Below, piece by piece: positions 1 to 64,000 of a DNA stretch of 64,000 bases (the stretch's first letter is position 1; each line of letters opens with the position of its first letter). The notes below the pieces were generated by a model. It was not told where the DNA came from and searched no databases. It saw only the letters and a list, made by a program, of their open reading frames with translations. Position numbers and translations under genes: made by a program. Location: contig JBCDLT010000022.1 of assembly GCA_038745065.1 (NCBI GenBank), positions 19,887 through 83,886 on the forward strand. The letters run 5' to 3'. Origin of the DNA: Pseudomonadota bacterium. GTDB lineage: Bacteria; Pseudomonadota; Alphaproteobacteria; Rhizobiales; JANQQB01.

Positions 1-581
1 AGTCGGTCTTGTCTTATTCCAAGCCGCAGGAGGCGCCACCGGAACGACGGCCGGTCGACCTGCACAAGCTGGTCGGCGACGTCGCCGACGTGCTCGGACT
101 GGAAACCGGCGACGGCATCAGTTTCGAAAACGCGGTGGCGGAAGACCTTTCGGCACATGTCGATCCGGACCAGATGTTCCGTGTGGTGATGAATCTGTGC
201 CGGAATTCGGTGCAGGCACTCGGCGCAGACACCGAATCCGATTGCGAAAAGCGCATCAAGGTGGCCGCCGAACGGCGCGACGGCATGCTGGAGATCCATA
301 TCTCCGATACCGGACCGGGCGTGCCGGATCGGGCCAAGGAACATTTATTCAAGGCGTTTCAGGGATCGGTGCGCCCGGGCGGGACAGGGCTCGGCCTCGC
401 GATCGCGGCCGAACTGGTGCGTGCCCACGGCGGCGCGATAGCACTGACCGACGAAACCCCCGGCGCGCATTTCCGCATCACCCTGCCGATCGGCGGCGAC
501 CGTACCAAACCACCCGCCAAGGCCGTTGCCGAAACCGGCCCCGCCACCGACGATCCGGCCCCGGCCGGGATGCACCAGTAA
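1..581 (+). CDS. Sensor histidine kinase, C-terminal fragment (HATPase_c domain); the 5' end lies upstream of the window
   Basis: The frame of ORF 9..581 is open to the window edge. The translation carries GHKL ATP-lid motifs ([26 protein letters not shown]). Confidence 0.8.
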   Translation, partial: SVLSYSKPQEAPPERRPVDLHKLVGDVADVLGLETGDGISFENAVAEDLSAHVDPDQMFRVVMNLCRNSVQALGADTESDCEKRIKVAAERRDGMLEIHISDTGPGVPDRAKEHLFKAFQGSVRPGGTGLGLAIAAELVRAHGGAIALTDETPGAHFRITLPIGGDRTKPPAKAVAETGPATDDPAPAGMHQ

Positions 582-756
582 GACGGTCGTTCGATGGATC
601 GGTTCCTTGCCCGGCAAGGTCGCGCCTTTCTTGGTGCAATCGGCGCACCGGCGCTTGATTTCCACCGGCGAAGGCAGTAGACGTGTCGCCCTGCCCGCAC
701 GGTACCGGCCTTCAGCCGTTCTCCAGAACGACGCGCCGACCCGCACACGGCACAGC

Positions 757-833
757 GCACCGGTAGCTCAGCTGGATAGAGCACCAGACTACGAATCTGG
801 GGGTCAGGGGTTCGAATCCTCTCCGGTGCGCCA
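757..833 (+). tRNA. tRNA-Arg (anticodon ACG), CCA encoded
   Basis: A 77-nt cloverleaf read by hand. Acceptor GCACCGG/CCGGTGC; D-arm GCTC-AGCTGGATA-GAGC; anticodon stem-loop CCAGA-CTACGAA-TCTGG; T-arm AGGGG-TTCGAAT-CCTCT; discriminator G plus CCA. Confidence 0.9.
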
Positions 834-1293
834 TTTTCGATCTCACGGCCGAAGGCCTCCGATGGGGCGGGCTGACCGCCCGGCGCCCGGTCGGGCTTGC
901 GAACCCGATGGGTTCGACAACATATCCATTATCCATAAACCTTTGATTTTTCGGTGTTGTCTTCGATCTGGCTGAAGCCTGTTGGAATTGCCGACCGAAC
1001 CAATCTGGGTCTGCAAACCTTCCGGTTCGATCATCGTTTTGCGGCAGATCGACACCCGTGCGTTCCGGACACATGGTTTACACTTCGTTCCGGATACGGG
1101 TGTTCCAGCGCCCGAATCCCATGGTGTTTCCGGCGTCGATATTCAGCATCCGGGCACCGGTGCGCATGCCGGCGCGATGCGTTTGACGCCGGTCAACCTG
1201 ACAACGCCTCTCGGACTTACCGTTGCAGGACGGCCGGCAGCCATCGGGATCAGCCGGCTTCTCATCTGCAGCTGGGAACCGGGACCGTCACCG

Positions 1294-2307
1294 ATGCGCA
1301 TTGCCACGTTCAATCTGGAGAATCTCGGCAGCCGGCTCGACCGTCCCGACGACTTCCAGTACCGGATGTCGATCCTGCGACCGCAGATGGAACGGTTGGA
1401 GGCCGACATTCTTTGCCTGCAGGAGGTCAATGCCACCCGTGAGAAGCCAGGCACCGATCGGCGGCTGGTGGCGCTTGACCGGCTTTTGGAGGGCACGGCC
1501 TATCAGGCCTTTCACAGGGTTTCGAGCCGGCATCCGGCAACCGGGGCGCCGGCGGAACACCACAATCTCGTGATCCTCAGCCGTTGGCCGATCGCCGCGT
1601 CAACCCAAGTCCACCACGACTTCGTCCGTCCACCGGTGCATGTCTACGCAACGGCCGACCCGCTGCGGGCCGGGGCGCCGGCAATCGCTTTTGACCGACC
1701 GATCCTCTACGGACGCATCGCGCCGCCGGGCCTGCCGGACCTGCACGCGATCAATGTGCACTTCAAGGCGCCGCTGGCGGCCTCGGTACCGGGTCAGAAG
1801 CTGGATCCGCTGTCCTGGAAATCGACCGGCGCCTGGGCTGAAGGATTCTATCTCGCCGGCCTGAAGCGGGCCGGGCAGGCATTGGAGGCACGGCTTTTTG
1901 TCGACCGGTTGCTGGATGCGGATCCCCAAGCCCACATTCTGGTCGCCGGAGATTTCAACGCCGGCGAGCGCGAAGTGCCGGCGCGTATCATTGCCGCAGA
2001 CCTGGAAGACACCGGCAACGGCCGGCTCGCCGACCGCATGCTCGTGGCGCTTTCACACGGCCTGTCCGAGTCGCGCCGGTTTACCGTCGTGCACAGGGGG
2101 CGCAAGGTGATGCTCGACCACCTGTTCGCTTCACGCCCGCTGGTGGCGCGCTTCCAGTCCATCGAGATCCATAACGAAGCGCTCGGCGACGAACTCGTCG
2201 GATATTCGACGATCGGCGACAGTCCGGAATCCTATCACGCCCCGGTCGTCGCCCAATTTCGGCCGGCAGTGCCCGCTCCCGCATCCGGTGCAGACACCGA
2301 CCGATAA
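1294..2307 (+). CDS. Endonuclease/exonuclease/phosphatase (EEP) family protein
   Basis: Internal ATG at 1294 of ORF 982..2307 gives MRIATFNLENLG. EEP motifs are present (ILCLQEV, VAGDFNA, MLDHLFAS). The upstream 104 codons look non-coding. Confidence 0.75.
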   Translation: MRIATFNLENLGSRLDRPDDFQYRMSILRPQMERLEADILCLQEVNATREKPGTDRRLVALDRLLEGTAYQAFHRVSSRHPATGAPAEHHNLVILSRWPIAASTQVHHDFVRPPVHVYATADPLRAGAPAIAFDRPILYGRIAPPGLPDLHAINVHFKAPLAASVPGQKLDPLSWKSTGAWAEGFYLAGLKRAGQALEARLFVDRLLDADPQAHILVAGDFNAGEREVPARIIAADLEDTGNGRLADRMLVALSHGLSESRRFTVVHRGRKVMLDHLFASRPLVARFQSIEIHNEALGDELVGYSTIGDSPESYHAPVVAQFRPAVPAPASGADTDR

Positions 2308-2451
2308 CCCGCTGATCTTGAAATGTTCGACTTTCGTTCCCATATGAGGCCCAACGCGACGGCATTCCTCCCGTCGTCGCGCCGTGCGAACGAAGCGCGG
2401 ACCCCCCGTGCCGGCGCTTCGTGACGCACCCCTTCGGGGCCGGATCGCGCT

Positions 2452-2465
2452 CCCCCCCCCCCCCC
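2452..2465. repeat. Homopolymeric C14 tract (G14 on the minus strand) in the EEP-otsB spacer
   Basis: Read directly: tcccccccccccccc gatct spanning lines 2401/2461. Confidence 0.85.
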
Positions 2466-2681
2466 GATCTGATCCGGCACCGCTTTCTTTGGAAACCTCG
2501 GTGTTGCCCGATTGCTGACAAGAACCACGGAATCGTCCGGTAAAACGGGCCGCGATCATCGCAAGTGCTAGCAAAGCCGATCCAGCCGTTGGCCTTTCGG
2601 TCACAGCGAAGCGTTAATGAGTTTTCCCGGGCTCCTGTGATATAGACTGGCGACGCGTCGCTCGTTCCGGTTGCCAATGCC

Positions 2682-3482
2682 GTGCGACGACGTAAACTTT
2701 CGTTCGTCCCGGTTTCCATCCACGTGTCCCATTCCGCACTGCCCCTTCCCTTCCCGGCCTCATCGCTCCTCGACCCGACGCGGGCGGCGCTGTTTCTCGA
2801 CTTCGACGGGACGCTGGTGGCAATCACCGACCGCCCGGATCTGGTCCGCGTTTCGCCGCACCTGCGCGACCTTCTGACATGGCTTCTTGAGGGTGCCGGC
2901 GGTGCGCTCGCCATCGTTACAGGCCGCGACATTGCCGACGTGGACTCCTATCTGGCGCCGTTGCGCCTGCCGATCGCGGGGATCCACGGCATGGTGCGGC
3001 GCCGGGCGGACGGCCATCTCGACGAAACGCCGTCCGACGACGCGGCAATCGCCACGATCGACGCCCGGCTGCAGCCCTTCGTATCGGGCGCGGACGGATT
3101 GCTCCTGGAGCGCAAGACCGCATCCATTGCCCTGCACTACCGCGCCCGGCCCGATCTGGAACAGGCCTCACGGGATGCCATGGAGGAAGCGCTCGGCGGC
3201 GTCGACAGCGTCACGCTCCTGCGCGGCAAAATGGTCCTGGAAGCCAAGGCCGGGACCGCGCACAAGGGACAAGCTGTCCAAGCCTACATGAACGAAGCTC
3301 CATTTGCCGGCCGGCTGCCGTTTTTTGCAGGCGACGATCGCACCGACGAAGACGCCTTCGACACGGTCAACGCGTGCGGCGGGATTTCAGTCAAAATCGG
3401 AACCGGACCCACAATGGCGCAGTATCGGATCGATCGGCAAACCGACTTCATCGACTGGCTGGACAGCCTACGCGGAGCATGA
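2682..3482 (+). CDS. otsB: Trehalose-6-phosphate phosphatase
   Basis: HAD motif I LFLDFDGTLV and motif GDDRTDEDAF. It sits in an operon with otsA. The start is uncertain: GTG 2682, or GTG near 2724. Confidence 0.85.
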   Translation: MRRRKLSFVPVSIHVSHSALPLPFPASSLLDPTRAALFLDFDGTLVAITDRPDLVRVSPHLRDLLTWLLEGAGGALAIVTGRDIADVDSYLAPLRLPIAGIHGMVRRRADGHLDETPSDDAAIATIDARLQPFVSGADGLLLERKTASIALHYRARPDLEQASRDAMEEALGGVDSVTLLRGKMVLEAKAGTAHKGQAVQAYMNEAPFAGRLPFFAGDDRTDEDAFDTVNACGGISVKIGTGPTMAQYRIDRQTDFIDWLDSLRGA

Positions 3483-3499
3483 AAGGTGAGACACCCGGC

Positions 3500-5284
3500 A
3501 TGAGCACGCTTGACCTCGGCATGGTGGGCAATTGCACCTTCGCCGCCCTGATCGACCAAAAGGCGCGGATCGTCTGGTGCTGTCTGCCGCGGTTTGACGG
3601 CGATCCCGTGTTTCATGCGCTGCTCGGATCGCCGACCGACGATCCGCGGGACGGCGCATTCGAGATCGCGCTCGACGGCCAGGTCGACAGCACCCAGAGC
3701 TACATCGAAAACACCGCCGTACTGAAAACCGAATTGCACAGCGCGAGCGGATCCATCGAAATCACCGATTGCGCGCCGCGGTTTTACTGGCGCGACCGGG
3801 TGTTCCGGCCGCAAACCTTCGTGCGCCGGGTACGGCCGATCTCCGGCCGACCGCGCATCACGATACGGTCGCGGCCGCGCTTTCGGTACGGCGCGCGTGA
3901 GGCCGACATCACCTACGGATCGAACCATGTGCGCTATGTTTGTCCCGACTTCACCCTGCGGCTGACAACCGATGCGCCGGTCGATTACCTGCTGAACGAA
4001 ACCACATTCACGCTCGACAGGCCGCTCAGTTTCATCCTCGGCCCGGATGAAACGCTGAGCGACGGGGTGGGCGAAACCGCGCGGCGCTTCGAAGAGCGCA
4101 CGATCGAATACTGGCGAACATGGTCGCATCGGCTGGCACTGCCGCTCGACTACCAGGAAGCCGTGATCCGCGCCGCGATCACGCTGAAAATGTGCACCTA
4201 TGAACAGACCGGCGCGATCATTGCCGCCGTCACCACCAGCATTCCGGAGGCGGCGAACAGCGGGCGTACCTGGGATTATCGCTATTGCTGGATCCGCGAT
4301 GCGTTTTTTGTGGTGCGGGCGCTGAATAGCCTGGCCGCCGTCAAGACGATGGAAAATTATTTCGGCTGGCTTATGAATGTCAGCGCCAACGCCACGCGCG
4401 ATCACCTGCAGCCGGTCTATGGCGTCGGCCTGGAAGACAGTCTGGCCGAGCGCACGATCGAAAGCCTGCCGGGATATCAGGGCATGGGACCGGTGCGGGT
4501 CGGCAACCAGGCGCACGAACACTTCCAGCACGACGTCTACGGCAATGTCATTCTCGGCGCCTGTCAGGCGTTTTTCGACAAACGGCTCTACAAACCGGCC
4601 GGGCCGGAAGAATTCCACCTTCTTGAAGCGCACGGCGAAAAGGCTTTTGCGCTGCACGACGCGCCGGATGCCGGCATCTGGGAATTGCGCTATCGGGCGC
4701 GCGTCCACACATCGTCGAGCCTGATGTGCTGGGCGGCCTGCGACCGGCTCGCCCATATCGCACGGCATCTCGGTTTCGACGCCCGTGCCACCCTGTGGCG
4801 GACGCGGGCCGACCAGATCCGCACGCGCATTCTCACCGAGGCCTGGTCGGAAAAACGCCAGGCTTTTGCCGAGAGTTTCGGCGGCCACGATCTCGATGCG
4901 AGCGTGCTCTTGATGTCGGAAGTCGGGCTGATCGATCCGAAGGACCCGCGCTTCATATCGACCGTGGAACAGATGGAAAAGACGCTCGCCCGCGGACCGC
5001 ACATGATGCGTTACGAAGCCGAAGACGATTTCGGCCGGCCGGAGACCGCCTTCAACATCTGCACGTTCTGGCGGCTCGATGCGTTGGCCCGGATTGGACG
5101 AACCGAGGAGGCCCGGTCTATATTCGAAGCCATGCTCGATACCCGCAACGCGCTGGGCCTGCTCTCGGAAGACACAGATCCGACGACGGGCGCGCTTTGG
5201 GGCAATTTCCCGCAGACCTATTCCATGGTCGGGCTGATCAACGGCGCCATGCGGCTGTCGCGGCCCTGGGAGAGCGTGATATGA
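3500..5284 (+). CDS. Glycoside hydrolase family 15 protein (glucoamylase/trehalase-type)
   Basis: N-terminus MSTLDLGMVGNC and the GH15 catalytic-region motif WDYRYCWIRDA. GGTGAG lies 9 nt upstream of ATG 3500. An alternative ATG at 3479 overlaps the otsB stop as ATGA. Confidence 0.85.
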   Translation: MSTLDLGMVGNCTFAALIDQKARIVWCCLPRFDGDPVFHALLGSPTDDPRDGAFEIALDGQVDSTQSYIENTAVLKTELHSASGSIEITDCAPRFYWRDRVFRPQTFVRRVRPISGRPRITIRSRPRFRYGAREADITYGSNHVRYVCPDFTLRLTTDAPVDYLLNETTFTLDRPLSFILGPDETLSDGVGETARRFEERTIEYWRTWSHRLALPLDYQEAVIRAAITLKMCTYEQTGAIIAAVTTSIPEAANSGRTWDYRYCWIRDAFFVVRALNSLAAVKTMENYFGWLMNVSANATRDHLQPVYGVGLEDSLAERTIESLPGYQGMGPVRVGNQAHEHFQHDVYGNVILGACQAFFDKRLYKPAGPEEFHLLEAHGEKAFALHDAPDAGIWELRYRARVHTSSSLMCWAACDRLAHIARHLGFDARATLWRTRADQIRTRILTEAWSEKRQAFAESFGGHDLDASVLLMSEVGLIDPKDPRFISTVEQMEKTLARGPHMMRYEAEDDFGRPETAFNICTFWRLDALARIGRTEEARSIFEAMLDTRNALGLLSEDTDPTTGALWGNFPQTYSMVGLINGAMRLSRPWESVI

Positions 5285-6666
5285 GCCGGCTTGTCGTCGT
5301 TTCCAACCGGGTTGCCGACCTGTCGAAAGCCAACCAGAGCGGCGGGCTCGCCGTCGCGCTGGCCGATGCGCTCGCCGAACGGGGCGGCCTTTGGTTCGGC
5401 TGGAGCGGCGAGGTCGTGGCGCGCGGTGTCCGGGTGCCCCCTGAAATCCGCACCGACGGATCCGTCACCACGGTGACGCTGCCGCTGACGCGCAAGGATT
5501 ACAACGATTTCTATCTCGGCTTTTCGAATTCGGTGTTGTGGCCGATCTTTCACTATCGGCTGGACCTTGCCGATTTCAACACCGCCTATGTCAAGGGCTA
5601 CAAGCGGGTAAATTCCAAGTTCGCGGATGCGCTCGCGCCGATGCTGCGCCCCGACGATCAGATCTGGGTGCACGATTATCACCTGATCCCGCTGGCGGCC
5701 GAACTGCGCCGGCGCGGCTTTCACCAGAAGATCGGGTTTTTCCTGCATATTCCGTTCCCGCCGTCCGGGATCCTGGAGGCGGCGCCTGAACATGACTGGC
5801 TGACACGGGCATTGTTTTCCTACGACCTCGTTGGTTTTCAGTCCGAAACAGACCTGGAAAACTTCGAACGCCACGTGCTCGACCGGCAGGGAAAAAAACT
5901 GACCGAAAACCGGATCACAGCCTATCGGCGCACGCTTGTCGCCGATGCGTTTCCGATCGGTATCGACGTCGACGCCTTTTACGATCTGGCGCATACGCCG
6001 GAAGCTGACGCCCAGATCGAAAACCTGAAACGACGGACCACCGCGCGCACGCATATCATCGGGGTCGACCGGCTGGATTATTCGAAAGGCCTGCCGGACC
6101 GGTTCCGCGCCTTCCAGAAATTCCTGTCGGATTCGCCGGAAAGCCACAAGGCCGTGACCCTGATGCAGATCGCGTCGCCGACCCGGGAAAATGTCGAAGC
6201 CTATGCGGATATCCGCCAGGAACTGGAATCGCTGGCCGGTGCGATCAACGGCAGTTTCGGGGATTTCGACTGGACGCCGCTGCGCTATATCCATCGCAAC
6301 GTGCCGCGCGACATCCTGGCCGCCCTGTTTCGCGGTTCTCCCGTCGGCCTCGTCACGCCGCTGCGGGACGGCATGAACCTTGTCGCCAAGGAATACATCG
6401 CCGCACAGGATCCGGACAATCCGGGCACGCTGATCCTGTCTAAGTTCGCCGGCGCCGCGGAAGAGCTCAAGGAAGCGGTGATCGTCAATCCCTATGACAT
6501 CGATCAGGTCTCGGCTGCCATGCGGATTACGCTCGACATGCCGCTTGAGGAGCGCCGCAACCGGCACGCCGCCCTGACCCGGCGGATCCGCGAACACGAC
6601 GTCCACCGCTGGAAGGCCCGGTTCCTGGATGCACTGAATTCCTGCGTCGCCGACGCGGCAGCCTGA
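5281..6666 (+). CDS. otsA: Alpha,alpha-trehalose-phosphate synthase (GT20)
   Basis: MSRLVVVSNRV, LWPIFHY, VHDYHL and LILSKFAGAAEEL motifs. ATG 5281 overlaps the GH15 stop (ATGA). The 185 upstream codons of track ORF 4726..6666 overlap GH15 and are not coding. Confidence 0.9.
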   Translation: MSRLVVVSNRVADLSKANQSGGLAVALADALAERGGLWFGWSGEVVARGVRVPPEIRTDGSVTTVTLPLTRKDYNDFYLGFSNSVLWPIFHYRLDLADFNTAYVKGYKRVNSKFADALAPMLRPDDQIWVHDYHLIPLAAELRRRGFHQKIGFFLHIPFPPSGILEAAPEHDWLTRALFSYDLVGFQSETDLENFERHVLDRQGKKLTENRITAYRRTLVADAFPIGIDVDAFYDLAHTPEADAQIENLKRRTTARTHIIGVDRLDYSKGLPDRFRAFQKFLSDSPESHKAVTLMQIASPTRENVEAYADIRQELESLAGAINGSFGDFDWTPLRYIHRNVPRDILAALFRGSPVGLVTPLRDGMNLVAKEYIAAQDPDNPGTLILSKFAGAAEELKEAVIVNPYDIDQVSAAMRITLDMPLEERRNRHAALTRRIREHDVHRWKARFLDALNSCVADAAA

Positions 6667-6671
6667 TATCC

Positions 6672-6827
6672 GTGCTGCAACTCGCCTTCTTCGCCGCCGT
6701 GATCTGCCTTCTGGCGTATGCGGCGCTTGGCTACATTTTTGGCTATCAATTGCGTTTCCGGGCGGTTCTGGTCGCCGTGTCCGTCGTCGGGCTTGTCGGC
6801 GTGGGCACGGCGGTCGGGCTGTTCTGA
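6672..6827 (+). CDS. Candidate small membrane protein (51 aa, two hydrophobic segments)
   Basis: It is below the ORF-track size cut-off. GTG lies 5 nt after the otsA stop. Translation: VLQLAFFAAVICLLAYAALGYIFGYQLRFRAVLVAVSVVGLVGVGTAVGLF. About 40 of 51 third positions are G/C by hand count. No obvious SD. Confidence 0.3.
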   Translation: MLQLAFFAAVICLLAYAALGYIFGYQLRFRAVLVAVSVVGLVGVGTAVGLF

Positions 6828-6855
6828 TCCGCGGAACAGAAAAGGCCGACCGGAT

Positions 6856-8043
6856 TTACACGGACCAGGCCGCGCGGATGCGCTCGCGAATGCCGGAAAG
6901 ACGCTCCACCGGTTCCTTGGCAAAGACGAACCGAAGATACCGCCCGGCCCGCGCAGCGTCTCCCCAACCGGTCATCGGCGTCGCAGCGATGCGACCCGTA
7001 TCGAACAGCCGACGGGAGGCGTCGGTCGGCGCCATGCCGAGGGCTTCGGTATCGATCAACATCGACCAGCCGCCATACGGGGTGAGCACCGGCAGGTCGG
7101 ACAATTCGTCCAGGATACGATCGCGCCGTGCCCGCCACGTCGCAACCGCTTCTGCGATGCCGTCCTCTTTTGTGGTCAGGGCGGCCGCCGCCCCCGCCAT
7201 CCCGATGCCGACCTGACACACCACATTGGTCAGGCCGACGAGACCGATATCGGCCATGATCGGCTTCGGACCGACCACCCAACCGACACGCCAGCCGATC
7301 ATCCGGTATTCCTTCGACACCGACCCGACCGTCACCACCCGGTCGGCAAGACCGGGAAGGCGCGCCGGGTGAATGGCAGTTTCATCGGTATATAGGATGC
7401 GTTCCATGGCCGCGTCGTGCAGCACAAAGGCGCCGGTCCGCACCGCGACATCGGCGATCGCCGCCCATTCCTCGGCGTCGTGCACGATACCCGACGGCAT
7501 GGATGGGCTCATGGTCAGCACGACCCGCGTCCTGTCTGTCTGAGATTGCATGAGCGCGTCGCAATCCAGGCGCCAACACGACGCGGTCGGCACCAACGGC
7601 ACCAGCCGGGGAATGCCGCCGGCAAGCCGTATACGGTTCAACAGGCCGGCATAGGCAGGATCGGTGATAATCACCTCATCGCCGGTTTCGATCATGGCAA
7701 GCAGGGCATTGAGGATGCCGGACAACCCACCGGCGGTGATGACGCACTGATCCTGCCAATCGTAGACTTGGCCGGCGGCCTGCGACACCCGGGCGGCGGC
7801 GGCCTGCCGGAGGTGCTGCTGACCGAGAAACGGCAGGTAGGAGTTCGATTCATCGACGTCGATTGCCGCGCGCGTCGCCGCCAGCGCCGCTACCGGGGGG
7901 CGGATATCCGTGTCGAGATTTTCCAGTCTCAACATGTCCGGATCCGCGGCCGCATTCGCCGCATTGCCCATACGATCGACGCCGATGCCCGGAATGTGCC
8001 GCAGACGGGAGACGGCCATTGACTGCTCCAATATTGGATCCAA
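6856..8043 (-). CDS. PLP-dependent aminotransferase (class I/II fold)
   Basis: Full-length similarity pattern to class I aminotransferases. PLP-lysine motif SVSKEYRMIGWRVGW. The start may instead be the ATG at 8019 (MAVSRLRH). Confidence 0.85.
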   Translation of the reverse strand: MDPILEQSMAVSRLRHIPGIGVDRMGNAANAAADPDMLRLENLDTDIRPPVAALAATRAAIDVDESNSYLPFLGQQHLRQAAAARVSQAAGQVYDWQDQCVITAGGLSGILNALLAMIETGDEVIITDPAYAGLLNRIRLAGGIPRLVPLVPTASCWRLDCDALMQSQTDRTRVVLTMSPSMPSGIVHDAEEWAAIADVAVRTGAFVLHDAAMERILYTDETAIHPARLPGLADRVVTVGSVSKEYRMIGWRVGWVVGPKPIMADIGLVGLTNVVCQVGIGMAGAAAALTTKEDGIAEAVATWRARRDRILDELSDLPVLTPYGGWSMLIDTEALGMAPTDASRRLFDTGRIAATPMTGWGDAARAGRYLRFVFAKEPVERLSGIRERIRAAWSV

Positions 8044-8130
8044 TTATATTTTTCGGATACAATTTGTTCGATTTGATGTCAATGCATGCGACCGCTATGA
8101 CGGGCACAGAGACTCACCGACCGAGGCGGC

Positions 8131-8787
8131 ATGGCACTCCGCGAACCCAAATCCGGCGACCAGGCGTTGCGTATTGCCGACGCGCTGCGTGACGACATTG
8201 TTGCGGGCCATCTCGCCGCCGGCCTGCCGCTCCGCCAGGAAACGCTTGCGGCCCGGTTCGGAACCAGCCGCATGCCCGTTCGCGAAGCCTTGCGGCTGCT
8301 CGAACAACAGGGTCTTGTCCTGCAGAAGCCGCATTACGGCGCGGTCGTGGCGCCGCTCGATGCGCTTGAACTGCGCGAGCTGGTCGACATGCGCGCAAGC
8401 GCCGAAACACTTGCGCTGCGGCTGGCCATTCCCAACCTCACAAACCGGCAGATCGATCGCGCCGAGGCACTTCAGGACGAGGCCGAAGCCGGACCGATCG
8501 AGACTTTCGGCAGGCTCAATGCCGCGTTTCATGCAACACTCTACAAGCCGAGCGGCCGCCCCAGGCTCCTCGCTCACATCGCCGAGCTCGGCGACAGCGT
8601 CGATCGCTATCTTCGGGTCGCCGCCGTGCATCTCGACTACGCGGACCGATCGCACCGCGAACATCGCGCGCTCCTGGCGGCCTGCGGAGCCCGCAATGCC
8701 GATCAGGCATCGGAGATCTTGCGCGCGCATATCGAAAATGCCGGACATGCGCTGCTGGACCACCTGTTCCCGAAAGGACAGAATTGA
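8131..8787 (+). CDS. GntR family transcriptional regulator (FadR/FCD subfamily)
   Basis: N-terminal winged HTH (ETLAARFGTSRMPVREALRLLEQQGLV) plus an all-helical FCD-like C-terminal domain. It is divergent from the aminotransferase. Confidence 0.85.
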   Translation: MALREPKSGDQALRIADALRDDIVAGHLAAGLPLRQETLAARFGTSRMPVREALRLLEQQGLVLQKPHYGAVVAPLDALELRELVDMRASAETLALRLAIPNLTNRQIDRAEALQDEAEAGPIETFGRLNAAFHATLYKPSGRPRLLAHIAELGDSVDRYLRVAAVHLDYADRSHREHRALLAACGARNADQASEILRAHIENAGHALLDHLFPKGQN

Positions 8788-8891
8788 TCCGGCAGGTGAG
8801 GGTGAACGCGCGCTGGCTTGTCGTCTGATCCAGATCATTGGAATGCCGCAACGGCCCGGCATACAGTGGCGGCCCACGCCATATCGGGAGG

Positions 8892-10070
8892 ATGACAATG
8901 ACCAGATCGCTTGTATTCGCCGCCGCCCTGTGCCTGGCCGTTCCGGCCGGTGCCTATGAACCGATCGTGGAAAAACAGAGTTTCACGATTGCCGAATTCA
9001 CCACCCAATCCGGCCAAACCATCAAGGATGTGCGGCTCGGCTGGGAAGCCTACGGCACACTCAACGCGGAACGCGACAACGCAATCCTCATCCCGCACTT
9101 CTTTTCCGGTAATTCCCATGCCGCCGGACGGTATTCGGCGGACGATACGGCACGCGGTTATTGGGATGCCATCATAGGATCCGGCAAGCCGATCGATACG
9201 GACCGTTTTTATGTGATCTCGGTCGATACGCCGGTCAATCTCGGCGCCAATTCGCCCACCGTCATCACCACCGGGCCGGCCTCCACCAATCCCGATACCG
9301 GCAAACCCTATGGCATGGACTTTCCGATCCTGACGATCCGCGACTTCGTGGAAACCCAGAAGGCGCTGCTCGACCAGCTTGGCATCGAGAAGCTCTACGC
9401 CGTGATGGGTGCCTCCATGGGCGCGCTGCAATCCTATGAATGGGCGGCCGCCTATCCGGACCGCGTCGAGCGCGTGATTCCGGTGATCGGGTCCGGATGG
9501 AGCGACGGCGACCTGATCGCCTGGCTGAACATCTGGGCGGCGCCGATCCGGCTCGATGCGAACTGGAACGGCGGCGATTATTACGACGGCGAGCCGCCGC
9601 TGCGCGGCCTTGCCGAAGCGCTCAAGATCGTCACACTGCACGCCCAAAACCCCGAATGGTCGAACGGCGTGTTCGGACGCGCCTGGGCGGAAGACGGGGT
9701 GGACCCGGCCGGCGGGTTCGACAAGCTGTTCAAGATCGAGGCGGTGCTCGACAGTGTCGGCGCGGCGCGAGCAAAAACGTCGGACGCCAATCATTTCCTC
9801 TATCTGGCCAAGGCCAATCAGCTGTTTTATGCCGGGCACGGCGACAAGCTGCTGGACGGCCTGCTTGCGATCGACAGCCCCGTCCTGATCATCCATACCG
9901 ACGAGGATCTGGTGTTTCCCGGCAACGCCGTGCGCGAGACCGCGGCGATCATCAAGTCCGACGGCACGCCGGTGGAGATCGTCGAACTGGAAGGCACGCG
10001 CGGACATCTCGACGGCGTGCTGTCGATCAGCCAAGCCGGCCCGCGCATCAAGGCGTTTCTTGAGAAATAG
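8892..10070 (+). CDS. MetX-like (homoserine O-acetyltransferase family) alpha/beta hydrolase with an N-terminal signal peptide
   Basis: GGGAGG immediately upstream of ATG 8892 (the second ATG at 8898 has better spacing). Signal peptide MTMTRSLVFAAALCLAVPAGA/YEP. MetX-fold blocks NAILIPHFFSGNSH and nucleophile elbow MGASMGA. Candidate triad Asp (TDEDLVFP) and His (GTRGHLD). Confidence 0.8.
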   Translation: MTMTRSLVFAAALCLAVPAGAYEPIVEKQSFTIAEFTTQSGQTIKDVRLGWEAYGTLNAERDNAILIPHFFSGNSHAAGRYSADDTARGYWDAIIGSGKPIDTDRFYVISVDTPVNLGANSPTVITTGPASTNPDTGKPYGMDFPILTIRDFVETQKALLDQLGIEKLYAVMGASMGALQSYEWAAAYPDRVERVIPVIGSGWSDGDLIAWLNIWAAPIRLDANWNGGDYYDGEPPLRGLAEALKIVTLHAQNPEWSNGVFGRAWAEDGVDPAGGFDKLFKIEAVLDSVGAARAKTSDANHFLYLAKANQLFYAGHGDKLLDGLLAIDSPVLIIHTDEDLVFPGNAVRETAAIIKSDGTPVEIVELEGTRGHLDGVLSISQAGPRIKAFLEK

Positions 10071-10099
10071 AGCCGACGACTTGACAGGCCGGGGCGGTT

Positions 10100-11029
10100 T
10101 CAGAAACCGACCCGGTCCCCGCCTTTCAAGGCCAGTGCGGACCGAGCCTCCGCCGGCGTCGCGATTTCGTGGCCGAGATGTTCCACGATCGTGCGAACCT
10201 TGGTGACCTGCTCGGCATTGTCCCTGGCCAGCTGACCGCGCCCGATCATCAAACTGTCCTCCAGCCCGACCCGGACATTGCCGCCAAGGATGACTCCCAT
10301 CGTGCCAAGCGGCATCTGATGGCGTCCGGCGGCGAGCACCGAAAACCGATAATCCTCACCGAGCAGCCGGTCCGCCGTCTGTTTCATGTGCAGCAATTGA
10401 TCGGGATGGGCATCCACCCCGCCGAGGATGCCCAAAACAAACTGGACAAAGACCGGCGGTTCGACATGCCCGGCTTTCAGGTAATGGGCGAGCGTCTGAA
10501 GATGGCCGGTGTCGTAACATTCGAACTCGAAGCGCGTGCCGTTTTCCCGTCCGAAGGCGAGAACCGTCTCGATGTCGGCAAACGTGTTCTTGAACACGAA
10601 GTCCTTCGTCGACTGGAGGAACGGTTCTTCCCAATCGTGTTTCCAGGACGTGTACTTTCCGGCCATCGGAAACGTGCCGAAATTCATCGACCCCATATTC
10701 AGCGAACACATTTCCGGACTGGCGCGGCGCGGTGCGGCCAGCCGGTCCTCCAGCTTCATGTTCGAGCCGCCGCCGGTGGTGATGTTCACCACCGCGTCGG
10801 TCGCCTGCTTGATGCGCGGCAGGAAATCCATGAACACGTCGGGATCCGGGGTCGGCAGGCCGGTTGCCGGATCCCTTGCGTGCAGGTGAAGGATGGCAGC
10901 GCCGGCCTCGGCGGCCCCGATCGCCTGTTCCGCAATCTCGGCCGGCGTCACCGGCAGGTACGGCGACATCGTCGGAGTATGGATCGAGCCGGTGACGGCG
11001 CAGGTGATGATGATCTTGTTGTCGGCCAT
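10100..11029 (-). CDS. 3-keto-5-aminohexanoate cleavage enzyme family protein (BKACE/DUF849)
   Basis: MADNKIIITCAVTGS, ILHLHARD and NITTGGG blocks are typical of BKACE. GAGAGGA SD upstream. Confidence 0.85.
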   Translation of the reverse strand: MADNKIIITCAVTGSIHTPTMSPYLPVTPAEIAEQAIGAAEAGAAILHLHARDPATGLPTPDPDVFMDFLPRIKQATDAVVNITTGGGSNMKLEDRLAAPRRASPEMCSLNMGSMNFGTFPMAGKYTSWKHDWEEPFLQSTKDFVFKNTFADIETVLAFGRENGTRFEFECYDTGHLQTLAHYLKAGHVEPPVFVQFVLGILGGVDAHPDQLLHMKQTADRLLGEDYRFSVLAAGRHQMPLGTMGVILGGNVRVGLEDSLMIGRGQLARDNAEQVTKVRTIVEHLGHEIATPAEARSALALKGGDRVGF

Positions 11030-11214
11030 GATCGGTCCTCTCCCGGGCCATCCGCGTTTTCTGCCGTAGGGCTGCCCGGCGCGGAAATCAGTTTTTCACA
11101 GCCGGATCCCGACGCCCGACACCGTCAGTCTGTTTTGTTTCAGACAGGATCGGACGATCGTGGAGAGATTGCTTCGCGCGTCCGACAGAATTCTTCGCAA
11201 AACCGAACCTGAGC

Positions 11215-12276
11215 TCAGGACGCAATCGAAATCAGCCGGTCAAGCGGCAAGGCATGGGCGGTCCGACCCTGCCATCCGTTCATCGTCTCGGCACAGCACA
11301 GCGCGTTCCAGATGCTTTCCTCGGTCGCTTCGATAACGGATTCAAACAGCGGCCCCAGCGCCATGTCGGGCAGGAATCGGGCCGTGTGTATCCGCTCCTC
11401 GTCCGCGGCCGAATGTGTGTTGCCGGTGGAGAACGCCAGGAAGAGATCGCCGCTCGACGGGGCACCGGTTCCGCCCACCCGGCCCACACCCAATCCGGCG
11501 CGCTGCGCCATACGGCGGCATTGATGCGGCAGCAGCGGCGCGTCGGTCGCGACCACCGCGATGATGGAACCCTGGTCGCGCGGCCGCGGCCACGGCAATG
11601 GCACCTCCTCGGCCGGGATCGCCTCGCCCACGGCCAAACCGCCAAGCCGCAATTGATGCCGCAGCCCGTAATTCGACTGGACGAGCACACCGACCGTCCA
11701 AGTCTCGCCGGCGCAGCCGACACGGCGCGAGGCGGTACCGATACCCGCCTTGAATTCGTGGGTGATCATGCCGGTACCGCCGCCAACGCAGCCTTCCGCG
11801 ACCGGTCCGTCGGACGCGTTCCCGATCGCGGCAGTGAGATGGTGCGGCCGTACCGGAAAGCTCGCGGTATCGCTGAGCCAACCGTCATAGGTCTCGCCCA
11901 CAAGAGGCAGGCAGAAATCGAACGGAAAGTCTCCGGACAATTCCCATCCGACGAGCCCTTCATGCACGGCGCCCACGCAATGCGTCCCTGTCAGCGCAAG
12001 CGGACCGCACATCAGACCGAACTCGTCCAGAAACGCCAGCCCGGTCATTTCGCCGTTGCCGTTGAGGATATGTGAGCCGGCAAATAAATGGCGCGTGGTG
12101 ATCGCGCCGTTCTCCGGGACCACGACAGTGACACCGGAACGGACCATAGTCGGATCGTCATGCCAGACCGTCTCATGACCGACCAGGACGCCCGGAACAT
12201 CAGTGATGGCATTATGGGTCGCGGTCGGCAGGCGCCCGATCGTCAGACCCAGATCCCTGAGGCGCTTTCTTTCCAT
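11215..12276 (-). CDS. DmpA/BapA-type aminopeptidase (peptidase family S58/P1, Ntn hydrolase)
   Basis: GGGTGM block and the self-processing site context DQG/SIIAVVATDAPLL, which matches the Gly-Ser autocleavage site of DmpA-type enzymes. Confidence 0.8.
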   Translation of the reverse strand: MERKRLRDLGLTIGRLPTATHNAITDVPGVLVGHETVWHDDPTMVRSGVTVVVPENGAITTRHLFAGSHILNGNGEMTGLAFLDEFGLMCGPLALTGTHCVGAVHEGLVGWELSGDFPFDFCLPLVGETYDGWLSDTASFPVRPHHLTAAIGNASDGPVAEGCVGGGTGMITHEFKAGIGTASRRVGCAGETWTVGVLVQSNYGLRHQLRLGGLAVGEAIPAEEVPLPWPRPRDQGSIIAVVATDAPLLPHQCRRMAQRAGLGVGRVGGTGAPSSGDLFLAFSTGNTHSAADEERIHTARFLPDMALGPLFESVIEATEESIWNALCCAETMNGWQGRTAHALPLDRLISIAS

Positions 12277-12392
12277 GAAACCCGTCCCGGCGGTTTGTTT
12301 CGATGAGGCTTGATGTCGATCCGCTCACTGTGGAGTCTCTCGCATCGTCAGACAATCATCGATGCGTATCGCGATCCCGAAAACATCCCGCA

Positions 12393-13292
12393 TCAGCTCC
12401 AGGCGACCTTGTCACGCAGGAAATCGATGGCGACACGTGTCTTGATCGGCAGATAGGCGCGGCTGGGATAGAGTGCCCAGGCGGCTGTCTCAAAATCCGT
12501 CGCAGTCGCGGCGTGATCGGGAAACAGGTCGATCAGCCGGCCCGTCGCAAGGTCGTCACCCACCAGCCAATCGGCTATGAGTGCCGGGCCCAAGCCCTGC
12601 AGAACTGCCGAGCGCAGGCTCAAGGCCGATGAGACCAGGACATCGCCGGCTACCGGAACACGGATCTCGGTGCCGGACGCTCCGCGCAACCGCCATTCGG
12701 AGCGATAGCCTGGCAACGTGAACAAGAGGCAGCGCACGCTTTCCAGATCGGTCGGGTCCTGAAGAACCGCGTTGCGCTCGACCCAGTCCGGGCTGGCACA
12801 GACATGATAGCGGGTGGCAAACAGTTTTGTGCCGATGAGACCCGGTTCGGGCTGAGCGCCCAGCCGGATGGCAAGATCCACACCTTCCGCCACGAGGTTC
12901 AGGTTCTTGTCGGTCAGAAGCAGTTCCAGCCGTAGGTCGGGATAAGCCTGCCGGAACGCCGGCACCAGCGGCACGATCACCCGTTCGCCGAACGCCACCG
13001 ACGCGGTCAGCCGCAATGTCCCCGACGGCCGGGCAGAGATGGACCTTGCCTCGTCGCGCGCCTCGTCCAATCCGTCCAGCAATGCTGAAACGCGCCGAAA
13101 GTAGAGGTCACCCGCTTCGGTCAGGGTCATGCGCCGCGTCGTCCGGTGAAGCAACCGAATGCCGAGATCGGCCTCCAGAGACCCGATCGCCCGCGATACC
13201 GAGGACGGATTGATATCCCGGTCTCCCGCGACAGCGGCAAAGCTCAGCCGCCTCGCCACGTCAACGAAAAGGCGTAGTGCTTCAACATCCAT
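12393..13292 (-). CDS. LysR family transcriptional regulator
   Basis: N-terminal HTH (FAAVAGDRDINPSSVSRAIGSLEADLGIRLLHRTTRRMTLTEAG) plus a LysR substrate-binding domain. Confidence 0.9.
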   Translation of the reverse strand: MDVEALRLFVDVARRLSFAAVAGDRDINPSSVSRAIGSLEADLGIRLLHRTTRRMTLTEAGDLYFRRVSALLDGLDEARDEARSISARPSGTLRLTASVAFGERVIVPLVPAFRQAYPDLRLELLLTDKNLNLVAEGVDLAIRLGAQPEPGLIGTKLFATRYHVCASPDWVERNAVLQDPTDLESVRCLLFTLPGYRSEWRLRGASGTEIRVPVAGDVLVSSALSLRSAVLQGLGPALIADWLVGDDLATGRLIDLFPDHAATATDFETAAWALYPSRAYLPIKTRVAIDFLRDKVAWS

Positions 13293-13329
13293 TCCTGCAC
13301 AATCCGCATGAGAAATAAGATGCAGAAAA

Positions 13330-13351
13330 CCTTATCTGCATGCTGCGCAAA
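13330..13351. promoter_or_regulatory. Perfect 7-bp dyad ATGCAGA-N8-TCTGCAT: candidate LysR operator, or a stem-loop after the GFA gene
   Basis: Read directly. It lies 38-59 nt upstream of the LysR start codon and about 25 nt downstream of the GFA stop on the minus strand. Confidence 0.3.
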
Positions 13352-13374
13352 AATAAATCGGTGCGAAGACGGGA

Positions 13375-13806
13375 TCACTCCCAAGCGGGCAATGGACCTT
13401 CGAACCCCTCGGCAAACCCGGTCAACGGTTCTGCGGCGATCGCCCAGTCGACCCGACTGCGGGTCCAGATTTCAAAGGCCGGCCGGAACAGGCCCGGATC
13501 GTCCAGCGTGCCCGCCTTGACCGAATAACGCTCCGGATCGGGCCAGGGCGAGGTCATCACATGACCGGAACAGCGCTCGCAGGCATGGCGCGCGACCGTG
13601 CGGCCGCTGTCCGCGGTCTTGGTCCACGTGGTCAGGGCTCCGGAAACGCTTAAGGCGGAAGCCGCGACAACGATCGCCGCGTGGTAAGCCGCACCGCCGT
13701 AAACCCGGCAATCGCTGCAATGGCAGTAATAATGCAGTCTCGACCCCGTGCGTACCGAATAGCGCACAGCGCCGCAGAGACATCCGCCGGCAAGGTCAAT
13801 TGTCAT
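13375..13806 (-). CDS. GFA (glutathione-dependent formaldehyde-activating enzyme-like) family zinc protein
   Basis: Cys motifs CLCGAVRY, CHCSDCR and CERCSGH. Confidence 0.8.
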   Translation of the reverse strand: MTIDLAGGCLCGAVRYSVRTGSRLHYYCHCSDCRVYGGAAYHAAIVVAASALSVSGALTTWTKTADSGRTVARHACERCSGHVMTSPWPDPERYSVKAGTLDDPGLFRPAFEIWTRSRVDWAIAAEPLTGFAEGFEGPLPAWE

Positions 13807-13883
13807 GATTATTCTCCTGAACCCGTGCCGGGATCAGAGCCGAAGGGCAAAGCCCGCGTCAAGATGCCTGGCCGCCGAGGGTC

Positions 13884-13910
13884 GATTCACTGGATTCACT
13901 GGATTCGGGA
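13884..13910. repeat. Tandem 9-mer GATTCACTG x2 plus a degenerate third copy GATTCGGGA
   Basis: Read directly in the 250-bp divergent spacer between the GFA gene and the class II aldolase gene. Confidence 0.7.
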
Positions 13911-14056
13911 TGCCGTGTTCTCTTTCGCACCGGCGGCCACTACCTTGCCTCGACAGGCCCGCCGTGACCTGAAACAATGGCCGTGACCATGGGCATGAAC
14001 GGGCGCGCGCGAGCCGCTCGCCGGTTCAAAACAAGAACAGGGACAAGGAGCAAGCC

Positions 14057-14794
14057 ATGCTGAACGCGGTTCCGGAAGCAACGATCGAGGCGGCCCGGAT
14101 CGACATGGCCGTAGTGCTGCGGCTCGCCGCACGATTCGACCTGCATGAGGGCATCGACAACCATTTCAGCTATTCCTGCGGGGACGGAACGTTCCTTTTG
14201 AACCGATGGGGCGTGCACTGGTCGCGCATGAAACGTCGCGATATCCTGCGCGTCGACAGCCAGGGCGACATCCTGACCGGATCGGGCAGCATAGAACGCA
14301 CGGCCTTCATGATTCACGAAGCCTTCCACCGCCTTTGCCCGAAGGCGATCGCCGTATTCCACACGCACATGCCCTATACGACGGCGATTGCCTGCACGCA
14401 TCCGGGTCGGATCGAACCGATCAGCCAGAACGCACTTCGCTATTACGGGGCGATCGCCTACGAAGACGCCTATGACGGCCTGGCCAACGACCGCGAAGAA
14501 GGCGAGCGCCTGGCACGCGGCGCCGGGGACAAGTTTATCGTGATGCTGAAGAACCACGGGGTCATGGTCTGCGGCCCGACGATCGGCGTCGCCTTCAACG
14601 ATCTGTATTTCCTGGAACGCACCGCAAAGGTCCAGGTTCTGGCAAAGGCATCGGGCGGCGAACTCGCGCTCATTCCCCATGACGTCGCACAGAAGACCGC
14701 CGATCAGATCGGAGAAATCGACGAAGACAAGGAAACGCATTTTCAGGTCCTGAAAGACATGGTCCTGGAAGAGAATCCGGAAACCGTGGACTGA
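14057..14794 (+). CDS. Class II aldolase/adducin family protein
   Basis: AAGGAG SD. The family pattern includes the metal-binding His cluster (IAVFHTHMPY) and KNHGVMVCG. Confidence 0.8.
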   Translation: MLNAVPEATIEAARIDMAVVLRLAARFDLHEGIDNHFSYSCGDGTFLLNRWGVHWSRMKRRDILRVDSQGDILTGSGSIERTAFMIHEAFHRLCPKAIAVFHTHMPYTTAIACTHPGRIEPISQNALRYYGAIAYEDAYDGLANDREEGERLARGAGDKFIVMLKNHGVMVCGPTIGVAFNDLYFLERTAKVQVLAKASGGELALIPHDVAQKTADQIGEIDEDKETHFQVLKDMVLEENPETVD

Positions 14795-14854
14795 CGTTCG
14801 GCCTGAGCGTTTTGTTCGGGCGGACCTCGGTTCACGCGGCGGGGACCGATTGCC

Positions 14855-16231
14855 ATGCCAGCCATTCCTGCCCTGGTGCCGCGCGGAGACGGGCACCAGT
14901 TCGTGCTCTACGCGGATTCATGCTCCGGCGTGCCGGGCGCGCCGCATGCGGCAACCCATGCCCGGGTCAACGCGGTCGTGCAATCGCTGGACCCGGCGCC
15001 GGAATTCGTGGTCTATCCCGGCGATGAAATTATCGGCCTGACGACCAGCGAAACCGCGCTCCGGGCGCAATGGGCCTATTGGCTCGATACGGAAATGGCC
15101 TGGCTCGACCGGTCGACCACGCCGCTCTACAACACAACCGGCAATCACACGACCTACGACGCGATGAGCGCTCGCGTATTCGGCGACGTTCTGCAACACC
15201 TGCCGCAAAACGGCCCGGCCGGTCAGAAGGGCCTTAGCTATTTCGTCCGGCGGGGCGAGCTTCTTATGGTCTTCGTCGATACGCTATGCGCCGAACTCGG
15301 CGGCGAGGGTCGTGTCGAGACGGACTGGCTGGCCGCAACCTTGCGGGATCACGAGGATGCCCGCTGGAAACTCGTCGCCGGCCACCACCCCGTTTTTGCG
15401 GTCAACGGGTTTGCCGGGCCCTATGCCCGACAGATCGGCCCGGACTATGCCGACCGCTTCTGGTCGCTGCTCGTTGAAAATGGCGTGCTGGCCTATCTGT
15501 GCAGTCATATCCTCGCCTTTGACGTTCAGGTCCAGGAGGGCGTACTTCAAGTAACGACCGCCGGCGCCGGGACTGCCCATCGCATGCCGGAAGGCATCGA
15601 ATATCTGCATTGCGTGCAAGCTGCGATCGACGCGGCCGGCCTGCGATACCAGGTGCTCGACGACGACGGCGTGATCCGCGAATGCCTGTCCTGGCCGCCA
15701 GACCTGCCCGACAGGGATACCTGGCGACCCATTGAATCCTCCCTTGTCTTGCCCTTCGAAGCCGATGCAGACGCGGATCGAGGCGCCCTGATCGCCTTGC
15801 GTCTGGCCGGTCGGACGACGCGCCGTGCCGATGCCCAGACATTGCTGGCCGCGACGCCTGCCGGCCATCGCCCGCCCGCGATGTGGATCGGACTGACGGG
15901 CGCGGAACAACGCCTGACGGCTACCCTGGCACCGACAGCCGGCCGATCGCCGCACTATTGGTTCGGTCCCGCGTTCGGCGCCGAGACCGCCTTCGATGCC
16001 GACCTGGCGATCCATACCGGCATGGGCCCCGGCGGCCTGCTTTGGCGTCTGCCCGAGGGGCCCTGGACATCGCTTGCATCCGCTTCGGCCTGGGGCGCAG
16101 AACGCCTGCATTGGCGGGAAAACTGGACGGTGGGACACGGACCGAAGGGGGAGCGGGACTCACCCTTCCTCGGCTCGGATCTATCGGTGCGCACATCGGG
16201 CTTCCGGATTCAGGACGCGTGCCGACCCTAG
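14855..16231 (+). CDS. Metallophosphoesterase-like protein with an uncharacterised ~170-aa C-terminal extension
   Basis: Calcineurin-like motifs YPGDEI (GD), TGNHT (GNH) and AGHHP (GH). The first DxH motif is atypical (YADSCSG). I do not recognise the C-terminal third. Confidence 0.65.
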   Translation: MPAIPALVPRGDGHQFVLYADSCSGVPGAPHAATHARVNAVVQSLDPAPEFVVYPGDEIIGLTTSETALRAQWAYWLDTEMAWLDRSTTPLYNTTGNHTTYDAMSARVFGDVLQHLPQNGPAGQKGLSYFVRRGELLMVFVDTLCAELGGEGRVETDWLAATLRDHEDARWKLVAGHHPVFAVNGFAGPYARQIGPDYADRFWSLLVENGVLAYLCSHILAFDVQVQEGVLQVTTAGAGTAHRMPEGIEYLHCVQAAIDAAGLRYQVLDDDGVIRECLSWPPDLPDRDTWRPIESSLVLPFEADADADRGALIALRLAGRTTRRADAQTLLAATPAGHRPPAMWIGLTGAEQRLTATLAPTAGRSPHYWFGPAFGAETAFDADLAIHTGMGPGGLLWRLPEGPWTSLASASAWGAERLHWRENWTVGHGPKGERDSPFLGSDLSVRTSGFRIQDACRP

Positions 16232-16419
16232 AGATCCGATCGCGAGCCCGGCCGACCCGTCAGAACCTTTCATAAAAACAGTCTGAATCCTTCAGGTTTG
16301 CGGTTCTCCGCATGACCACATGCGTCCTGTCGGCGTCCGTCGCCGTTCCGTGCTGGCACAGAAGCGGAACGGAAGCGCGGGCGCCGACATGCCCGAACCA
16401 AGCTTGAAGGAGACCCGTC

Positions 16420-16626
16420 GTGCCAAAATCTTTCCCGGAAAAAACACCGTCGGCCCTCGCCGCCTTGGCGACATCGCCCGTTCGCATTCTTCGGCCGCGC
16501 GATGCGGGAGCGGATTCCCTGTTCGGCGTCCCGATCCAGAGCCGGCCGCAGACAAGCTGGCGTCAGGAGCCCGACCAGCCGGTTACAGAGAGCCTCGCCG
16601 ACCTGGCGCGGAAGGCCATCCCGTGA
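16420..16626 (+). CDS. Candidate small protein (68 aa), translationally coupled to the downstream methyltransferase
   Basis: GAAGGAG lies 7 nt upstream of GTG 16420. The stop overlaps GTG 16623 as GTGA. Third-position G/C is 51/68 by hand count, the highest of the three forward frames here. Confidence 0.35.
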   Translation: MPKSFPEKTPSALAALATSPVRILRPRDAGADSLFGVPIQSRPQTSWRQEPDQPVTESLADLARKAIP

Positions 16627-17522
16627 CCCTTCACGATATGCCGGCATGGCGCAAGGCCGCCGCCACGTACAATTTTGCCTCAGACCATTACGACTCGACG
16701 CCCCTCGCCTTCTGGGATCGCCATGGACAAAGAACCGTCGATCTGATGGGACTGAAAGCTGGCGATTGCGTGCTCGACGTCGGGTGCGGCACGGGCGCCT
16801 CCGCTCTGCCGGCTGCCGAGGCTGTCGGTCGCGACGGCTATGTAGTGGGTATCGATGTGGCGGAGAACATGCTCACCCGTGCCCGGGCGAAAGCGCGCGA
16901 CCGGGGCCTCGACAATGTCGAATTCGACTTGGCGGACATGGCGGATTGCGGACGTGCCGATCAGACTTTCGATGCCGTGATCAGCAGTTTCTCCGTCTTC
17001 TTCATGCCGGACCTGGAAACACAGGTCGCGGAACTCTGGCGTCTCGTGCGCCCCGGCGGGCGCTTGGGCATTACCGTGTGGGGCCCCGACGCGTTCGAAC
17101 CCGGCGCGACGATCTTTTCACAGGAAGTCCGCCGGATCCGGCCGGACATGCCGGATCTCAAGCGGCCGTGGGAACGGCTTACGGAGCCGGAAGCCCTGCG
17201 CGGCCTGATGCGCGACAGCGGCACGGCGGATCCGGTCGTGACCACGACAGAACATACCCAGGCGCTTGGAGAGGTCGAGGACTGGTGGACCATCGCGATG
17301 GGCTCTGGGTTTCGTGCCGAGATCGAGCAATTGCATCCGCGGGAGCGCAAGATCGTGAAGCAGCATGTTCTCGCGCGCCTGACCGACCAGAAGGTCGAAG
17401 CCGTCGCGGCCCACGCTGTGCATGCCGTTGCCCGTAAATCCAGGAGCCGTCAGATCCGAAAGCCGATCGGTTGTGCCGTGCGCCCGCACAGCAGAACCTC
17501 AAGCGAGGCCGTCACCGATTGA
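16623..17522 (+). CDS. Class I SAM-dependent methyltransferase
   Basis: Motif I VLDVGCGTGA and a post-I acidic loop (GIDVAENM). The start is GTG 16623 or ATG 16638. The Arg-rich 100 upstream codons of track ORF 16320..17522 look non-coding. Confidence 0.8.
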   Translation: MTLHDMPAWRKAAATYNFASDHYDSTPLAFWDRHGQRTVDLMGLKAGDCVLDVGCGTGASALPAAEAVGRDGYVVGIDVAENMLTRARAKARDRGLDNVEFDLADMADCGRADQTFDAVISSFSVFFMPDLETQVAELWRLVRPGGRLGITVWGPDAFEPGATIFSQEVRRIRPDMPDLKRPWERLTEPEALRGLMRDSGTADPVVTTTEHTQALGEVEDWWTIAMGSGFRAEIEQLHPRERKIVKQHVLARLTDQKVEAVAAHAVHAVARKSRSRQIRKPIGCAVRPHSRTSSEAVTD

Positions 17523-18765
17523 CCTGGTTCTGCGCAAATCCCGCCATGGTGTTGTAATCGCCGACAATGGCTCGCAATTCATCCGGCGTCGCAACGTCGT
17601 GCAGATCCTCGAATCCGTCCGGAGCCCGCTGCTCGACCAGGTCGATCACCCGCTCCGGCCCGCCTTTACGGTTGAGGCGGACGATCTCCGCGGTAGCCGG
17701 GCGGCGCAGGTTGTCATAGGCGGCGAGCGCTTCCGGCCCATCCTTAGCCGACAAAAGATCAGCGAGCGCGATCGCGTCCAGCACCGCCTGGCTCGCGCCA
17801 TTGGACCCGACCGGATACATCGGATGGGCGGCATCGCCGAGCAAGGTGACGCGGCCGTCAGTCCAGCGATCGAGCGGGTCCCGATCGCACATCGGGTAGA
17901 CGTAGAATTCCGGGGTGGCGCGGATCAACGCCTCGATATCGAGTTCGGGCAGCGAAAACACGCCGGTGACATGCGCCATCACGTCGTCCAGGCGTCCCGG
18001 CTTCGACCAGTCGTCGCGATGCGGGATCGGCGTCGACCCGTCGCCGAGACTGGCGCAGATAACCCAGTTCATCAGCGTCTTGCCCGGATGTCGCTGCGGA
18101 TCATTGAAGATCGGATAGAGAACCAGCTTCGCGGCCATGCCACCGGCAATAATCATCGTGCGTCCGTCGAGAAACGGATCCCACCAGGTGGCGCCACGCC
18201 ACATCAGCACACCATTCCAGCTCGGATCGCCCTGGTCGGGATGGTAGTGCCGCCGAACGGTGGAATGAATGCCGTCGGCTCCGATGAGGATCGAACCGGG
18301 AACCCTAGTCTCGGCGCCCTCGCGATCGGCGAAAACGCCTTCGACATTCGTGTCGGTCTGGGAAAACCGCACCAGGCGCTGGCCGGCATGGATGCAATCA
18401 GCGCCGAGCCGTTCGACTGCAACATCGAACAGCGTCCTTTGCAGCTTGCCGCGGTGAATGGAAAATTGCGGCACATCGTATCCGGCTGCGAGACCGCGCG
18501 GCTGGCGCAGAATATCCTGGCCGCCCGCTGCCTTGTAGATCAATTCACTGGTGCGGATACCGACCGCGTCAAGGCGATCCAGAAGCCCGAGACCGGCCAG
18601 TTCCCGGATGGCATGCGGCAACGTGTTGATGCCGACCCCGAGTTCGCGGACTTCCGACGCCTGCTCGAAGACATGGGCCTTGATGCCCCGGGCGTGGAGC
18701 GCCAGCGCAAGCGTCAGCCCGCCAACCCCGGCGCCTGCAATGATGACCGCGTCTTTCGTCTGCAT
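17512..18765 (-). CDS. FAD-dependent aromatic-ring monooxygenase (group A flavoprotein hydroxylase)
   Basis: GxGxxG (IIAGAGVGGLTLA), the LLGDAAHPMYPVGSNGA fingerprint, and length about 417 aa. Confidence 0.85.
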   Translation of the reverse strand: MQTKDAVIIAGAGVGGLTLALALHARGIKAHVFEQASEVRELGVGINTLPHAIRELAGLGLLDRLDAVGIRTSELIYKAAGGQDILRQPRGLAAGYDVPQFSIHRGKLQRTLFDVAVERLGADCIHAGQRLVRFSQTDTNVEGVFADREGAETRVPGSILIGADGIHSTVRRHYHPDQGDPSWNGVLMWRGATWWDPFLDGRTMIIAGGMAAKLVLYPIFNDPQRHPGKTLMNWVICASLGDGSTPIPHRDDWSKPGRLDDVMAHVTGVFSLPELDIEALIRATPEFYVYPMCDRDPLDRWTDGRVTLLGDAAHPMYPVGSNGASQAVLDAIALADLLSAKDGPEALAAYDNLRRPATAEIVRLNRKGGPERVIDLVEQRAPDGFEDLHDVATPDELRAIVGDYNTMAGFAQNQVNR

Positions 18766-18796
18766 GTCAGTTCGCCTTGTGCGATTCCCGGGACGT

Positions 18797-19633
18797 TCAG
18801 GACGCGTCCGGATTCAACAGATGGTTTACAAGGGCGCTCTCCGGTTCGGTCAGGCCGTCGATGACATCGAAATGATGCCGGTCCGGCTCCTCGACCGTGA
18901 GCGTCGCTGCGCCGCAGCCCTTCCAGACATTGGCGAGAAGGGCGTTCAAGCGAATGAACTCGGAGCGTTCGCCCGCCCCGACCCAGCATGTCAGGCGCGC
19001 GTTCTCGACCGGGTCGCACAGGACAGGACTTTCAGCCCGTGCCTCCTCGGCATCGATGTGTAAAGTGTCGTTGAGCTCGGTGCGCATGATCGGGCGCAAG
19101 TCATGGACACCGGATATCGAGACGACATGCCGAATGCGGTTCCGGATCGCATCAGGCAAAACGACGTCCGCGCACAGCATGCGGCTGGCGAGATGGCCGC
19201 CCGCTGAATGACCGGTCAGGAATATCGGACCGTCAATCGCCTCCGCACCATGAACCAGCATGGCGGCGATTTCCGTCGTCATGGTCCGGATGCGAGCGTG
19301 GGGTGCGAGTGTATAGCTGGGCATGGCGACCGCGTAACCGCGGCCGAGGGGTCCGGCAGCAAAATGCGACCAGACGGATTTGTCGAACCGCCTCCAGAAG
19401 CCGCCATGAACGAAGACGACCAGACCGGCCGGCTGTGCCTCAGGCAGGAAAAGGTCATAGCGGTTGCGCGGCGCGTCACCATAGGCGATGTCGAACCTGA
19501 CGCGACCTGCAGACTGCATGGTTTCGCGGAAGCGTGCCGCTTGCTCTACCCAGCGGTCGGGCCAGGAATCGCCGTTCGGGATGTTGGGGCCGTTCGCATA
19601 GGCATCGTCCCAATCTTCGATCCGCCAGAGCAT
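18797..19633 (-). CDS. Alpha/beta hydrolase, arylformamidase/esterase-like (HGG-type)
   Basis: Oxyanion HGG motif (VFVHGGFW) and nucleophile elbow GHSAGGH. The start was moved to ATG 19633 (MLWRIEDW). Confidence 0.8.
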   Translation of the reverse strand: MLWRIEDWDDAYANGPNIPNGDSWPDRWVEQAARFRETMQSAGRVRFDIAYGDAPRNRYDLFLPEAQPAGLVVFVHGGFWRRFDKSVWSHFAAGPLGRGYAVAMPSYTLAPHARIRTMTTEIAAMLVHGAEAIDGPIFLTGHSAGGHLASRMLCADVVLPDAIRNRIRHVVSISGVHDLRPIMRTELNDTLHIDAEEARAESPVLCDPVENARLTCWVGAGERSEFIRLNALLANVWKGCGAATLTVEEPDRHHFDVIDGLTEPESALVNHLLNPDAS

Positions 19634-19831
19634 GCTTGTTCTCCGAGAAATGCCAGCCTGTCTCTTGTCCGGCCGCGCCGGCCGCATTGCGCCGGCGGCA
19701 ATTTATTTCAAGCTTAAAATTTCACGCTTGGAATATCCCGTCAATGCTGGAATGATGATGTCGACCGGCCTGCCGCCCGGAGTTCAATCCGGCGAGGCCA
19801 TGCGTCATCAAGAGAAAAAGGAGAGCGGAAA

Positions 19832-20275
19832 ATGGAGCTGATGCAGGGAGTTACGACAGCCACTGACGGACTGGACGGTGTCGCCTGGAATGTCGTCGGC
19901 CACACCTATACGCCGAAGCTGCTCTCCGACAACGCCTTCCTCTGGCACGCCCACATTCCCGATGGCACGTTCGTGCCGCCGCACATCCATCCAATGCAGG
20001 ACGAATGGATCGTCATGCTGACAGGCAACCTGGAAGTCGAGTTCGGACCGGAGGTCGCCAAGGCCGGACCGGGCGACACGATCCGCATGCCGATGGGCAA
20101 ACCGCACGGGATCTTCAACCGGTCCGGCAGCGACGCGACCTGTATGTTCGGGGTTGCGCCGAGCCGTAAGCTGTTCGACCTGTTCCACGCGCTTCACAAC
20201 GTCACCGACCCGGCGGAACTGGTCCGCATTTCAGCCCTGCACGAAGTGGATTTCCTGCCGCCGCCCGACGCCTGA
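19832..20275 (+). CDS. Cupin domain protein (metal-binding HxH...E...H present)
   Basis: Cupin motif 1 PPHIHPMQDEWIVMLTG and motif 2 GPGDTIRMPMGKPHGIFN. Confidence 0.8.
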   Translation: MELMQGVTTATDGLDGVAWNVVGHTYTPKLLSDNAFLWHAHIPDGTFVPPHIHPMQDEWIVMLTGNLEVEFGPEVAKAGPGDTIRMPMGKPHGIFNRSGSDATCMFGVAPSRKLFDLFHALHNVTDPAELVRISALHEVDFLPPPDA

Positions 20276-20426
20276 CCGTCTCCACCGACCCGGGCCGGCG
20301 TCGTGCGCCCGTGTCGCTTTTCCGGTCTTGACAGCGACCTATGAAACCGCACGATTTCGGTCAATCGTCCGGTTCGGATGCCGCTCATCCGAACTTCGGC
20401 TTACATTTGCCCGTGGAGGCATTCCC

Positions 20427-21290
20427 ATGCGCTTCGAATCTCCCACAACCGTTCAGGACGCGGTCGGTCTCCTGGCCGCGGAAACCGGTCTGTCACGCCT
20501 GCTTGCCGGCGGCACGGACGTGCTTGTGCAATTACGATCGGGTTTCGTCGAGCCTGACCTCGTCGTCGATATCAAACGCATTGCCGGCATGCGCGATGTC
20601 GTGCCGGAAGGCGGCGGATACCGGATCGGTGCGGCCGTATCGGGCGCGGAACTCGGCGCCCATGACGGGGTTCGCGGGCTTTGGCCGGGTGTGGTCGAGG
20701 CGCTGGAACTGATCGGCTCCACCCAGATCCAGGGCCGCGCGACGCTTGCCGGCAATCTTTGCAACGGCTCGCCGGCAGCCGACAGCGTCCCGGCGATGTT
20801 TGCCGCCGACGCCCGGGTGACGGTCGCCGGTCCGGGCGGCGAGCGTACCGTGCCGGTCATGTCCATCCCTGTCGGGCCCGGAAAGACGTCGCTCGCCCGA
20901 TCGGAATTCATCACCGCCATCCACCTGCCGGCGCGCCCGGACCGGTCATCGGACGCCTATCTGCGGTTCATTCCGCGCACCGAGATGGACATTGCGGTCG
21001 CTTCGGCCGGAGTGAGCCTGGAACTCGAACCGGACGGCACCTGTCGCGCGGCCCGGGTTGCGTTGGGCGCCGTTGCGCCCACGGTCGTGCTCGTTGAAGA
21101 TGCCGCAGCGGCACTTGTCGGAACCCGTCTGGAAGAGGGTGACCTGAAAACCCTGGCAGAGGCCTGTTCGGCGGCTTGCAATCCGATCGACGACAAGCGC
21201 GGGACAATCGAGTTCCGGCGCGACGTCGCCGCGGTGCTTGCCCGGCGCGCTGCCCTCATCGCCTATGAACGTGCGGGGGGAACACAATGA
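20427..21290 (+). CDS. Xanthine dehydrogenase/CoxM-family FAD-binding medium subunit
   Basis: GGAGG lies 7 nt upstream of ATG 20427. FAD_binding_5-type block LLAGGTDVLVQL. Confidence 0.85.
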   Translation: MRFESPTTVQDAVGLLAAETGLSRLLAGGTDVLVQLRSGFVEPDLVVDIKRIAGMRDVVPEGGGYRIGAAVSGAELGAHDGVRGLWPGVVEALELIGSTQIQGRATLAGNLCNGSPAADSVPAMFAADARVTVAGPGGERTVPVMSIPVGPGKTSLARSEFITAIHLPARPDRSSDAYLRFIPRTEMDIAVASAGVSLELEPDGTCRAARVALGAVAPTVVLVEDAAAALVGTRLEEGDLKTLAEACSAACNPIDDKRGTIEFRRDVAAVLARRAALIAYERAGGTQ

Positions 21291-21763
21291 GCCGCATTCA
21301 CGTCAACACCAGCGTCAACGGCGACGCACTCGACTTTTTGTGCGAGCCCAACGAGACGCTGCTCGATGCCCTGCGCAACCGGCTTGGGCTGACCGGGGCA
21401 AAAGAGGGCTGCGGCACCGGCGATTGCGGCGCCTGCAGCGTGACGCTCGACGGCAGCCTGGTCTGTGCCTGCCTGGTGCTGGCGGCGGAAACCGAGGGCC
21501 GCGAAGTCGGTACGGTCGAGGGTCTTGCCGACGGCGACCATCTGCACCCGCTGCAGGAAAAGTTCCTGGAACATGCGGCGCTGCAATGCGGGGTCTGTAC
21601 CCCCGGGATTCTGGTCGCCGCGAAGGCGCTGCTCGACCGGAATCCGGATCCGGACGAGACAGAAGTCCGCTATTGGTTAGCCGGCAACCTTTGTCGCTGT
21701 ACCGGGTATGACAAGATCATTCGCGCGGTGCTCGACACCGCCGCCGACCTGCGGGAGGCCTGA
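21287..21763 (+). CDS. (2Fe-2S)-binding small subunit of the molybdo-hydroxylase
   Basis: Two cluster motifs: CGTGDCGACSV and QCGVCTPG...CRCTGY. The start overlaps the upstream stop (ATGA). Confidence 0.9.
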   Translation: MSRIHVNTSVNGDALDFLCEPNETLLDALRNRLGLTGAKEGCGTGDCGACSVTLDGSLVCACLVLAAETEGREVGTVEGLADGDHLHPLQEKFLEHAALQCGVCTPGILVAAKALLDRNPDPDETEVRYWLAGNLCRCTGYDKIIRAVLDTAADLREA

Positions 21764-21764
21764 C

Positions 21765-24011
<2,247 letters not shown>

Positions 24012-24015
24012 CGCC

Positions 24016-24261
24016 ATGGTCAAGGTGACGATCTGGGGATCGCTGCAATCGGCCACGGACGGGGCTGAGGCGGTCGAGGTCGAGGCGCGCACGACCCGCG
24101 AATTGCTGGATCGTCTGGCCGAAGCCTATCCGGGTCTGAAGCCGCAGATCGAGCGCGGCGTTTCGGTGGCAATCGACGGTGAAATCTATCGCGACGCCTG
24201 GTTCACGCCGATCCGCGCGGATAGCGAGGTTATCCTGATGCCGTATATGGCGGGAGGGTAG
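24016..24261 (+). CDS. MoaD/ThiS-family ubiquitin-like beta-grasp protein with a C-terminal Gly-Gly
   Basis: 81 aa ending ...LMPYMAGG. The layout (MVKVTIWGSL...ELLDRLAEAYPGL...VAIDGE...) matches sulfur-carrier proteins. It starts 4 nt after the large-subunit stop. Confidence 0.75.
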   Translation: MVKVTIWGSLQSATDGAEAVEVEARTTRELLDRLAEAYPGLKPQIERGVSVAIDGEIYRDAWFTPIRADSEVILMPYMAGG

Positions 24262-24460
24262 GTCTACCGGCTCGGCTCGAAACTACCCATTGGGGTATGT
24301 TGACCAAAAATACACCTCTGTTTGGATTTTGTGTATGAATGATTGTATTTTTTTCTTTTGCGCGTAATAATTCTGTATGTGCGGCTCCCAACCGGTCTGA
24401 TTGCCGCCGCTTCGGCGGCAAACGCAATCCGGTTTGTCACCCAGGGTCCGAACCCGTCGC

Positions 24461-25237
24461 ATGCAGAAACCTGAATCCAGCCCAAACCGAACCCTTCCTA
24501 TCCTCTCGACCGCAACCGCCTTCGGTTTGCCGATCCTCATTGTGTTCGTGCAAAAGTATTATTTCGCTCCGACACCTCTTGCGGTCGCGGCCCACCCGGC
24601 CGTTCTGATCGCAGAGGTGCTCGGCAGGAGCCTCCCTGCTCTGGTGATCGGCCTTTTGCTCATGCGTCTCCTTGGCGCATGGCCATGGAACCGCAGCCTG
24701 ACCAGTACCGCATTTCTTGCTGCCACCCCGACCGCCCTATTGGTTGTCATTGCACAGAGCGGCGAAAGGCATTTTGCCGAAACGGAGCGTCTCTGGATGG
24801 AATGCGCCAGCGTCCGGGTAGCCCTGCCACTCGGAGCAATTGGCGACATATATGATCGCCCAACTCACAGATACGCCGTGGCCTTGCGCGGTGACGACGC
24901 CTTCTCGGTGACCTGCCTGCCCCTGCCCGAACCGGAAGTGCATACTTTTCTTGAGAATTACGTCTCGCGCCTGGCTTCCATGCAAGCAAACATCACACTG
25001 TCGACTTTCGAACGGACCGTCCGCTTCGGCAATCCCGCCATCGAGGCCCAGGGGACGGTCGAGGGCGAGGAGGCCGGGCGCGTCGTTAGAAAACCCTATT
25101 TCGTCATTGTCTCGCAGGCGGGCGGAGAGCTCTTGACCGCGACGTCGACGATGCCGGATGCCATGCGGTCCGATTTCATTGAATTCGAGATCGACGGCAA
25201 TGTGGAGGCAGCCACAACGCAGCTGAAAACGGACTGA
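24461..25237 (+). CDS. Hypothetical membrane protein (three N-terminal hydrophobic helices plus a ~150-aa soluble domain)
   Basis: ORF 24401..25237 trimmed to ATG 24461. No family recognised. It has more A/T-ending codons than flanking genes. Confidence 0.5.
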   Translation: MQKPESSPNRTLPILSTATAFGLPILIVFVQKYYFAPTPLAVAAHPAVLIAEVLGRSLPALVIGLLLMRLLGAWPWNRSLTSTAFLAATPTALLVVIAQSGERHFAETERLWMECASVRVALPLGAIGDIYDRPTHRYAVALRGDDAFSVTCLPLPEPEVHTFLENYVSRLASMQANITLSTFERTVRFGNPAIEAQGTVEGEEAGRVVRKPYFVIVSQAGGELLTATSTMPDAMRSDFIEFEIDGNVEAATTQLKTD

Positions 25238-25395
25238 AGGATACAACCTGCTTCCCCAGATTAAAATTCTGCGTTGTAATTCTCTTGAATACACTTTATA
25301 AGGTTATCGACAGACTTTGCAGCCGGAATCCGGTCTGGTTCGCGGATCCGATGACCGAATCCACCCGTTCCTCCTTGGGACAAACGGAGCATCCA

Positions 25396-26028
25396 ATGCG
25401 TCCAAACATGCTACGATCTTGGCTTAGGACACTTGGCCTGCCGGTGGTGGCCTGTCTTGGGCTCGTCGTCCTGATCTCGGCACCAGCACCTGCCGTTTCG
25501 GAGGAGGACAACAATTACGTTCTGACCTTCACCTGCGGTCAGGCCTTTGTGATGTTTCCTGATGGCGTGACTCTGGAAGAAGATTTTCTGTTCGATGAAC
25601 TGGAAATGCGCGTCGGCGTCGGGGAGGAAAGCCTCCATGCCGCAGCTTGCATCGGGCATTTCGATGACAAGGCCATAATGCGCGATCTGCGCGAAATGCT
25701 CGGCGGGCCTTTTGGCTTCGATAGAATTGTGGAATCCGAGGAATCTTTTGCCTTTGAGGCCTTCGGTCGGCCATCTCTCGATGTACGCGGCGTCATGTCG
25801 TTCACCGAGGACGGCGCTAAAGTGTTCAAGGGATTCAGGGCCTCCATTACCCGCCCTCATGAAACCAGAGACCTCGTATTGTTCAGTCTGGAGCCAGACA
25901 GTGTGGATTCGTTCGGATTCCACTTGTTTGGGAAGGTCGAGGCTACGGCAGCGCCGAATCCAGTCCGGCCCGATCCTGAGCCCGACAATCACTCACCTGG
26001 CGATACGACGTCCGGCGACGCCCTTTGA
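25396..26028 (+). CDS. Hypothetical secreted acidic protein
   Basis: ACGGAG lies 6 nt upstream of ATG 25396. Signal peptide MRPNMLRSWLRTLGLPVVACLGLVVLISAPAPAVS/EED. No family recognised. Confidence 0.5.
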   Translation: MRPNMLRSWLRTLGLPVVACLGLVVLISAPAPAVSEEDNNYVLTFTCGQAFVMFPDGVTLEEDFLFDELEMRVGVGEESLHAAACIGHFDDKAIMRDLREMLGGPFGFDRIVESEESFAFEAFGRPSLDVRGVMSFTEDGAKVFKGFRASITRPHETRDLVLFSLEPDSVDSFGFHLFGKVEATAAPNPVRPDPEPDNHSPGDTTSGDAL

Positions 26029-26110
26029 TCGCCGGATACCCCAAGACCAATATCTGGGTTTTCCAAGAATCGCTTTGCCAGCAGCATTCCTCACATGCCG
26101 GCAACGGCGT

Positions 26111-27283
26111 TCAAATCTTCCCGCCGAGTGCCCGATAGACCTTCATGCCGGGACGGCCGGTGACCGGCAGCCCTAACGCCGCTTCGGCCTTGCGAATGCC
26201 GGCGCGTGTTGCCGGGCCGACCTTGCCGTCGGCTTCACCGACGTCGAAGCCCCTCTTGTTCAGGCGTTTCTGAAGATCGAGCCGCTGTTCGCGCGACAGG
26301 CCGAGATCGTTGGTCGGCCAGGCTGTGCGGAATTCCTTGCCGCCGCGCAGGCGATCCGACAGATGAGAGATCGCAAGGGCGTAGGATTCGGCAAGGTTAT
26401 AGGAATAGATCGCGTCGAAGTTCCGGAAGACCAGGAAGGCCGGCCCGTTCCTGCCCGCCGGCACCAGGAGGCCCGCCGTACCCGATCCGGTCAATTTGCC
26501 ACCGCCGGCCTTCTTCAGACCGCGTTTTGACCACGTCGCGACAGAGGCCTTGGCCTTGCGACCGGTCGGGCCGCTGTACCCGGACGGCAGACGGACCTCG
26601 TAACCCCAGGCCTGCCCCGACCGCCAGCCGGAGCGGTTCAGGTAATTGGCGGTGGAGCCAAGCGCGTCGGGCACGGAGCGCACGAGATCGCGACGTCCGT
26701 CCTTGTCGAAATCGACCGCCAGCCGGCGATAGGTCGAGGGAATGAACTGGGTCTGGCCGAATGCGCCCGCCCAGGATCCCTTCAAGTCCTTCATGCGCAG
26801 GTCGCCGCGATCGACGATCTTCAACGCCGAGACCAGTTCTCCGCGCCAGAACTTCGTGCGCCGGCCGGAACAGGCAAGATTGGCAAGTGCATGCGGGATG
26901 AAAAAGCTTCCCTGGTTTTCGCCGTAGTTGCTTTCCACGCCCCATAGAGCAGCAATGACATAGCGGTCCACGCCATAGGTCCGCTCGACCGCCTTGAGCG
27001 TCGAACCGTGCTTCTTCATCATCTTGCGGCCGGTGCGAATGCGGTCGTCATCGACCAGAAAGGCCATGTAATCCCAGATCGGCGTCTTGTATTCCGGCTG
27101 CGCCCGCGAAAACCGCAAGACCTTTTCATCGCGGGCGACATCCGAGAGCGCGGCGTTCACGGTCTTGCGGCTGACTCCGGCCTGGACGGTGCTGGCCTTC
27201 AGACCGTTGACGCAGGCGGAAAAAGACGCCGAGGCAGGCGTGGCGAGAAGAGCACAGGCGGCAGCAATCGCAAGACGCTTCAT
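26111..27283 (-). CDS. Lytic murein transglycosylase (MltB/SLT_2-like) with a C-terminal peptidoglycan-binding domain
   Basis: Signal peptide MKRLAIAAACALLATPASA. Blocks WGVESNYG and GAFGQTQFIPSTY. PG_binding_1-like tail LQKRLNKRGFDVGEADGKVGPATRAGI. Confidence 0.85.
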   Translation of the reverse strand: MKRLAIAAACALLATPASASFSACVNGLKASTVQAGVSRKTVNAALSDVARDEKVLRFSRAQPEYKTPIWDYMAFLVDDDRIRTGRKMMKKHGSTLKAVERTYGVDRYVIAALWGVESNYGENQGSFFIPHALANLACSGRRTKFWRGELVSALKIVDRGDLRMKDLKGSWAGAFGQTQFIPSTYRRLAVDFDKDGRRDLVRSVPDALGSTANYLNRSGWRSGQAWGYEVRLPSGYSGPTGRKAKASVATWSKRGLKKAGGGKLTGSGTAGLLVPAGRNGPAFLVFRNFDAIYSYNLAESYALAISHLSDRLRGGKEFRTAWPTNDLGLSREQRLDLQKRLNKRGFDVGEADGKVGPATRAGIRKAEAALGLPVTGRPGMKVYRALGGKI

Positions 27284-27562
27284 GGAACGATCCCTCTGTG
27301 GTGTCGGACAAACCGAAGGTGACTGCTTTCGAAATCTCAGAGCAGTCAGAAGTATTCGCCATCAACAGCATTATAAAGGCGAATCACGATCCGGCCCAGA
27401 TCTGATGAACCTGGTTCCGGTGTTTGCGACAATTCGCGAACAGACAATAGTTCCGGTTTCAATTCCGGCGGTTGTCGGATGTTCGGGAGTTCACCCGAAC
27501 AGGGTTGAAAAAGTGTTGACGCAACCTGGGTCTCCGCGAACGGTCCGTCCAACTCCGGACAG

Positions 27563-30283
27563 CTAGGAAAGGATACCTTTCAACCGATAAAGAACTTCCA
27601 GCGCCTCTCTTGGGGTCATGTCGTCGGGTGCCAGTTCGTCGACGGCCGCGCGCAGGGCGCTTGCCTCGGGGTCCAGCGCCGCGGCTTCCGCCTCATTGCG
27701 CGCCCGCGCGGCGGAGAACAGCGGCAGATCGTCGACAAGCGCGGCCGGACCGGACCGGTCGGTTTCTTCAAGACGGTGCAGAACCTCTTCCGCGCGACCG
27801 ATCACGGATGCCGGCAAGCCGGCCAGTTTGGCCACCTGGATCCCGTAGGAGCGGTCTGCCGCACCCGCGGCGATTTCGTGCAGAAAGACCAGATCGCCCT
27901 TCCATTCCTTGACCTTTACCGTTGCATTGCGGACCCGCGGAAGCCGCTCGGTCAGAGATGTCAATTCATGGTAGTGCGTGGCAAACAGGGCGCGGGACCG
28001 GTTCACCTCATGGAGATGTTCCACCGCCGCCCAGGCGATCGAGAGGCCATCGAATGTCGCCGTGCCGCGGCCGATCTCATCCAGGATTACCAGCGATCGC
28101 TCGGTCGCCTGATTGAGGATCGCCGCCGTTTCGACCATTTCGACCATGAACGTCGAACGCCCGCGGGCGAGATCGTCAGCAGCGCCAACGCGAGAAAACA
28201 GCCGGTCGACAACGCCGACATGCGCAGACCGCGCCGGCACGTAGGACCCGATCTGAGCGAGCAGTACGATCAGGGCATTCTGGCGCAAAAAGGTCGACTT
28301 GCCGGCCATGTTCGGGCCGGTCACGAGCCAGAGGCAACCGCCTTCACCGATAGCCGCGTCCGTCGGCGGACCGAGATCGCAATCGTTGGCGACGAAGGCC
28401 TTGGCCTCTTGGGCGAGGGCCTGTTCGACAACCGGATGGCGGCCGCCTTCGATCCGGAAGACCCGGCTGTTGTCGATTTTTGGCCGGCAATAGCCCCGTT
28501 CGAGCGCAAGGGCGGCGAGCGCGGCCATCAAGTCGAGGTCGGCCAACGCGCCGGCAATTGCCTTCAAGGCCGCCTCGCCGGCCAGGATCGTCTCGCGCAG
28601 GGCCTCGAAGGTTTCGAATTCGATCGCGAGCGCCCGCTCGCCGGCACTGGCAATCTTGGCTTCGAGGCCGGACAGTTCAGTCGTCGAAAACCGGACGGCA
28701 TTGGCCAGCGTCTGGCGGTGGATGAATGTGGCGTTCAGCGGATCCGCCATCATGCGGTCGGCGTGACCGGCCGGCACCTCCACAAAATAGCCGAGCACGT
28801 TGTTGTGCCTGACCTTCAGCGCCCGGATTTCCGCAAGCGCGGCATAGTCCGCCTGCAGGCCGGCAATGATGCCGCGGCTCTCGTCGCGCAGGGCCCTGAC
28901 ATCGTCCAGGTCAGCGTTGAACCCGGATCGCACGAAATTGCCGTCCCTCTTGAGGAGTGGAACATCGTCGGCAAGCGCTGCCGCAAGCCGGTCGGAAAGG
29001 TCCGATGGCGCTGCGGCCAGCGCCGCCTGCGCGGCTGCAATGTCATTGGGCAGATCCGTTGCAGCACCTGACAGCGTCGCCAGCACCGTCGCGGCACAAT
29101 CCAGTCCGACCCGGATGGTGATCATGTCACGCGGCCCGCCGCGGTTAAGGGCAAGGCGGGCAAAAGCCCGGGCGATGTCCGGCGCCGCCTTCAGGTCGCT
29201 GCGTATCCGATCCGTCAGGGTCGGATCGTTGTGAAAATGCGCGGCAGCCTCGAGCCGCTCAGCGATCGTGGCTTCGTTGCAGGACGGGTTGTTCAAGCGC
29301 TCCGCCAGGCGCCGCGCTCCCGGCCCGGTGACTGTACGGTCGATGGCATGGAACAGGCTGCCTTTGCGCTCACCCGACAGCGTCCGCATGATTTCAAGAC
29401 TGGCGCGCGTCGCGGGGTCGATGGCCAGAATCTCGGTCGCGGTCTCCCGCCGTGGCGGGTCCAGCGGCGCGTTCTCGCCGAGTTGCGTCTTGTCCATATA
29501 GGCGACGATGGCCGACGCCGCGCCGAGCTCAGCACGCGAGAAGCTGCCGAAACCCGCTAGGGCCTTCACGCCGTAATAGGCCTGAAGACGGCTTTCCGCG
29601 GTCGCACCGTCGAAAAAGGCCGCCGGCATCGGCGCGACGGCCGCCGCCAATCCGTCGACGAGCAGGCGGATCTCGTCTTCGTCATAGAGCGCTTCAGGCA
29701 GGATGATTTCACTGGCATCGATCATCGACAATCGCGTGCCCAGGCCGGACGTCCCGGTCTCGGTGACCTGGAACAGGCCGGTCGACATGTCAGTCCAGGC
29801 GATGCCGAAAGCGCCATCACGCCCCGCGCCGCGCATCCGTGTCACCGCACACAGGAAATTGTTGCGGTCGACGGCGAGCAGACTGTCTTCCGTGATCGTG
29901 CCGGGCGTCACCAGGCGAACGACATCGCGACGGACAACCGCCTTGTAGCCGCGTTTCTTGGCCTCCGACGGGTCTTCCAGCTGTTCGCAGACCGCCACCC
30001 GATGCCCTTGTGCGATCAGGCGCTGGAGATAATCGTCGGCTGCGTGCACCGGCACGCCGCACATGGGGATGTCGGCGTCCTTGTGTTTGCCGCGCCGGGT
30101 CAGCGTGATGTTGAGGGCGCGCGACGCAATCTCAGCGTCCTCGAAAAACAGTTCGTAGAAATCGCCCATCCGATAGAACAGGAGGCAATCGGGATTGGCT
30201 TCCTTGATCTGAAGATATTGCGCCATCATCGGCGTCTGCCGGGCGGCGGCGTTGTCGGTCGCTGGGACGGTCCTTTTGTTCAT
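27563..30283 (-). CDS. mutS: DNA mismatch repair protein MutS
   Basis: 906 aa. N-terminal [11 protein letters not shown], Walker [14 protein letters not shown], and DEIGRGT. Confidence 0.95.
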
Positions 30284-30465
30284 AGGTGGTCCGCGGATGT
30301 TCCGGGGTTTGCCGGATTCATGGGTCTGCCCGTTTCATGCGCGCACCGCGCCGATTTTCGAAAAATTGTTTCGTCACAGAGGGAAAGGGCTTGTCCTTGA
30401 GACACGCTATACCGCACGGTAGGGTCTTCCGCACCCCCTATAAGAACTCCTAAAAAGGCCAGTCT

Positions 30466-32745
30466 ATGCCCGCGACCGACAAGTCCGCCGACAGCGTTAT
30501 CGCATTTACCGAACAGGAAGCGCTCCAATTCCACCAGCAGGGCCGTCCCGGCAAGATCGAGATGACGCCCACAAAACCGATGGCCACGCAGCGCGACCTG
30601 TCGCTGGCCTATTCTCCCGGCGTCGCGGTGCCGGTCCGCGCGATCGCCGAAGACCCGACCAAAGCGCACGATTACACCGCCAAAGGCAATATGGTGGCCG
30701 TGATTTCCAACGGTACGGCGATCCTCGGCCTCGGCAATCTGGGGGCGCTGGCATCCAAGCCGGTGATGGAAGGCAAGGCCGTGCTTTTCAAGCGCTTCGC
30801 GGACATCGACTCCATCGATCTGGAAATCGATACGTCGGACGTCGACGAATTCGTCAATTGCGTGCGTTATCTCGGCCCGGCCTTCGGCGGCATCAACCTT
30901 GAAGACATCAAGGGACCGGACTGTTTCATCATCGAGCAGCGACTGCGCGAATTGCTCGATATCCCGGTGTTTCACGACGACCAGCACGGAACGGCGATCA
31001 TCACCGCGGCCGGGTTCATCAATGCGCTCGACATCGCGGGCAAGTCGATGGGCGATATCAAGGTGGTGTGCAACGGCGCCGGGGCGGCAGGAATTGCCTG
31101 CGTGGAACTGATCAAGGCGATGGGCGTGCCGCATGACAATGTGATCATGCTCGACAGCATCGGCGTGATCTACAAGGGCCGTCAGGAACGCATGGACCAG
31201 TGGAAATCAGCGCACGCGGCCGAAACATCGGACCGGACGCTGGCGGACGCGATGAATGGCGCGGATGTTTTCCTCGGACTTTCGGTTGCCGGCGCGGTCA
31301 CTGCGGACATGGTCCGGTCCATGAAGAGCAATCCGATCCTGTTCGCCATGGCCAACCCGGATCCCGAAATCACAGTCGAAGAAGCGGAATCGGTGCGCGA
31401 CGACATCATCATCGCCACCGGCCGGTCCGACTATCCGAACCAGGTCAACAATGTGCTCGGCTTTCCCTACATCTTTCGCGGTGCCCTCGACGTGCAGGCG
31501 ACGACGATCAACGAGCCGATGAAAATCGCAGCCGCCCAGGCGCTAGCGGACCTCGCGCGCCTCGACGTTCCCGACGAAGTGGCGGCCGCCTATCGCGGCG
31601 TGCGGCCGAAATACGGACCGAAATACATCATTCCGGTGCCGTTCGATCCGCGCCTGATCTCTCATATCCCGCCGGCGGTTGCGCAGGCGGCAATGGATTC
31701 CGGCGTCGCCAAGCGTCCCATTGTCGACATGGACGCCTATCGCGGCCAGCTTTCCGGCAGGCTCGACAGGATCGCCGGCACCCTGCAACGCATCTTCTCC
31801 AAAATCCGGCAAGCTCCGAAACGGGTCGTTTTTGCGGAAGGCGAAGAAGAGACGGTTATCCGCGCGGCCTCGTCTTTTGTCGCCCAACGGCTCGGCCATG
31901 CGATCCTGATCGGTCGGGAGCACCAGATCCGGGAAACCGCCAAGGCAGCCGGCATCGAGATCCGCGACGGCATGACGATCCTGAACGCGCGGCTGTCGGA
32001 CAAGACCGTTGAATATGCGCAATTCCTGTTCGCCCGCCTGCAGCGGAAGGGTTTCCTTTTGCGCGACTGCCAGCGTCTCATCAACACCGACCGGAATCAT
32101 TTCGGCGCGACCATGGTCGCCGTGGGCGATGCGGATGCAATGGTCTCCGGCGTGACGCGGAATTATTCGGTCGTGCTGCAAGACGTCCAGCGCGTCATCG
32201 ACCCGAAACCCGGGCATGAAGTCATCGGTGTTTCCATGGCGCTGGCTCCGGGCCGGACCGTGCTGGTTGCCGATACCGCAGTGCACGACATGCCGAGTTC
32301 GCAAGAACTCGCCAACATCGCGGTCGAAGCCGCGCATGTGGCCCGCAAACTCGGTTTCGAACCGCGGGTTGCCATGCTTGCCTATGCCACGTTCGGCCAC
32401 CCTCCCGGCGAACGGGCGGAACGGGTCCAGGAAGCCGTGCGCATCCTGGACGGGCGTCGGGTCGACTTCGAATATGACGGCGAAATGGCGGCCGATGTGG
32501 CGCTGAACATGGACATCATGGCGCAATATCCGTTCTGCCGCCTGTCGGGCCCGGCCAACGTGCTCGTCATGCCGGCGTTCCACTCGGCCTCGATCTCAAC
32601 GAAGATGCTGCAGGAACTCGGCGGCGCCACGGTGCTCGGACCGCTGCTGGTCGGGCTCGACAAGCCGGTGCAGATCGTGCCGCTCGGCGCCAGCGATTCC
32701 GACATCGTCAACATGGCGGCGATCGCCGCCTACGAAGTCACCTGA
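30466..32745 (+). CDS. maeB: NADP-dependent malic enzyme (malic enzyme plus PTA-like domain)
   Basis: 759 aa with the typical MaeB architecture: an N-terminal malic/NAD-binding domain and a C-terminal phosphotransacetylase-like domain. Confidence 0.95.
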   Translation: MPATDKSADSVIAFTEQEALQFHQQGRPGKIEMTPTKPMATQRDLSLAYSPGVAVPVRAIAEDPTKAHDYTAKGNMVAVISNGTAILGLGNLGALASKPVMEGKAVLFKRFADIDSIDLEIDTSDVDEFVNCVRYLGPAFGGINLEDIKGPDCFIIEQRLRELLDIPVFHDDQHGTAIITAAGFINALDIAGKSMGDIKVVCNGAGAAGIACVELIKAMGVPHDNVIMLDSIGVIYKGRQERMDQWKSAHAAETSDRTLADAMNGADVFLGLSVAGAVTADMVRSMKSNPILFAMANPDPEITVEEAESVRDDIIIATGRSDYPNQVNNVLGFPYIFRGALDVQATTINEPMKIAAAQALADLARLDVPDEVAAAYRGVRPKYGPKYIIPVPFDPRLISHIPPAVAQAAMDSGVAKRPIVDMDAYRGQLSGRLDRIAGTLQRIFSKIRQAPKRVVFAEGEEETVIRAASSFVAQRLGHAILIGREHQIRETAKAAGIEIRDGMTILNARLSDKTVEYAQFLFARLQRKGFLLRDCQRLINTDRNHFGATMVAVGDADAMVSGVTRNYSVVLQDVQRVIDPKPGHEVIGVSMALAPGRTVLVADTAVHDMPSSQELANIAVEAAHVARKLGFEPRVAMLAYATFGHPPGERAERVQEAVRILDGRRVDFEYDGEMAADVALNMDIMAQYPFCRLSGPANVLVMPAFHSASISTKMLQELGGATVLGPLLVGLDKPVQIVPLGASDSDIVNMAAIAAYEVT

Positions 32746-32766
32746 ACGCCAACGGCCCTTGAACGA

Positions 32767-33486
32767 TCAGCCGGCAGCGGCGATCTCGGCGGCAATCGCC
32801 TCCGCCGCCGCACCCGGATCGGCAGCGGCGGCGATCGGGCGTCCAATCACAAGATAGTCCGATCCCGCGCGCACGGCGTCGCCCGGCGACATGACACGCC
32901 GCTGATCGCCGAGATCGGATCCGGCCGGCCGGATACCTGGGGTAACGAGCAGGGTTTCAGGCCGGAGCACGTTTCGCAGGCGCCCGACCTCCCGCGCGGA
33001 ACAGACAATGCCGGTCATGCCGGCCGCTTCGGCGTCGATTGCCCGCTGCTCGACCAGGTCTTCCGCGGTGCCGCCATAGCCGGCCGCCTTAAGATCGGCA
33101 TCGTCCATCGACGTCAGGACGGTGACGGCCAACAGACCCAGCGGAGCGGCTCCGCGCCCCCGGACAGCTGCGCGCATCGCATTCGGATAGGCGTGGATGG
33201 TCGCGAAGGTGACGCCCATTGCGGCGATGTTCTCCACGCCCTTTTCAACCGTATTGTCGATGTCGAGCAATTTGACGTCGAGAAACACCTTGAGGTTCTG
33301 TTCAACCAGGTCACCGGCGAAATCCAGCCCGCCGGCAAACTGCAATTGCATACCGATCTTGTAGAACGACACGACGTGGCGGGTTTTCTCGACCAGGGCA
33401 CGCGCGCGGTCGACGTCGGGCACATCGAGGGCAGCAATGATGCGGTCGGCAGGTTTTTGCGGGCGCGGCGGCTGGTTTGCGGACAT
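32767..33486 (-). CDS. pyrF: Orotidine 5'-phosphate decarboxylase
   Basis: IIAALDVPD and FLDVKLLDIDNTV active-site blocks. Confidence 0.9.
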   Translation of the reverse strand: MSANQPPRPQKPADRIIAALDVPDVDRARALVEKTRHVVSFYKIGMQLQFAGGLDFAGDLVEQNLKVFLDVKLLDIDNTVEKGVENIAAMGVTFATIHAYPNAMRAAVRGRGAAPLGLLAVTVLTSMDDADLKAAGYGGTAEDLVEQRAIDAEAAGMTGIVCSAREVGRLRNVLRPETLLVTPGIRPAGSDLGDQRRVMSPGDAVRAGSDYLVIGRPIAAAADPGAAAEAIAAEIAAAG

Positions 33487-33671
33487 GCGGTATCCTCACG
33501 CGAACGGATGCGGGGTAGGGCGAAGGCGGCGCCACCCTGCCTAGCGCAGCACCCTTTCCACGTCGAGGCAGGCTTGATATGTACAGGCCCCTGTCCACGG
33601 ATGGTCTTTTGATAGAGGCCTTTGCTGATCGGTACCGTGCGGGCGGGTCAGGATAAGAACAGGATCGCTCC

Positions 33672-34271
33672 ATGCGGAAAGCGACGATCGCGCGCCAAAC
33701 CAACGAGACACGGATCGAAGTCTCTGTCGATCTCGACGGAACCGGTCGGGCCGATATCGGAACCGGTGTCGGGTTCTTCGATCACATGCTCGACCAGGTG
33801 GCACGGCACGCGTTGATAGACCTTTCGGTACAAGCCGACGGTGATCGTCACATCGACGACCACCACACGACGGAGGATGTCGGCATCGCGCTCGGCCAAG
33901 CGGTGCGTTCCGCTCTTGGTGATCGCAAGGGCATTGTCCGGTACGCGGACGTGCACCTGCCGATGGACGAAACGCTGACACGGTGTGCGATCGATGTGTC
34001 CGGGCGGCCGTTTCTGGTGTTCGACGTCGCATTTTCCAGCGACAAGATCGGAACCTTCGATACCGAGCTGGTGCAGGAATTCTTCCAGGCATTCGCGATG
34101 AATGCCGGCGTCACGCTGCACATTGCAACGCTCACCGGCAGCAACAACCATCACATTGCGGAATCCTGTTTCAAGGCGCTGGCGCGAACGCTGCGCGCCG
34201 CCATTGAAATCGATCCGCGGCAGGCAGACCGCATCCCGTCCACCAAAGGCACGCTCGGAGAGGCTTCGTGA
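33672..34271 (+). CDS. hisB: Imidazoleglycerol-phosphate dehydratase
   Basis: [10 protein letters not shown]-type N-terminus, and [14 protein letters not shown] and NNHHIAES metal motifs. Confidence 0.95.
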
Positions 34272-34762
34272 AAACCTATACCGTTCACATGAAAGCGCCG
34301 TCGGGTGACCGGACGAAGGATGCCTTGGACGCGGTCTTCATCCCCGAAGGCTTCTCCCTTTGGGCCTTTCTGTTTCCGATTCCATGGATGCTGATCAACC
34401 GGATGTGGCTGATCCTGATGACGTTCATCGTGGTCACGGGCTTTCTGGAATACGGCGCGAACTTTTTCGGACGCATTATCCCGGGTGTCTTCCTGATTCT
34501 GGCAACTGGCCTGTTCGCCTTCGAAGCCTACGCCCTGCGACGATGGACGATCGAGGGCAAGGGATATCGCCTCGTCGGTATCGCCAGCGGCCGCTCGCTT
34601 GCCGACGCCGAACAGCGGTTCTTCGAAACATGGAGCGATAGCGCGCCCGGATCGGGCCGGATCATCCGGCCGATGCCCACTGAACCGTCCGGGCACCCGG
34701 GGCGCCCGTCCGCAGAACGCCCGGTAACCGGCCTTTTCCCCCGTCCCGAGGGTGCCCGGTGA
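34268..34762 (+). CDS. DUF2628-like membrane protein embedded in the his operon
   Basis: GTGA overlaps at both ends (with the hisB stop and the hisH start). Motif [19 protein letters not shown] and hydrophobic helices. Confidence 0.75.
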
Positions 34763-35409
34763 CAACCGCGATCATCGATTACGGGTCCGGCAATCTGCGA
34801 TCCGCCCAAAAGGCCTTCCAGCGCGCGGCGCGCGATATCGGTCTCGCATCCGACATACTCGTGACCAGCGACCCGTCAATGGTCTCGCAGGCCGATCGCG
34901 TCGTCCTGCCAGGCGTCGGCGCGTTTGCCGATTGCCGATCGGGTCTTTCGGCGGTGGACGGGATGGAGGATGCCCTCATCGAGGCCGTCATCGAACGCGG
35001 ACAACCGTTTTTCGGCATCTGTGTCGGCATGCAATTGATGGCGTCCCGCGGTCTTGAAAAAACCGTCACGGAGGGCTTTGCATGGATTCCCGGCGACGTC
35101 GTCGAGATCCGGCCCGACGACGCATCGCTGAAGATACCGCATATGGGCTGGAACACGATCGAGGTCCGGGGCAGCCATGCCCTGCTCGACGGATTGCACA
35201 CCGGACCTGACGGCCTGCATGCCTATTTCGTGCATTCCTACCAGTTGCAAGCCACAGACGAGGACCAAGTACTCGCAGAAACCGGCTATGGCGGCCCGGT
35301 AACCGCCATCGTCGGTCGCGACACAATGATCGGAACCCAGTTCCATCCGGAAAAGAGCCAGGCGCTGGGTCTTGGTCTCATTGCCAACTTCCTCGCCTGG
35401 AAGCCCTGA
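34759..35409 (+). CDS. hisH: Imidazole glycerol phosphate synthase, glutamine amidotransferase subunit
   Basis: [19 protein letters not shown] (catalytic Cys) and QFHPEKS. Confidence 0.95.
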
Positions 35410-35415
35410 CAGCTT

Positions 35416-36156
35416 ATGATCCTCTATCCAGCCATCGACCTCAAGGACGGGGAATGCGTTCGCCTGATCAAAGGCGATATGGATGCCGCAACCGTATTCA
35501 ATACAAGTCCGGGCGATCAGGCCGGACAATTCGAACGGCAGGGCTTCGAATATCTCCATGTTGTGGATCTGAACGGAGCCTTTGCAGGTCAAAGCGTGAA
35601 CGGGAGCGCCGTCGACTCGATCCTGAAATCCGTCTCGATTCCGATACAATTGGGCGGCGGCCTGCGGGATATGGCCGGAATCGAAGCCTGGCTCGACAAG
35701 GGGATAGCCCGGGTGATCCTCGGCACGGCGGCGGTGCGGGATCCCCAGCTTGTCCACAGGGCCTGTCAGGCTTTTCCACAGCGCATCGCGGTCGGGATCG
35801 ATGCGCGCGGCGGGCGCGTTGCCGTTGAAGGCTGGGCGGAAACCTCGGACCTCGCCGCAGCCGAACTGGCGCGCCGTTTCGAGGATGCCGGCGTTGCCGC
35901 CCTCATCTATACCGATATCGACCGCGACGGCGTGCTTGCCGGCCTCAATATAGAGGCCACGCTGGATCTCGCCCGGTCGGTCGCCATTCCGGTCATCGCG
36001 TCGGGCGGACTTGCATCCCTTGCCGATGTCGAACGGCTGTTGCAGCCAGACGCTGAAATCCTGAACGGCGCGATCTCCGGCCGGGCACTCTATGACGGCC
36101 GGTTGGACGCCGCCGAAGCGTTGAACCTGATTGCGTCGCGGCGGCTGTCAGCCTGA
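35416..36156 (+). CDS. hisA: 1-(5-phosphoribosyl)-5-[(5-phosphoribosylamino)methylideneamino]imidazole-4-carboxamide isomerase
   Basis: [13 protein letters not shown]-terminus, a (beta/alpha)8 HisA pattern, and its position in the operon. Confidence 0.95.
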
Positions 36157-36293
36157 CGGGACGATCCTTCCATGTGCCAGCAATTCTTCGATTTTTCAAA
36201 GCTCAACGCTTGCCGGACGCGCGGTTTACCGGGTGATCGAAAGCCGCTATGTGCTGAACAAACGATCTACTCCTTTGGGGAAAGTCCCCGGTC

Positions 36294-37079
36294 ATGCTGA
36301 AAGCGCGCGTGATTCCTTGTCTCGACGTCAAAGACGGCCGCGTGGTCAAGGGCGTCAATTTCGTCGATCTCATCGATGCCGGCGATCCGGTGGAGGCGGC
36401 CCGCGCCTATGATGCGGCCGGTGCGGATGAATTGTGTTTTCTCGACATTACCGCGACCCACGAGAACCGGGGCATTCTTCTCGACGTCGTCGGGCGTACG
36501 GCAGATGAATGTTTCATGCCATTGACGGTCGGCGGCGGTGTGCGCACGACCGAGGACATCCGGGCATTGCTGGTTGCCGGAGCCGACAAGGTGTCGATCA
36601 ACAGCGCAGCGGTCCGTGACCCGGAATTCGTTCGGCGCGCCGCCGACAAATTCGGCAATCAGTGCATCGTGGTTGCGATCGACGCAAAACGAGTCGATTC
36701 CGAAACAAGCTCGGAAAAATGGGAGATATTCACCCATGGGGGGCGCGAGCCGACCGGGATCGACGCGGTCGCATTCGCAGAGCGTGTCGTCCGGCTCGGC
36801 GCCGGGGAAATCCTTTTGACGTCGATGGACCGCGACGGCACAAAAATCGGATACGACCTCTCCCTGACACGCGCGATCGCCGATCGCGTTCGCGTCCCAG
36901 TGATCGCGTCGGGCGGCGTGGGAACACTCGATCATCTGGTCGACGGCATACGGCAAGGCGGAGCAACTGCCGTCCTTGCCGCGTCGATCTTTCATTTCGG
37001 AACCTTTACGATCGGCGAAGCCAAGGCGCATATGGCCTCCGCCGGCATTGCCATGCGCCTTGACGGATTACCGCGATGA
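36294..37079 (+). CDS. hisF: Imidazole glycerol phosphate synthase, cyclase subunit
   Basis: [20 protein letters not shown] and [11 protein letters not shown] blocks. Confidence 0.95.
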
Positions 37080-37399
37080 GCCCGGATTTCACCCTGCAAG
37101 ATCTGGAAGACCGCATTGCGGAACGCGCCGGAGGCGATGCAGACACTTCCTACACGGCGCGGCTGCTTGGAAAGGGTACCGCGGCCTGTGCCCAGAAGGT
37201 TGGCGAGGAGGCCGTGGAAACGGTTATCGCGGCACTCAGCCAAGATCGCGAGGCCTTGCGCAACGAGGCCGCCGACCTGCTTTTCCACCTGCTTGTGCTG
37301 CTAAAGGCGCAGGACGTCAGCCTTGACGAAGTGGTCGCCGAGTTGGCAAGACGAACCGCGCAATCGGGGCTGGCGGAAAAAGCAGCGCGGAATTCCTAG
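37076..37399 (+). CDS. hisE: Phosphoribosyl-ATP pyrophosphatase
   Basis: 107 aa with [33 protein letters not shown] overlap with hisF. Confidence 0.9.
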
Positions 37400-37448
37400 C
37401 CTGTCAGCCCGGTAGAGCGGTTCAGAAATACACCAGCCTGGATTGGGC

Positions 37449-38408
37449 ATGATGATGGACCAGTTGCGAAAAGGCGCCCCTTCTCCCTATCGGACGTTTG
37501 AACGCGCCGACTGGTCAAAACTGCGTGCCGATACGCCGCTTACGCTCAGCGAAGCGGAATTGTCCAAATTGCGCAGCCTCAACGACCGGCTCTCGCTGGT
37601 TGATGTCGAAGAGATCTATCTGCCGATGTCGCGGCTTTTGACGCTTTATGTCGAAGCCATCCAGTCTCTGCATGATGCATCGGAGACGTTTCTCGGACCG
37701 TCCGACGCCACCATTCCCTTCGTGATCGGGATTGCCGGCTCCGTTGCGGTGGGCAAGTCGACCACTGCCCGGGTCCTGCAGACGCTTTTGGAGCGCTGGC
37801 CGTCGAGCCCGAAAGTGGAGCTGATCACGACGGACGGGTTCCTCTACCCGAACGCGGTCCTGGAAGCCGAAGGACTGATGGGCAAGAAAGGTTTTCCGGA
37901 AAGCTACGACCTGCCGCTTCTCCTGCAGTTCCTTTCCGACGTCAAGGCGGGCATGGCGCATGTCGAGGCGCCGGTCTACTCACACCTCGTCTATGACATC
38001 GTTCCCGGAAAGTTCGACGTGATCGACCGTCCGGATATTCTGATCGTGGAAGGGCTGAACGTTCTGCAGACAAGCCGGCTGCCGAAAGACGGCAAGGCCG
38101 TGCCCTTCGTGTCGGACTTTTTCGACTTTTCGATCTATCTCGATGCGAATGAAGCGGCCATCAGCCAGTGGTACATCGAGCGCTTCATGGATCTGCGCAA
38201 GACCCGTTTCACCGACCCCCGGTCTTATTTCCACAAATTCTCGACGGTGAGCGACGAGGAAGCCCTGGCTCTCGGCCAGGGATTATGGAACGACATTAAC
38301 CGGCGCAATCTCCTGGAAAATATCCTGCCGACACGTCCGCGGGCCGATCTCATCATGACGAAGGGCGACGATCACCTGATTGAGACCGTCGCCCTGCGCA
38401 AGATCTGA
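37449..38408 (+). CDS. coaA: Type I pantothenate kinase
   Basis: P-loop [12 protein letters not shown]. The track start 37443 is TTG, so I chose the first ATG at 37449. Confidence 0.9.
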
Positions 38409-38439
38409 ATATTGAGACTTCGAACCGAGTGACTTCGGC

Positions 38440-39339
38440 TCATGCCGCCTGAAGTGCGCCCGTCTCCCAGCCGATGATCGCCCGCTTGCGAGTGAGGCCC
38501 CAATGGTAGCCGCACAGCGACCCGGTCTTGCCGATCACGCGATGACACGGCACGACGAAAGAGAGCGGGTTCTTGCCAACTGCCGTCCCGACGGCGCGGG
38601 CGGCTGACGGTTTGCCGATGTGGGCCGCAATGTCGGAATAGGTGGTGAGTTTGCCCATCGGGATCTTTAAGAGCGTCTCCCAGACCCGGATCTCGAAATC
38701 GGAGCCGATCATGGAAATGCGCAGCGGCGTTTCGTCGGACCAGCGGTCGCGATCGAAAATCCTCGCGGCATAGGGATCGGTTGCCTCGCGGTCCGCCCGA
38801 TAGTCGGCCAGCGGCCAGCGGCCCTGCATATCCGCCAGTGCGGTGTCCTCCTTGCCCGGATCGGCAAAGGCAAGACCGGCCAGACCCTGATCGGTCACCA
38901 TCAAAAGCGCCTGGCCGAAAGGCGAGGGATGAAATCCGTACCGGATGACCAGACCGGCGCCCCGGGCCTTGTAAGCGCCCGGCGTCATCGCCTCATGGGT
39001 GACGAACAGGTCATGCAAGCGGGCCGGGCCGGACAGACCTACTTCGTACGCCGTGTCAAGCACACTGGCGGATTCCCGCAAGAGACCCCTAGCATTGTCC
39101 AGCGTGATCGCCTGGACGAATGCTTTCGGCGTCAATCCGGCCCACCGCGTGAACAAACGCTGCAATTGAAGGGGCGCGAGGCCGACATGACGGGCGAGCG
39201 TGTCCAGGCCCGGGTGATCCCGCCAATTCTCGGTCAGGTATTCGATGGTCTCGCGCACGATGGCATAATCGCCGGCCAGATCCCGTGGATCGCCGTCGGC
39301 AGGAATGTGTCCCTCGGTCATGTTCACCAAAGCATCCAT
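38440..39339 (-). CDS. AraC-type HTH fused to methylated-DNA-[protein]-cysteine S-methyltransferase (Ada-like; lacks the N-terminal Zn methyl-phosphotriester domain)
   Basis: An AraC HTH region in the N-terminal half and the MGMT active site PCHRV in the C-terminal half. Confidence 0.8.
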   Translation of the reverse strand: MDALVNMTEGHIPADGDPRDLAGDYAIVRETIEYLTENWRDHPGLDTLARHVGLAPLQLQRLFTRWAGLTPKAFVQAITLDNARGLLRESASVLDTAYEVGLSGPARLHDLFVTHEAMTPGAYKARGAGLVIRYGFHPSPFGQALLMVTDQGLAGLAFADPGKEDTALADMQGRWPLADYRADREATDPYAARIFDRDRWSDETPLRISMIGSDFEIRVWETLLKIPMGKLTTYSDIAAHIGKPSAARAVGTAVGKNPLSFVVPCHRVIGKTGSLCGYHWGLTRKRAIIGWETGALQAA

Positions 39340-39453
39340 GTCGGTCTCCCTTGTTCGCCCCTAAAGTACGAAGCGTGGGAGGGCCGAACCACCCGTTTCT
39401 TGCATTCCTGAGAAAGACCCAGACATTTCGCCGAACCAGCGGCCGACAAACCG

Positions 39454-39960
39454 TCAGGCCGGGGCAGGTGCGCCGCGCGCCTCGCTCAATGCCCGCGCGA
39501 AGGCATGGGCGAAACTTTCCTTGTCCGGCGGATTGAGAAACGTGCCGACGTCGAGGGATCGGCCATGGGAGGTCAGCGTGATCCGCACGACGCCCTCGTC
39601 TTCGATACGATGCACCGAAAGGCGTGCCCAATACGGATTGAATTCATGGGTCCGGACCTTGCCGGCAGCGGACACCTGGCGAATTGTCACGGTCGCGGGA
39701 AACACCTCCACTTCCTCGAATGCCCGCGCGGCCCGGTAATTCAAGTGAAAGGCCAGCCAGATCAAAAGTACATCGAGCCCGAAAAACAGGAAAACCGGCC
39801 AGGCGCCCAGCAACAGGAAGGGAAGGCCGGACGCGAAGCAGATGAGACCGATGCACAGCATCAGGACAAAGAAACCCTGGCGTCCCAACGACCGATAGGG
39901 CGTGAGGACGGCGCTGAAAATCGGTGAGTCTGCCCCTCCAGGCGGATTGTCGTCTGCCAT
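39454..39960 (-). CDS. DUF2244-like integral membrane protein
   Basis: Start moved to ATG 39960 (MADDNPPGG). Two TM helices are followed by the NPYWARL block typical of the family. Confidence 0.7.
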   Translation of the reverse strand: MADDNPPGGADSPIFSAVLTPYRSLGRQGFFVLMLCIGLICFASGLPFLLLGAWPVFLFFGLDVLLIWLAFHLNYRAARAFEEVEVFPATVTIRQVSAAGKVRTHEFNPYWARLSVHRIEDEGVVRITLTSHGRSLDVGTFLNPPDKESFAHAFARALSEARGAPAPA

Positions 39961-39982
39961 GTCAACCGAGTATAGACGTGCG

Positions 39983-40702
39983 ATGATAAAACCGAAACCT
40001 GCCCCAACGCGCAGTCCGGCCAAGCGAGCCGCGGCGAAGAAACGCACATCTCGCCGCCCTCGCTATACGAAGGAAGAAATCTATCGGATTTTCGAACGCT
40101 TCCAGGAAGCGCTCCCGGAACCGAAGGGCGAACTCGACTACGTCAACGCGTTCACATTGCTGGTGGCGGTCGTTCTGTCGGCCCAGGCAACCGATGTCGG
40201 AGTCAACAAGGCGACGGGACCGCTATTCGCTGTCGCCGATACGCCGGAAAAAATGCTCGCGCTGGGGGAAGATACGGTCCGCGACTACATCAAATCGATC
40301 GGGCTTTACCGCAACAAGGCCAAGAATGTCATAGCGCTCTCGCGTGCGCTGATCGAGGACCATGACAGCGCGGTCCCGGAGACCCGCGAGGCGTTGGAGA
40401 AGCTGCCCGGTGTCGGGCGCAAGACGGCCAATGTGGTGCTCAACATCGCGTTCGGTCAGCCGACCATTGCTGTCGACACCCATCTCTTCCGGATCGGCAA
40501 CCGGGTCGGTCTTGCGCCCGGCAAGACACCTCTGGACGTCGAAAAGGCGCTGGAGAAGATCGTGCCGGAACCATTCCTCCTGCACGCCCATCACTGGCTG
40601 ATCCTGCACGGCCGCTATGTCTGCAAGGCGCGCAAGCCGGATTGCGGCCATTGTGTAATCGTCGATCTCTGCAAGTCGCCGGAAAAGCTCGTCGAAGCCT
40701 GA
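39983..40702 (+). CDS. nth: Endonuclease III
   Basis: HhH-GPD (LPGVGRKTANVVL) and the 4Fe-4S loop CKARKPDCGHCVIVDLC. The start is ambiguous (ATG 39959 or 39983). Confidence 0.9.
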   Translation: MIKPKPAPTRSPAKRAAAKKRTSRRPRYTKEEIYRIFERFQEALPEPKGELDYVNAFTLLVAVVLSAQATDVGVNKATGPLFAVADTPEKMLALGEDTVRDYIKSIGLYRNKAKNVIALSRALIEDHDSAVPETREALEKLPGVGRKTANVVLNIAFGQPTIAVDTHLFRIGNRVGLAPGKTPLDVEKALEKIVPEPFLLHAHHWLILHGRYVCKARKPDCGHCVIVDLCKSPEKLVEA

Positions 40703-40706
40703 CAGC

Positions 40707-43043
40707 CTAACCCGATGTGTCCTTCAGGAGCACGGCCTGCGCGAGAAACATCCGGAGGTCGTCTTCCTCGACCGGCTTCGTCAGTAATCCGTCCGCCCCG
40801 AGCGCCATCGTCTCGTCGCGGGTGTCCGCCATCGTATCGGCTGTCAACGCTATGATCGGCACCCGAGGACGACGATCCGTTTGTTCAAAACGGCGGATCT
40901 CGCGAATTGCCTGACGCCCGTCGATCCCCGGCATGTGAAGATCCATCAGAACGCAGTCGATTGCCGCTGGCTCGGATCCGGCGGCCTCGGCGACAGCATC
41001 GATCGCAGCGCCGCCATCGGTCACGTGACGCACGGCGTGGCCCATTTTCTCGAGCATGGCGCGGGCGAGCATTGCGTTGATGGGATTATCCTCAACGAGC
41101 AGGATCGATAGCGACCGGTCCTGGCGCACCGCCGCGTCGCGCGTCGGCAACGTATGCGGCGCGAATTTCGCGTCTTCCACGCCTATCCCGGCCAGCCGGG
41201 CCGTAACGGTAAGGAGCGAGGCGCGGCGCACGGGTTTTACGAGATATCCCTGGAAACCCGCTTCCCGGAAAGTGTCCAGCCCGCTCCGGTCGGCGGGCCG
41301 CAGAATGATGGCGGCCGACAATCCCTCAGCACGGCCTTCGCGCAGTGTCGCCAGATGCTCGACCGCCGGCCGGTCCGCTTCCGCATCGATCAGAACGACA
41401 TCGAATGGCTCTGCAATATCGGCCTCGGACTCAGTCAGAAGCACTTCGGCCCCGGCATGCTCCAGGCAGGTCTTCCAGCGCACCGCCTCCATTGTGGACG
41501 TGGAAAGGACCGCGACCCGTTTGCCCGCCAAGCCCGGCTCGGACGGACGATCCACTGTCTCAACATCCGCCGGCAACTCGAAGGAAAAGGTCGTTCCTGC
41601 ACCCTTGCGGCCGGCAACGGCAATATCGCCGCCCATGTGCCGGACGATGCGGCGCGAAATCGCCAGCCCGAGACCTGTCCCGTCAAAGCGCCGCGTCGGC
41701 CCGTGCTCGGCCTGTTCGAATTCAGTGAAGATCCGCTCCCGGTCCGCATCATCGATGCCGATACCCGTATCCGAGACGGCAAACCGGACGGTCGCCCGTC
41801 CGGCTTCGACCGGCGTGGCGGTGCAGTCGATCGCCACCCCGCCGGTTTCGGTGAACTTGATGGCATTGCCGGCAAGATTGAGGAGAACCTGGCGCAGGCG
41901 GTGCGGGTCGACCATGATGCTGTCCGGCACACCCGGCGCCACATAGGCACCGATCACGATGTCCTTGGCCTGGGCTCGGGGCGCCAGCAATTCCACCAGA
42001 TCCTCGATCATCGGATCGAGGCGGGTCGGCTGAGGCGCCAAGTCGATTCGACCGGCCTCGATCTTGGAAAAGTCCAGCATGTCCTCGATCAGCGACAGCA
42101 GGGCGCGACCCGACGTTCCGATCGCACGGGCATAGGTCGCCTGTTCGGAACTCAGTTCGGTGTCGAGAAGCAGGCCGGACATGCCAAGAATGCCGTTGAG
42201 AGGTGTCCTGATCTCGTGGCTGACCGTTGCGAGGAACCGGGATTTGGCATCGCTGGCGGCTTCGGCGGCGTCTTTCGTGGCAATCAGGGCGCGTTCCGTG
42301 GCGCGCTGGTCGGTCACATCGCGCAGCACTGTCTGATAGACGGGCGCCTCCGATCCGTCAAAAAGGATCGTGTCCCGCGACACCGCAAACCAGCGCTCAC
42401 CGGTCCGCGTCGGCAAAAGAACGGCATCGCGGGAGTGCTGTTCGGGTTCCGGACTGAGGCCGGGAACGACAAGTTCACGACCGAGCACGTCAGCCCCCGG
42501 CAAGCCGAATACCAGCTCGTAGCATTCGTTGACAAAGATCACCTTGCCACTCGCATCGCGGCGGATCACCACGTCGCCGAGCGAGTCAACGACGCTGCGG
42601 TAATGATTGGCGATCTCCTCCAATTGCCAGATCTGATCCGCCTGGACCTCGACACGCGCGGCAAGTCCCGAGACATCGCGGTCCCGGGTCCGACTATGGG
42701 AATCGCCGCTGATCCCGGTTTTTTCGCGGCGCGCCGGAAATCCAAGCCGCACGGCAATCCCGCCGGCCAGCACACCGCCTGCGAGGACAACAAAAAGCGC
42801 TGTATTTGCAGCACCCTGATCACGGAGGATCATGGCACCGGCCAACGCGCTGACGGCAACAAGCAGGGCGATGGCAAAAGGTCGAGCAGCGAAGGCGATC
42901 CCGCGGATCGATGGCCGGGTCCGAGTTTGGTCGGTCGGTTCGGCGCGCGTGCGATGCGGTTCATGGGTGCGCGGCGCTGCGCCGGCATTTGCGTTGCCAG
43001 TGTGTGACACGTCGCTTGAGGTGCTGGTGGCCGGGCGTGCCAT
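40707..43043 (-). CDS. Hybrid sensor histidine kinase/response regulator (TM, PAS, HisKA, HATPase, degenerate receiver, canonical receiver)
   Basis: H-box [14 protein letters not shown]-boxes DTGIGI and [10 protein letters not shown], and a terminal receiver [10 protein letters not shown]...[11 protein letters not shown]...TKP. Start set at ATG 43043. Confidence 0.85.
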
Positions 43044-43188
43044 GTCGTCCCTGTACCGGTTCCGGCGCCGCTGCGGACATCGTCCATCCCGTGGTGCCTG
43101 TCGGCACCGGGGCGGCGGCTTCAATCGAAACCCAAAATACGCAACAGGGATTTCGAAACCCTTGACGCAGACTGACGCGTCGATCGCA

Positions 43189-44718
43189 TCAGGCCGCAAG
43201 GGCGGACAAACCCGTATTCGCACGATAGGCCAGGGCTTCGGCCAGGTGCACCCGTCCGATCGTTTCGGCCCCGTCGAGGTCGGCGATCGTGCGCGCGACC
43301 TTCAGCACACGATGGAAGCCGCGCGCCGACAGACGGAAATTCTCGGCCGCCTCGCGCAAAAGAGTGCGCGCCGCCTCATCCGGATGGGCCAGCGTTTCGA
43401 TGAGACGCGCGCCCGCCTGGGCGTTCGTCACGATACCTGCGCCGGCTTCGAGAAAGCGGGCCTCCTGACATTGGCGCGCCACTTCGACCCGTGAGCGAAT
43501 TGCCGCCGAATTCTCGCTTTCGCCGGGCCGGATCAGGTCGACCGCGGAGACGGCAGGCACGTCAATCCGCAAATCGATCCTGTCCAGAAACGGCCCGGAG
43601 ACCCGGGCCTGGTAGTCCGCCGCGCAGCGTGCACCGCGCCGGCAGGTCATGCCCGGTTCGCCGGCATGGCCGCAGCGGCAGGGATTCATGGCCGCCACCA
43701 ATTGCACACGGGACGGGTAGGAGATGCGGTGATTGGCCCGGGCGATCACCGTTTCGCCGGTCTCCAGGGGCTGGCGCAGGGAATCCAGGACCTGGGGCGA
43801 AAATTCCGGTAACTCGTCGAGAAACAGAATTCCGTTGTGGGCAAGCGATACTTCGCCGGGACGGGCACGCAATCCGCCGCCGACAAGGGCCGCCATGGAA
43901 GCCGAGTGATGCGGCGCGCGAAACGGCCGGGCGGCGGAGAGTTTGCCGTCCGCCAATTCTCCGGCAATCGACGCGATCATGGAGACTTCCAGCAATTCGC
44001 GCGGCGAGAGCGGCGGCAAGAGGGACGGCAATCGACTGGCCAGCATGGATTTGCCGGAACCCGGCGGGCCGACCATTAGGATGTTGTGGCCGCCGGCAGC
44101 GGCGATCTCCAGCGCCCGCTTGGCGGTTTCCTGTCCCCTGATCTCGCTGAAATCTCCGGCACGCGCGCCGTCGAGCCGCACTCCCGGCTCCGGCCGGGAC
44201 AAAACCTGGGTTCCCTTGAAATGATTGGCGACGGCAATCAGGCTGCGCGGCGCAAGAATGTCGAGATCCTGACCCGCCCAGGCCGCTTCGGGACCCGAGG
44301 CGTGCGGGCAGATGAGGCCCTTGCCGGCCGTATTGGCGCCGATCGCTGCCGGCAGCGCGCCGGCCACCGGTGAGATCGTGCCGTCCAGCGACAATTCCCC
44401 GAGCACCACGTATTGCGCCATCTGGTCCGCCGGCAGGACGCCGAGCGCTGCCATCAACGCAAGCGCGATCGGAAGGTCGTAATGGCTGCCCTCCTTGGGA
44501 AGGTCGGCGGGCGCCAGATTGACGGTAATGCGCTTGTGCGGCAGGGCCAGACCCGATGCAATCAGCGCTGCCTCCACGCGTTCCCGGCTTTCACCGACGG
44601 CCTTGTCCGGCAGGCCGACAATGTTGAACCGCACCGCACCCGGTCCGATGTGGACCTGCACATCGACCGGAACCGCTTCGATGCCCCGGAAAGCAATTGT
44701 GGAAACGCGACTGACCAT
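43189..44718 (-). CDS. comM: YifB/ComM family Mg-chelatase-like AAA+ ATPase
   Basis: MVSRVSTIAFRGIEAVPVDVQV N-terminus, Walker A GPPGSGKS, and a ChlI-like core. GGAGG lies 5 nt upstream of ATG 44718. Confidence 0.9.
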   Translation of the reverse strand: MVSRVSTIAFRGIEAVPVDVQVHIGPGAVRFNIVGLPDKAVGESRERVEAALIASGLALPHKRITVNLAPADLPKEGSHYDLPIALALMAALGVLPADQMAQYVVLGELSLDGTISPVAGALPAAIGANTAGKGLICPHASGPEAAWAGQDLDILAPRSLIAVANHFKGTQVLSRPEPGVRLDGARAGDFSEIRGQETAKRALEIAAAGGHNILMVGPPGSGKSMLASRLPSLLPPLSPRELLEVSMIASIAGELADGKLSAARPFRAPHHSASMAALVGGGLRARPGEVSLAHNGILFLDELPEFSPQVLDSLRQPLETGETVIARANHRISYPSRVQLVAAMNPCRCGHAGEPGMTCRRGARCAADYQARVSGPFLDRIDLRIDVPAVSAVDLIRPGESENSAAIRSRVEVARQCQEARFLEAGAGIVTNAQAGARLIETLAHPDEAARTLLREAAENFRLSARGFHRVLKVARTIADLDGAETIGRVHLAEALAYRANTGLSALAA

Positions 44719-44846
44719 GAACCCCTCCAGTCTGTGCAAGATACACGGAGAAGGGTAGTCGTTCAAGAACAATATAGGAACAAATGGAGATTTTCGAGAA
44801 ACTAAACGCGTAATGCGAGAACGATGGAGTTGCAGCACACCTCGTC

Positions 44847-45788
44847 TCAAGCACATTGTTGCTCGATGCGGTCCCAAATCATGGCAGCGATATCCGGCCC
44901 GCCGAGATTGCTGATTGCGCGGATGCCGGTCGGCGAGGTGACGTTGATTTCCGTTAGGTAGCCGCCAATCACGTCGATGCCGACAAACAGAAGTCCGCGC
45001 TCCTTCAGCGCGGGGCCGATGCGCTCGCAGATCTCGCGTTCGCGTGCGCTGATCTGCGTCGTCTCGGCCTGACCGCCCCTGACCATGTTGGAGCGCAGGT
45101 CATCGGCTAACGGGATGCGGTTGACCGCACCGGCAAAGACACCATCCACCAGAATGATGCGTTTGTCGCCGTCGCGTACTTCCGGACGGAATTGCTGGAC
45201 GACCCAGGGCTCGCGGAACGTGGTTGAAAACAGATCGAGCAGCGATCCGAAATTGGAATCCTCAGGGCGCAGGCGGAATACCGCAGCACCGCCATTGCCA
45301 TAGAGCGGTTTGACCACAATGTCCTTGTATTCATCGCGAAAGGACCTGATTTCTGCTTCGTCCCGGGTGATCAGGGTGGGCGGCATGAGGTCCGGGAACT
45401 CCGTCACGAAGACCTTTTCAGGCGCATTGCGCACATGCGCCGGATCGTTGACCACGAACGTCTCGGGGTGGATGCGTTCCAGCAGGTGGGTGGCGGAGAT
45501 ATAGGCCATGTCAAAGGGCGGGTCCTGACGCATCAGGATCGTATCGAAATCCGACAAGGGGCGGCGCTCCGCTTCGCCGAGCGTGTAATGGTCGCCGGCC
45601 CGATCACGCACGCTGACCGGCTCCAGGCGCGCAAACACCCTGCCGTCGACCATCGCCATCCGATCGGTGGTATAGTGAAACAGCTCATGACCGCGCCGCG
45701 CCGCTTCCAGCATCAAGGCAAAGGTCGAATCGCCGGCAATGTTGACGTTGGCGATATGGTCCATCTGGACCGCGACGGAGAGCGGCAT
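44847..45788 (-). CDS. gshB: Glutathione synthetase (ATP-grasp)
   Basis: [11 protein letters not shown]-terminus and a prokaryotic GshB ATP-grasp pattern. ATG 45788 is preferred over 45803 on SD context. Confidence 0.9.
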
Positions 45789-45881
45789 GTCCGAATTCCT
45801 CATTTCGATCGGGGCGCAGCGTTTATGGGCCGCCGTATGGCCCCTTGTCCATGGCTGAATGGGACAGCGCCGCGCGCAGTG

Positions 45882-46256
45882 TCACGGCTCCTGGAAGGCT
45901 GCCGGAATATGGACCGGCAGGGACCAGGGCCGGATCGCAATTATGTCAAACCGCCAGGCGCATCGTTCGTGACCCGGATGGCCGGCAAGCCAGATGCGTG
46001 CCGCCCGACCGATGCGGCGTTGCGCAGCCAGAGTCACTGCGTCGAGCGCCGCCGATACGCTGCGGCGGGCCTTGACCTCCACGAAACACAGCGCGTCTCC
46101 GCGACGCGCGACAATGTCGATTTCGCCGGCCGGGGTGCGGTATCGCCTGTCCAGAATGCGATAGCCGCATAGTCGCATATACCAGGCAGCAATCGTTTCG
46201 GCTCGCAATCCGAGACGAAAGGCGGCCCGTTTGCTGCGGGCATCGTGTCGGCTCAT
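45882..46256 (-). CDS. yraN: YraN family (UPF0102) endonuclease-like protein
   Basis: GEIDIVARRGDALCFVEVKAR core. Confidence 0.8.
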   Translation of the reverse strand: MSRHDARSKRAAFRLGLRAETIAAWYMRLCGYRILDRRYRTPAGEIDIVARRGDALCFVEVKARRSVSAALDAVTLAAQRRIGRAARIWLAGHPGHERCAWRFDIIAIRPWSLPVHIPAAFQEP

Positions 46257-46422
46257 TATTGCCTCCCGGCCGTTTTCGAGCGCTCAAGCACCGACTGTCG
46301 GCAAAAGCGGCCCCTCGCCCTGCATCCGTCGTGCCGGCCATGTTTTTTTTACACAGGGATGCGGCATCCGACAGAATTTGTTACACAGACGCAAACACCG
46401 TACGAAAGTGGGGGAGGCGAGA

Positions 46423-47622
46423 GTGAAGCGATCTTCGCCGCGCAACCTATTGACCATGAGAAGCTTTTTTCGATTTGGCGCCGCTCTGGCGCTGGGACTC
46501 TCGGTTGCGGCCTGCCTGCCGACCAGCCGCCTTCAGGGCCCGGGGTCACAAACCGGTCCGATCGGCCAGCCGACCGGCGAAGTGATCGGCGCCGGCGCCG
46601 TTCGTGTGGCCCTGCTGCTGCCGCAATCCGCCGAGGGCAATGGCGGCAGCGTTGCCAACGTCTTCAAGAATGCGGCCACGCTGGGTCTGCGTGAATTCCC
46701 GGGCGGCGACGTCCGGCTTCTCGTCAAGGATACCGGCGGTACCGCGGCCGGCGCCACGGCCGCGGCCCAACAGGCGCTTTCGGAAGGCGCTGAGCTCATT
46801 CTCGGCCCGGTTTTCTCCCATTCGGTAACGGCGGCAGCCGGCGTCGCACGGCCAGCGGGCGTACCCGTCATCGGCTTTTCCAGCGACGCCAGCGTTGCGG
46901 GGCGCGGCGTATATCTGCTGAGCTTCCTGCCGCAGGACGACGTGGCCCGCATGGTGTCGTTTGCGGCGACGCAGGGGCGGACGTCGGTGGCAGCCATGTT
47001 CCCGCAAACCGATTACGGCGCGGTGGTGGAAGCAGCCTTCCGGCAGGAGGCCGCCCGACGCAACCTGCGGATCATCTCGATCCAGAAATACACGAACAAC
47101 CCCGACGACATCACAGCGAAAGCCCAGGAAATAGCCAAGTTTTCGAACCGAATCGATTCGGTGTTCTTTCCCGGCGATCCGCAGGCCGCGATCTTCATCG
47201 CGCAAACGCTGACCGCCAATGGTGTCGACCGGAACAGCGTGAAATTCATGGGCAGCGGACAGTGGGACAATCCTGCAGTCTTCGGCGAATCAGCGCTTAC
47301 CGGCGCATGGTTCCCGGCGCCGTCCCGCGACGGCTTCAATTCCTTCGTGCCGAAATACCAGAATTCGTTCGGATCGCGGCCGCCGCGCAACGCGACGCTG
47401 TCCTATGACGCGGTCACCCTGGCGCTCGGACTGGTACGCAGTGCCGGACAACGCCGGTTCTCGACCAACGTGCTGACAAATCCGGACGGTTTCCTGGGCG
47501 TCGACGGCGTTTTCCGGTTTCGCCGGAACGGCACAAATGAGCGCGGCCTTGCCGTTTATGAAGTCGGCACGGGCTCCGCGAAAATTGTCGGACCGGCCCG
47601 ACGCAATTTCTCGGGCAGCTGA
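46423..47622 (+). CDS. Periplasmic-binding-protein-fold lipoprotein (LpoA-like penicillin-binding protein activator / Leu-Ile-Val-binding family)
   Basis: GGGGAGG lies 5 nt upstream of GTG 46423. Lipobox-like LSVAAC, then a type I PBP fold pattern. It neighbours yraN, as lpoA does in enterobacteria. Confidence 0.7.
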   Translation: MKRSSPRNLLTMRSFFRFGAALALGLSVAACLPTSRLQGPGSQTGPIGQPTGEVIGAGAVRVALLLPQSAEGNGGSVANVFKNAATLGLREFPGGDVRLLVKDTGGTAAGATAAAQQALSEGAELILGPVFSHSVTAAAGVARPAGVPVIGFSSDASVAGRGVYLLSFLPQDDVARMVSFAATQGRTSVAAMFPQTDYGAVVEAAFRQEAARRNLRIISIQKYTNNPDDITAKAQEIAKFSNRIDSVFFPGDPQAAIFIAQTLTANGVDRNSVKFMGSGQWDNPAVFGESALTGAWFPAPSRDGFNSFVPKYQNSFGSRPPRNATLSYDAVTLALGLVRSAGQRRFSTNVLTNPDGFLGVDGVFRFRRNGTNERGLAVYEVGTGSAKIVGPARRNFSGS

Positions 47623-47703
47623 TATGACCGGGCCGAGCACGCGGTCCGGTCGCATAGACCGGTCCGGCGCCCGCCTTCGCGTCTGAAAGTCGGGATACCC
47701 GCC

Positions 47704-48957
47704 ATGGTCGTTTCCACGCTTGCCGGCAAACGTGTCCTTCTGATCATCGGTGGCGGGATTGCAGCCTATAAGAGCCTCGACCTGGTCCGGCGGTTGCGGG
47801 AACGGGGCGCGGCGGTACGGGCGGTCCTGACCCGCGCCGGATCGGAATTCGTGACACCGCTGTCCGTCTCGGCCCTGACAGAGGACAAGGTCTATTCCGA
47901 CCTGTTCGATCTGACCGACGAAGCGGAAATGGGGCACATCCAATTGTCACGGGATGCCGATCTGCTCGTTGTGGCACCCGCTACCGCCGACCTGATCGCC
48001 AAAATGGCCACAGGCCGCGCCGACGATCTGGCGTCGACCGTGCTGCTTGCGACCGATACACCCGTGCTGGCGGCGCCGGCAATGAATGTGCGCATGTGGC
48101 AGCATCGCGCGACGCAGCGCAACGTCGCCCGGATCGAACAGGACGGCATAGTTCTGATCGGCCCGAACGAAGGCAGCATGGCCTGCAACGAATACGGCAT
48201 GGGCCGCATGGCCGAACCGATGGAAATCCTGGCGGCCATCGAAACTGCGCTCAGCCCGTCGCACCGGCCGCTCGCCGGTCGCCGTATCGTTGTCACGTCC
48301 GGTCCAACGCACGAACCGATCGACCCGGTGCGCTATATTGCCAACCGGTCATCCGGGAAACAGGGCCATGCCGTTGCGCGTGCCGCGCAGATCGCGGGGG
48401 CGGATGTTACGCTGATCAGCGGACCTGTCGCGCTCGAAGACCCGACAGGCGTCGCGGTCGTTCGTGTGGAAACAGCCGAAGACATGCTGGCCGCCGTCGA
48501 TGCGGCGCTACCGGCGGATGCCCTGATCATGGCGGCAGCCGTCGCGGATTGGCGCGTCGCCGCACGTCAGGATGACAAGATCAAAAAAACCGAGGGCGGT
48601 GCGCCGCATGCAATCGCTCTGACGGAAAACCCCGACATCCTCGCCACCATCGGCCATGCAACGGAGCGGCGTCCACGCCTCGTGATCGGCTTTGCGGCGG
48701 AAACACAGAACCTTCTGGAAAATGCCGGCGCCAAACTGCGCAAAAAAGGTGCGGACTGGATCGTCGCGAACGATGTTTCGCCGGAGGGCGGCGTGTTCGG
48801 CGGCGACAGCAACACAGTGCGGATCCTGCATGCCGGAGGGGTCGATTCGCTCCCGACACAATCCAAGGACGCCGTCGCCGCCCATTTGGTCGAGCGAATC
48901 GACGCGTTTTTCAACGGCGCCGATGCGACGGCTTCGCTCGAATCGGATCCGAAATGA
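47704..48957 (+). CDS. coaBC: Bifunctional phosphopantothenoylcysteine decarboxylase / phosphopantothenate-cysteine ligase
   Basis: GGIAAYK flavoprotein N-terminal domain and a CoaB C-terminal domain (SSGKQG). Confidence 0.95.
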
Positions 48958-49418
48958 CAAAAACTGAAATTGCTCTTCAGCGGCTGCCGCATATGGAGGG
49001 TTTGCCGCTGCCGACCTATCAGAGCACGCAGGCTGCGGGTCTCGACGTACACGCTGCGCTTCCGGCCGATGCCCCGGTCGAGCTGGTGCCCGGCGCTCGT
49101 GCACTCATTCCAACGGGCTTTCGCATGGCCCTGCCGCCCGGCTTCGAAGCGCAGATGCGACCGCGCTCCGGGCTGGCACTGAAACACGGGGTCACCGTGC
49201 TCAACACGCCAGGCACGATCGATAGCGATTACCGCGGCGAAGTCGGCGTTATCCTGATCAATCTCGGAAGCGATCCCTTCACCGTCCGGCGCGGCGAACG
49301 GATCGCGCAAATGGTTATCGCTCCGGTCCTGCAGGCCGTTTTGATCGAAGCCACACAACTTGACGACACGGCGCGCGGCACCGGCGGATTCGGGTCGTCC
49401 GGCACGGGATTGTCGTGA
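48954..49418 (+). CDS. dut: dUTP diphosphatase
   Basis: [25 protein letters not shown] and [10 protein letters not shown] motifs. ATGA overlap with coaBC. Confidence 0.95.
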
Positions 49419-50197
49419 CCGGAACGGGCGCTCTCTCACCGGAGGAATTGCAGCGCTATGCGCGGCATATCGTGCTGCGCGATGTCGGCGGACCGGGCCA
49501 GCAAAAACTGAAGGCCGCCCGAGTCCTGGTGATCGGGGCCGGCGGGCTCGGCGCACCGGTTCTGCAATACCTCGCAGCCGCCGGCGTCGGGACGCTTGGT
49601 GTCGTTGACGACGATGCGGTTTCGCTTTCCAACCTGCAACGCCAGATCATCCACACGACCGATTCAGTCGGCCAGTCTAAGGTCGCAAGCGCGGCGGCGG
49701 CGATCCGCCGCATCAACCCGCATGTGAGCGTCGAACCCCACGGCCTGCGCATCACGCAGGAAAACGCGGCGGAACTTGTCGCGGCCTACGACATCGTCGC
49801 GGATGGTTCAGACAATTTCGCCACCCGGTATTGTGTCGCCGATGCCTGCCAAGCGAAAAAAAAGCCGCTTATCAGCGGTGCCGTCGGCCAATTCGACGGG
49901 TCGCTGACAACTCTGAAACCCTACGAGCACGATGCGGACGGTGAGGCCAATCCGACCTATCGCTGCCTGTTTCCCAGCGAACCGCCGGCACATCTGGTGC
50001 CGACCTGCGAGCAGGCCGGTGTGCTCGGCGCCCTGACGGGCATCATCGGCTCCATGCAGGCGCTTGAGGTCATCAAGGAAATTACGGGGATCGGCGATTC
50101 TCTGGTCGGACGCCTCCTGCTCTACGACGCCCGGTCCGCCCGCTTCGAAACCGTCCGGTACCGCCGCGCCGAGCCGGAAGTCCCTGCTGAAAGCTGA
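49415..50197 (+). CDS. HesA/MoeB/ThiF family E1-like adenylyltransferase (no rhodanese domain)
   Basis: RYARHIVL, the GAGGLGAP nucleotide loop, and SNLQRQ. GTGA overlap with dut. Confidence 0.85.
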
Positions 50198-50217
50198 GAG
50201 GCAGGAAGCGGTCCCGC

Positions 50218-50721
50218 TCAATTCAAGGTCGCGGGGTCCTTTTCGGCGGTCCGCGCCTGGATGTTCTGGCGGTACAGTGCGGCAAAATCGATCGGATCGA
50301 TGAGCAGCGGCGGGAAGCCCCCGTTGCGCGTCGCGTCGGCCATGATCTGGCGGGCAAACGGGAACAGCAGACGCGGACACTCAATCAGCACAAACGGATG
50401 CAGATGTTCCTTGGGCACATTCTGCACCTTGAACACGCCCGCGTAGACCAGTTCGACGGCAAAGACCGTTTCGTTGTTCAGTTCCGCGGTTGCATCCATC
50501 GACAAAACCACTTCGAAATCGATATCCGAAGCCGGGTTTGCGTTGACGTTCACGTTGATGTTGAGGCGCGGGCTGGTTTCCTGGGGGCGCAATGATGCCG
50601 GAGCTTTCGGGTTCTCGAAAGAAAGATCCTTGACGTATTGGGCCAGAATGTTGACGGCGGGCGCCTCGCCGGCAGGCTGGGCCGGTTTGGCATTCGAGTC
50701 GGCGACGTCTTCATTCGACAT
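50218..50721 (-). CDS. secB: Protein-export chaperone SecB
   Basis: [14 protein letters not shown] and [11 protein letters not shown] blocks. Confidence 0.9.
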
Positions 50722-50837
50722 GGATGGCCCCTTTCCGGATTGGTTGGCTCTCTATCACCACGCCCGCCAACGAAGTCAAGCGGTTCGGGCCAATCGGAAA
50801 GCGGCGCCGAACGCCGAAATGCTGCCCGGTGCGGCGT

Positions 50838-51407
50838 TCAGGACCGGTCGGAATCGCGCCAGGGTGAAGACGGATCCGGTGCCCGGGTGAATTCGTCCGG
50901 ATCCAGGTCGACCACGTCGGAGCCCGCCGGCTTGTCCCCAGCGGAATGCGGCGGGCGCCCGCCCGGCCCCGTCGGACCGCCTGGTCCTGCGGCGCCGGTC
51001 TGCAACACGACGGAATCGGCCAGACGGGCCGCTAGGAAGGCGAACAGGACGTCGCGCACCGGCGGGACAAACAGCAGGAAACCGATCGCGTCGGTGACAA
51101 AACCCGGCGTCAAAAGCAAAACACCGGCGACCAGAAGCATTGCGCCGTGCGCGAGATCGCGGCCGGGCACGCGGTTCGCGTTCAGCTCGGTCTGGATTCG
51201 GCGGATAAGAGAAAATCCCTGCCATCGCAGCAATCCGGTTCCAATCACAGCCGTTACCAGAATCATCGCCAGCGTCGGGAAGACGCCAATCTGCCCGCCA
51301 ATCAGAATAAAGACGCCGATTTCCAGAATCGGAATGATTAAAAGTGCGAGCAGAATCAACATGCCCATCGGCATTCGCCTCATCGATCGGGTGCGCCGGA
51401 TCGGCAC
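50838..51407 (-). CDS. fxsA: FxsA family membrane protein
   Basis: PILEIGVFILIGGQIG and GLLRWQG blocks. The start is uncertain, with several in-frame Met codons at 51407-51362. Confidence 0.8.
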   Translation of the reverse strand: MPIRRTRSMRRMPMGMLILLALLIIPILEIGVFILIGGQIGVFPTLAMILVTAVIGTGLLRWQGFSLIRRIQTELNANRVPGRDLAHGAMLLVAGVLLLTPGFVTDAIGFLLFVPPVRDVLFAFLAARLADSVVLQTGAAGPGGPTGPGGRPPHSAGDKPAGSDVVDLDPDEFTRAPDPSSPWRDSDRS

Positions 51408-51643
51408 CCAAGTTGGTGCATTGCAGCGTGAAGTCCGTGCATCTTACCACCGCATCTGATATGATGGTAACCTGCTTGGGATTTAAGCCCTATAAACGGT
51501 TTGGCTTTCGATAGGCTTTGCACTATCTATTGTGTCCGGACGGCAGATGCTTCCGGGCCTTTTCCGCCGCCATGACCGCCGAACCCGAAGCAAGCAGTGA
51601 CGCGGCGCGCAAACTCGCACGAGGATCCTGACCGGACAGCACC

Positions 51644-52381
51644 ATGAATGGGTTTTTCGACATTTACAGTTTGATCTTCCTCGTCCTGGCGATTGCGATC
51701 TTCTTCCGCCTGCGCAGCGTGCTCGGCAAACGCACCGGAAACGAGCGACCGCCTTTCGATCCGATTTCGCATCGCGAACAGGACAGAAGCGGCACCGGCC
51801 GGGCGAACAACGAAAATGTGATCTCTTTGCCGAACAGTCGCGATACCGCGAAACCGGAGCCGGCTGAAGCCGTCGTCGACGAGTTGGCCGTGGATGCAAA
51901 CATCGACAAGATCGCACCGGCGGGGACGCCGCTGAACGCGGCTCTGAAGAGCATTTCGGCCGCCGACAGCAGTTTCGATGCCAAGGAATTCATCGGCGGC
52001 GCGCGCATGGCCTATGAAATGATCGTCGTCGCGTTTGCCGAGGGCGACCGCAAGACGCTCAAACAATTGCTGACGCGCGAAGTCTATGACGGTTTCAACG
52101 CCGCCATCACGGATCGGGAATCGCGCAACGAGACGGCCGACACGACCTTTGTCGGTATCGACAAGGCCGAATTGTCGGATGCGGTTCTGAAGAACGGCCA
52201 AGCCCAGGTCACCGTTCGCTTCCAAAGCCAGTTGATCTCGGCCACCCGCGACAAGAACGGCGCGGTCATCGATGGTGACCCGAACAAGGTGATCGATGTC
52301 ACGGACGTGTGGACGTTTGCGCGCGACGTGAATTCCCGCGATCCGAACTGGCATCTTATCGCCACCGAATCGGCCGACTGA
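51644..52381 (+). CDS. Tim44-like domain protein with an N-terminal TM anchor
   Basis: An N-terminal helix (IYSLIFLVLAIAIFF) and a C-terminal Tim44-like domain ending in WTFARD...NWHL. Confidence 0.8.
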   Translation: MNGFFDIYSLIFLVLAIAIFFRLRSVLGKRTGNERPPFDPISHREQDRSGTGRANNENVISLPNSRDTAKPEPAEAVVDELAVDANIDKIAPAGTPLNAALKSISAADSSFDAKEFIGGARMAYEMIVVAFAEGDRKTLKQLLTREVYDGFNAAITDRESRNETADTTFVGIDKAELSDAVLKNGQAQVTVRFQSQLISATRDKNGAVIDGDPNKVIDVTDVWTFARDVNSRDPNWHLIATESAD

Positions 52382-52385
52382 CACG

Positions 52386-53588
52386 TTGCGCCTGACGGCG
52401 TGGCTCCTGGCGGCCCTGATGATTTCGCCTGTACATGCCCCGCCCGCTATAGCCGATGCCGGCAGATCCGACTGGCGGACTTTGGCGTTTGACGGCTTGT
52501 CCGGGTGGGATAAAGCCGATCACGCGGCTGCTTTTCGCGGCTTTAAGGCCGCCTGCCCACAGCTTCTGGACAATCCGCCGCACATGCGGCGAAACGGCAT
52601 GGCGGTCTCCGAACTGCTGGCCGTTTGCTCGGCCGCACTCGCCGAACCGGAACCACCGTCGCCGAAAACGTTCTTCGAAGAGCATTTCGTTCCCAAGGTC
52701 CTGATACGGGACGGCCGCGAGGCTACGGGCTTTCTCACCGGATACTTCGAACCGGAGGTTTCGGCGTCGCGCACTCGCAATGAGCGCTTCGCGGTACCGC
52801 TCTATCGGCGGCCGGCCGATCTTGTTTCCGTGAAAAACCGAACCCTGCCGGAAGGGTGGGATCCCGATGTCCTGTTCGGCCGCGAAACGCCGAACGGCCT
52901 GGAGCCCTATCCGGATCGAGCGGCCATCGAAACCGGGTTCCTCGACGGTCGCGGGCTGGAAATGGCCTTTGTCGAAAGCTGGATCGACGCCTTTTTCATC
53001 CATGTTCAAGGATCGGCCCGCCTGCGTTTCAGTGACGGATCCGTCATGCGCGTCGCCTATGCCGGAAAATCCGGACATGCCTATTCATCGATCGGTCGGC
53101 TGCTCGCCGAGACCGAAGGCATCGACCCGGCATCGATCACCATGCCGGTTCTGCGGCAATGGCTGACAGACAATCCGCAGGAAGGACTGCGTCTGATGCG
53201 CCGCAATCAGTCCTTCATCTTCTTTCACGAGGTGTCGGATCTCAGCCCACAGGACGGACCGGTTGGCGCGGCGGGAACGCCGCTGCGCCCGCTTGCAAGC
53301 CTTGCGGTCGACCGGACGTGGCATTTGTTCGGGACGCCGGTCTGGGTGGACAGCCAGCGCGATGCGGCACTGTCTGAACGGGAAGCGGCTTCGCCAAAGC
53401 CGGAGGACTGGCGCGGCTTCCGCGGCCTGACGATCGCCCAGGATACCGGCTCGGCAATCCGCGGACCGGTCCGCGCGGACCTGTTCGTCGGATCGGGGCC
53501 CGATGCGGGTGCGGAAGCCGGCATCATTCGGCATTCGGCCCGCCTTGTTTTTCTCTGGCCCCGCACCGGATCCGGGGTACAGCCATGA
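52386..53588 (+). CDS. mltA: Murein transglycosylase A
   Basis: TTG start in the track, a signal peptide, and MltA blocks (TGYFEP, FIHVQGSARL) plus a 3D domain (DTGSAIRG). Confidence 0.85.
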   Translation: MRLTAWLLAALMISPVHAPPAIADAGRSDWRTLAFDGLSGWDKADHAAAFRGFKAACPQLLDNPPHMRRNGMAVSELLAVCSAALAEPEPPSPKTFFEEHFVPKVLIRDGREATGFLTGYFEPEVSASRTRNERFAVPLYRRPADLVSVKNRTLPEGWDPDVLFGRETPNGLEPYPDRAAIETGFLDGRGLEMAFVESWIDAFFIHVQGSARLRFSDGSVMRVAYAGKSGHAYSSIGRLLAETEGIDPASITMPVLRQWLTDNPQEGLRLMRRNQSFIFFHEVSDLSPQDGPVGAAGTPLRPLASLAVDRTWHLFGTPVWVDSQRDAALSEREAASPKPEDWRGFRGLTIAQDTGSAIRGPVRADLFVGSGPDAGAEAGIIRHSARLVFLWPRTGSGVQP

Positions 53589-54211
53589 CTCCCCGCAAAC
53601 CGCCCGCCGACAACGGGAAGGATCCGCCCCGCTCCGGCCTGACCGCGGAAGACCGAGCGCTTTGGGACAAGGTCAAGCAATCGGCCAATCCGCTTAGAAC
53701 CCGATCAAGCAACTTATCGGTCACTCCAGCGCCAGGAGCCACAATCGCCGCGCGGACGCCGGATCGGGACATGCCGGCGCGCGCGTCGGTTCCACCCCGA
53801 CCGAAACCACCGGTCAGCCCCGCGCCGCTTTCCGGACGACCGGCCCCTGCGACGCCTGCGACGCTGGACCGGCGTACGACCAAGAAGATTGCCAGAGGAA
53901 TGACGGCGATCGACGGTCGCATCGACCTGCACGGCATGACGCAACGATCCGCGCATGGCCGTCTGCTGAGTTTTCTCGATCAGGCACGAAGCCACGGTTC
54001 CCGCGTCGTGCTTGTGATTACCGGCAAGGGCGTTCGCACGCCGGATGCGCCGGGATCGCACCGCGAAACCGGGGTGTTGCGGCGTGCCGTCCCGCTCTGG
54101 CTTGAGGAACCGGCTTTTCGCGCTTTGGTCGCGGGATATTCCCCGGCTCATCGCAGTCATGGCGGAGACGGAGCGCTTTACGTGCGGTTGCGCCGGCGAC
54201 GCGGTGCGTAG
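53585..54211 (+). CDS. Smr/MutS2-like small domain protein
   Basis: C-terminal Smr domain IDLHGMT...VLVITGKG. ATGA overlap with mltA. Confidence 0.8.
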   Translation: MTPRKPPADNGKDPPRSGLTAEDRALWDKVKQSANPLRTRSSNLSVTPAPGATIAARTPDRDMPARASVPPRPKPPVSPAPLSGRPAPATPATLDRRTTKKIARGMTAIDGRIDLHGMTQRSAHGRLLSFLDQARSHGSRVVLVITGKGVRTPDAPGSHRETGVLRRAVPLWLEEPAFRALVAGYSPAHRSHGGDGALYVRLRRRRGA

Positions 54212-54309
54212 GAGCGCTGCACCGCCCAGGCAGCGCACAGCCTGACATTGCAAAGAGACTGCGCTTTTTTCACCAAATCTTGCTATAAGCGCGGAACGGC
54301 CGGCGTCGG

Positions 54310-57213
54310 ATGCTCCGGCTAAACGGCACGCCGTTCGGTCCGTCGTGGCCGTCACGGCCCCGCCGGTTGTCGACGAGATATCTGTCTTTGAAAGCCCTGT
54401 CCGTGCCCAAAACCGCGCCACGCTATCCGCTGCCTTTCGACGTCGAGGCCCTGCGGCAGGAATTCACTGACCTCACGAAGGGCCGCAATCGCGACGGGTC
54501 GGGCGCAGAAGTGCGCAAGGCCGTGCTGGCACGCCTGAAAGAGGTGCGGCAAACATGCCGGGACGAGGCCCAGCGCCTGCTCGAAGAGGATGGCAAGGGA
54601 CTGCGTTGCGCGGCCCTTCTGTCGGATTGCCAGGACGCGATCATCCAGGTCGTGATGGACTTTGCCGTTCATCACGTCTACCGGGCGCAAAACCCCTCTC
54701 AGGCGGAAAAACTGACAATCGTCGCGGTAGGCGGATACGGGCGGGGCGGCCTGGCGCCGGATTCCGACATCGACCTGATGTTCCTGCTGCCTTACAAGCT
54801 GACGCCCTGGTGCGAATGCGTCGTCGAATATGTGCTGTACATGTTGTGGGACATGCGGCTGAAGGTCGGCCACGCGACCCGCGACGTCGAGGAATGCATC
54901 AAGCTTGCCCGCTCGGACATGACGATCCGCACGTCGCTGCTGGAGGCGCGGCCGATCTGGGGCAACCAAACCCTGTTCGAAACCTTCCGGCAGCGTTTCA
55001 ATCGCGAGGTTGTGCGCCATACCGCCCGCGAATTCATCGCAGCCAAACTGGCGGAGCGCGACGATCGCCACAATCACCAGGGACGCTCACGGTACCTTGT
55101 CGAACCGAATGTCAAGGAGAGCAAGGGCGGCCTGCGCGACCTGCACACGCTTTTCTGGATCGCCAAATATTATTTTCGGGTCCAGGACAGCGACGAACTC
55201 GTCAAGCTCGGCGTGTTTTCCCGCTCCGAATTGCGGCGGCTGAAGGAGTGCGAGGACTTCCTGTGGGCCGTGCGCTGCCATCTGCACTTTCTGACAGGGC
55301 GGGCCGAGGAACGGCTTTCGTTCGACGTGCAACAGGAAATTGCCATCCGGCTCGGCTACCGGTCCCAGCCCGGTCAGCGCGACGTCGAGCGGTTCATGAA
55401 ACACTATTTCCTGCGGGCCAAGGACGTCGGCGACCTCACCCGCATCTTCTGCTCGGCCCTGGAAGCTCAAAACGCCAAGGAGGCGCCTCGAATCGGGCAA
55501 ATCCTGTGGCCGTTCCGAACCCGTATCCGCCGAATCGCGAACCATGACGATTTCATCATCGAACATGACCGGCTGAACGTCGCCGACGACGCGGTTTTTG
55601 CCAAAGATCCCGTGAATCTGCTGCGTATCTTCAAGCTGGCAGACGATATGAACCGGCTGTTTCACCCGGATGCCCTACGGCTGATCACCCGATCCCTGAA
55701 ACTCATCGACCAGACCTTGCGGTCCTCGGAGACCGCCAACGCCCTGTTCATGGAAATCCTCACGTCGCGCAACAACCCGGAGCGGGTTCTGCGGCGCATG
55801 AACGAAACCGGCGTGCTTGGCCGGTTCGTTCCCGAATTCGGCAAGATCGTCGCGATGACCCAGTTCAACATGTATCACCATTACACGGTGGACGAGCACC
55901 TGATCCGCTCGATCGGCGTGCTGGCGGATATCGAGGCGGGCGAAGAGGCCGAACAGCACCCGCTTGCCAGCGCCCTTATCCATAAGATCCAGAATCGCAA
56001 GATCCTGTATGTCGCGCTGCTGTTGCACGACATTGCCAAGGGCCGACCCGACGACCACTCGCTTGCCGGCGCCCGAATCGCCCGGCGCCTGTGTCCGCGG
56101 CTCGGCCTGTCCGGCGCCGAAACCGAAACGATCGCATGGCTCGTCGAGAACCACCTGGTCATGAGCATGACGGCACAATCCAGGGACATCAACGATCCGC
56201 GCACGATCGAAACCTTCGCCAAGACAGTGCAGAGCCCGGAAAGGCTGAGACTGCTCCTGATCCTCACGGTCGCGGATATCAAGGCCGTCGGACCGGGCGT
56301 GTTCAACGGTTGGAAGGGGCAGTTGTTGCGCACCCTTTATTCAGAAACCGAGCCGATACTTGCCGGCGGCCATACGGAGATCCCGCGCGAACACGCCGTC
56401 CGGGACGCCAAGGACGCCTTGCGGACGGCCCTCACCGACTGGTCGAAAGCCGAGATCGACGGCTACGTCAATAGACACCGCGCGCCGTATTGGCTGCGTG
56501 TGCCGCTGGATCGCAAAGTCGACCATGCCGGCATGGTCAGGGCGGCCGACCACGCATCGGAGCGTCTGGCCACCGACGTCATTACCCACGCTTTCGAAGA
56601 AATCACGGAAATCACCGTCGTCGCCGCCGATAACCCGCGTCTGCTGCAAACGATCGCCGGAGCCTGCACCTTGTCGGATGCCAATATCGTCGATGCGCAG
56701 ATCCACACGCTGACGGACGGCCTGGCGCTCGACTCGATCTTCGTGACCCGCGCCTTCCGCGAGGATGAGGACGAGTTAAGGCGGGGCGAGCGCATTCTGG
56801 AAATCATCGAGGATGCCCTCAACGGCCGCCAGGCACTGCCGGACCGGATCGACGCAAAGCGGACCCGCAAGTCTCGTCTCAAGGCCTTTCGCGTCGCCAC
56901 TGAAGTGCTGGTCAGCAACGATCGGTCCGAAGACCACACCGTGATCGAAGTTTCCGCCCTCGACCGGCCAGGCCTATTGTTCGCGCTCACGCGCGCCATG
57001 TCGACCATGGGTCTGACCATCGCTTCCGCGCATGTGGCAACTTTCGGAGAGCGCGCGGTCGACGTCTTCTACGTCACGGATCTCGACAAGAAAAAGATCA
57101 CCGATCCGGAACGGCATGAAACCATTCGGGCTCAACTGGTTTCGGCGATCGAACCGAAAAAGGCACCGGAGACCACACCAGGTCAGAGCCGCGCCGCTCG
57201 GGCACATGTCTGA
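54310..57213 (+). CDS. glnD: [Protein-PII] uridylyltransferase / uridylyl-removing enzyme
   Basis: Nucleotidyltransferase GGYGRGGLAPDSDIDL, an HD domain (HDIAKG), and two C-terminal ACT domains. The true start may lie up to ~30 codons downstream of 54310. Confidence 0.9.
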   Translation: MLRLNGTPFGPSWPSRPRRLSTRYLSLKALSVPKTAPRYPLPFDVEALRQEFTDLTKGRNRDGSGAEVRKAVLARLKEVRQTCRDEAQRLLEEDGKGLRCAALLSDCQDAIIQVVMDFAVHHVYRAQNPSQAEKLTIVAVGGYGRGGLAPDSDIDLMFLLPYKLTPWCECVVEYVLYMLWDMRLKVGHATRDVEECIKLARSDMTIRTSLLEARPIWGNQTLFETFRQRFNREVVRHTAREFIAAKLAERDDRHNHQGRSRYLVEPNVKESKGGLRDLHTLFWIAKYYFRVQDSDELVKLGVFSRSELRRLKECEDFLWAVRCHLHFLTGRAEERLSFDVQQEIAIRLGYRSQPGQRDVERFMKHYFLRAKDVGDLTRIFCSALEAQNAKEAPRIGQILWPFRTRIRRIANHDDFIIEHDRLNVADDAVFAKDPVNLLRIFKLADDMNRLFHPDALRLITRSLKLIDQTLRSSETANALFMEILTSRNNPERVLRRMNETGVLGRFVPEFGKIVAMTQFNMYHHYTVDEHLIRSIGVLADIEAGEEAEQHPLASALIHKIQNRKILYVALLLHDIAKGRPDDHSLAGARIARRLCPRLGLSGAETETIAWLVENHLVMSMTAQSRDINDPRTIETFAKTVQSPERLRLLLILTVADIKAVGPGVFNGWKGQLLRTLYSETEPILAGGHTEIPREHAVRDAKDALRTALTDWSKAEIDGYVNRHRAPYWLRVPLDRKVDHAGMVRAADHASERLATDVITHAFEEITEITVVAADNPRLLQTIAGACTLSDANIVDAQIHTLTDGLALDSIFVTRAFREDEDELRRGERILEIIEDALNGRQALPDRIDAKRTRKSRLKAFRVATEVLVSNDRSEDHTVIEVSALDRPGLLFALTRAMSTMGLTIASAHVATFGERAVDVFYVTDLDKKKITDPERHETIRAQLVSAIEPKKAPETTPGQSRAARAHV

Positions 57214-57226
57214 AGACTGATCTTCC

Positions 57227-58795
57227 ATGGCCCTTCTCCGCAACTTTGCAACGGTCGGCGGCGCCACAATGGCGAGCCGTGTGCTTGGCTTCGTGCGCGA
57301 CGTCCTGATGGCGAGCCTCATCGGCGCCGGACCGGTGGCGGACGCATTTCTGGCCGCGTTCCGGCTGCCGAACCTGTTCCGCCGGCTGTTCGCGGAAGGC
57401 GCATTCAATGCGGCCTTCGTGCCGCTCTTTGCCCGGGCCCTTGAGGCAGACGGCCGCGACGGTGCGCGGCACTTTGCCGAGGAGATCCTGGCCGCCCTGT
57501 TCTGGACGCTTGTCGGCCTGACGGCGGTCGCGCAGATCGCCATGCCGGGCCTCGTCTACCTGCTGGTGCCGGGTTTTGCCGATGAACCGGAAAAATTCGA
57601 TCTCACAGTTCTGCTCTCGCGCATCACGTTTCCATACCTGTTCTGCATGTCGATCATCGCGTTTCTCGGCGGCATCCTCAACACGTTCGGCAAGTTCGCC
57701 GTGGCCGCGCTCGCGCCGGTTTTGCTCAATATCGTGATGATCAGCGCGCTTGCCCTGGTCGCGATCACGGGAACCGGAACCTCGGCAGCATCGGGCATCA
57801 TATTGGCCACCGGCGTTGCCATTGCGGGCCTGGTACAGCTTGCAGCGCTCATCTGGGCGCTCGGCCGCGAGGGCTTTGGCATCCGCTTCCGGCGGCCGCG
57901 GATCACACCACATGTTCGGCGCCTTGTGGAACTGGGCATACCCGGCGTGATCGCCGGCGGCATCACCCAGATCAATCTCGTGATCGGCACCGTGATCGCA
58001 TCGGCCCAAGCGAGCGCGGTTTCCTACCTGTATTACGCGGACCGGGTCTATCAGCTGCCGCTCGGCGTCGTCGGCATTGCCATTGGCGTCGTGCTCCTGC
58101 CGGATCTTTCACGCAAGCTGAAGGCCGGCGACCACAAGGCCGTCATCGACAGCCAGAACCGGTCACTGGAATTCTCCATGGCGCTCACCCTGCCGGCGGC
58201 CGTCGCGCTATTTCTTATCGCGACGGAAATCGTGCATGTGCTGTTCGAACGCGGCGCATTCGATGCTGGCGATACGGAACAGACTGCCAATGCGCTGGCG
58301 GCGTTTGCCCTTGGATTACCGGCCTTCGTCCTGATCAAGGTGTTTTCGCCGGCCTTTTTTGCCCGAGAAGACACCAAGACGCCGATGTGGTTCGCCGGTG
58401 CCAACATGGTGGTCAATGTGGCCGGTTCGCTGGCGCTTTTTCCGTTCCTGCAACATGTCGGCATCGCGCTTGCAACGAGCGTGGCGGCCTGGGTCAACGT
58501 TCTGCTGCTCGCCGGCACGCTCGCCCGCAATGGCGATCTCGCCATCGACGGGCTCTTGATCAGACGGCTGTTGCTCCTCGGCGTTGCCAGCCTTGTCATG
58601 GGGCTCGGTGTCTATTACGGCGCGGCGGCCGGGCAGGACTTCCTGTTCAATGACCTGCTCGCGGTCCGCGCCGTGGCGCTCGGCACGCTTGTCGGCTTCG
58701 GCGTGGCGCTGTTCGCCGCGCTGTGCCAGGTCACCGGTGCCGCGGATTTCCTCGGTTTCTTCAGAAGAATCCTGCGGCGGCGCGCGGCGAGCTGA
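57227..58795 (+). CDS. murJ: Lipid II flippase MurJ (MviN)
   Basis: MATE-like, about 14 TM. N-terminal SRVLGFVRDVLMA...FRRLFAEGAFNAAFVP. Confidence 0.9.
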   Translation: MALLRNFATVGGATMASRVLGFVRDVLMASLIGAGPVADAFLAAFRLPNLFRRLFAEGAFNAAFVPLFARALEADGRDGARHFAEEILAALFWTLVGLTAVAQIAMPGLVYLLVPGFADEPEKFDLTVLLSRITFPYLFCMSIIAFLGGILNTFGKFAVAALAPVLLNIVMISALALVAITGTGTSAASGIILATGVAIAGLVQLAALIWALGREGFGIRFRRPRITPHVRRLVELGIPGVIAGGITQINLVIGTVIASAQASAVSYLYYADRVYQLPLGVVGIAIGVVLLPDLSRKLKAGDHKAVIDSQNRSLEFSMALTLPAAVALFLIATEIVHVLFERGAFDAGDTEQTANALAAFALGLPAFVLIKVFSPAFFAREDTKTPMWFAGANMVVNVAGSLALFPFLQHVGIALATSVAAWVNVLLLAGTLARNGDLAIDGLLIRRLLLLGVASLVMGLGVYYGAAAGQDFLFNDLLAVRAVALGTLVGFGVALFAALCQVTGAADFLGFFRRILRRRAAS

Positions 58796-58926
58796 TCGAA
58801 CCGTCACCGATCGTACGAGCCGTTCTCCTTCAATTGAATCCAATTGTCGAAGACTTGCGCTAAACTGCGGAAGAGAAAATGCGGTCCGGTCGGCGACCGC
58901 ATCGATCAAATGGACGGAGGCAACCC

Positions 58927-59313
58927 ATGGGCACCGAGTTATCAATGCTGCTGTATACGACGTTGCTGGCCTTTGTGCTGATCGTCGTTCATGCGACCGT
59001 CGTCTCGCTGAAGATGGGCATACCCTGGGCGTTTTCGAACCGCAGTGAACCGGCCCATGCCGGGGAGACGGCGGATCGGCTGAAACGCGCCGTCGAAAAC
59101 CACAAGGAAGGCCTGATCTTCTTTGCACCGGTTGCGCTGATCATTGCCATAGGCGGCCTTTCCACCCCGCTTACCGTGCTTGGCGCGCAGATCTACTTCT
59201 TCGCGCGTGTCGCACATGCGCTGACCTACGCCGCCGGAATAGCCTATGTCCGGTCGGTCGCCTGGGTCGCCGGCATTGTCGGTTTCCTGATGATGGTGGT
59301 CGGGATCTTCTGA
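58927..59313 (+). CDS. MAPEG family membrane protein
   Basis: GGAGG lies 6 nt upstream of ATG 58927. Four hydrophobic helices, and the RAVENHKEG and FFARVAH blocks. Confidence 0.75.
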   Translation: MGTELSMLLYTTLLAFVLIVVHATVVSLKMGIPWAFSNRSEPAHAGETADRLKRAVENHKEGLIFFAPVALIIAIGGLSTPLTVLGAQIYFFARVAHALTYAAGIAYVRSVAWVAGIVGFLMMVVGIF

Positions 59314-59431
59314 GCCGTAAACCGGCGGCGCCGCGGCGCGCGCTCCGGAATTGGCGCTGGACAAGCGCGGCAAAAGATCCTAACCGCTGCCTTCCCGTCT
59401 TGCTTTCCTGCCAAATTCCTGGAGCGGATCC

Positions 59432-60484
59432 ATGACCGCGTTCGATCAACGCGTCTTTTCCGGAGTGCAGCCAACCGGCAATCTGCACCTCGGCAATTAC
59501 CTTGGAGCAATCACAAAGTTCGTCGCGCTGCAGGATTCCTTTTCCTGCGTCTATTGCGTGGTCGACATGCATGCCATCACGGTCTGGCAGGATCCCGCGG
59601 AAGTGGTCGCCAATACGCGGGAAGTGACCGCGGCTTTCCTCGCTTCGGGCATCGATGCAAAACGCAACATCGTGTTCAACCAGAGCCAGGTCGCGGCGCA
59701 CGCGGAACTCGCGTGGATTTTCAACTGCGTGGCCCGAATGGGTTGGCTGAACCGGATGACGCAGTTCAAGGAAAAGGCCGGAAAGGATCGCGAAAACGCA
59801 TCGGTCGGCCTGTTCTCCTACCCGACGCTCATGGCCGCCGACATCCTGGTCTACCGCGCTACGCACGTGCCGGTCGGCGACGATCAGAAGCAGCACCTGG
59901 AACTGTGTCGCGACATCGCCCAGAAGTTCAACAACGACTTCGCCGACTCGATTGCCGTGTGCGGAGCCGGTGTCGGGGACGTGGGATTCTTTCCTCTTAC
60001 CGAACCAGTGATCACCGGACCGGCAACGCGGGTGATGTCGCTGCGCGACGGCTCGAAAAAAATGTCGAAATCGGAACCCTCCGACATGTCGCGCATCAAC
60101 ATGACGGATTCTCCCGACGACATTGCCAAGAAGATCCGAAAGGCAAAGACCGATCCGGAACCCTTGCCGAGCGAGCCGGACGGATTGGAGGGCCGTCCGG
60201 AAGCGCAGAATCTGATCGGCATCTATGCCGCGCTTGCGGGAACGGAAAAATCCGACGTCCTAAAGGAGTTCGGAGGCTCGCAGTTCTCGACCTTCAAACC
60301 GGCCCTTGCAGATCTCGCGGTGGAGAAGATTGCCCCGATCGCCGCCGAAATGCGGCGCTTGCAAAGCGATCCGGACTACATCGATTCCGTGCTTGGCGAC
60401 GGCGCGGAACGGGCGGCTGCGATTGCGGACCCCGTTGTCCGGCAGGTGAAGGAGATCGTTGGATTCCTCTCCTCAAGACGATAG
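59432..60484 (+). CDS. trpS: Tryptophan--tRNA ligase
   Basis: HIGH-type GNLHLGNY and KMSKS signatures. Confidence 0.95.
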
Positions 60485-60516
60485 GTTCGAGATCTTCAGA
60501 AAAAGGGGAGGTTTGC

Positions 60517-60810
60517 GTGGCCAAGGGTTATTGGATCGGACGGGTCACCGTAAACGATCCGGAAATGTATAAAGCCTACGTAGCCGGAAACAGCCGGGCC
60601 TTCGAAAAGTATGGCGGGCGTTTCATCGTGCGGGGCGGACCGTTCGTCTGCATGGAAGGCGACAGCCGCGATCGGAATGTGGTGATCGAATTCCCGACCT
60701 ACGATGACGCGATCGCCTGTTACAATTCGGCCGAATATCAGGACGTCCTGAAATACCGTGCCGATGCGTCGGAATCCGATCTCGTGATCATCGAGGGTTA
60801 TGACGGCTGA
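60517..60810 (+). CDS. DUF1330 domain protein
   Basis: GGGGAGG lies 5 nt upstream of GTG 60517. KGYWIGRVTVNDPEMYKAY...VVIEFPTYDDAIACYNSAEYQ. Only this tail of track ORF 59554..60810 is coding. Confidence 0.75.
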   Translation: MAKGYWIGRVTVNDPEMYKAYVAGNSRAFEKYGGRFIVRGGPFVCMEGDSRDRNVVIEFPTYDDAIACYNSAEYQDVLKYRADASESDLVIIEGYDG

Positions 60811-60860
60811 GACCGGGCCGGATCCTGAAACAAAGCGCTTTTTGCCGCCGTCTTTCGTTT

Positions 60861-61271
60861 TTACCCGTACCGGTCCGTCAAGGCGCTGAAACCTGCCTCG
60901 TAGATGCCGGCGACGACATCACGGGCGGCCGCTTCGTCCATGCCGCGCGCTACAAAACCACAACGCCAGACCACATCGCACCCCTTGCCATTGGCCACGA
61001 TCGACAGGGTCGAGCGATAGCGGGAAACAGGCAACGGGCCTTCGACGATCGAATAGGAATAGGATTTTCCCGAATCGTCCATGTCCTCGAGCCGCTCAAC
61101 AAGAATCGAGCCGTCAGGCAGTGTCACGACCCGGTGTACGAAGCCATCGCGGTCCTCCAGAACCGTATCCCGGGCTGCCGGATGCCAGCTCATGTCGGAA
61201 AAATCGCCGATTGCGTCCCATACATCTTCCGCGCTGCCGGCTAGGGATACCCGCCTCTCTACTTCCACCAT
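60861..61271 (-). CDS. SRPBCC (START/polyketide-cyclase-like) family protein
   Basis: Start at ATG 61271 (MVEVERRV). Pattern VWDAIGDFSDMSWHPA...YSIVEGPLPV. Confidence 0.7.
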   Translation of the reverse strand: MVEVERRVSLAGSAEDVWDAIGDFSDMSWHPAARDTVLEDRDGFVHRVVTLPDGSILVERLEDMDDSGKSYSYSIVEGPLPVSRYRSTLSIVANGKGCDVVWRCGFVARGMDEAAARDVVAGIYEAGFSALTDRYG

Positions 61272-61602
61272 ACTGAATTTCCTTCCGGATTCCCGGCCCA
61301 ATCGCCGCCTTCAACGCGCCGGTACACTCTGTGCCGCGCCGTCAAACGCTGGGCCGGCCTAAAATCATCCCTAGGATAATGGTCGTTCGGACTGCAAATC
61401 CAATGGGAATATTGTCCGTGAGACAATCCGCGGCGGTAGACAGGCCACGATATCTTTCCCGCGCGTAATCGGCATCGATCCCTGTTCAGCCATTGATCGG
61501 CTGTTGCTCCGGCTGCTATATGCCGACTGGCCGGATCCGGCAACGGAACCGACAGGCGGCCGATGCGCCGCTCCTGCTCTTTATTCCTTACCGGAGTCCC
61601 GC

Positions 61603-62409
61603 ATGTCATCGCTTGGCCTGACTGTCGTCGGTGCCGCCGGCCGCATGGGCCAGTCGCTTATCCAGACCATCCATACCGTCGAAGGCGTGCACCTGAGCGG
61701 CGCCGTCGAGCAGCCCGGTTCTCCGGCACTCGGCAAGGATGCCGGGCAGGTCGCCGGCATGGAACCGCTGAACATAAGCATAACCGACGATCCGCTGTCG
61801 GCTTTCGTGAAATCCGAGGGGGTGCTTGATTTCACCAGTCCGCAGGCCAGTGTCGGATTTGCCGATATCTGTGCCCAGGCGCGGATTGTGCACGTGATCG
61901 GGACGACCGGCCTCGGCCCTGCCGAAGAGGAACGCCTCGGTGCCGCGGCCCGCCACGCCGTAATCGTCAAATCGGGCAATATGAGCCTCGGCGTCAACCT
62001 GTTGGCCGAACTTGTGAAACAGGCTGCCCAGGCGCTCCGCGACGATTTCGATATCGAAGTCCTGGAAATGCATCACAGGCACAAGGTGGATGCCCCGTCG
62101 GGCACTGCCTATCTGCTGGGCGATGCGGCGGCGCAAGGCCGCGACGTGGACCTGGCGGATGCCTCGGTCCGAACCCGCGACGGCCATACCGGGCCTCGGG
62201 CGCCAGGCACAATCGGTTTTGCCACGATGCGGGGCGGATCGGTGGTCGGAGAGCATTCCGTTGTGTTCGCCGGCGAGGGGGAGCGCATCGAATTGTGTCA
62301 CCGGGCAGACAGCCGCGAGATTTTTGCGCGCGGCGCGGTTCGTGCCGCGCAATGGGCTCATGGGCGCAAACCGGGCCTATATTCGATGAAAGACGTTCTC
62401 GGCCTTTGA
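61603..62409 (+). CDS. dapB: 4-hydroxy-tetrahydrodipicolinate reductase
   Basis: VVGAAGRMG dinucleotide loop and the [15 protein letters not shown] active-site block. Confidence 0.9.
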
Positions 62410-62447
62410 TTTCACGGCGTGACACTTACGCAGACGGAGAGATTTGC

Positions 62448-63068
62448 ATGCCCCACCAACTGGTCCTCGTGCGACACGGACAGAGCGAATGGAACCTGAA
62501 AAACCTGTTTACCGGGTGGCAGGATCCCGGACTGACGGATAAGGGCGTCGAAGAGGCCAAACGTGCCGGACAGGTCCTCAAAGACCGCAATATGGTATTC
62601 GACATTGCCTTCACATCAGACCTCAGCCGTGCCCAGGACACCTTGACCCTGATTCTGGATGGCATCGGCCAGACCGACCTGGAGACCATTCGCGACAAGG
62701 CGCTCAATGAACGGGATTACGGCGATCTCACAGGTCTCAACAAGGACGACGCTCGAAAGAAATGGGGTGACGAACAGGTGCATATCTGGCGCCGATCCTT
62801 CGACGTTCCGCCGCCGGGCGGCGAAAGCCTGAAGGACACGGCCGACCGGGTCCTGCCCTATTTCCAGGCGCATATCCTGCCGCGGGTCAAGGGCGGCGAA
62901 ACGGTGCTGGTTTCCGCACACGGGAACTCGCTCAGGGCGCTGATCATGGACCTTGAAAACCTCTCGGGCGAGGAAATCCTGAAACGCGAATTGGGCACCG
63001 GCGTGCCGATCATCTACCAGCTGAATGGTGACGGCACGGTGCTGTCGATCGAAGACCTCGCCGCCTGA
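62448..63068 (+). CDS. gpmA: 2,3-bisphosphoglycerate-dependent phosphoglycerate mutase
   Basis: [12 protein letters not shown] (the RHG phosphohistidine motif) and [10 protein letters not shown]. Confidence 0.9.
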
Positions 63069-63087
63069 CACGGACAGGTCGCTGCGA

Positions 63088-64000
63088 TCAGTCCGGCGGC
63101 GTGCCGTTTTCCGCCAGAACCTGGCCGGCGAGGTACAGGGACCCGCAGATCAGAATGCGTGGCGGGGTCGCTGCATCCAGCCGACCGAGATAATCCAATA
63201 CTGCGGCGACGTCCGGCATGGGATCCGAGGAAAGGCCGGCCGTAATCGCCTTTGCGCTCAACTCATCTGTCGTCCAACTCGATTCGGTTTCCGGAATCGG
63301 AACCGTATAGACATGGTGGACGAGGCCCTGAAACGCTTCGAAATAATGCAGCGGTTCCTTGGTGTTCAACATGCCGGCCACAAGGATCAACGGCCTGGGC
63401 ACACGATCCTCGAGATCGGCCATGAAACTGGCGACGGCCTTGCCGGCATCCGGATTGTGGCCCCCGTCCAACCAGATCTCGGCCCCTTGCGGCGCCTGGC
63501 TGACAAGGCGACCCGTCTGCAGCCGTTGCATGCGAGCCGGCCAGTCGGTTGCCGAAATACCGGCTTCGACACGATCTTGGGACGGCAAAAGACCGGCGGT
63601 CTTCAGCGCGGTGACCGCCAATCCGGCATTGACGACCTGATGCTGACCCGGAAGGCGGGGAAGCGGCAGGTCGACCAGTCCGTTGAGATCCTCCACGACG
63701 AGCCGGCCGCCATCGCTGCGTGCGGTCCAGTCCTGGCCGCCGATCAGACACGGTGCGCCGACCCGCGCGGCCGCGGCTTCCAGAACCTCGCCGGCCGCCG
63801 ATTCCTGCGGCGCAAAAACCGCCGGGATGCCGGCCCGAAGGATGCCGGCCTTCTCCGCGGCAATCGCCGCCAACGTGTCGCCGAGCCATTGTTCGTGATC
63901 CATGGAGATGGATGTGATCACGGAGACCATGGGATCCGGGGCGACATTGGTCGCGTCGAGCCGGCCGCCGAGACCCACTTCAAGGAGCAGGCAATCGGCG
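63088..64000 (-). CDS. folC: Bifunctional folylpolyglutamate synthase / dihydrofolate synthase, C-terminal part (the N-terminus lies beyond the window end)
   Basis: The frame stays open past the track's GTG at 63978 (reads ...LLEVGLGGRLDATN, a conserved Mur-ligase/FolC block). Confidence 0.85.
   Translation of the reverse strand, partial: ADCLLLEVGLGGRLDATNVAPDPMVSVITSISMDHEQWLGDTLAAIAAEKAGILRAGIPAVFAPQESAAGEVLEAAAARVGAPCLIGGQDWTARSDGGRLVVEDLNGLVDLPLPRLPGQHQVVNAGLAVTALKTAGLLPSQDRVEAGISATDWPARMQRLQTGRLVSQAPQGAEIWLDGGHNPDAGKAVASFMADLEDRVPRPLILVAGMLNTKEPLHYFEAFQGLVHHVYTVPIPETESSWTTDELSAKAITAGLSSDPMPDVAAVLDYLGRLDAATPPRILICGSLYLAGQVLAENGTPPD

Follow-up and report, generated by a model that had tools for sequence, protein, structure and literature searches.

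The superinfection exclusion functions Imm and Sp of phage T4 are small envelope modules in which an inner-membrane protein and a periplasm-facing protein are directed against incoming phage, and Sp has been reported to inhibit a phage peptidoglycan hydrolase. The Ivy and MliC/PliC inhibitors are small, Sec-exported, disulfide-containing proteins, some of which inhibit MltB-type enzymes; Ivy carries the loop motif C-K-P-H-D-C. To our knowledge, few families of envelope-acting defence or exclusion components have been described. Here, we analysed two adjacent genes, ORF A and ORF B, in a compositional islet at positions 24262–26110 of the window (the whole 64-kb stretch of DNA under study; both genes and all features of the islet are given for the + strand). 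With T4 Imm/Sp-type pairs they share the combination of an inner-membrane protein and a periplasm-facing protein, but ORF A and ORF B are paralogues of one another, lie in no prophage context, and have no similarity to PHROGs or phage genomes. The acidic, exported ORF B beside a very basic MltB is reminiscent of Ivy/MliC-type inhibitors; however, the Ivy motif is absent here, no Pfam match was obtained at E≤1, and beyond this small clade the pair is not found next to mltB. The best explanation, to which we assign a probability of about 0.5, is that the genes are long-standing, lineage-restricted tandem paralogues that may, speculatively, form an envelope-interface module.

Among 1.85-kb stretches of the window, the islet has the lowest GC. 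Its GC content is 0.562 versus a mean of 0.627 (sd 0.018) for all 1849-bp windows in the 64 kb, which is essentially the minimum, with 0.13% of such windows being as low. The initial annotation had described the islet as AT-rich and compositionally distinct, and the comparison of GC and GC3 with the rest of the window that it proposed bears out this description, both ORFs being low in GC3. Relative to 49 frame-aware reference ORFs (mean GC3 0.746, sd 0.028, range 0.680–0.811), ORF A has a GC3 of 0.683 (z −2.2; p 0.002 given its own amino-acid sequence), while ORF B, at 0.616 (z −4.7), lies below all 49 reference ORFs, with 0 of 3000 simulations as low. The dip in GC arises partly from non-coding DNA, which makes up approximately one quarter of the islet (439 of 1849 bp) and has a GC of 0.48–0.55, similar to that of other spacers in the window. 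Other scanned ORFs of the window without a Pfam match have, for the most part, the appearance of antisense shadow ORFs and not of genes; other low-GC3 ORFs of the window were taken as such shadows because their GC1 exceeds their GC3 and they lack a Pfam match.

The pair is flanked by genes of housekeeping type (molybdenum hydroxylase genes, MltB, MutS, and malic enzyme), and the only Pfam families matched by the scanned neighbouring ORFs are those of metabolism, the cell wall, and repair. ORF B is convergent with mltB, with an 82-bp spacer between them. The initial annotation had seen no transposase, integrase, or flanking repeat, and our searches likewise found nothing convincing: the ORF list for 20–30 kb of the window contains no integrase or transposase, direct and inverted repeats around the islet are short and at chance level, and the single tRNA of the window is located at 757–833 and not at the islet. 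Two further contigs carry the pair, one of them approximately 10% diverged at the DNA level and the other near-identical to the window. In both of these metagenome contigs (L001 and L002), the gene order ThiS-A-B-MltB-MutS is the same as in the window, and since both span the site and carry the pair, neither provides an empty site. A third related contig, L003, carries only ORF B. One candidate gene was discarded in these comparisons, as a long antisense ORF across ORF B has a stop codon in L001.

These observations bear on the proposal of the initial annotation that the islet, lying between mltB and the MoaD-like gene, was acquired horizontally and encodes a pair with, for example, a toxin/immunity-like or surface-modifying role. 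This proposal is consistent with the low GC and the GC3 deviations of both ORFs, with the orphan distribution of the pair, and with the occurrence of its one distant relative in a horizontally mobile type of locus, but we consider it quite unlikely. No integrase, transposase, tRNA, or flanking repeat accompanies the islet, and its position is identical in contigs that are approximately 10% diverged. Furthermore, GC3 in L001 is 0.69 for ORF A and 0.63 for ORF B, versus 0.68 and 0.62 in the window, so that low GC3 persists across saturated synonymous divergence. Because it is found in the related copies, including the diverged allele of ORF B, it is a long-standing property and not that of an un-ameliorated recent import. 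We therefore infer that the pair is long-standing content of the flexible genome and not a recent mobile insertion; an ancestor of this small clade may have acquired it at an earlier date. Of the envelope module first proposed, the envelope-directed, atypical, and familyless pair thus stands, whereas its insertion between the MoaD-like gene and the transglycosylase finds no mobility gene, tRNA, or repeat in its favour.

Both same-strand ORFs of the initial annotation are present, ORF A at 24461–25237 and ORF B at 25396–26028. ORF A encodes a 258-aa predicted inner-membrane protein with a new domain (MEM1047024.1, hypothetical protein). In L001, a 1-nt indel shifts an upstream in-frame TTG (24401) out of the reading frame, which identifies the ATG at 24461 as the start; this ATG has no clear Shine-Dalgarno sequence. 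As anticipated from the sequence earlier (three N-terminal hydrophobic helices and a soluble domain of ~150 aa), hydropathy analysis gave three peaks (residues 12–30, 48–71, and 80–98), corresponding to transmembrane (TM) helices at residues ~12–31, 45–68, and 80–99 (24494–24757), followed by a soluble domain of ~155 aa (24758–25234; residues 100–258; pI 4.7) that is predicted to be periplasmic. An invariant loop, R-L-x-G-x-W-P-W-x-R-S, connects TM2 and TM3, and conservation between ORF A and its distant relative P0006 is highest across TM2-loop-TM3. Positive-inside charge counts for ORF A and P0006 predict a topology with the N-terminus in and the C-terminus out. The soluble domain has two cysteines, C115 and C152, that are invariant in 6 of 6 aligned sequences.

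ORF B encodes a 210-aa protein, an N-terminally truncated paralogue of ORF A that is predicted to be exported, and its length is exactly 210 codons in all four known copies. The Shine-Dalgarno sequence, signal peptide, and acidic mature part described in the initial annotation are all evident: GGAG (25383–25386) lies about 6 nt before the ATG, a single hydropathy peak at residues 13–31 follows R2, R7, and R11, and the mature part has a pI of 4.3. The predicted signal peptide (25396–25500; residues 1–35) ends in ...SAPAPAVS/EED and is equivalent in position to TM3 of ORF A. No conserved lipobox of the form [LVI][ASTVI][GAS]C was found at its end; a lipobox-like VVAC is VVIC in the related protein P0005, with the Cys in the middle of the hydrophobic core, making lipidation unlikely. 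The mature domain (25501–25950) contains the invariant cysteines C47 and C85 and the motifs C-G-x-x-x-V-x-F-P-x-G and F-G-R-P-S-L-[DE]-x-x-G. It is followed by a Pro- and Asp-rich C-terminal tail (25951–26025) that is poorly conserved between alleles and, judging from its composition, probably disordered. The exact ORF B product of the window is absent from the protein collection. With the N-terminus of ORF A predicted to be cytoplasmic and its domain periplasmic, we infer that both copies of the domain reside in the periplasm, where they are probably disulfide-bonded.

Several comparisons show that the soluble domain of ORF A and the whole mature domain of ORF B are homologous, making the two genes tandem paralogues of one domain. 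Alignment of the ORF A family with the ORF B family by hhalign gave an E value of 6e-4 over 136 columns, domain to domain, and the domain-only score of 30.1 compares with a mean of 12.3 (sd 2.4, maximum 22.3) in 347 column shuffles. Smith-Waterman z scores were 4.2–7.9 in all nine domain pairs. BLASTP of P0006 matched ORF B with an E value of 4e-4 and its L001 allele with 9e-6, and in these alignments the signal peptide of ORF B falls on the W-x-R-S plus TM3 of P0006. By this alignment, the segment equivalent to TM3 now serves as the predicted Sec signal peptide of ORF B, a truncated copy. The shared domain of ~145 residues appears to be previously undescribed, and it is marked by two invariant cysteines and by two motifs, C-G-x-x-x-V-x-F-P-x-G and F-[GK]-[NR]-P-[SA]-x-[ED]-x-x-G, the second of which takes the general form F-x-x-P-x-x-x-x-x-G across all members; the alignment of six sequences (A4) has 13 invariant columns, including both cysteines (among them W, C, V, P, G, C, L, F, P, G, L, F). 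This paralogy ties the two genes together more strongly than the initial annotation could see. A duplication that included the upstream region was considered and rejected, as the local score of 18 compares with 16±2.2 in shuffles and there is no similarity beyond an 11-mer.

The initial annotation recognized no family for either protein, and the profile searches agree. No match to ORF A or ORF B was obtained in Pfam, NCBIfam, PADLOC, or PHROGs at E≤1, and PDB sequence profiles contained no relative of either. Structure prediction, proposed at the same time, was less informative: the AlphaFold2 models are unusable, with pLDDT values of 32.7 (ORF B, four-sequence alignment) and 30.9 (ORF A, two-sequence alignment), and the domain may still have a known fold. 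The secondary structure in these unreliable models is co-linear in ORF A and ORF B (three strands, a helix, and five to six strands). Among 5.8 billion cluster representatives, ORF A had two matches and ORF B had three, and an exhaustive HMMER search of 1.84 billion representatives (~15 billion proteins) added one more member, P0006. Both protein searches together yield approximately seven family members, and all clusters checked were singletons. Neither JGI metagenomes and IMG/VR, scanned with alignments A3 and A4, nor a profile search with the ORF B alignment returned anything beyond P0002–P0006, and tblastn against plasmids and phage genomes gave no match to the family. The family is real and extremely rare, although its rarity may partly reflect sampling and fast evolution, since the host lineage is poorly sampled (best MltB 68%, best MutS 63%).

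No distant relative of ORF A other than P0006 could be detected; the two proteins share 30% identity across 219 residues (HMMER E 6e-23). P0006 is an unannotated protein of 244 aa encoded directly after hmaC on metagenome contig SRR23272279_12157 (locus L084), in a cluster that reads HmaA / GmrSD(HEC-05) / HmaB / HmaC and then P0006. Hma is a candidate defence operon that often has other defence genes nested inside (PMC8565338; bioRxiv 10.1101/2024.01.29.577857). The ATG of P0006 overlaps the stop codon of hmaC (ATGA), an arrangement of translational coupling. P0006 resembles ORF A in its three-TM layout, RLxGxWPWxRS loop, two cysteines, and domain motifs, and its DNA, like that of the window pair, is more AT-rich than its neighbours. 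Unlike the window pair, it is present in single copy, and the 136-aa and 209-aa proteins encoded downstream show no resemblance to ORF B. Moreover, P0006 is translationally coupled to a defence operon, but the genes around the window pair are of housekeeping type, and no protein of the L084 island matched the window in tblastn at E≤1e-3 (no Hma genes). None of the PADLOC models, HEC models included, matched ORF A, ORF B, or P0006. As P0006 is itself uncharacterized, it lends context and not function to the pair.

Comparison with the related copies identifies ORF A and ORF B as evidently genuine coding genes under purifying selection. ORF A has a dN/dS of 0.22 versus L001, and ORF B has a dN/dS of 0.35 (range 0.24–0.39), with substitutions at the three codon positions numbering 20/9/45 for ORF A and 52/39/93 for ORF B. 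These data argue against a long spacer with ORFs that arose by chance or pseudogenes in decay, a reading that the missing Shine-Dalgarno sequence of ORF A, the absence of the exact ORF B product from the protein collection, and the lack of a confident predicted fold might otherwise invite. Besides the dN/dS values well below 1 and the third-position excess, the length of 258 codons is preserved exactly in all copies of ORF A and that of 210 codons in all copies of ORF B, even across an allele with dS above 1, and homology among ORF A, ORF B, and P0006 is significant. The conservation pattern effectively refutes a non-functional origin, which we regard as highly improbable.

The mature part of ORF B occurs as what alignments resolve into two deeply diverged alleles, bounded by its conserved 5′ part and the MltB gene. 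The replaced block (25561–26110) comprises ORF B codons ~57–210 and the 82-bp spacer to the MltB stop codon; it is 60.7% identical in nucleotides to L001, versus 86–93% on both sides, and the maximum chi-square is 320 at 25565–26112. Inside the block, dS is 1.30, dN is 0.38, and dN/dS is 0.29, while dS outside is 0.2–0.4. A dS of ~1.3 in the block versus ~0.3 in its flanks points to recombinational cassette exchange, and the divergent allele may have been brought in by homologous recombination with a more distant lineage outside the present sampling. In L003, the allele is of the window type. Two other sources of variability were rejected. Gene conversion between ORF A and ORF B would leave a shared DNA tract, and none is present. 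A diversity-generating retroelement typically has a short variable region, which is a misfit with a 550-bp block that extends into a non-coding spacer, and no reverse-transcriptase-like ORF was seen near the pair in the ORF list. Values of dN/dS are below 1 in every segment long enough to assess, and they are near or above 1 only in pieces of 21 and 35 codons with very few substitutions; thus, positive selection on ORF B is not demonstrated, and its deep allelic divergence alone is no proof of an arms race.

A conserved N-terminal part combined with a swapped C-terminal part gives ORF B a superficial likeness to polymorphic toxins, in whose cassettes the 5′ part is also conserved and the 3′ part exchanged as a block, and this counts in favour of the acquired-islet proposal. 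However, no toxin, immunity, glycosyltransferase, or acyltransferase domain was found with Pfam, NCBIfam, or PADLOC, and the swapped block contains no immunity gene before it ends in the 82-bp spacer. The neighbouring ORF A is a paralogue of ORF B and not an unrelated immunity protein, and at 90.5% identity between the window and L001 it does not co-vary with the ORF B allele. The toxin/immunity-like pair suggested in the initial annotation is therefore not upheld.

Alternatively, ORF A and ORF B may be native, fast-evolving envelope genes whose relatives have diverged beyond detection and which have a local role in the cell wall, such as binding or restraining MltB. The dN of ORF A is ~3.6 times that of MltB (0.057 vs 0.016), and with the nearest sampled MltB at 66–68% identity, any orthologue of ORF A in such relatives would lie close to the limit of detection or beneath it. 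ORF B also converges on mltB across the 82-bp spacer, mature MltB (pI 10.3) is far more basic than ORF B (4.3) or the ORF A domain (4.7), and both proteins are predicted to be exported with conserved Cys pairs, like known periplasmic inhibitors of lysozymes and transglycosylases. Charge complementarity is common and non-specific, however, and the pair is convergent to mltB and not co-transcribed with it. In an MltB-anchored scan of the 80 nearest species-representative loci (MltB at most 68% identical), none had MutS, ThiS, CoxL, ORF A, or ORF B within 10 kb, so that the MltB neighbourhood is conserved in 0 of 80 relatives and offers no guilt by association. An equivalent scan of 80 metagenome loci anchored on MutS (at most 63% identical) recovered maeB-mutS as the sole conserved adjacency (22 of 80), with MltB, ThiS/CoxL, and MutS not being neighbours. 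Furthermore, no Pfam match was found at E≤1, including to Ivy and MliC if these are in the Pfam-A copy used; no transglycosylase gene accompanies P0006 among those called on L084; and fast divergence alone leaves the low GC3 unexplained. On balance, a native role of this kind seems unlikely.

The non-coding parts of the islet suggest that each gene may be expressed from its own promoter. The promoter put forward in the initial annotation, TTGACC ... TGtATGAAT, does not hold, as its spacer of ~28 nt is too long and both elements are changed in L001, and no promoter was reported by a strict consensus scan of the islet. Reading by eye, we propose instead a candidate sigma-70-type promoter for ORF A, TTGTAT-N16-TAATAA (24343–24370), both hexamers of which L001 keeps in similar form (TTGTAA / TATTAA), and a candidate promoter for ORF B, TTGTAA-N17-TATAAG (25274–25302). 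The former lies in the upstream region of ORF A (24262–24460; GC 0.503), an AT-rich stretch followed by a G+C-rich leader; the region is 82.8% identical to L001, and the leader part is almost invariant. This 91-nt leader folds at −39.3 kcal/mol (z −3.3 in the window, −2.75 in L001) and contains a conserved hairpin, AACCGG..GCCGCCG-cttc-GGCGGC..CCGGTT, followed by a short T run (24390–24436), in which the single stem substitution, C to T, retains a G-U pair. The hairpin could act as an mRNA stabilizer or as an attenuator or terminator-like element; Rfam gave no match at E≤1 to the leader of either gene, leading us to reject a riboswitch or other known RNA, and the ORF B leader has no significant fold (z 0.0). 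The A-B spacer (25238–25395; GC 0.481), which holds the ORF B promoter candidate, the second copy of the 11-mer, and the GGAG, is 84% identical to its L001 counterpart, in which the −10-like hexamer and the Shine-Dalgarno region are conserved. The 11-mer, CCGGTCTGRTT, was found post hoc and has exactly two matches in the 64 kb versus 0.04 expected: copy 1 (24392–24402), identical in L001, is 69 nt before the ORF A start, and copy 2 (25330–25340) is 66 nt before that of ORF B.

Returning to the tandem paralogues that we favour, we speculate that they constitute an envelope-interface module facing a changing outside partner, which could be a phage component or a periplasm-acting effector of a competitor. 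ORF B would be the free, fast-evolving, variable binding part, whereas ORF A would be the conserved, membrane-anchored, fixed partner, acting at or signalling across the inner membrane, with each gene apparently under its own candidate promoter. This functional reading is speculative; it draws on how ORF B has evolved and on the single distant homologue, which lies in one defence island. A more specific version, in which the domain defines a new envelope-level anti-phage (or anti-competitor) family with an anchored accessory or stand-alone exclusion or sensor form, as the coupling of P0006 to hmaC would suggest, and a duplicated, secreted, cassette-exchanging specificity subunit, is in our opinion doubtful.

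In sum, as it stands, this is an orphan pair of an ordinary kind whose evolutionary anatomy has been resolved unusually well. It adds a new, very small protein family, built on a two-Cys domain predicted to be periplasmic and occurring in membrane-anchored and secreted forms, and it provides a neat small example of how a polytopic membrane protein can give rise to a secreted paralogue, with a TM helix turned signal peptide. It also exemplifies an accessory gene that has long been AT-rich within a GC-rich genome, as well as the swapping of a domain-sized block between lineages, with the conserved 5′ part and a neighbouring housekeeping gene as putative recombination anchors. If the pair modulates the adjacent lytic transglycosylase, it would be a periplasmic regulator of a new kind, acting on cell-wall turnover; if the single Hma link is instead functionally meaningful, the family would add a new component to envelope-acting defence or exclusion.

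ORF A (24461-25237, plus strand, 258 aa; hypothetical protein MEM1047024.1 in NCBI) and ORF B (25396-26028, plus strand, 210 aa) lie in an islet at 24262-26110, with spacers of 199, 158, and 82 bp before ORF A, between the genes, and after ORF B, on a contig that has 62.8% G+C and belongs to an unclassified Pseudomonadota metagenome-assembled genome. The ORF A product is present as an NCBI protein in a 15-billion-protein collection and the exact ORF B product is absent; ORF B may have been left uncalled, or given another start, in the deposited annotation. On the upstream side (19832-24261) are a cupin gene, three clustered molybdenum hydroxylase genes of the CoxM/CoxS/CoxL type (FAD, 2Fe-2S, and MoCo subunits) that overlap at their ends, and lastly a ThiS/MoaD-like gene. 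Its 81-aa product falls below the NCBIfam cutoffs for MoaD and SAMP1 and resembles a small sulfur-carrier or ubiquitin-like protein tied to the hydroxylase operon. Downstream, on the opposite strand, are an MltB-type lytic transglycosylase and MutS, with a malic enzyme gene beyond. Of 80 distant metagenome loci, 22 keep the divergent arrangement of mutS and the malic enzyme gene (malic and PTA domains; 27563-32745), and across the 80 there was no conservation on the MltB, islet, ThiS, and CoxL side of mutS. Thus, a synteny breakpoint lies just downstream of mutS, approximately 1.5 kb from the islet.

The islet is compositionally distinct, as the initial annotation had proposed: its G+C content of 56.2% is essentially the lowest of all equal-length windows in the 64 kb (mean, 62.7%; standard deviation, 1.8). 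A bias toward A/T-ending codons was likewise borne out against a frame-aware reference of 49 window ORFs (GC3, 0.746 ± 0.028; range, 0.68 to 0.81), with GC3 values of 0.683 for ORF A (z, -2.2; P = 0.002 given its amino acid sequence) and 0.616 for ORF B (z, -4.7; below all 49 reference ORFs). Noncoding DNA accounts for 24% of the islet and has a GC content of 0.48 to 0.55, similar to that of other spacers. Long antisense shadow ORFs with GC1 above GC3 and no Pfam match are numerous throughout the window [e.g., 10169-11212(+), 51527-52384(-), 39505-39927(+), 34151-34765(-), and 17422-18864(+)], and the real genes at these sites appear to be on the opposite strand. Such ORFs mimic low-GC3 genes and can spoil composition controls in this high-GC genome; a gene-level reference containing them made islet codon usage seem barely unusual.

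Relatives occur on three metagenome contigs: one nearly identical to the window (L002), one approximately 9 to 10% diverged in the flanks (L001), and one with ORF B only (L003). At most four sequences per gene underlie every comparative inference. ORF A and ORF B are real genes. Their lengths are constant in every copy (258 and 210 codons), substitutions relative to L001 are in excess at third codon positions (20/9/45 by position for ORF A and 52/39/93 for ORF B, plus frames), and dN/dS is 0.22 and 0.35, respectively, compared with 0.017 for ThiS and 0.038 for MltB. A long antisense ORF across ORF B was rejected as a gene, being broken by a stop codon in L001. Both genes are rare: 5.8 billion cluster representatives yielded two matches for ORF A and three for ORF B, all from these contigs, and the clusters checked were all singletons. 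One further, distant ORF A relative, the 244-aa P0006 (E = 6e-23; 30% identity over 219 residues), emerged when 1.84 billion representatives were searched exhaustively with HMMER. Family members were not found in JGI metagenomes, IMG/VR, plasmids, phages, or PDB sequences; the host lineage is itself thinly sampled, the best MltB match having 68% identity (185,579 species representatives) and the best MutS match 63% (JGI metagenomes). Neither protein matched Pfam, NCBIfam, PADLOC, or PHROGs at an E value of ≤1, in keeping with the earlier view that both lack a recognizable family, and structure prediction gave no usable model for either.

ORF A and ORF B each appear to be preceded by an AT-rich promoter-like stretch and then a G+C-rich leader. 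The TTGACC/TGtATGAAT promoter initially suggested is not credible, given its spacer of approximately 28 nt and lack of conservation. Candidate promoters are TTGTAT-N16-TAATAA (24343-24370) for ORF A and TTGTAA-N17-TATAAG (25274-25302) for ORF B; a consensus promoter scan called nothing, these two included. The ORF A leader contains a stable, G+C-rich hairpin (24390-24436; z, -3.3 in the window and -2.75 in L001) that is almost invariant relative to L001. It lies approximately 130 nt past the ThiS stop codon and 25 nt ahead of the ORF A start, with a short T run behind it that is more terminator-like in L001. This hairpin could terminate the molybdenum hydroxylase/ThiS operon, attenuate ORF A, or both. 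The ORF B leader has no significant fold, and neither leader matched Rfam. Within the 64 kb, CCGGTCTGRTT, an 11-mer with an expected count of 0.04, has exactly two copies, at 24392-24402 and 25330-25340, 69 and 66 nt ahead of the respective start codons; spotted post hoc in regions otherwise dissimilar, it could represent an operator or leader element common to both genes.

Direct BLASTP between the ORF A soluble part and ORF B detected no similarity. Profile-profile comparison with P0006 in the ORF A alignment matched ORF A residues 109-251 to ORF B residues 41-184 (E = 6e-4), and hhalign of the soluble domains only scored 30.1 against 347 column shuffles (mean, 12.3; standard deviation, 2.4; maximum, 22.3). 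BLASTP of P0006 gave E values of 4e-4 against ORF B and 9e-6 against its L001 allele, and all nine domain-only Smith-Waterman comparisons exceeded shuffles (z, 4.2 to 7.9). Thirteen columns are invariant in a six-sequence alignment, including both cysteines, V-x-x-P-x-G after the first, and F-x-x-P-x-x-x-x-x-G. The P0006/ORF B alignment begins in the third transmembrane segment (TM3) of P0006, over the ORF B signal peptide, with W-x-R-[ST] preceding both. This overlap and the domain homology indicate that ORF B arose by duplication of an ORF A-like gene with loss of the N-terminal part, TM3 of the ancestor becoming the signal peptide. The three hydrophobic segments noted initially in ORF A were found, as was the export-type layout of ORF B (positively charged N terminus, single hydrophobic core, and acidic mature part). 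By the positive-inside rule, ORF A is predicted to have a cytoplasmic N terminus, three TMs, and a periplasmic domain, a topology further supported because the homologous domain of ORF B is exported. Conservation between ORF A and P0006 is highest across TM2, an RLxGxWPWxRS loop, and TM3; the membrane part is more than a simple anchor. The pair is well supported as real, lineage-restricted tandem paralogues with a new two-Cys domain, both copies being directed to the envelope. This paralogy, along with the lack of co-variation and of any toxin domain, disfavors the toxin/immunity pair suggested earlier.

The order ThiS-A-B-MltB-MutS is identical in L001 and L002. Identity between the window and L001 is 0.83 to 0.93 throughout, except for a drop to 0.607 over 25561-26110; a maximum chi-square of 320 places the block edges at 25565-26112. 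The block comprises ORF B codons ~57 to 210 and the adjoining spacer, as far as the stop codon of MltB. Within these limits, dS reaches 1.30 and dN/dS is 0.29, compared with a dS of 0.2 to 0.4 in the first 56 codons and flanks, and L003, roughly as far from the window as L001, has the window-type ORF B allele. Since dS is saturated and purifying selection continued, the data point to an exchange in which a far more distant, unsampled lineage supplied a functional allele; recombination may have been anchored in mltB and in the conserved 5' end of ORF B. Neither local relaxation nor positive selection would by itself yield saturated dS with a dN/dS of 0.29, and there is no gene conversion tract derived from ORF A. 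All copies have equally low GC3, the divergent ORF B allele included (0.60 to 0.63); thus, AT-richness is long-standing in this gene pool and does not mark a recent import. The islet showed neither a mobility gene nor a meaningful flanking repeat, in agreement with the initial annotation, and no tRNA was found there; a horizontal origin in the clade ancestor is possible. Stable placement of the pair within a small clade, with cassette-like allele exchange in the secreted copy, is well supported.

P0006 is encoded on contig L084 (SRR23272279_12157), where its ATG overlaps the hmaC stop codon (ATGA) and it closes a cluster of HmaA, a GmrSD-like protein (HEC-05 type), HmaB, and HmaC, all four scoring very strongly in PADLOC. 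The Hma operon, a candidate defense system of three genes, is widespread (PMC8565338) and frequently has other defense genes nested within it (bioRxiv 10.1101/2024.01.29.577857); neither source mentions a membrane protein of the ORF A/P0006 kind. The operon on L084:1-12799 looks complete, and its GmrSD-like gene (HEC-05/BrxU type) is nested between hmaA and hmaB. Downstream of P0006 are three unannotated genes (136, 209, and 283 aa); the 283-aa protein matches CBS weakly and contains an R-x4-H motif that recalls HEPN domains. No ORF B-like neighbor of P0006 was found, and the window contains no Hma genes. As one single association, the link to Hma is suggestive at most.

The role of the pair may instead be tied to the neighboring, very basic MltB, a reasonable rival given the contrast in pI (10.3 for MltB versus 4.3 for ORF B and 4.7 for the ORF A domain). 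The deep allelic dimorphism, persistent accessory-type composition, and defense-island home of the only distant relative lead us to favor, tentatively and at odds of roughly one in three, a role at the envelope interface with a changing external partner, such as a phage or a competitor's effector, in which ORF B would be the variable binder and ORF A its conserved membrane partner.
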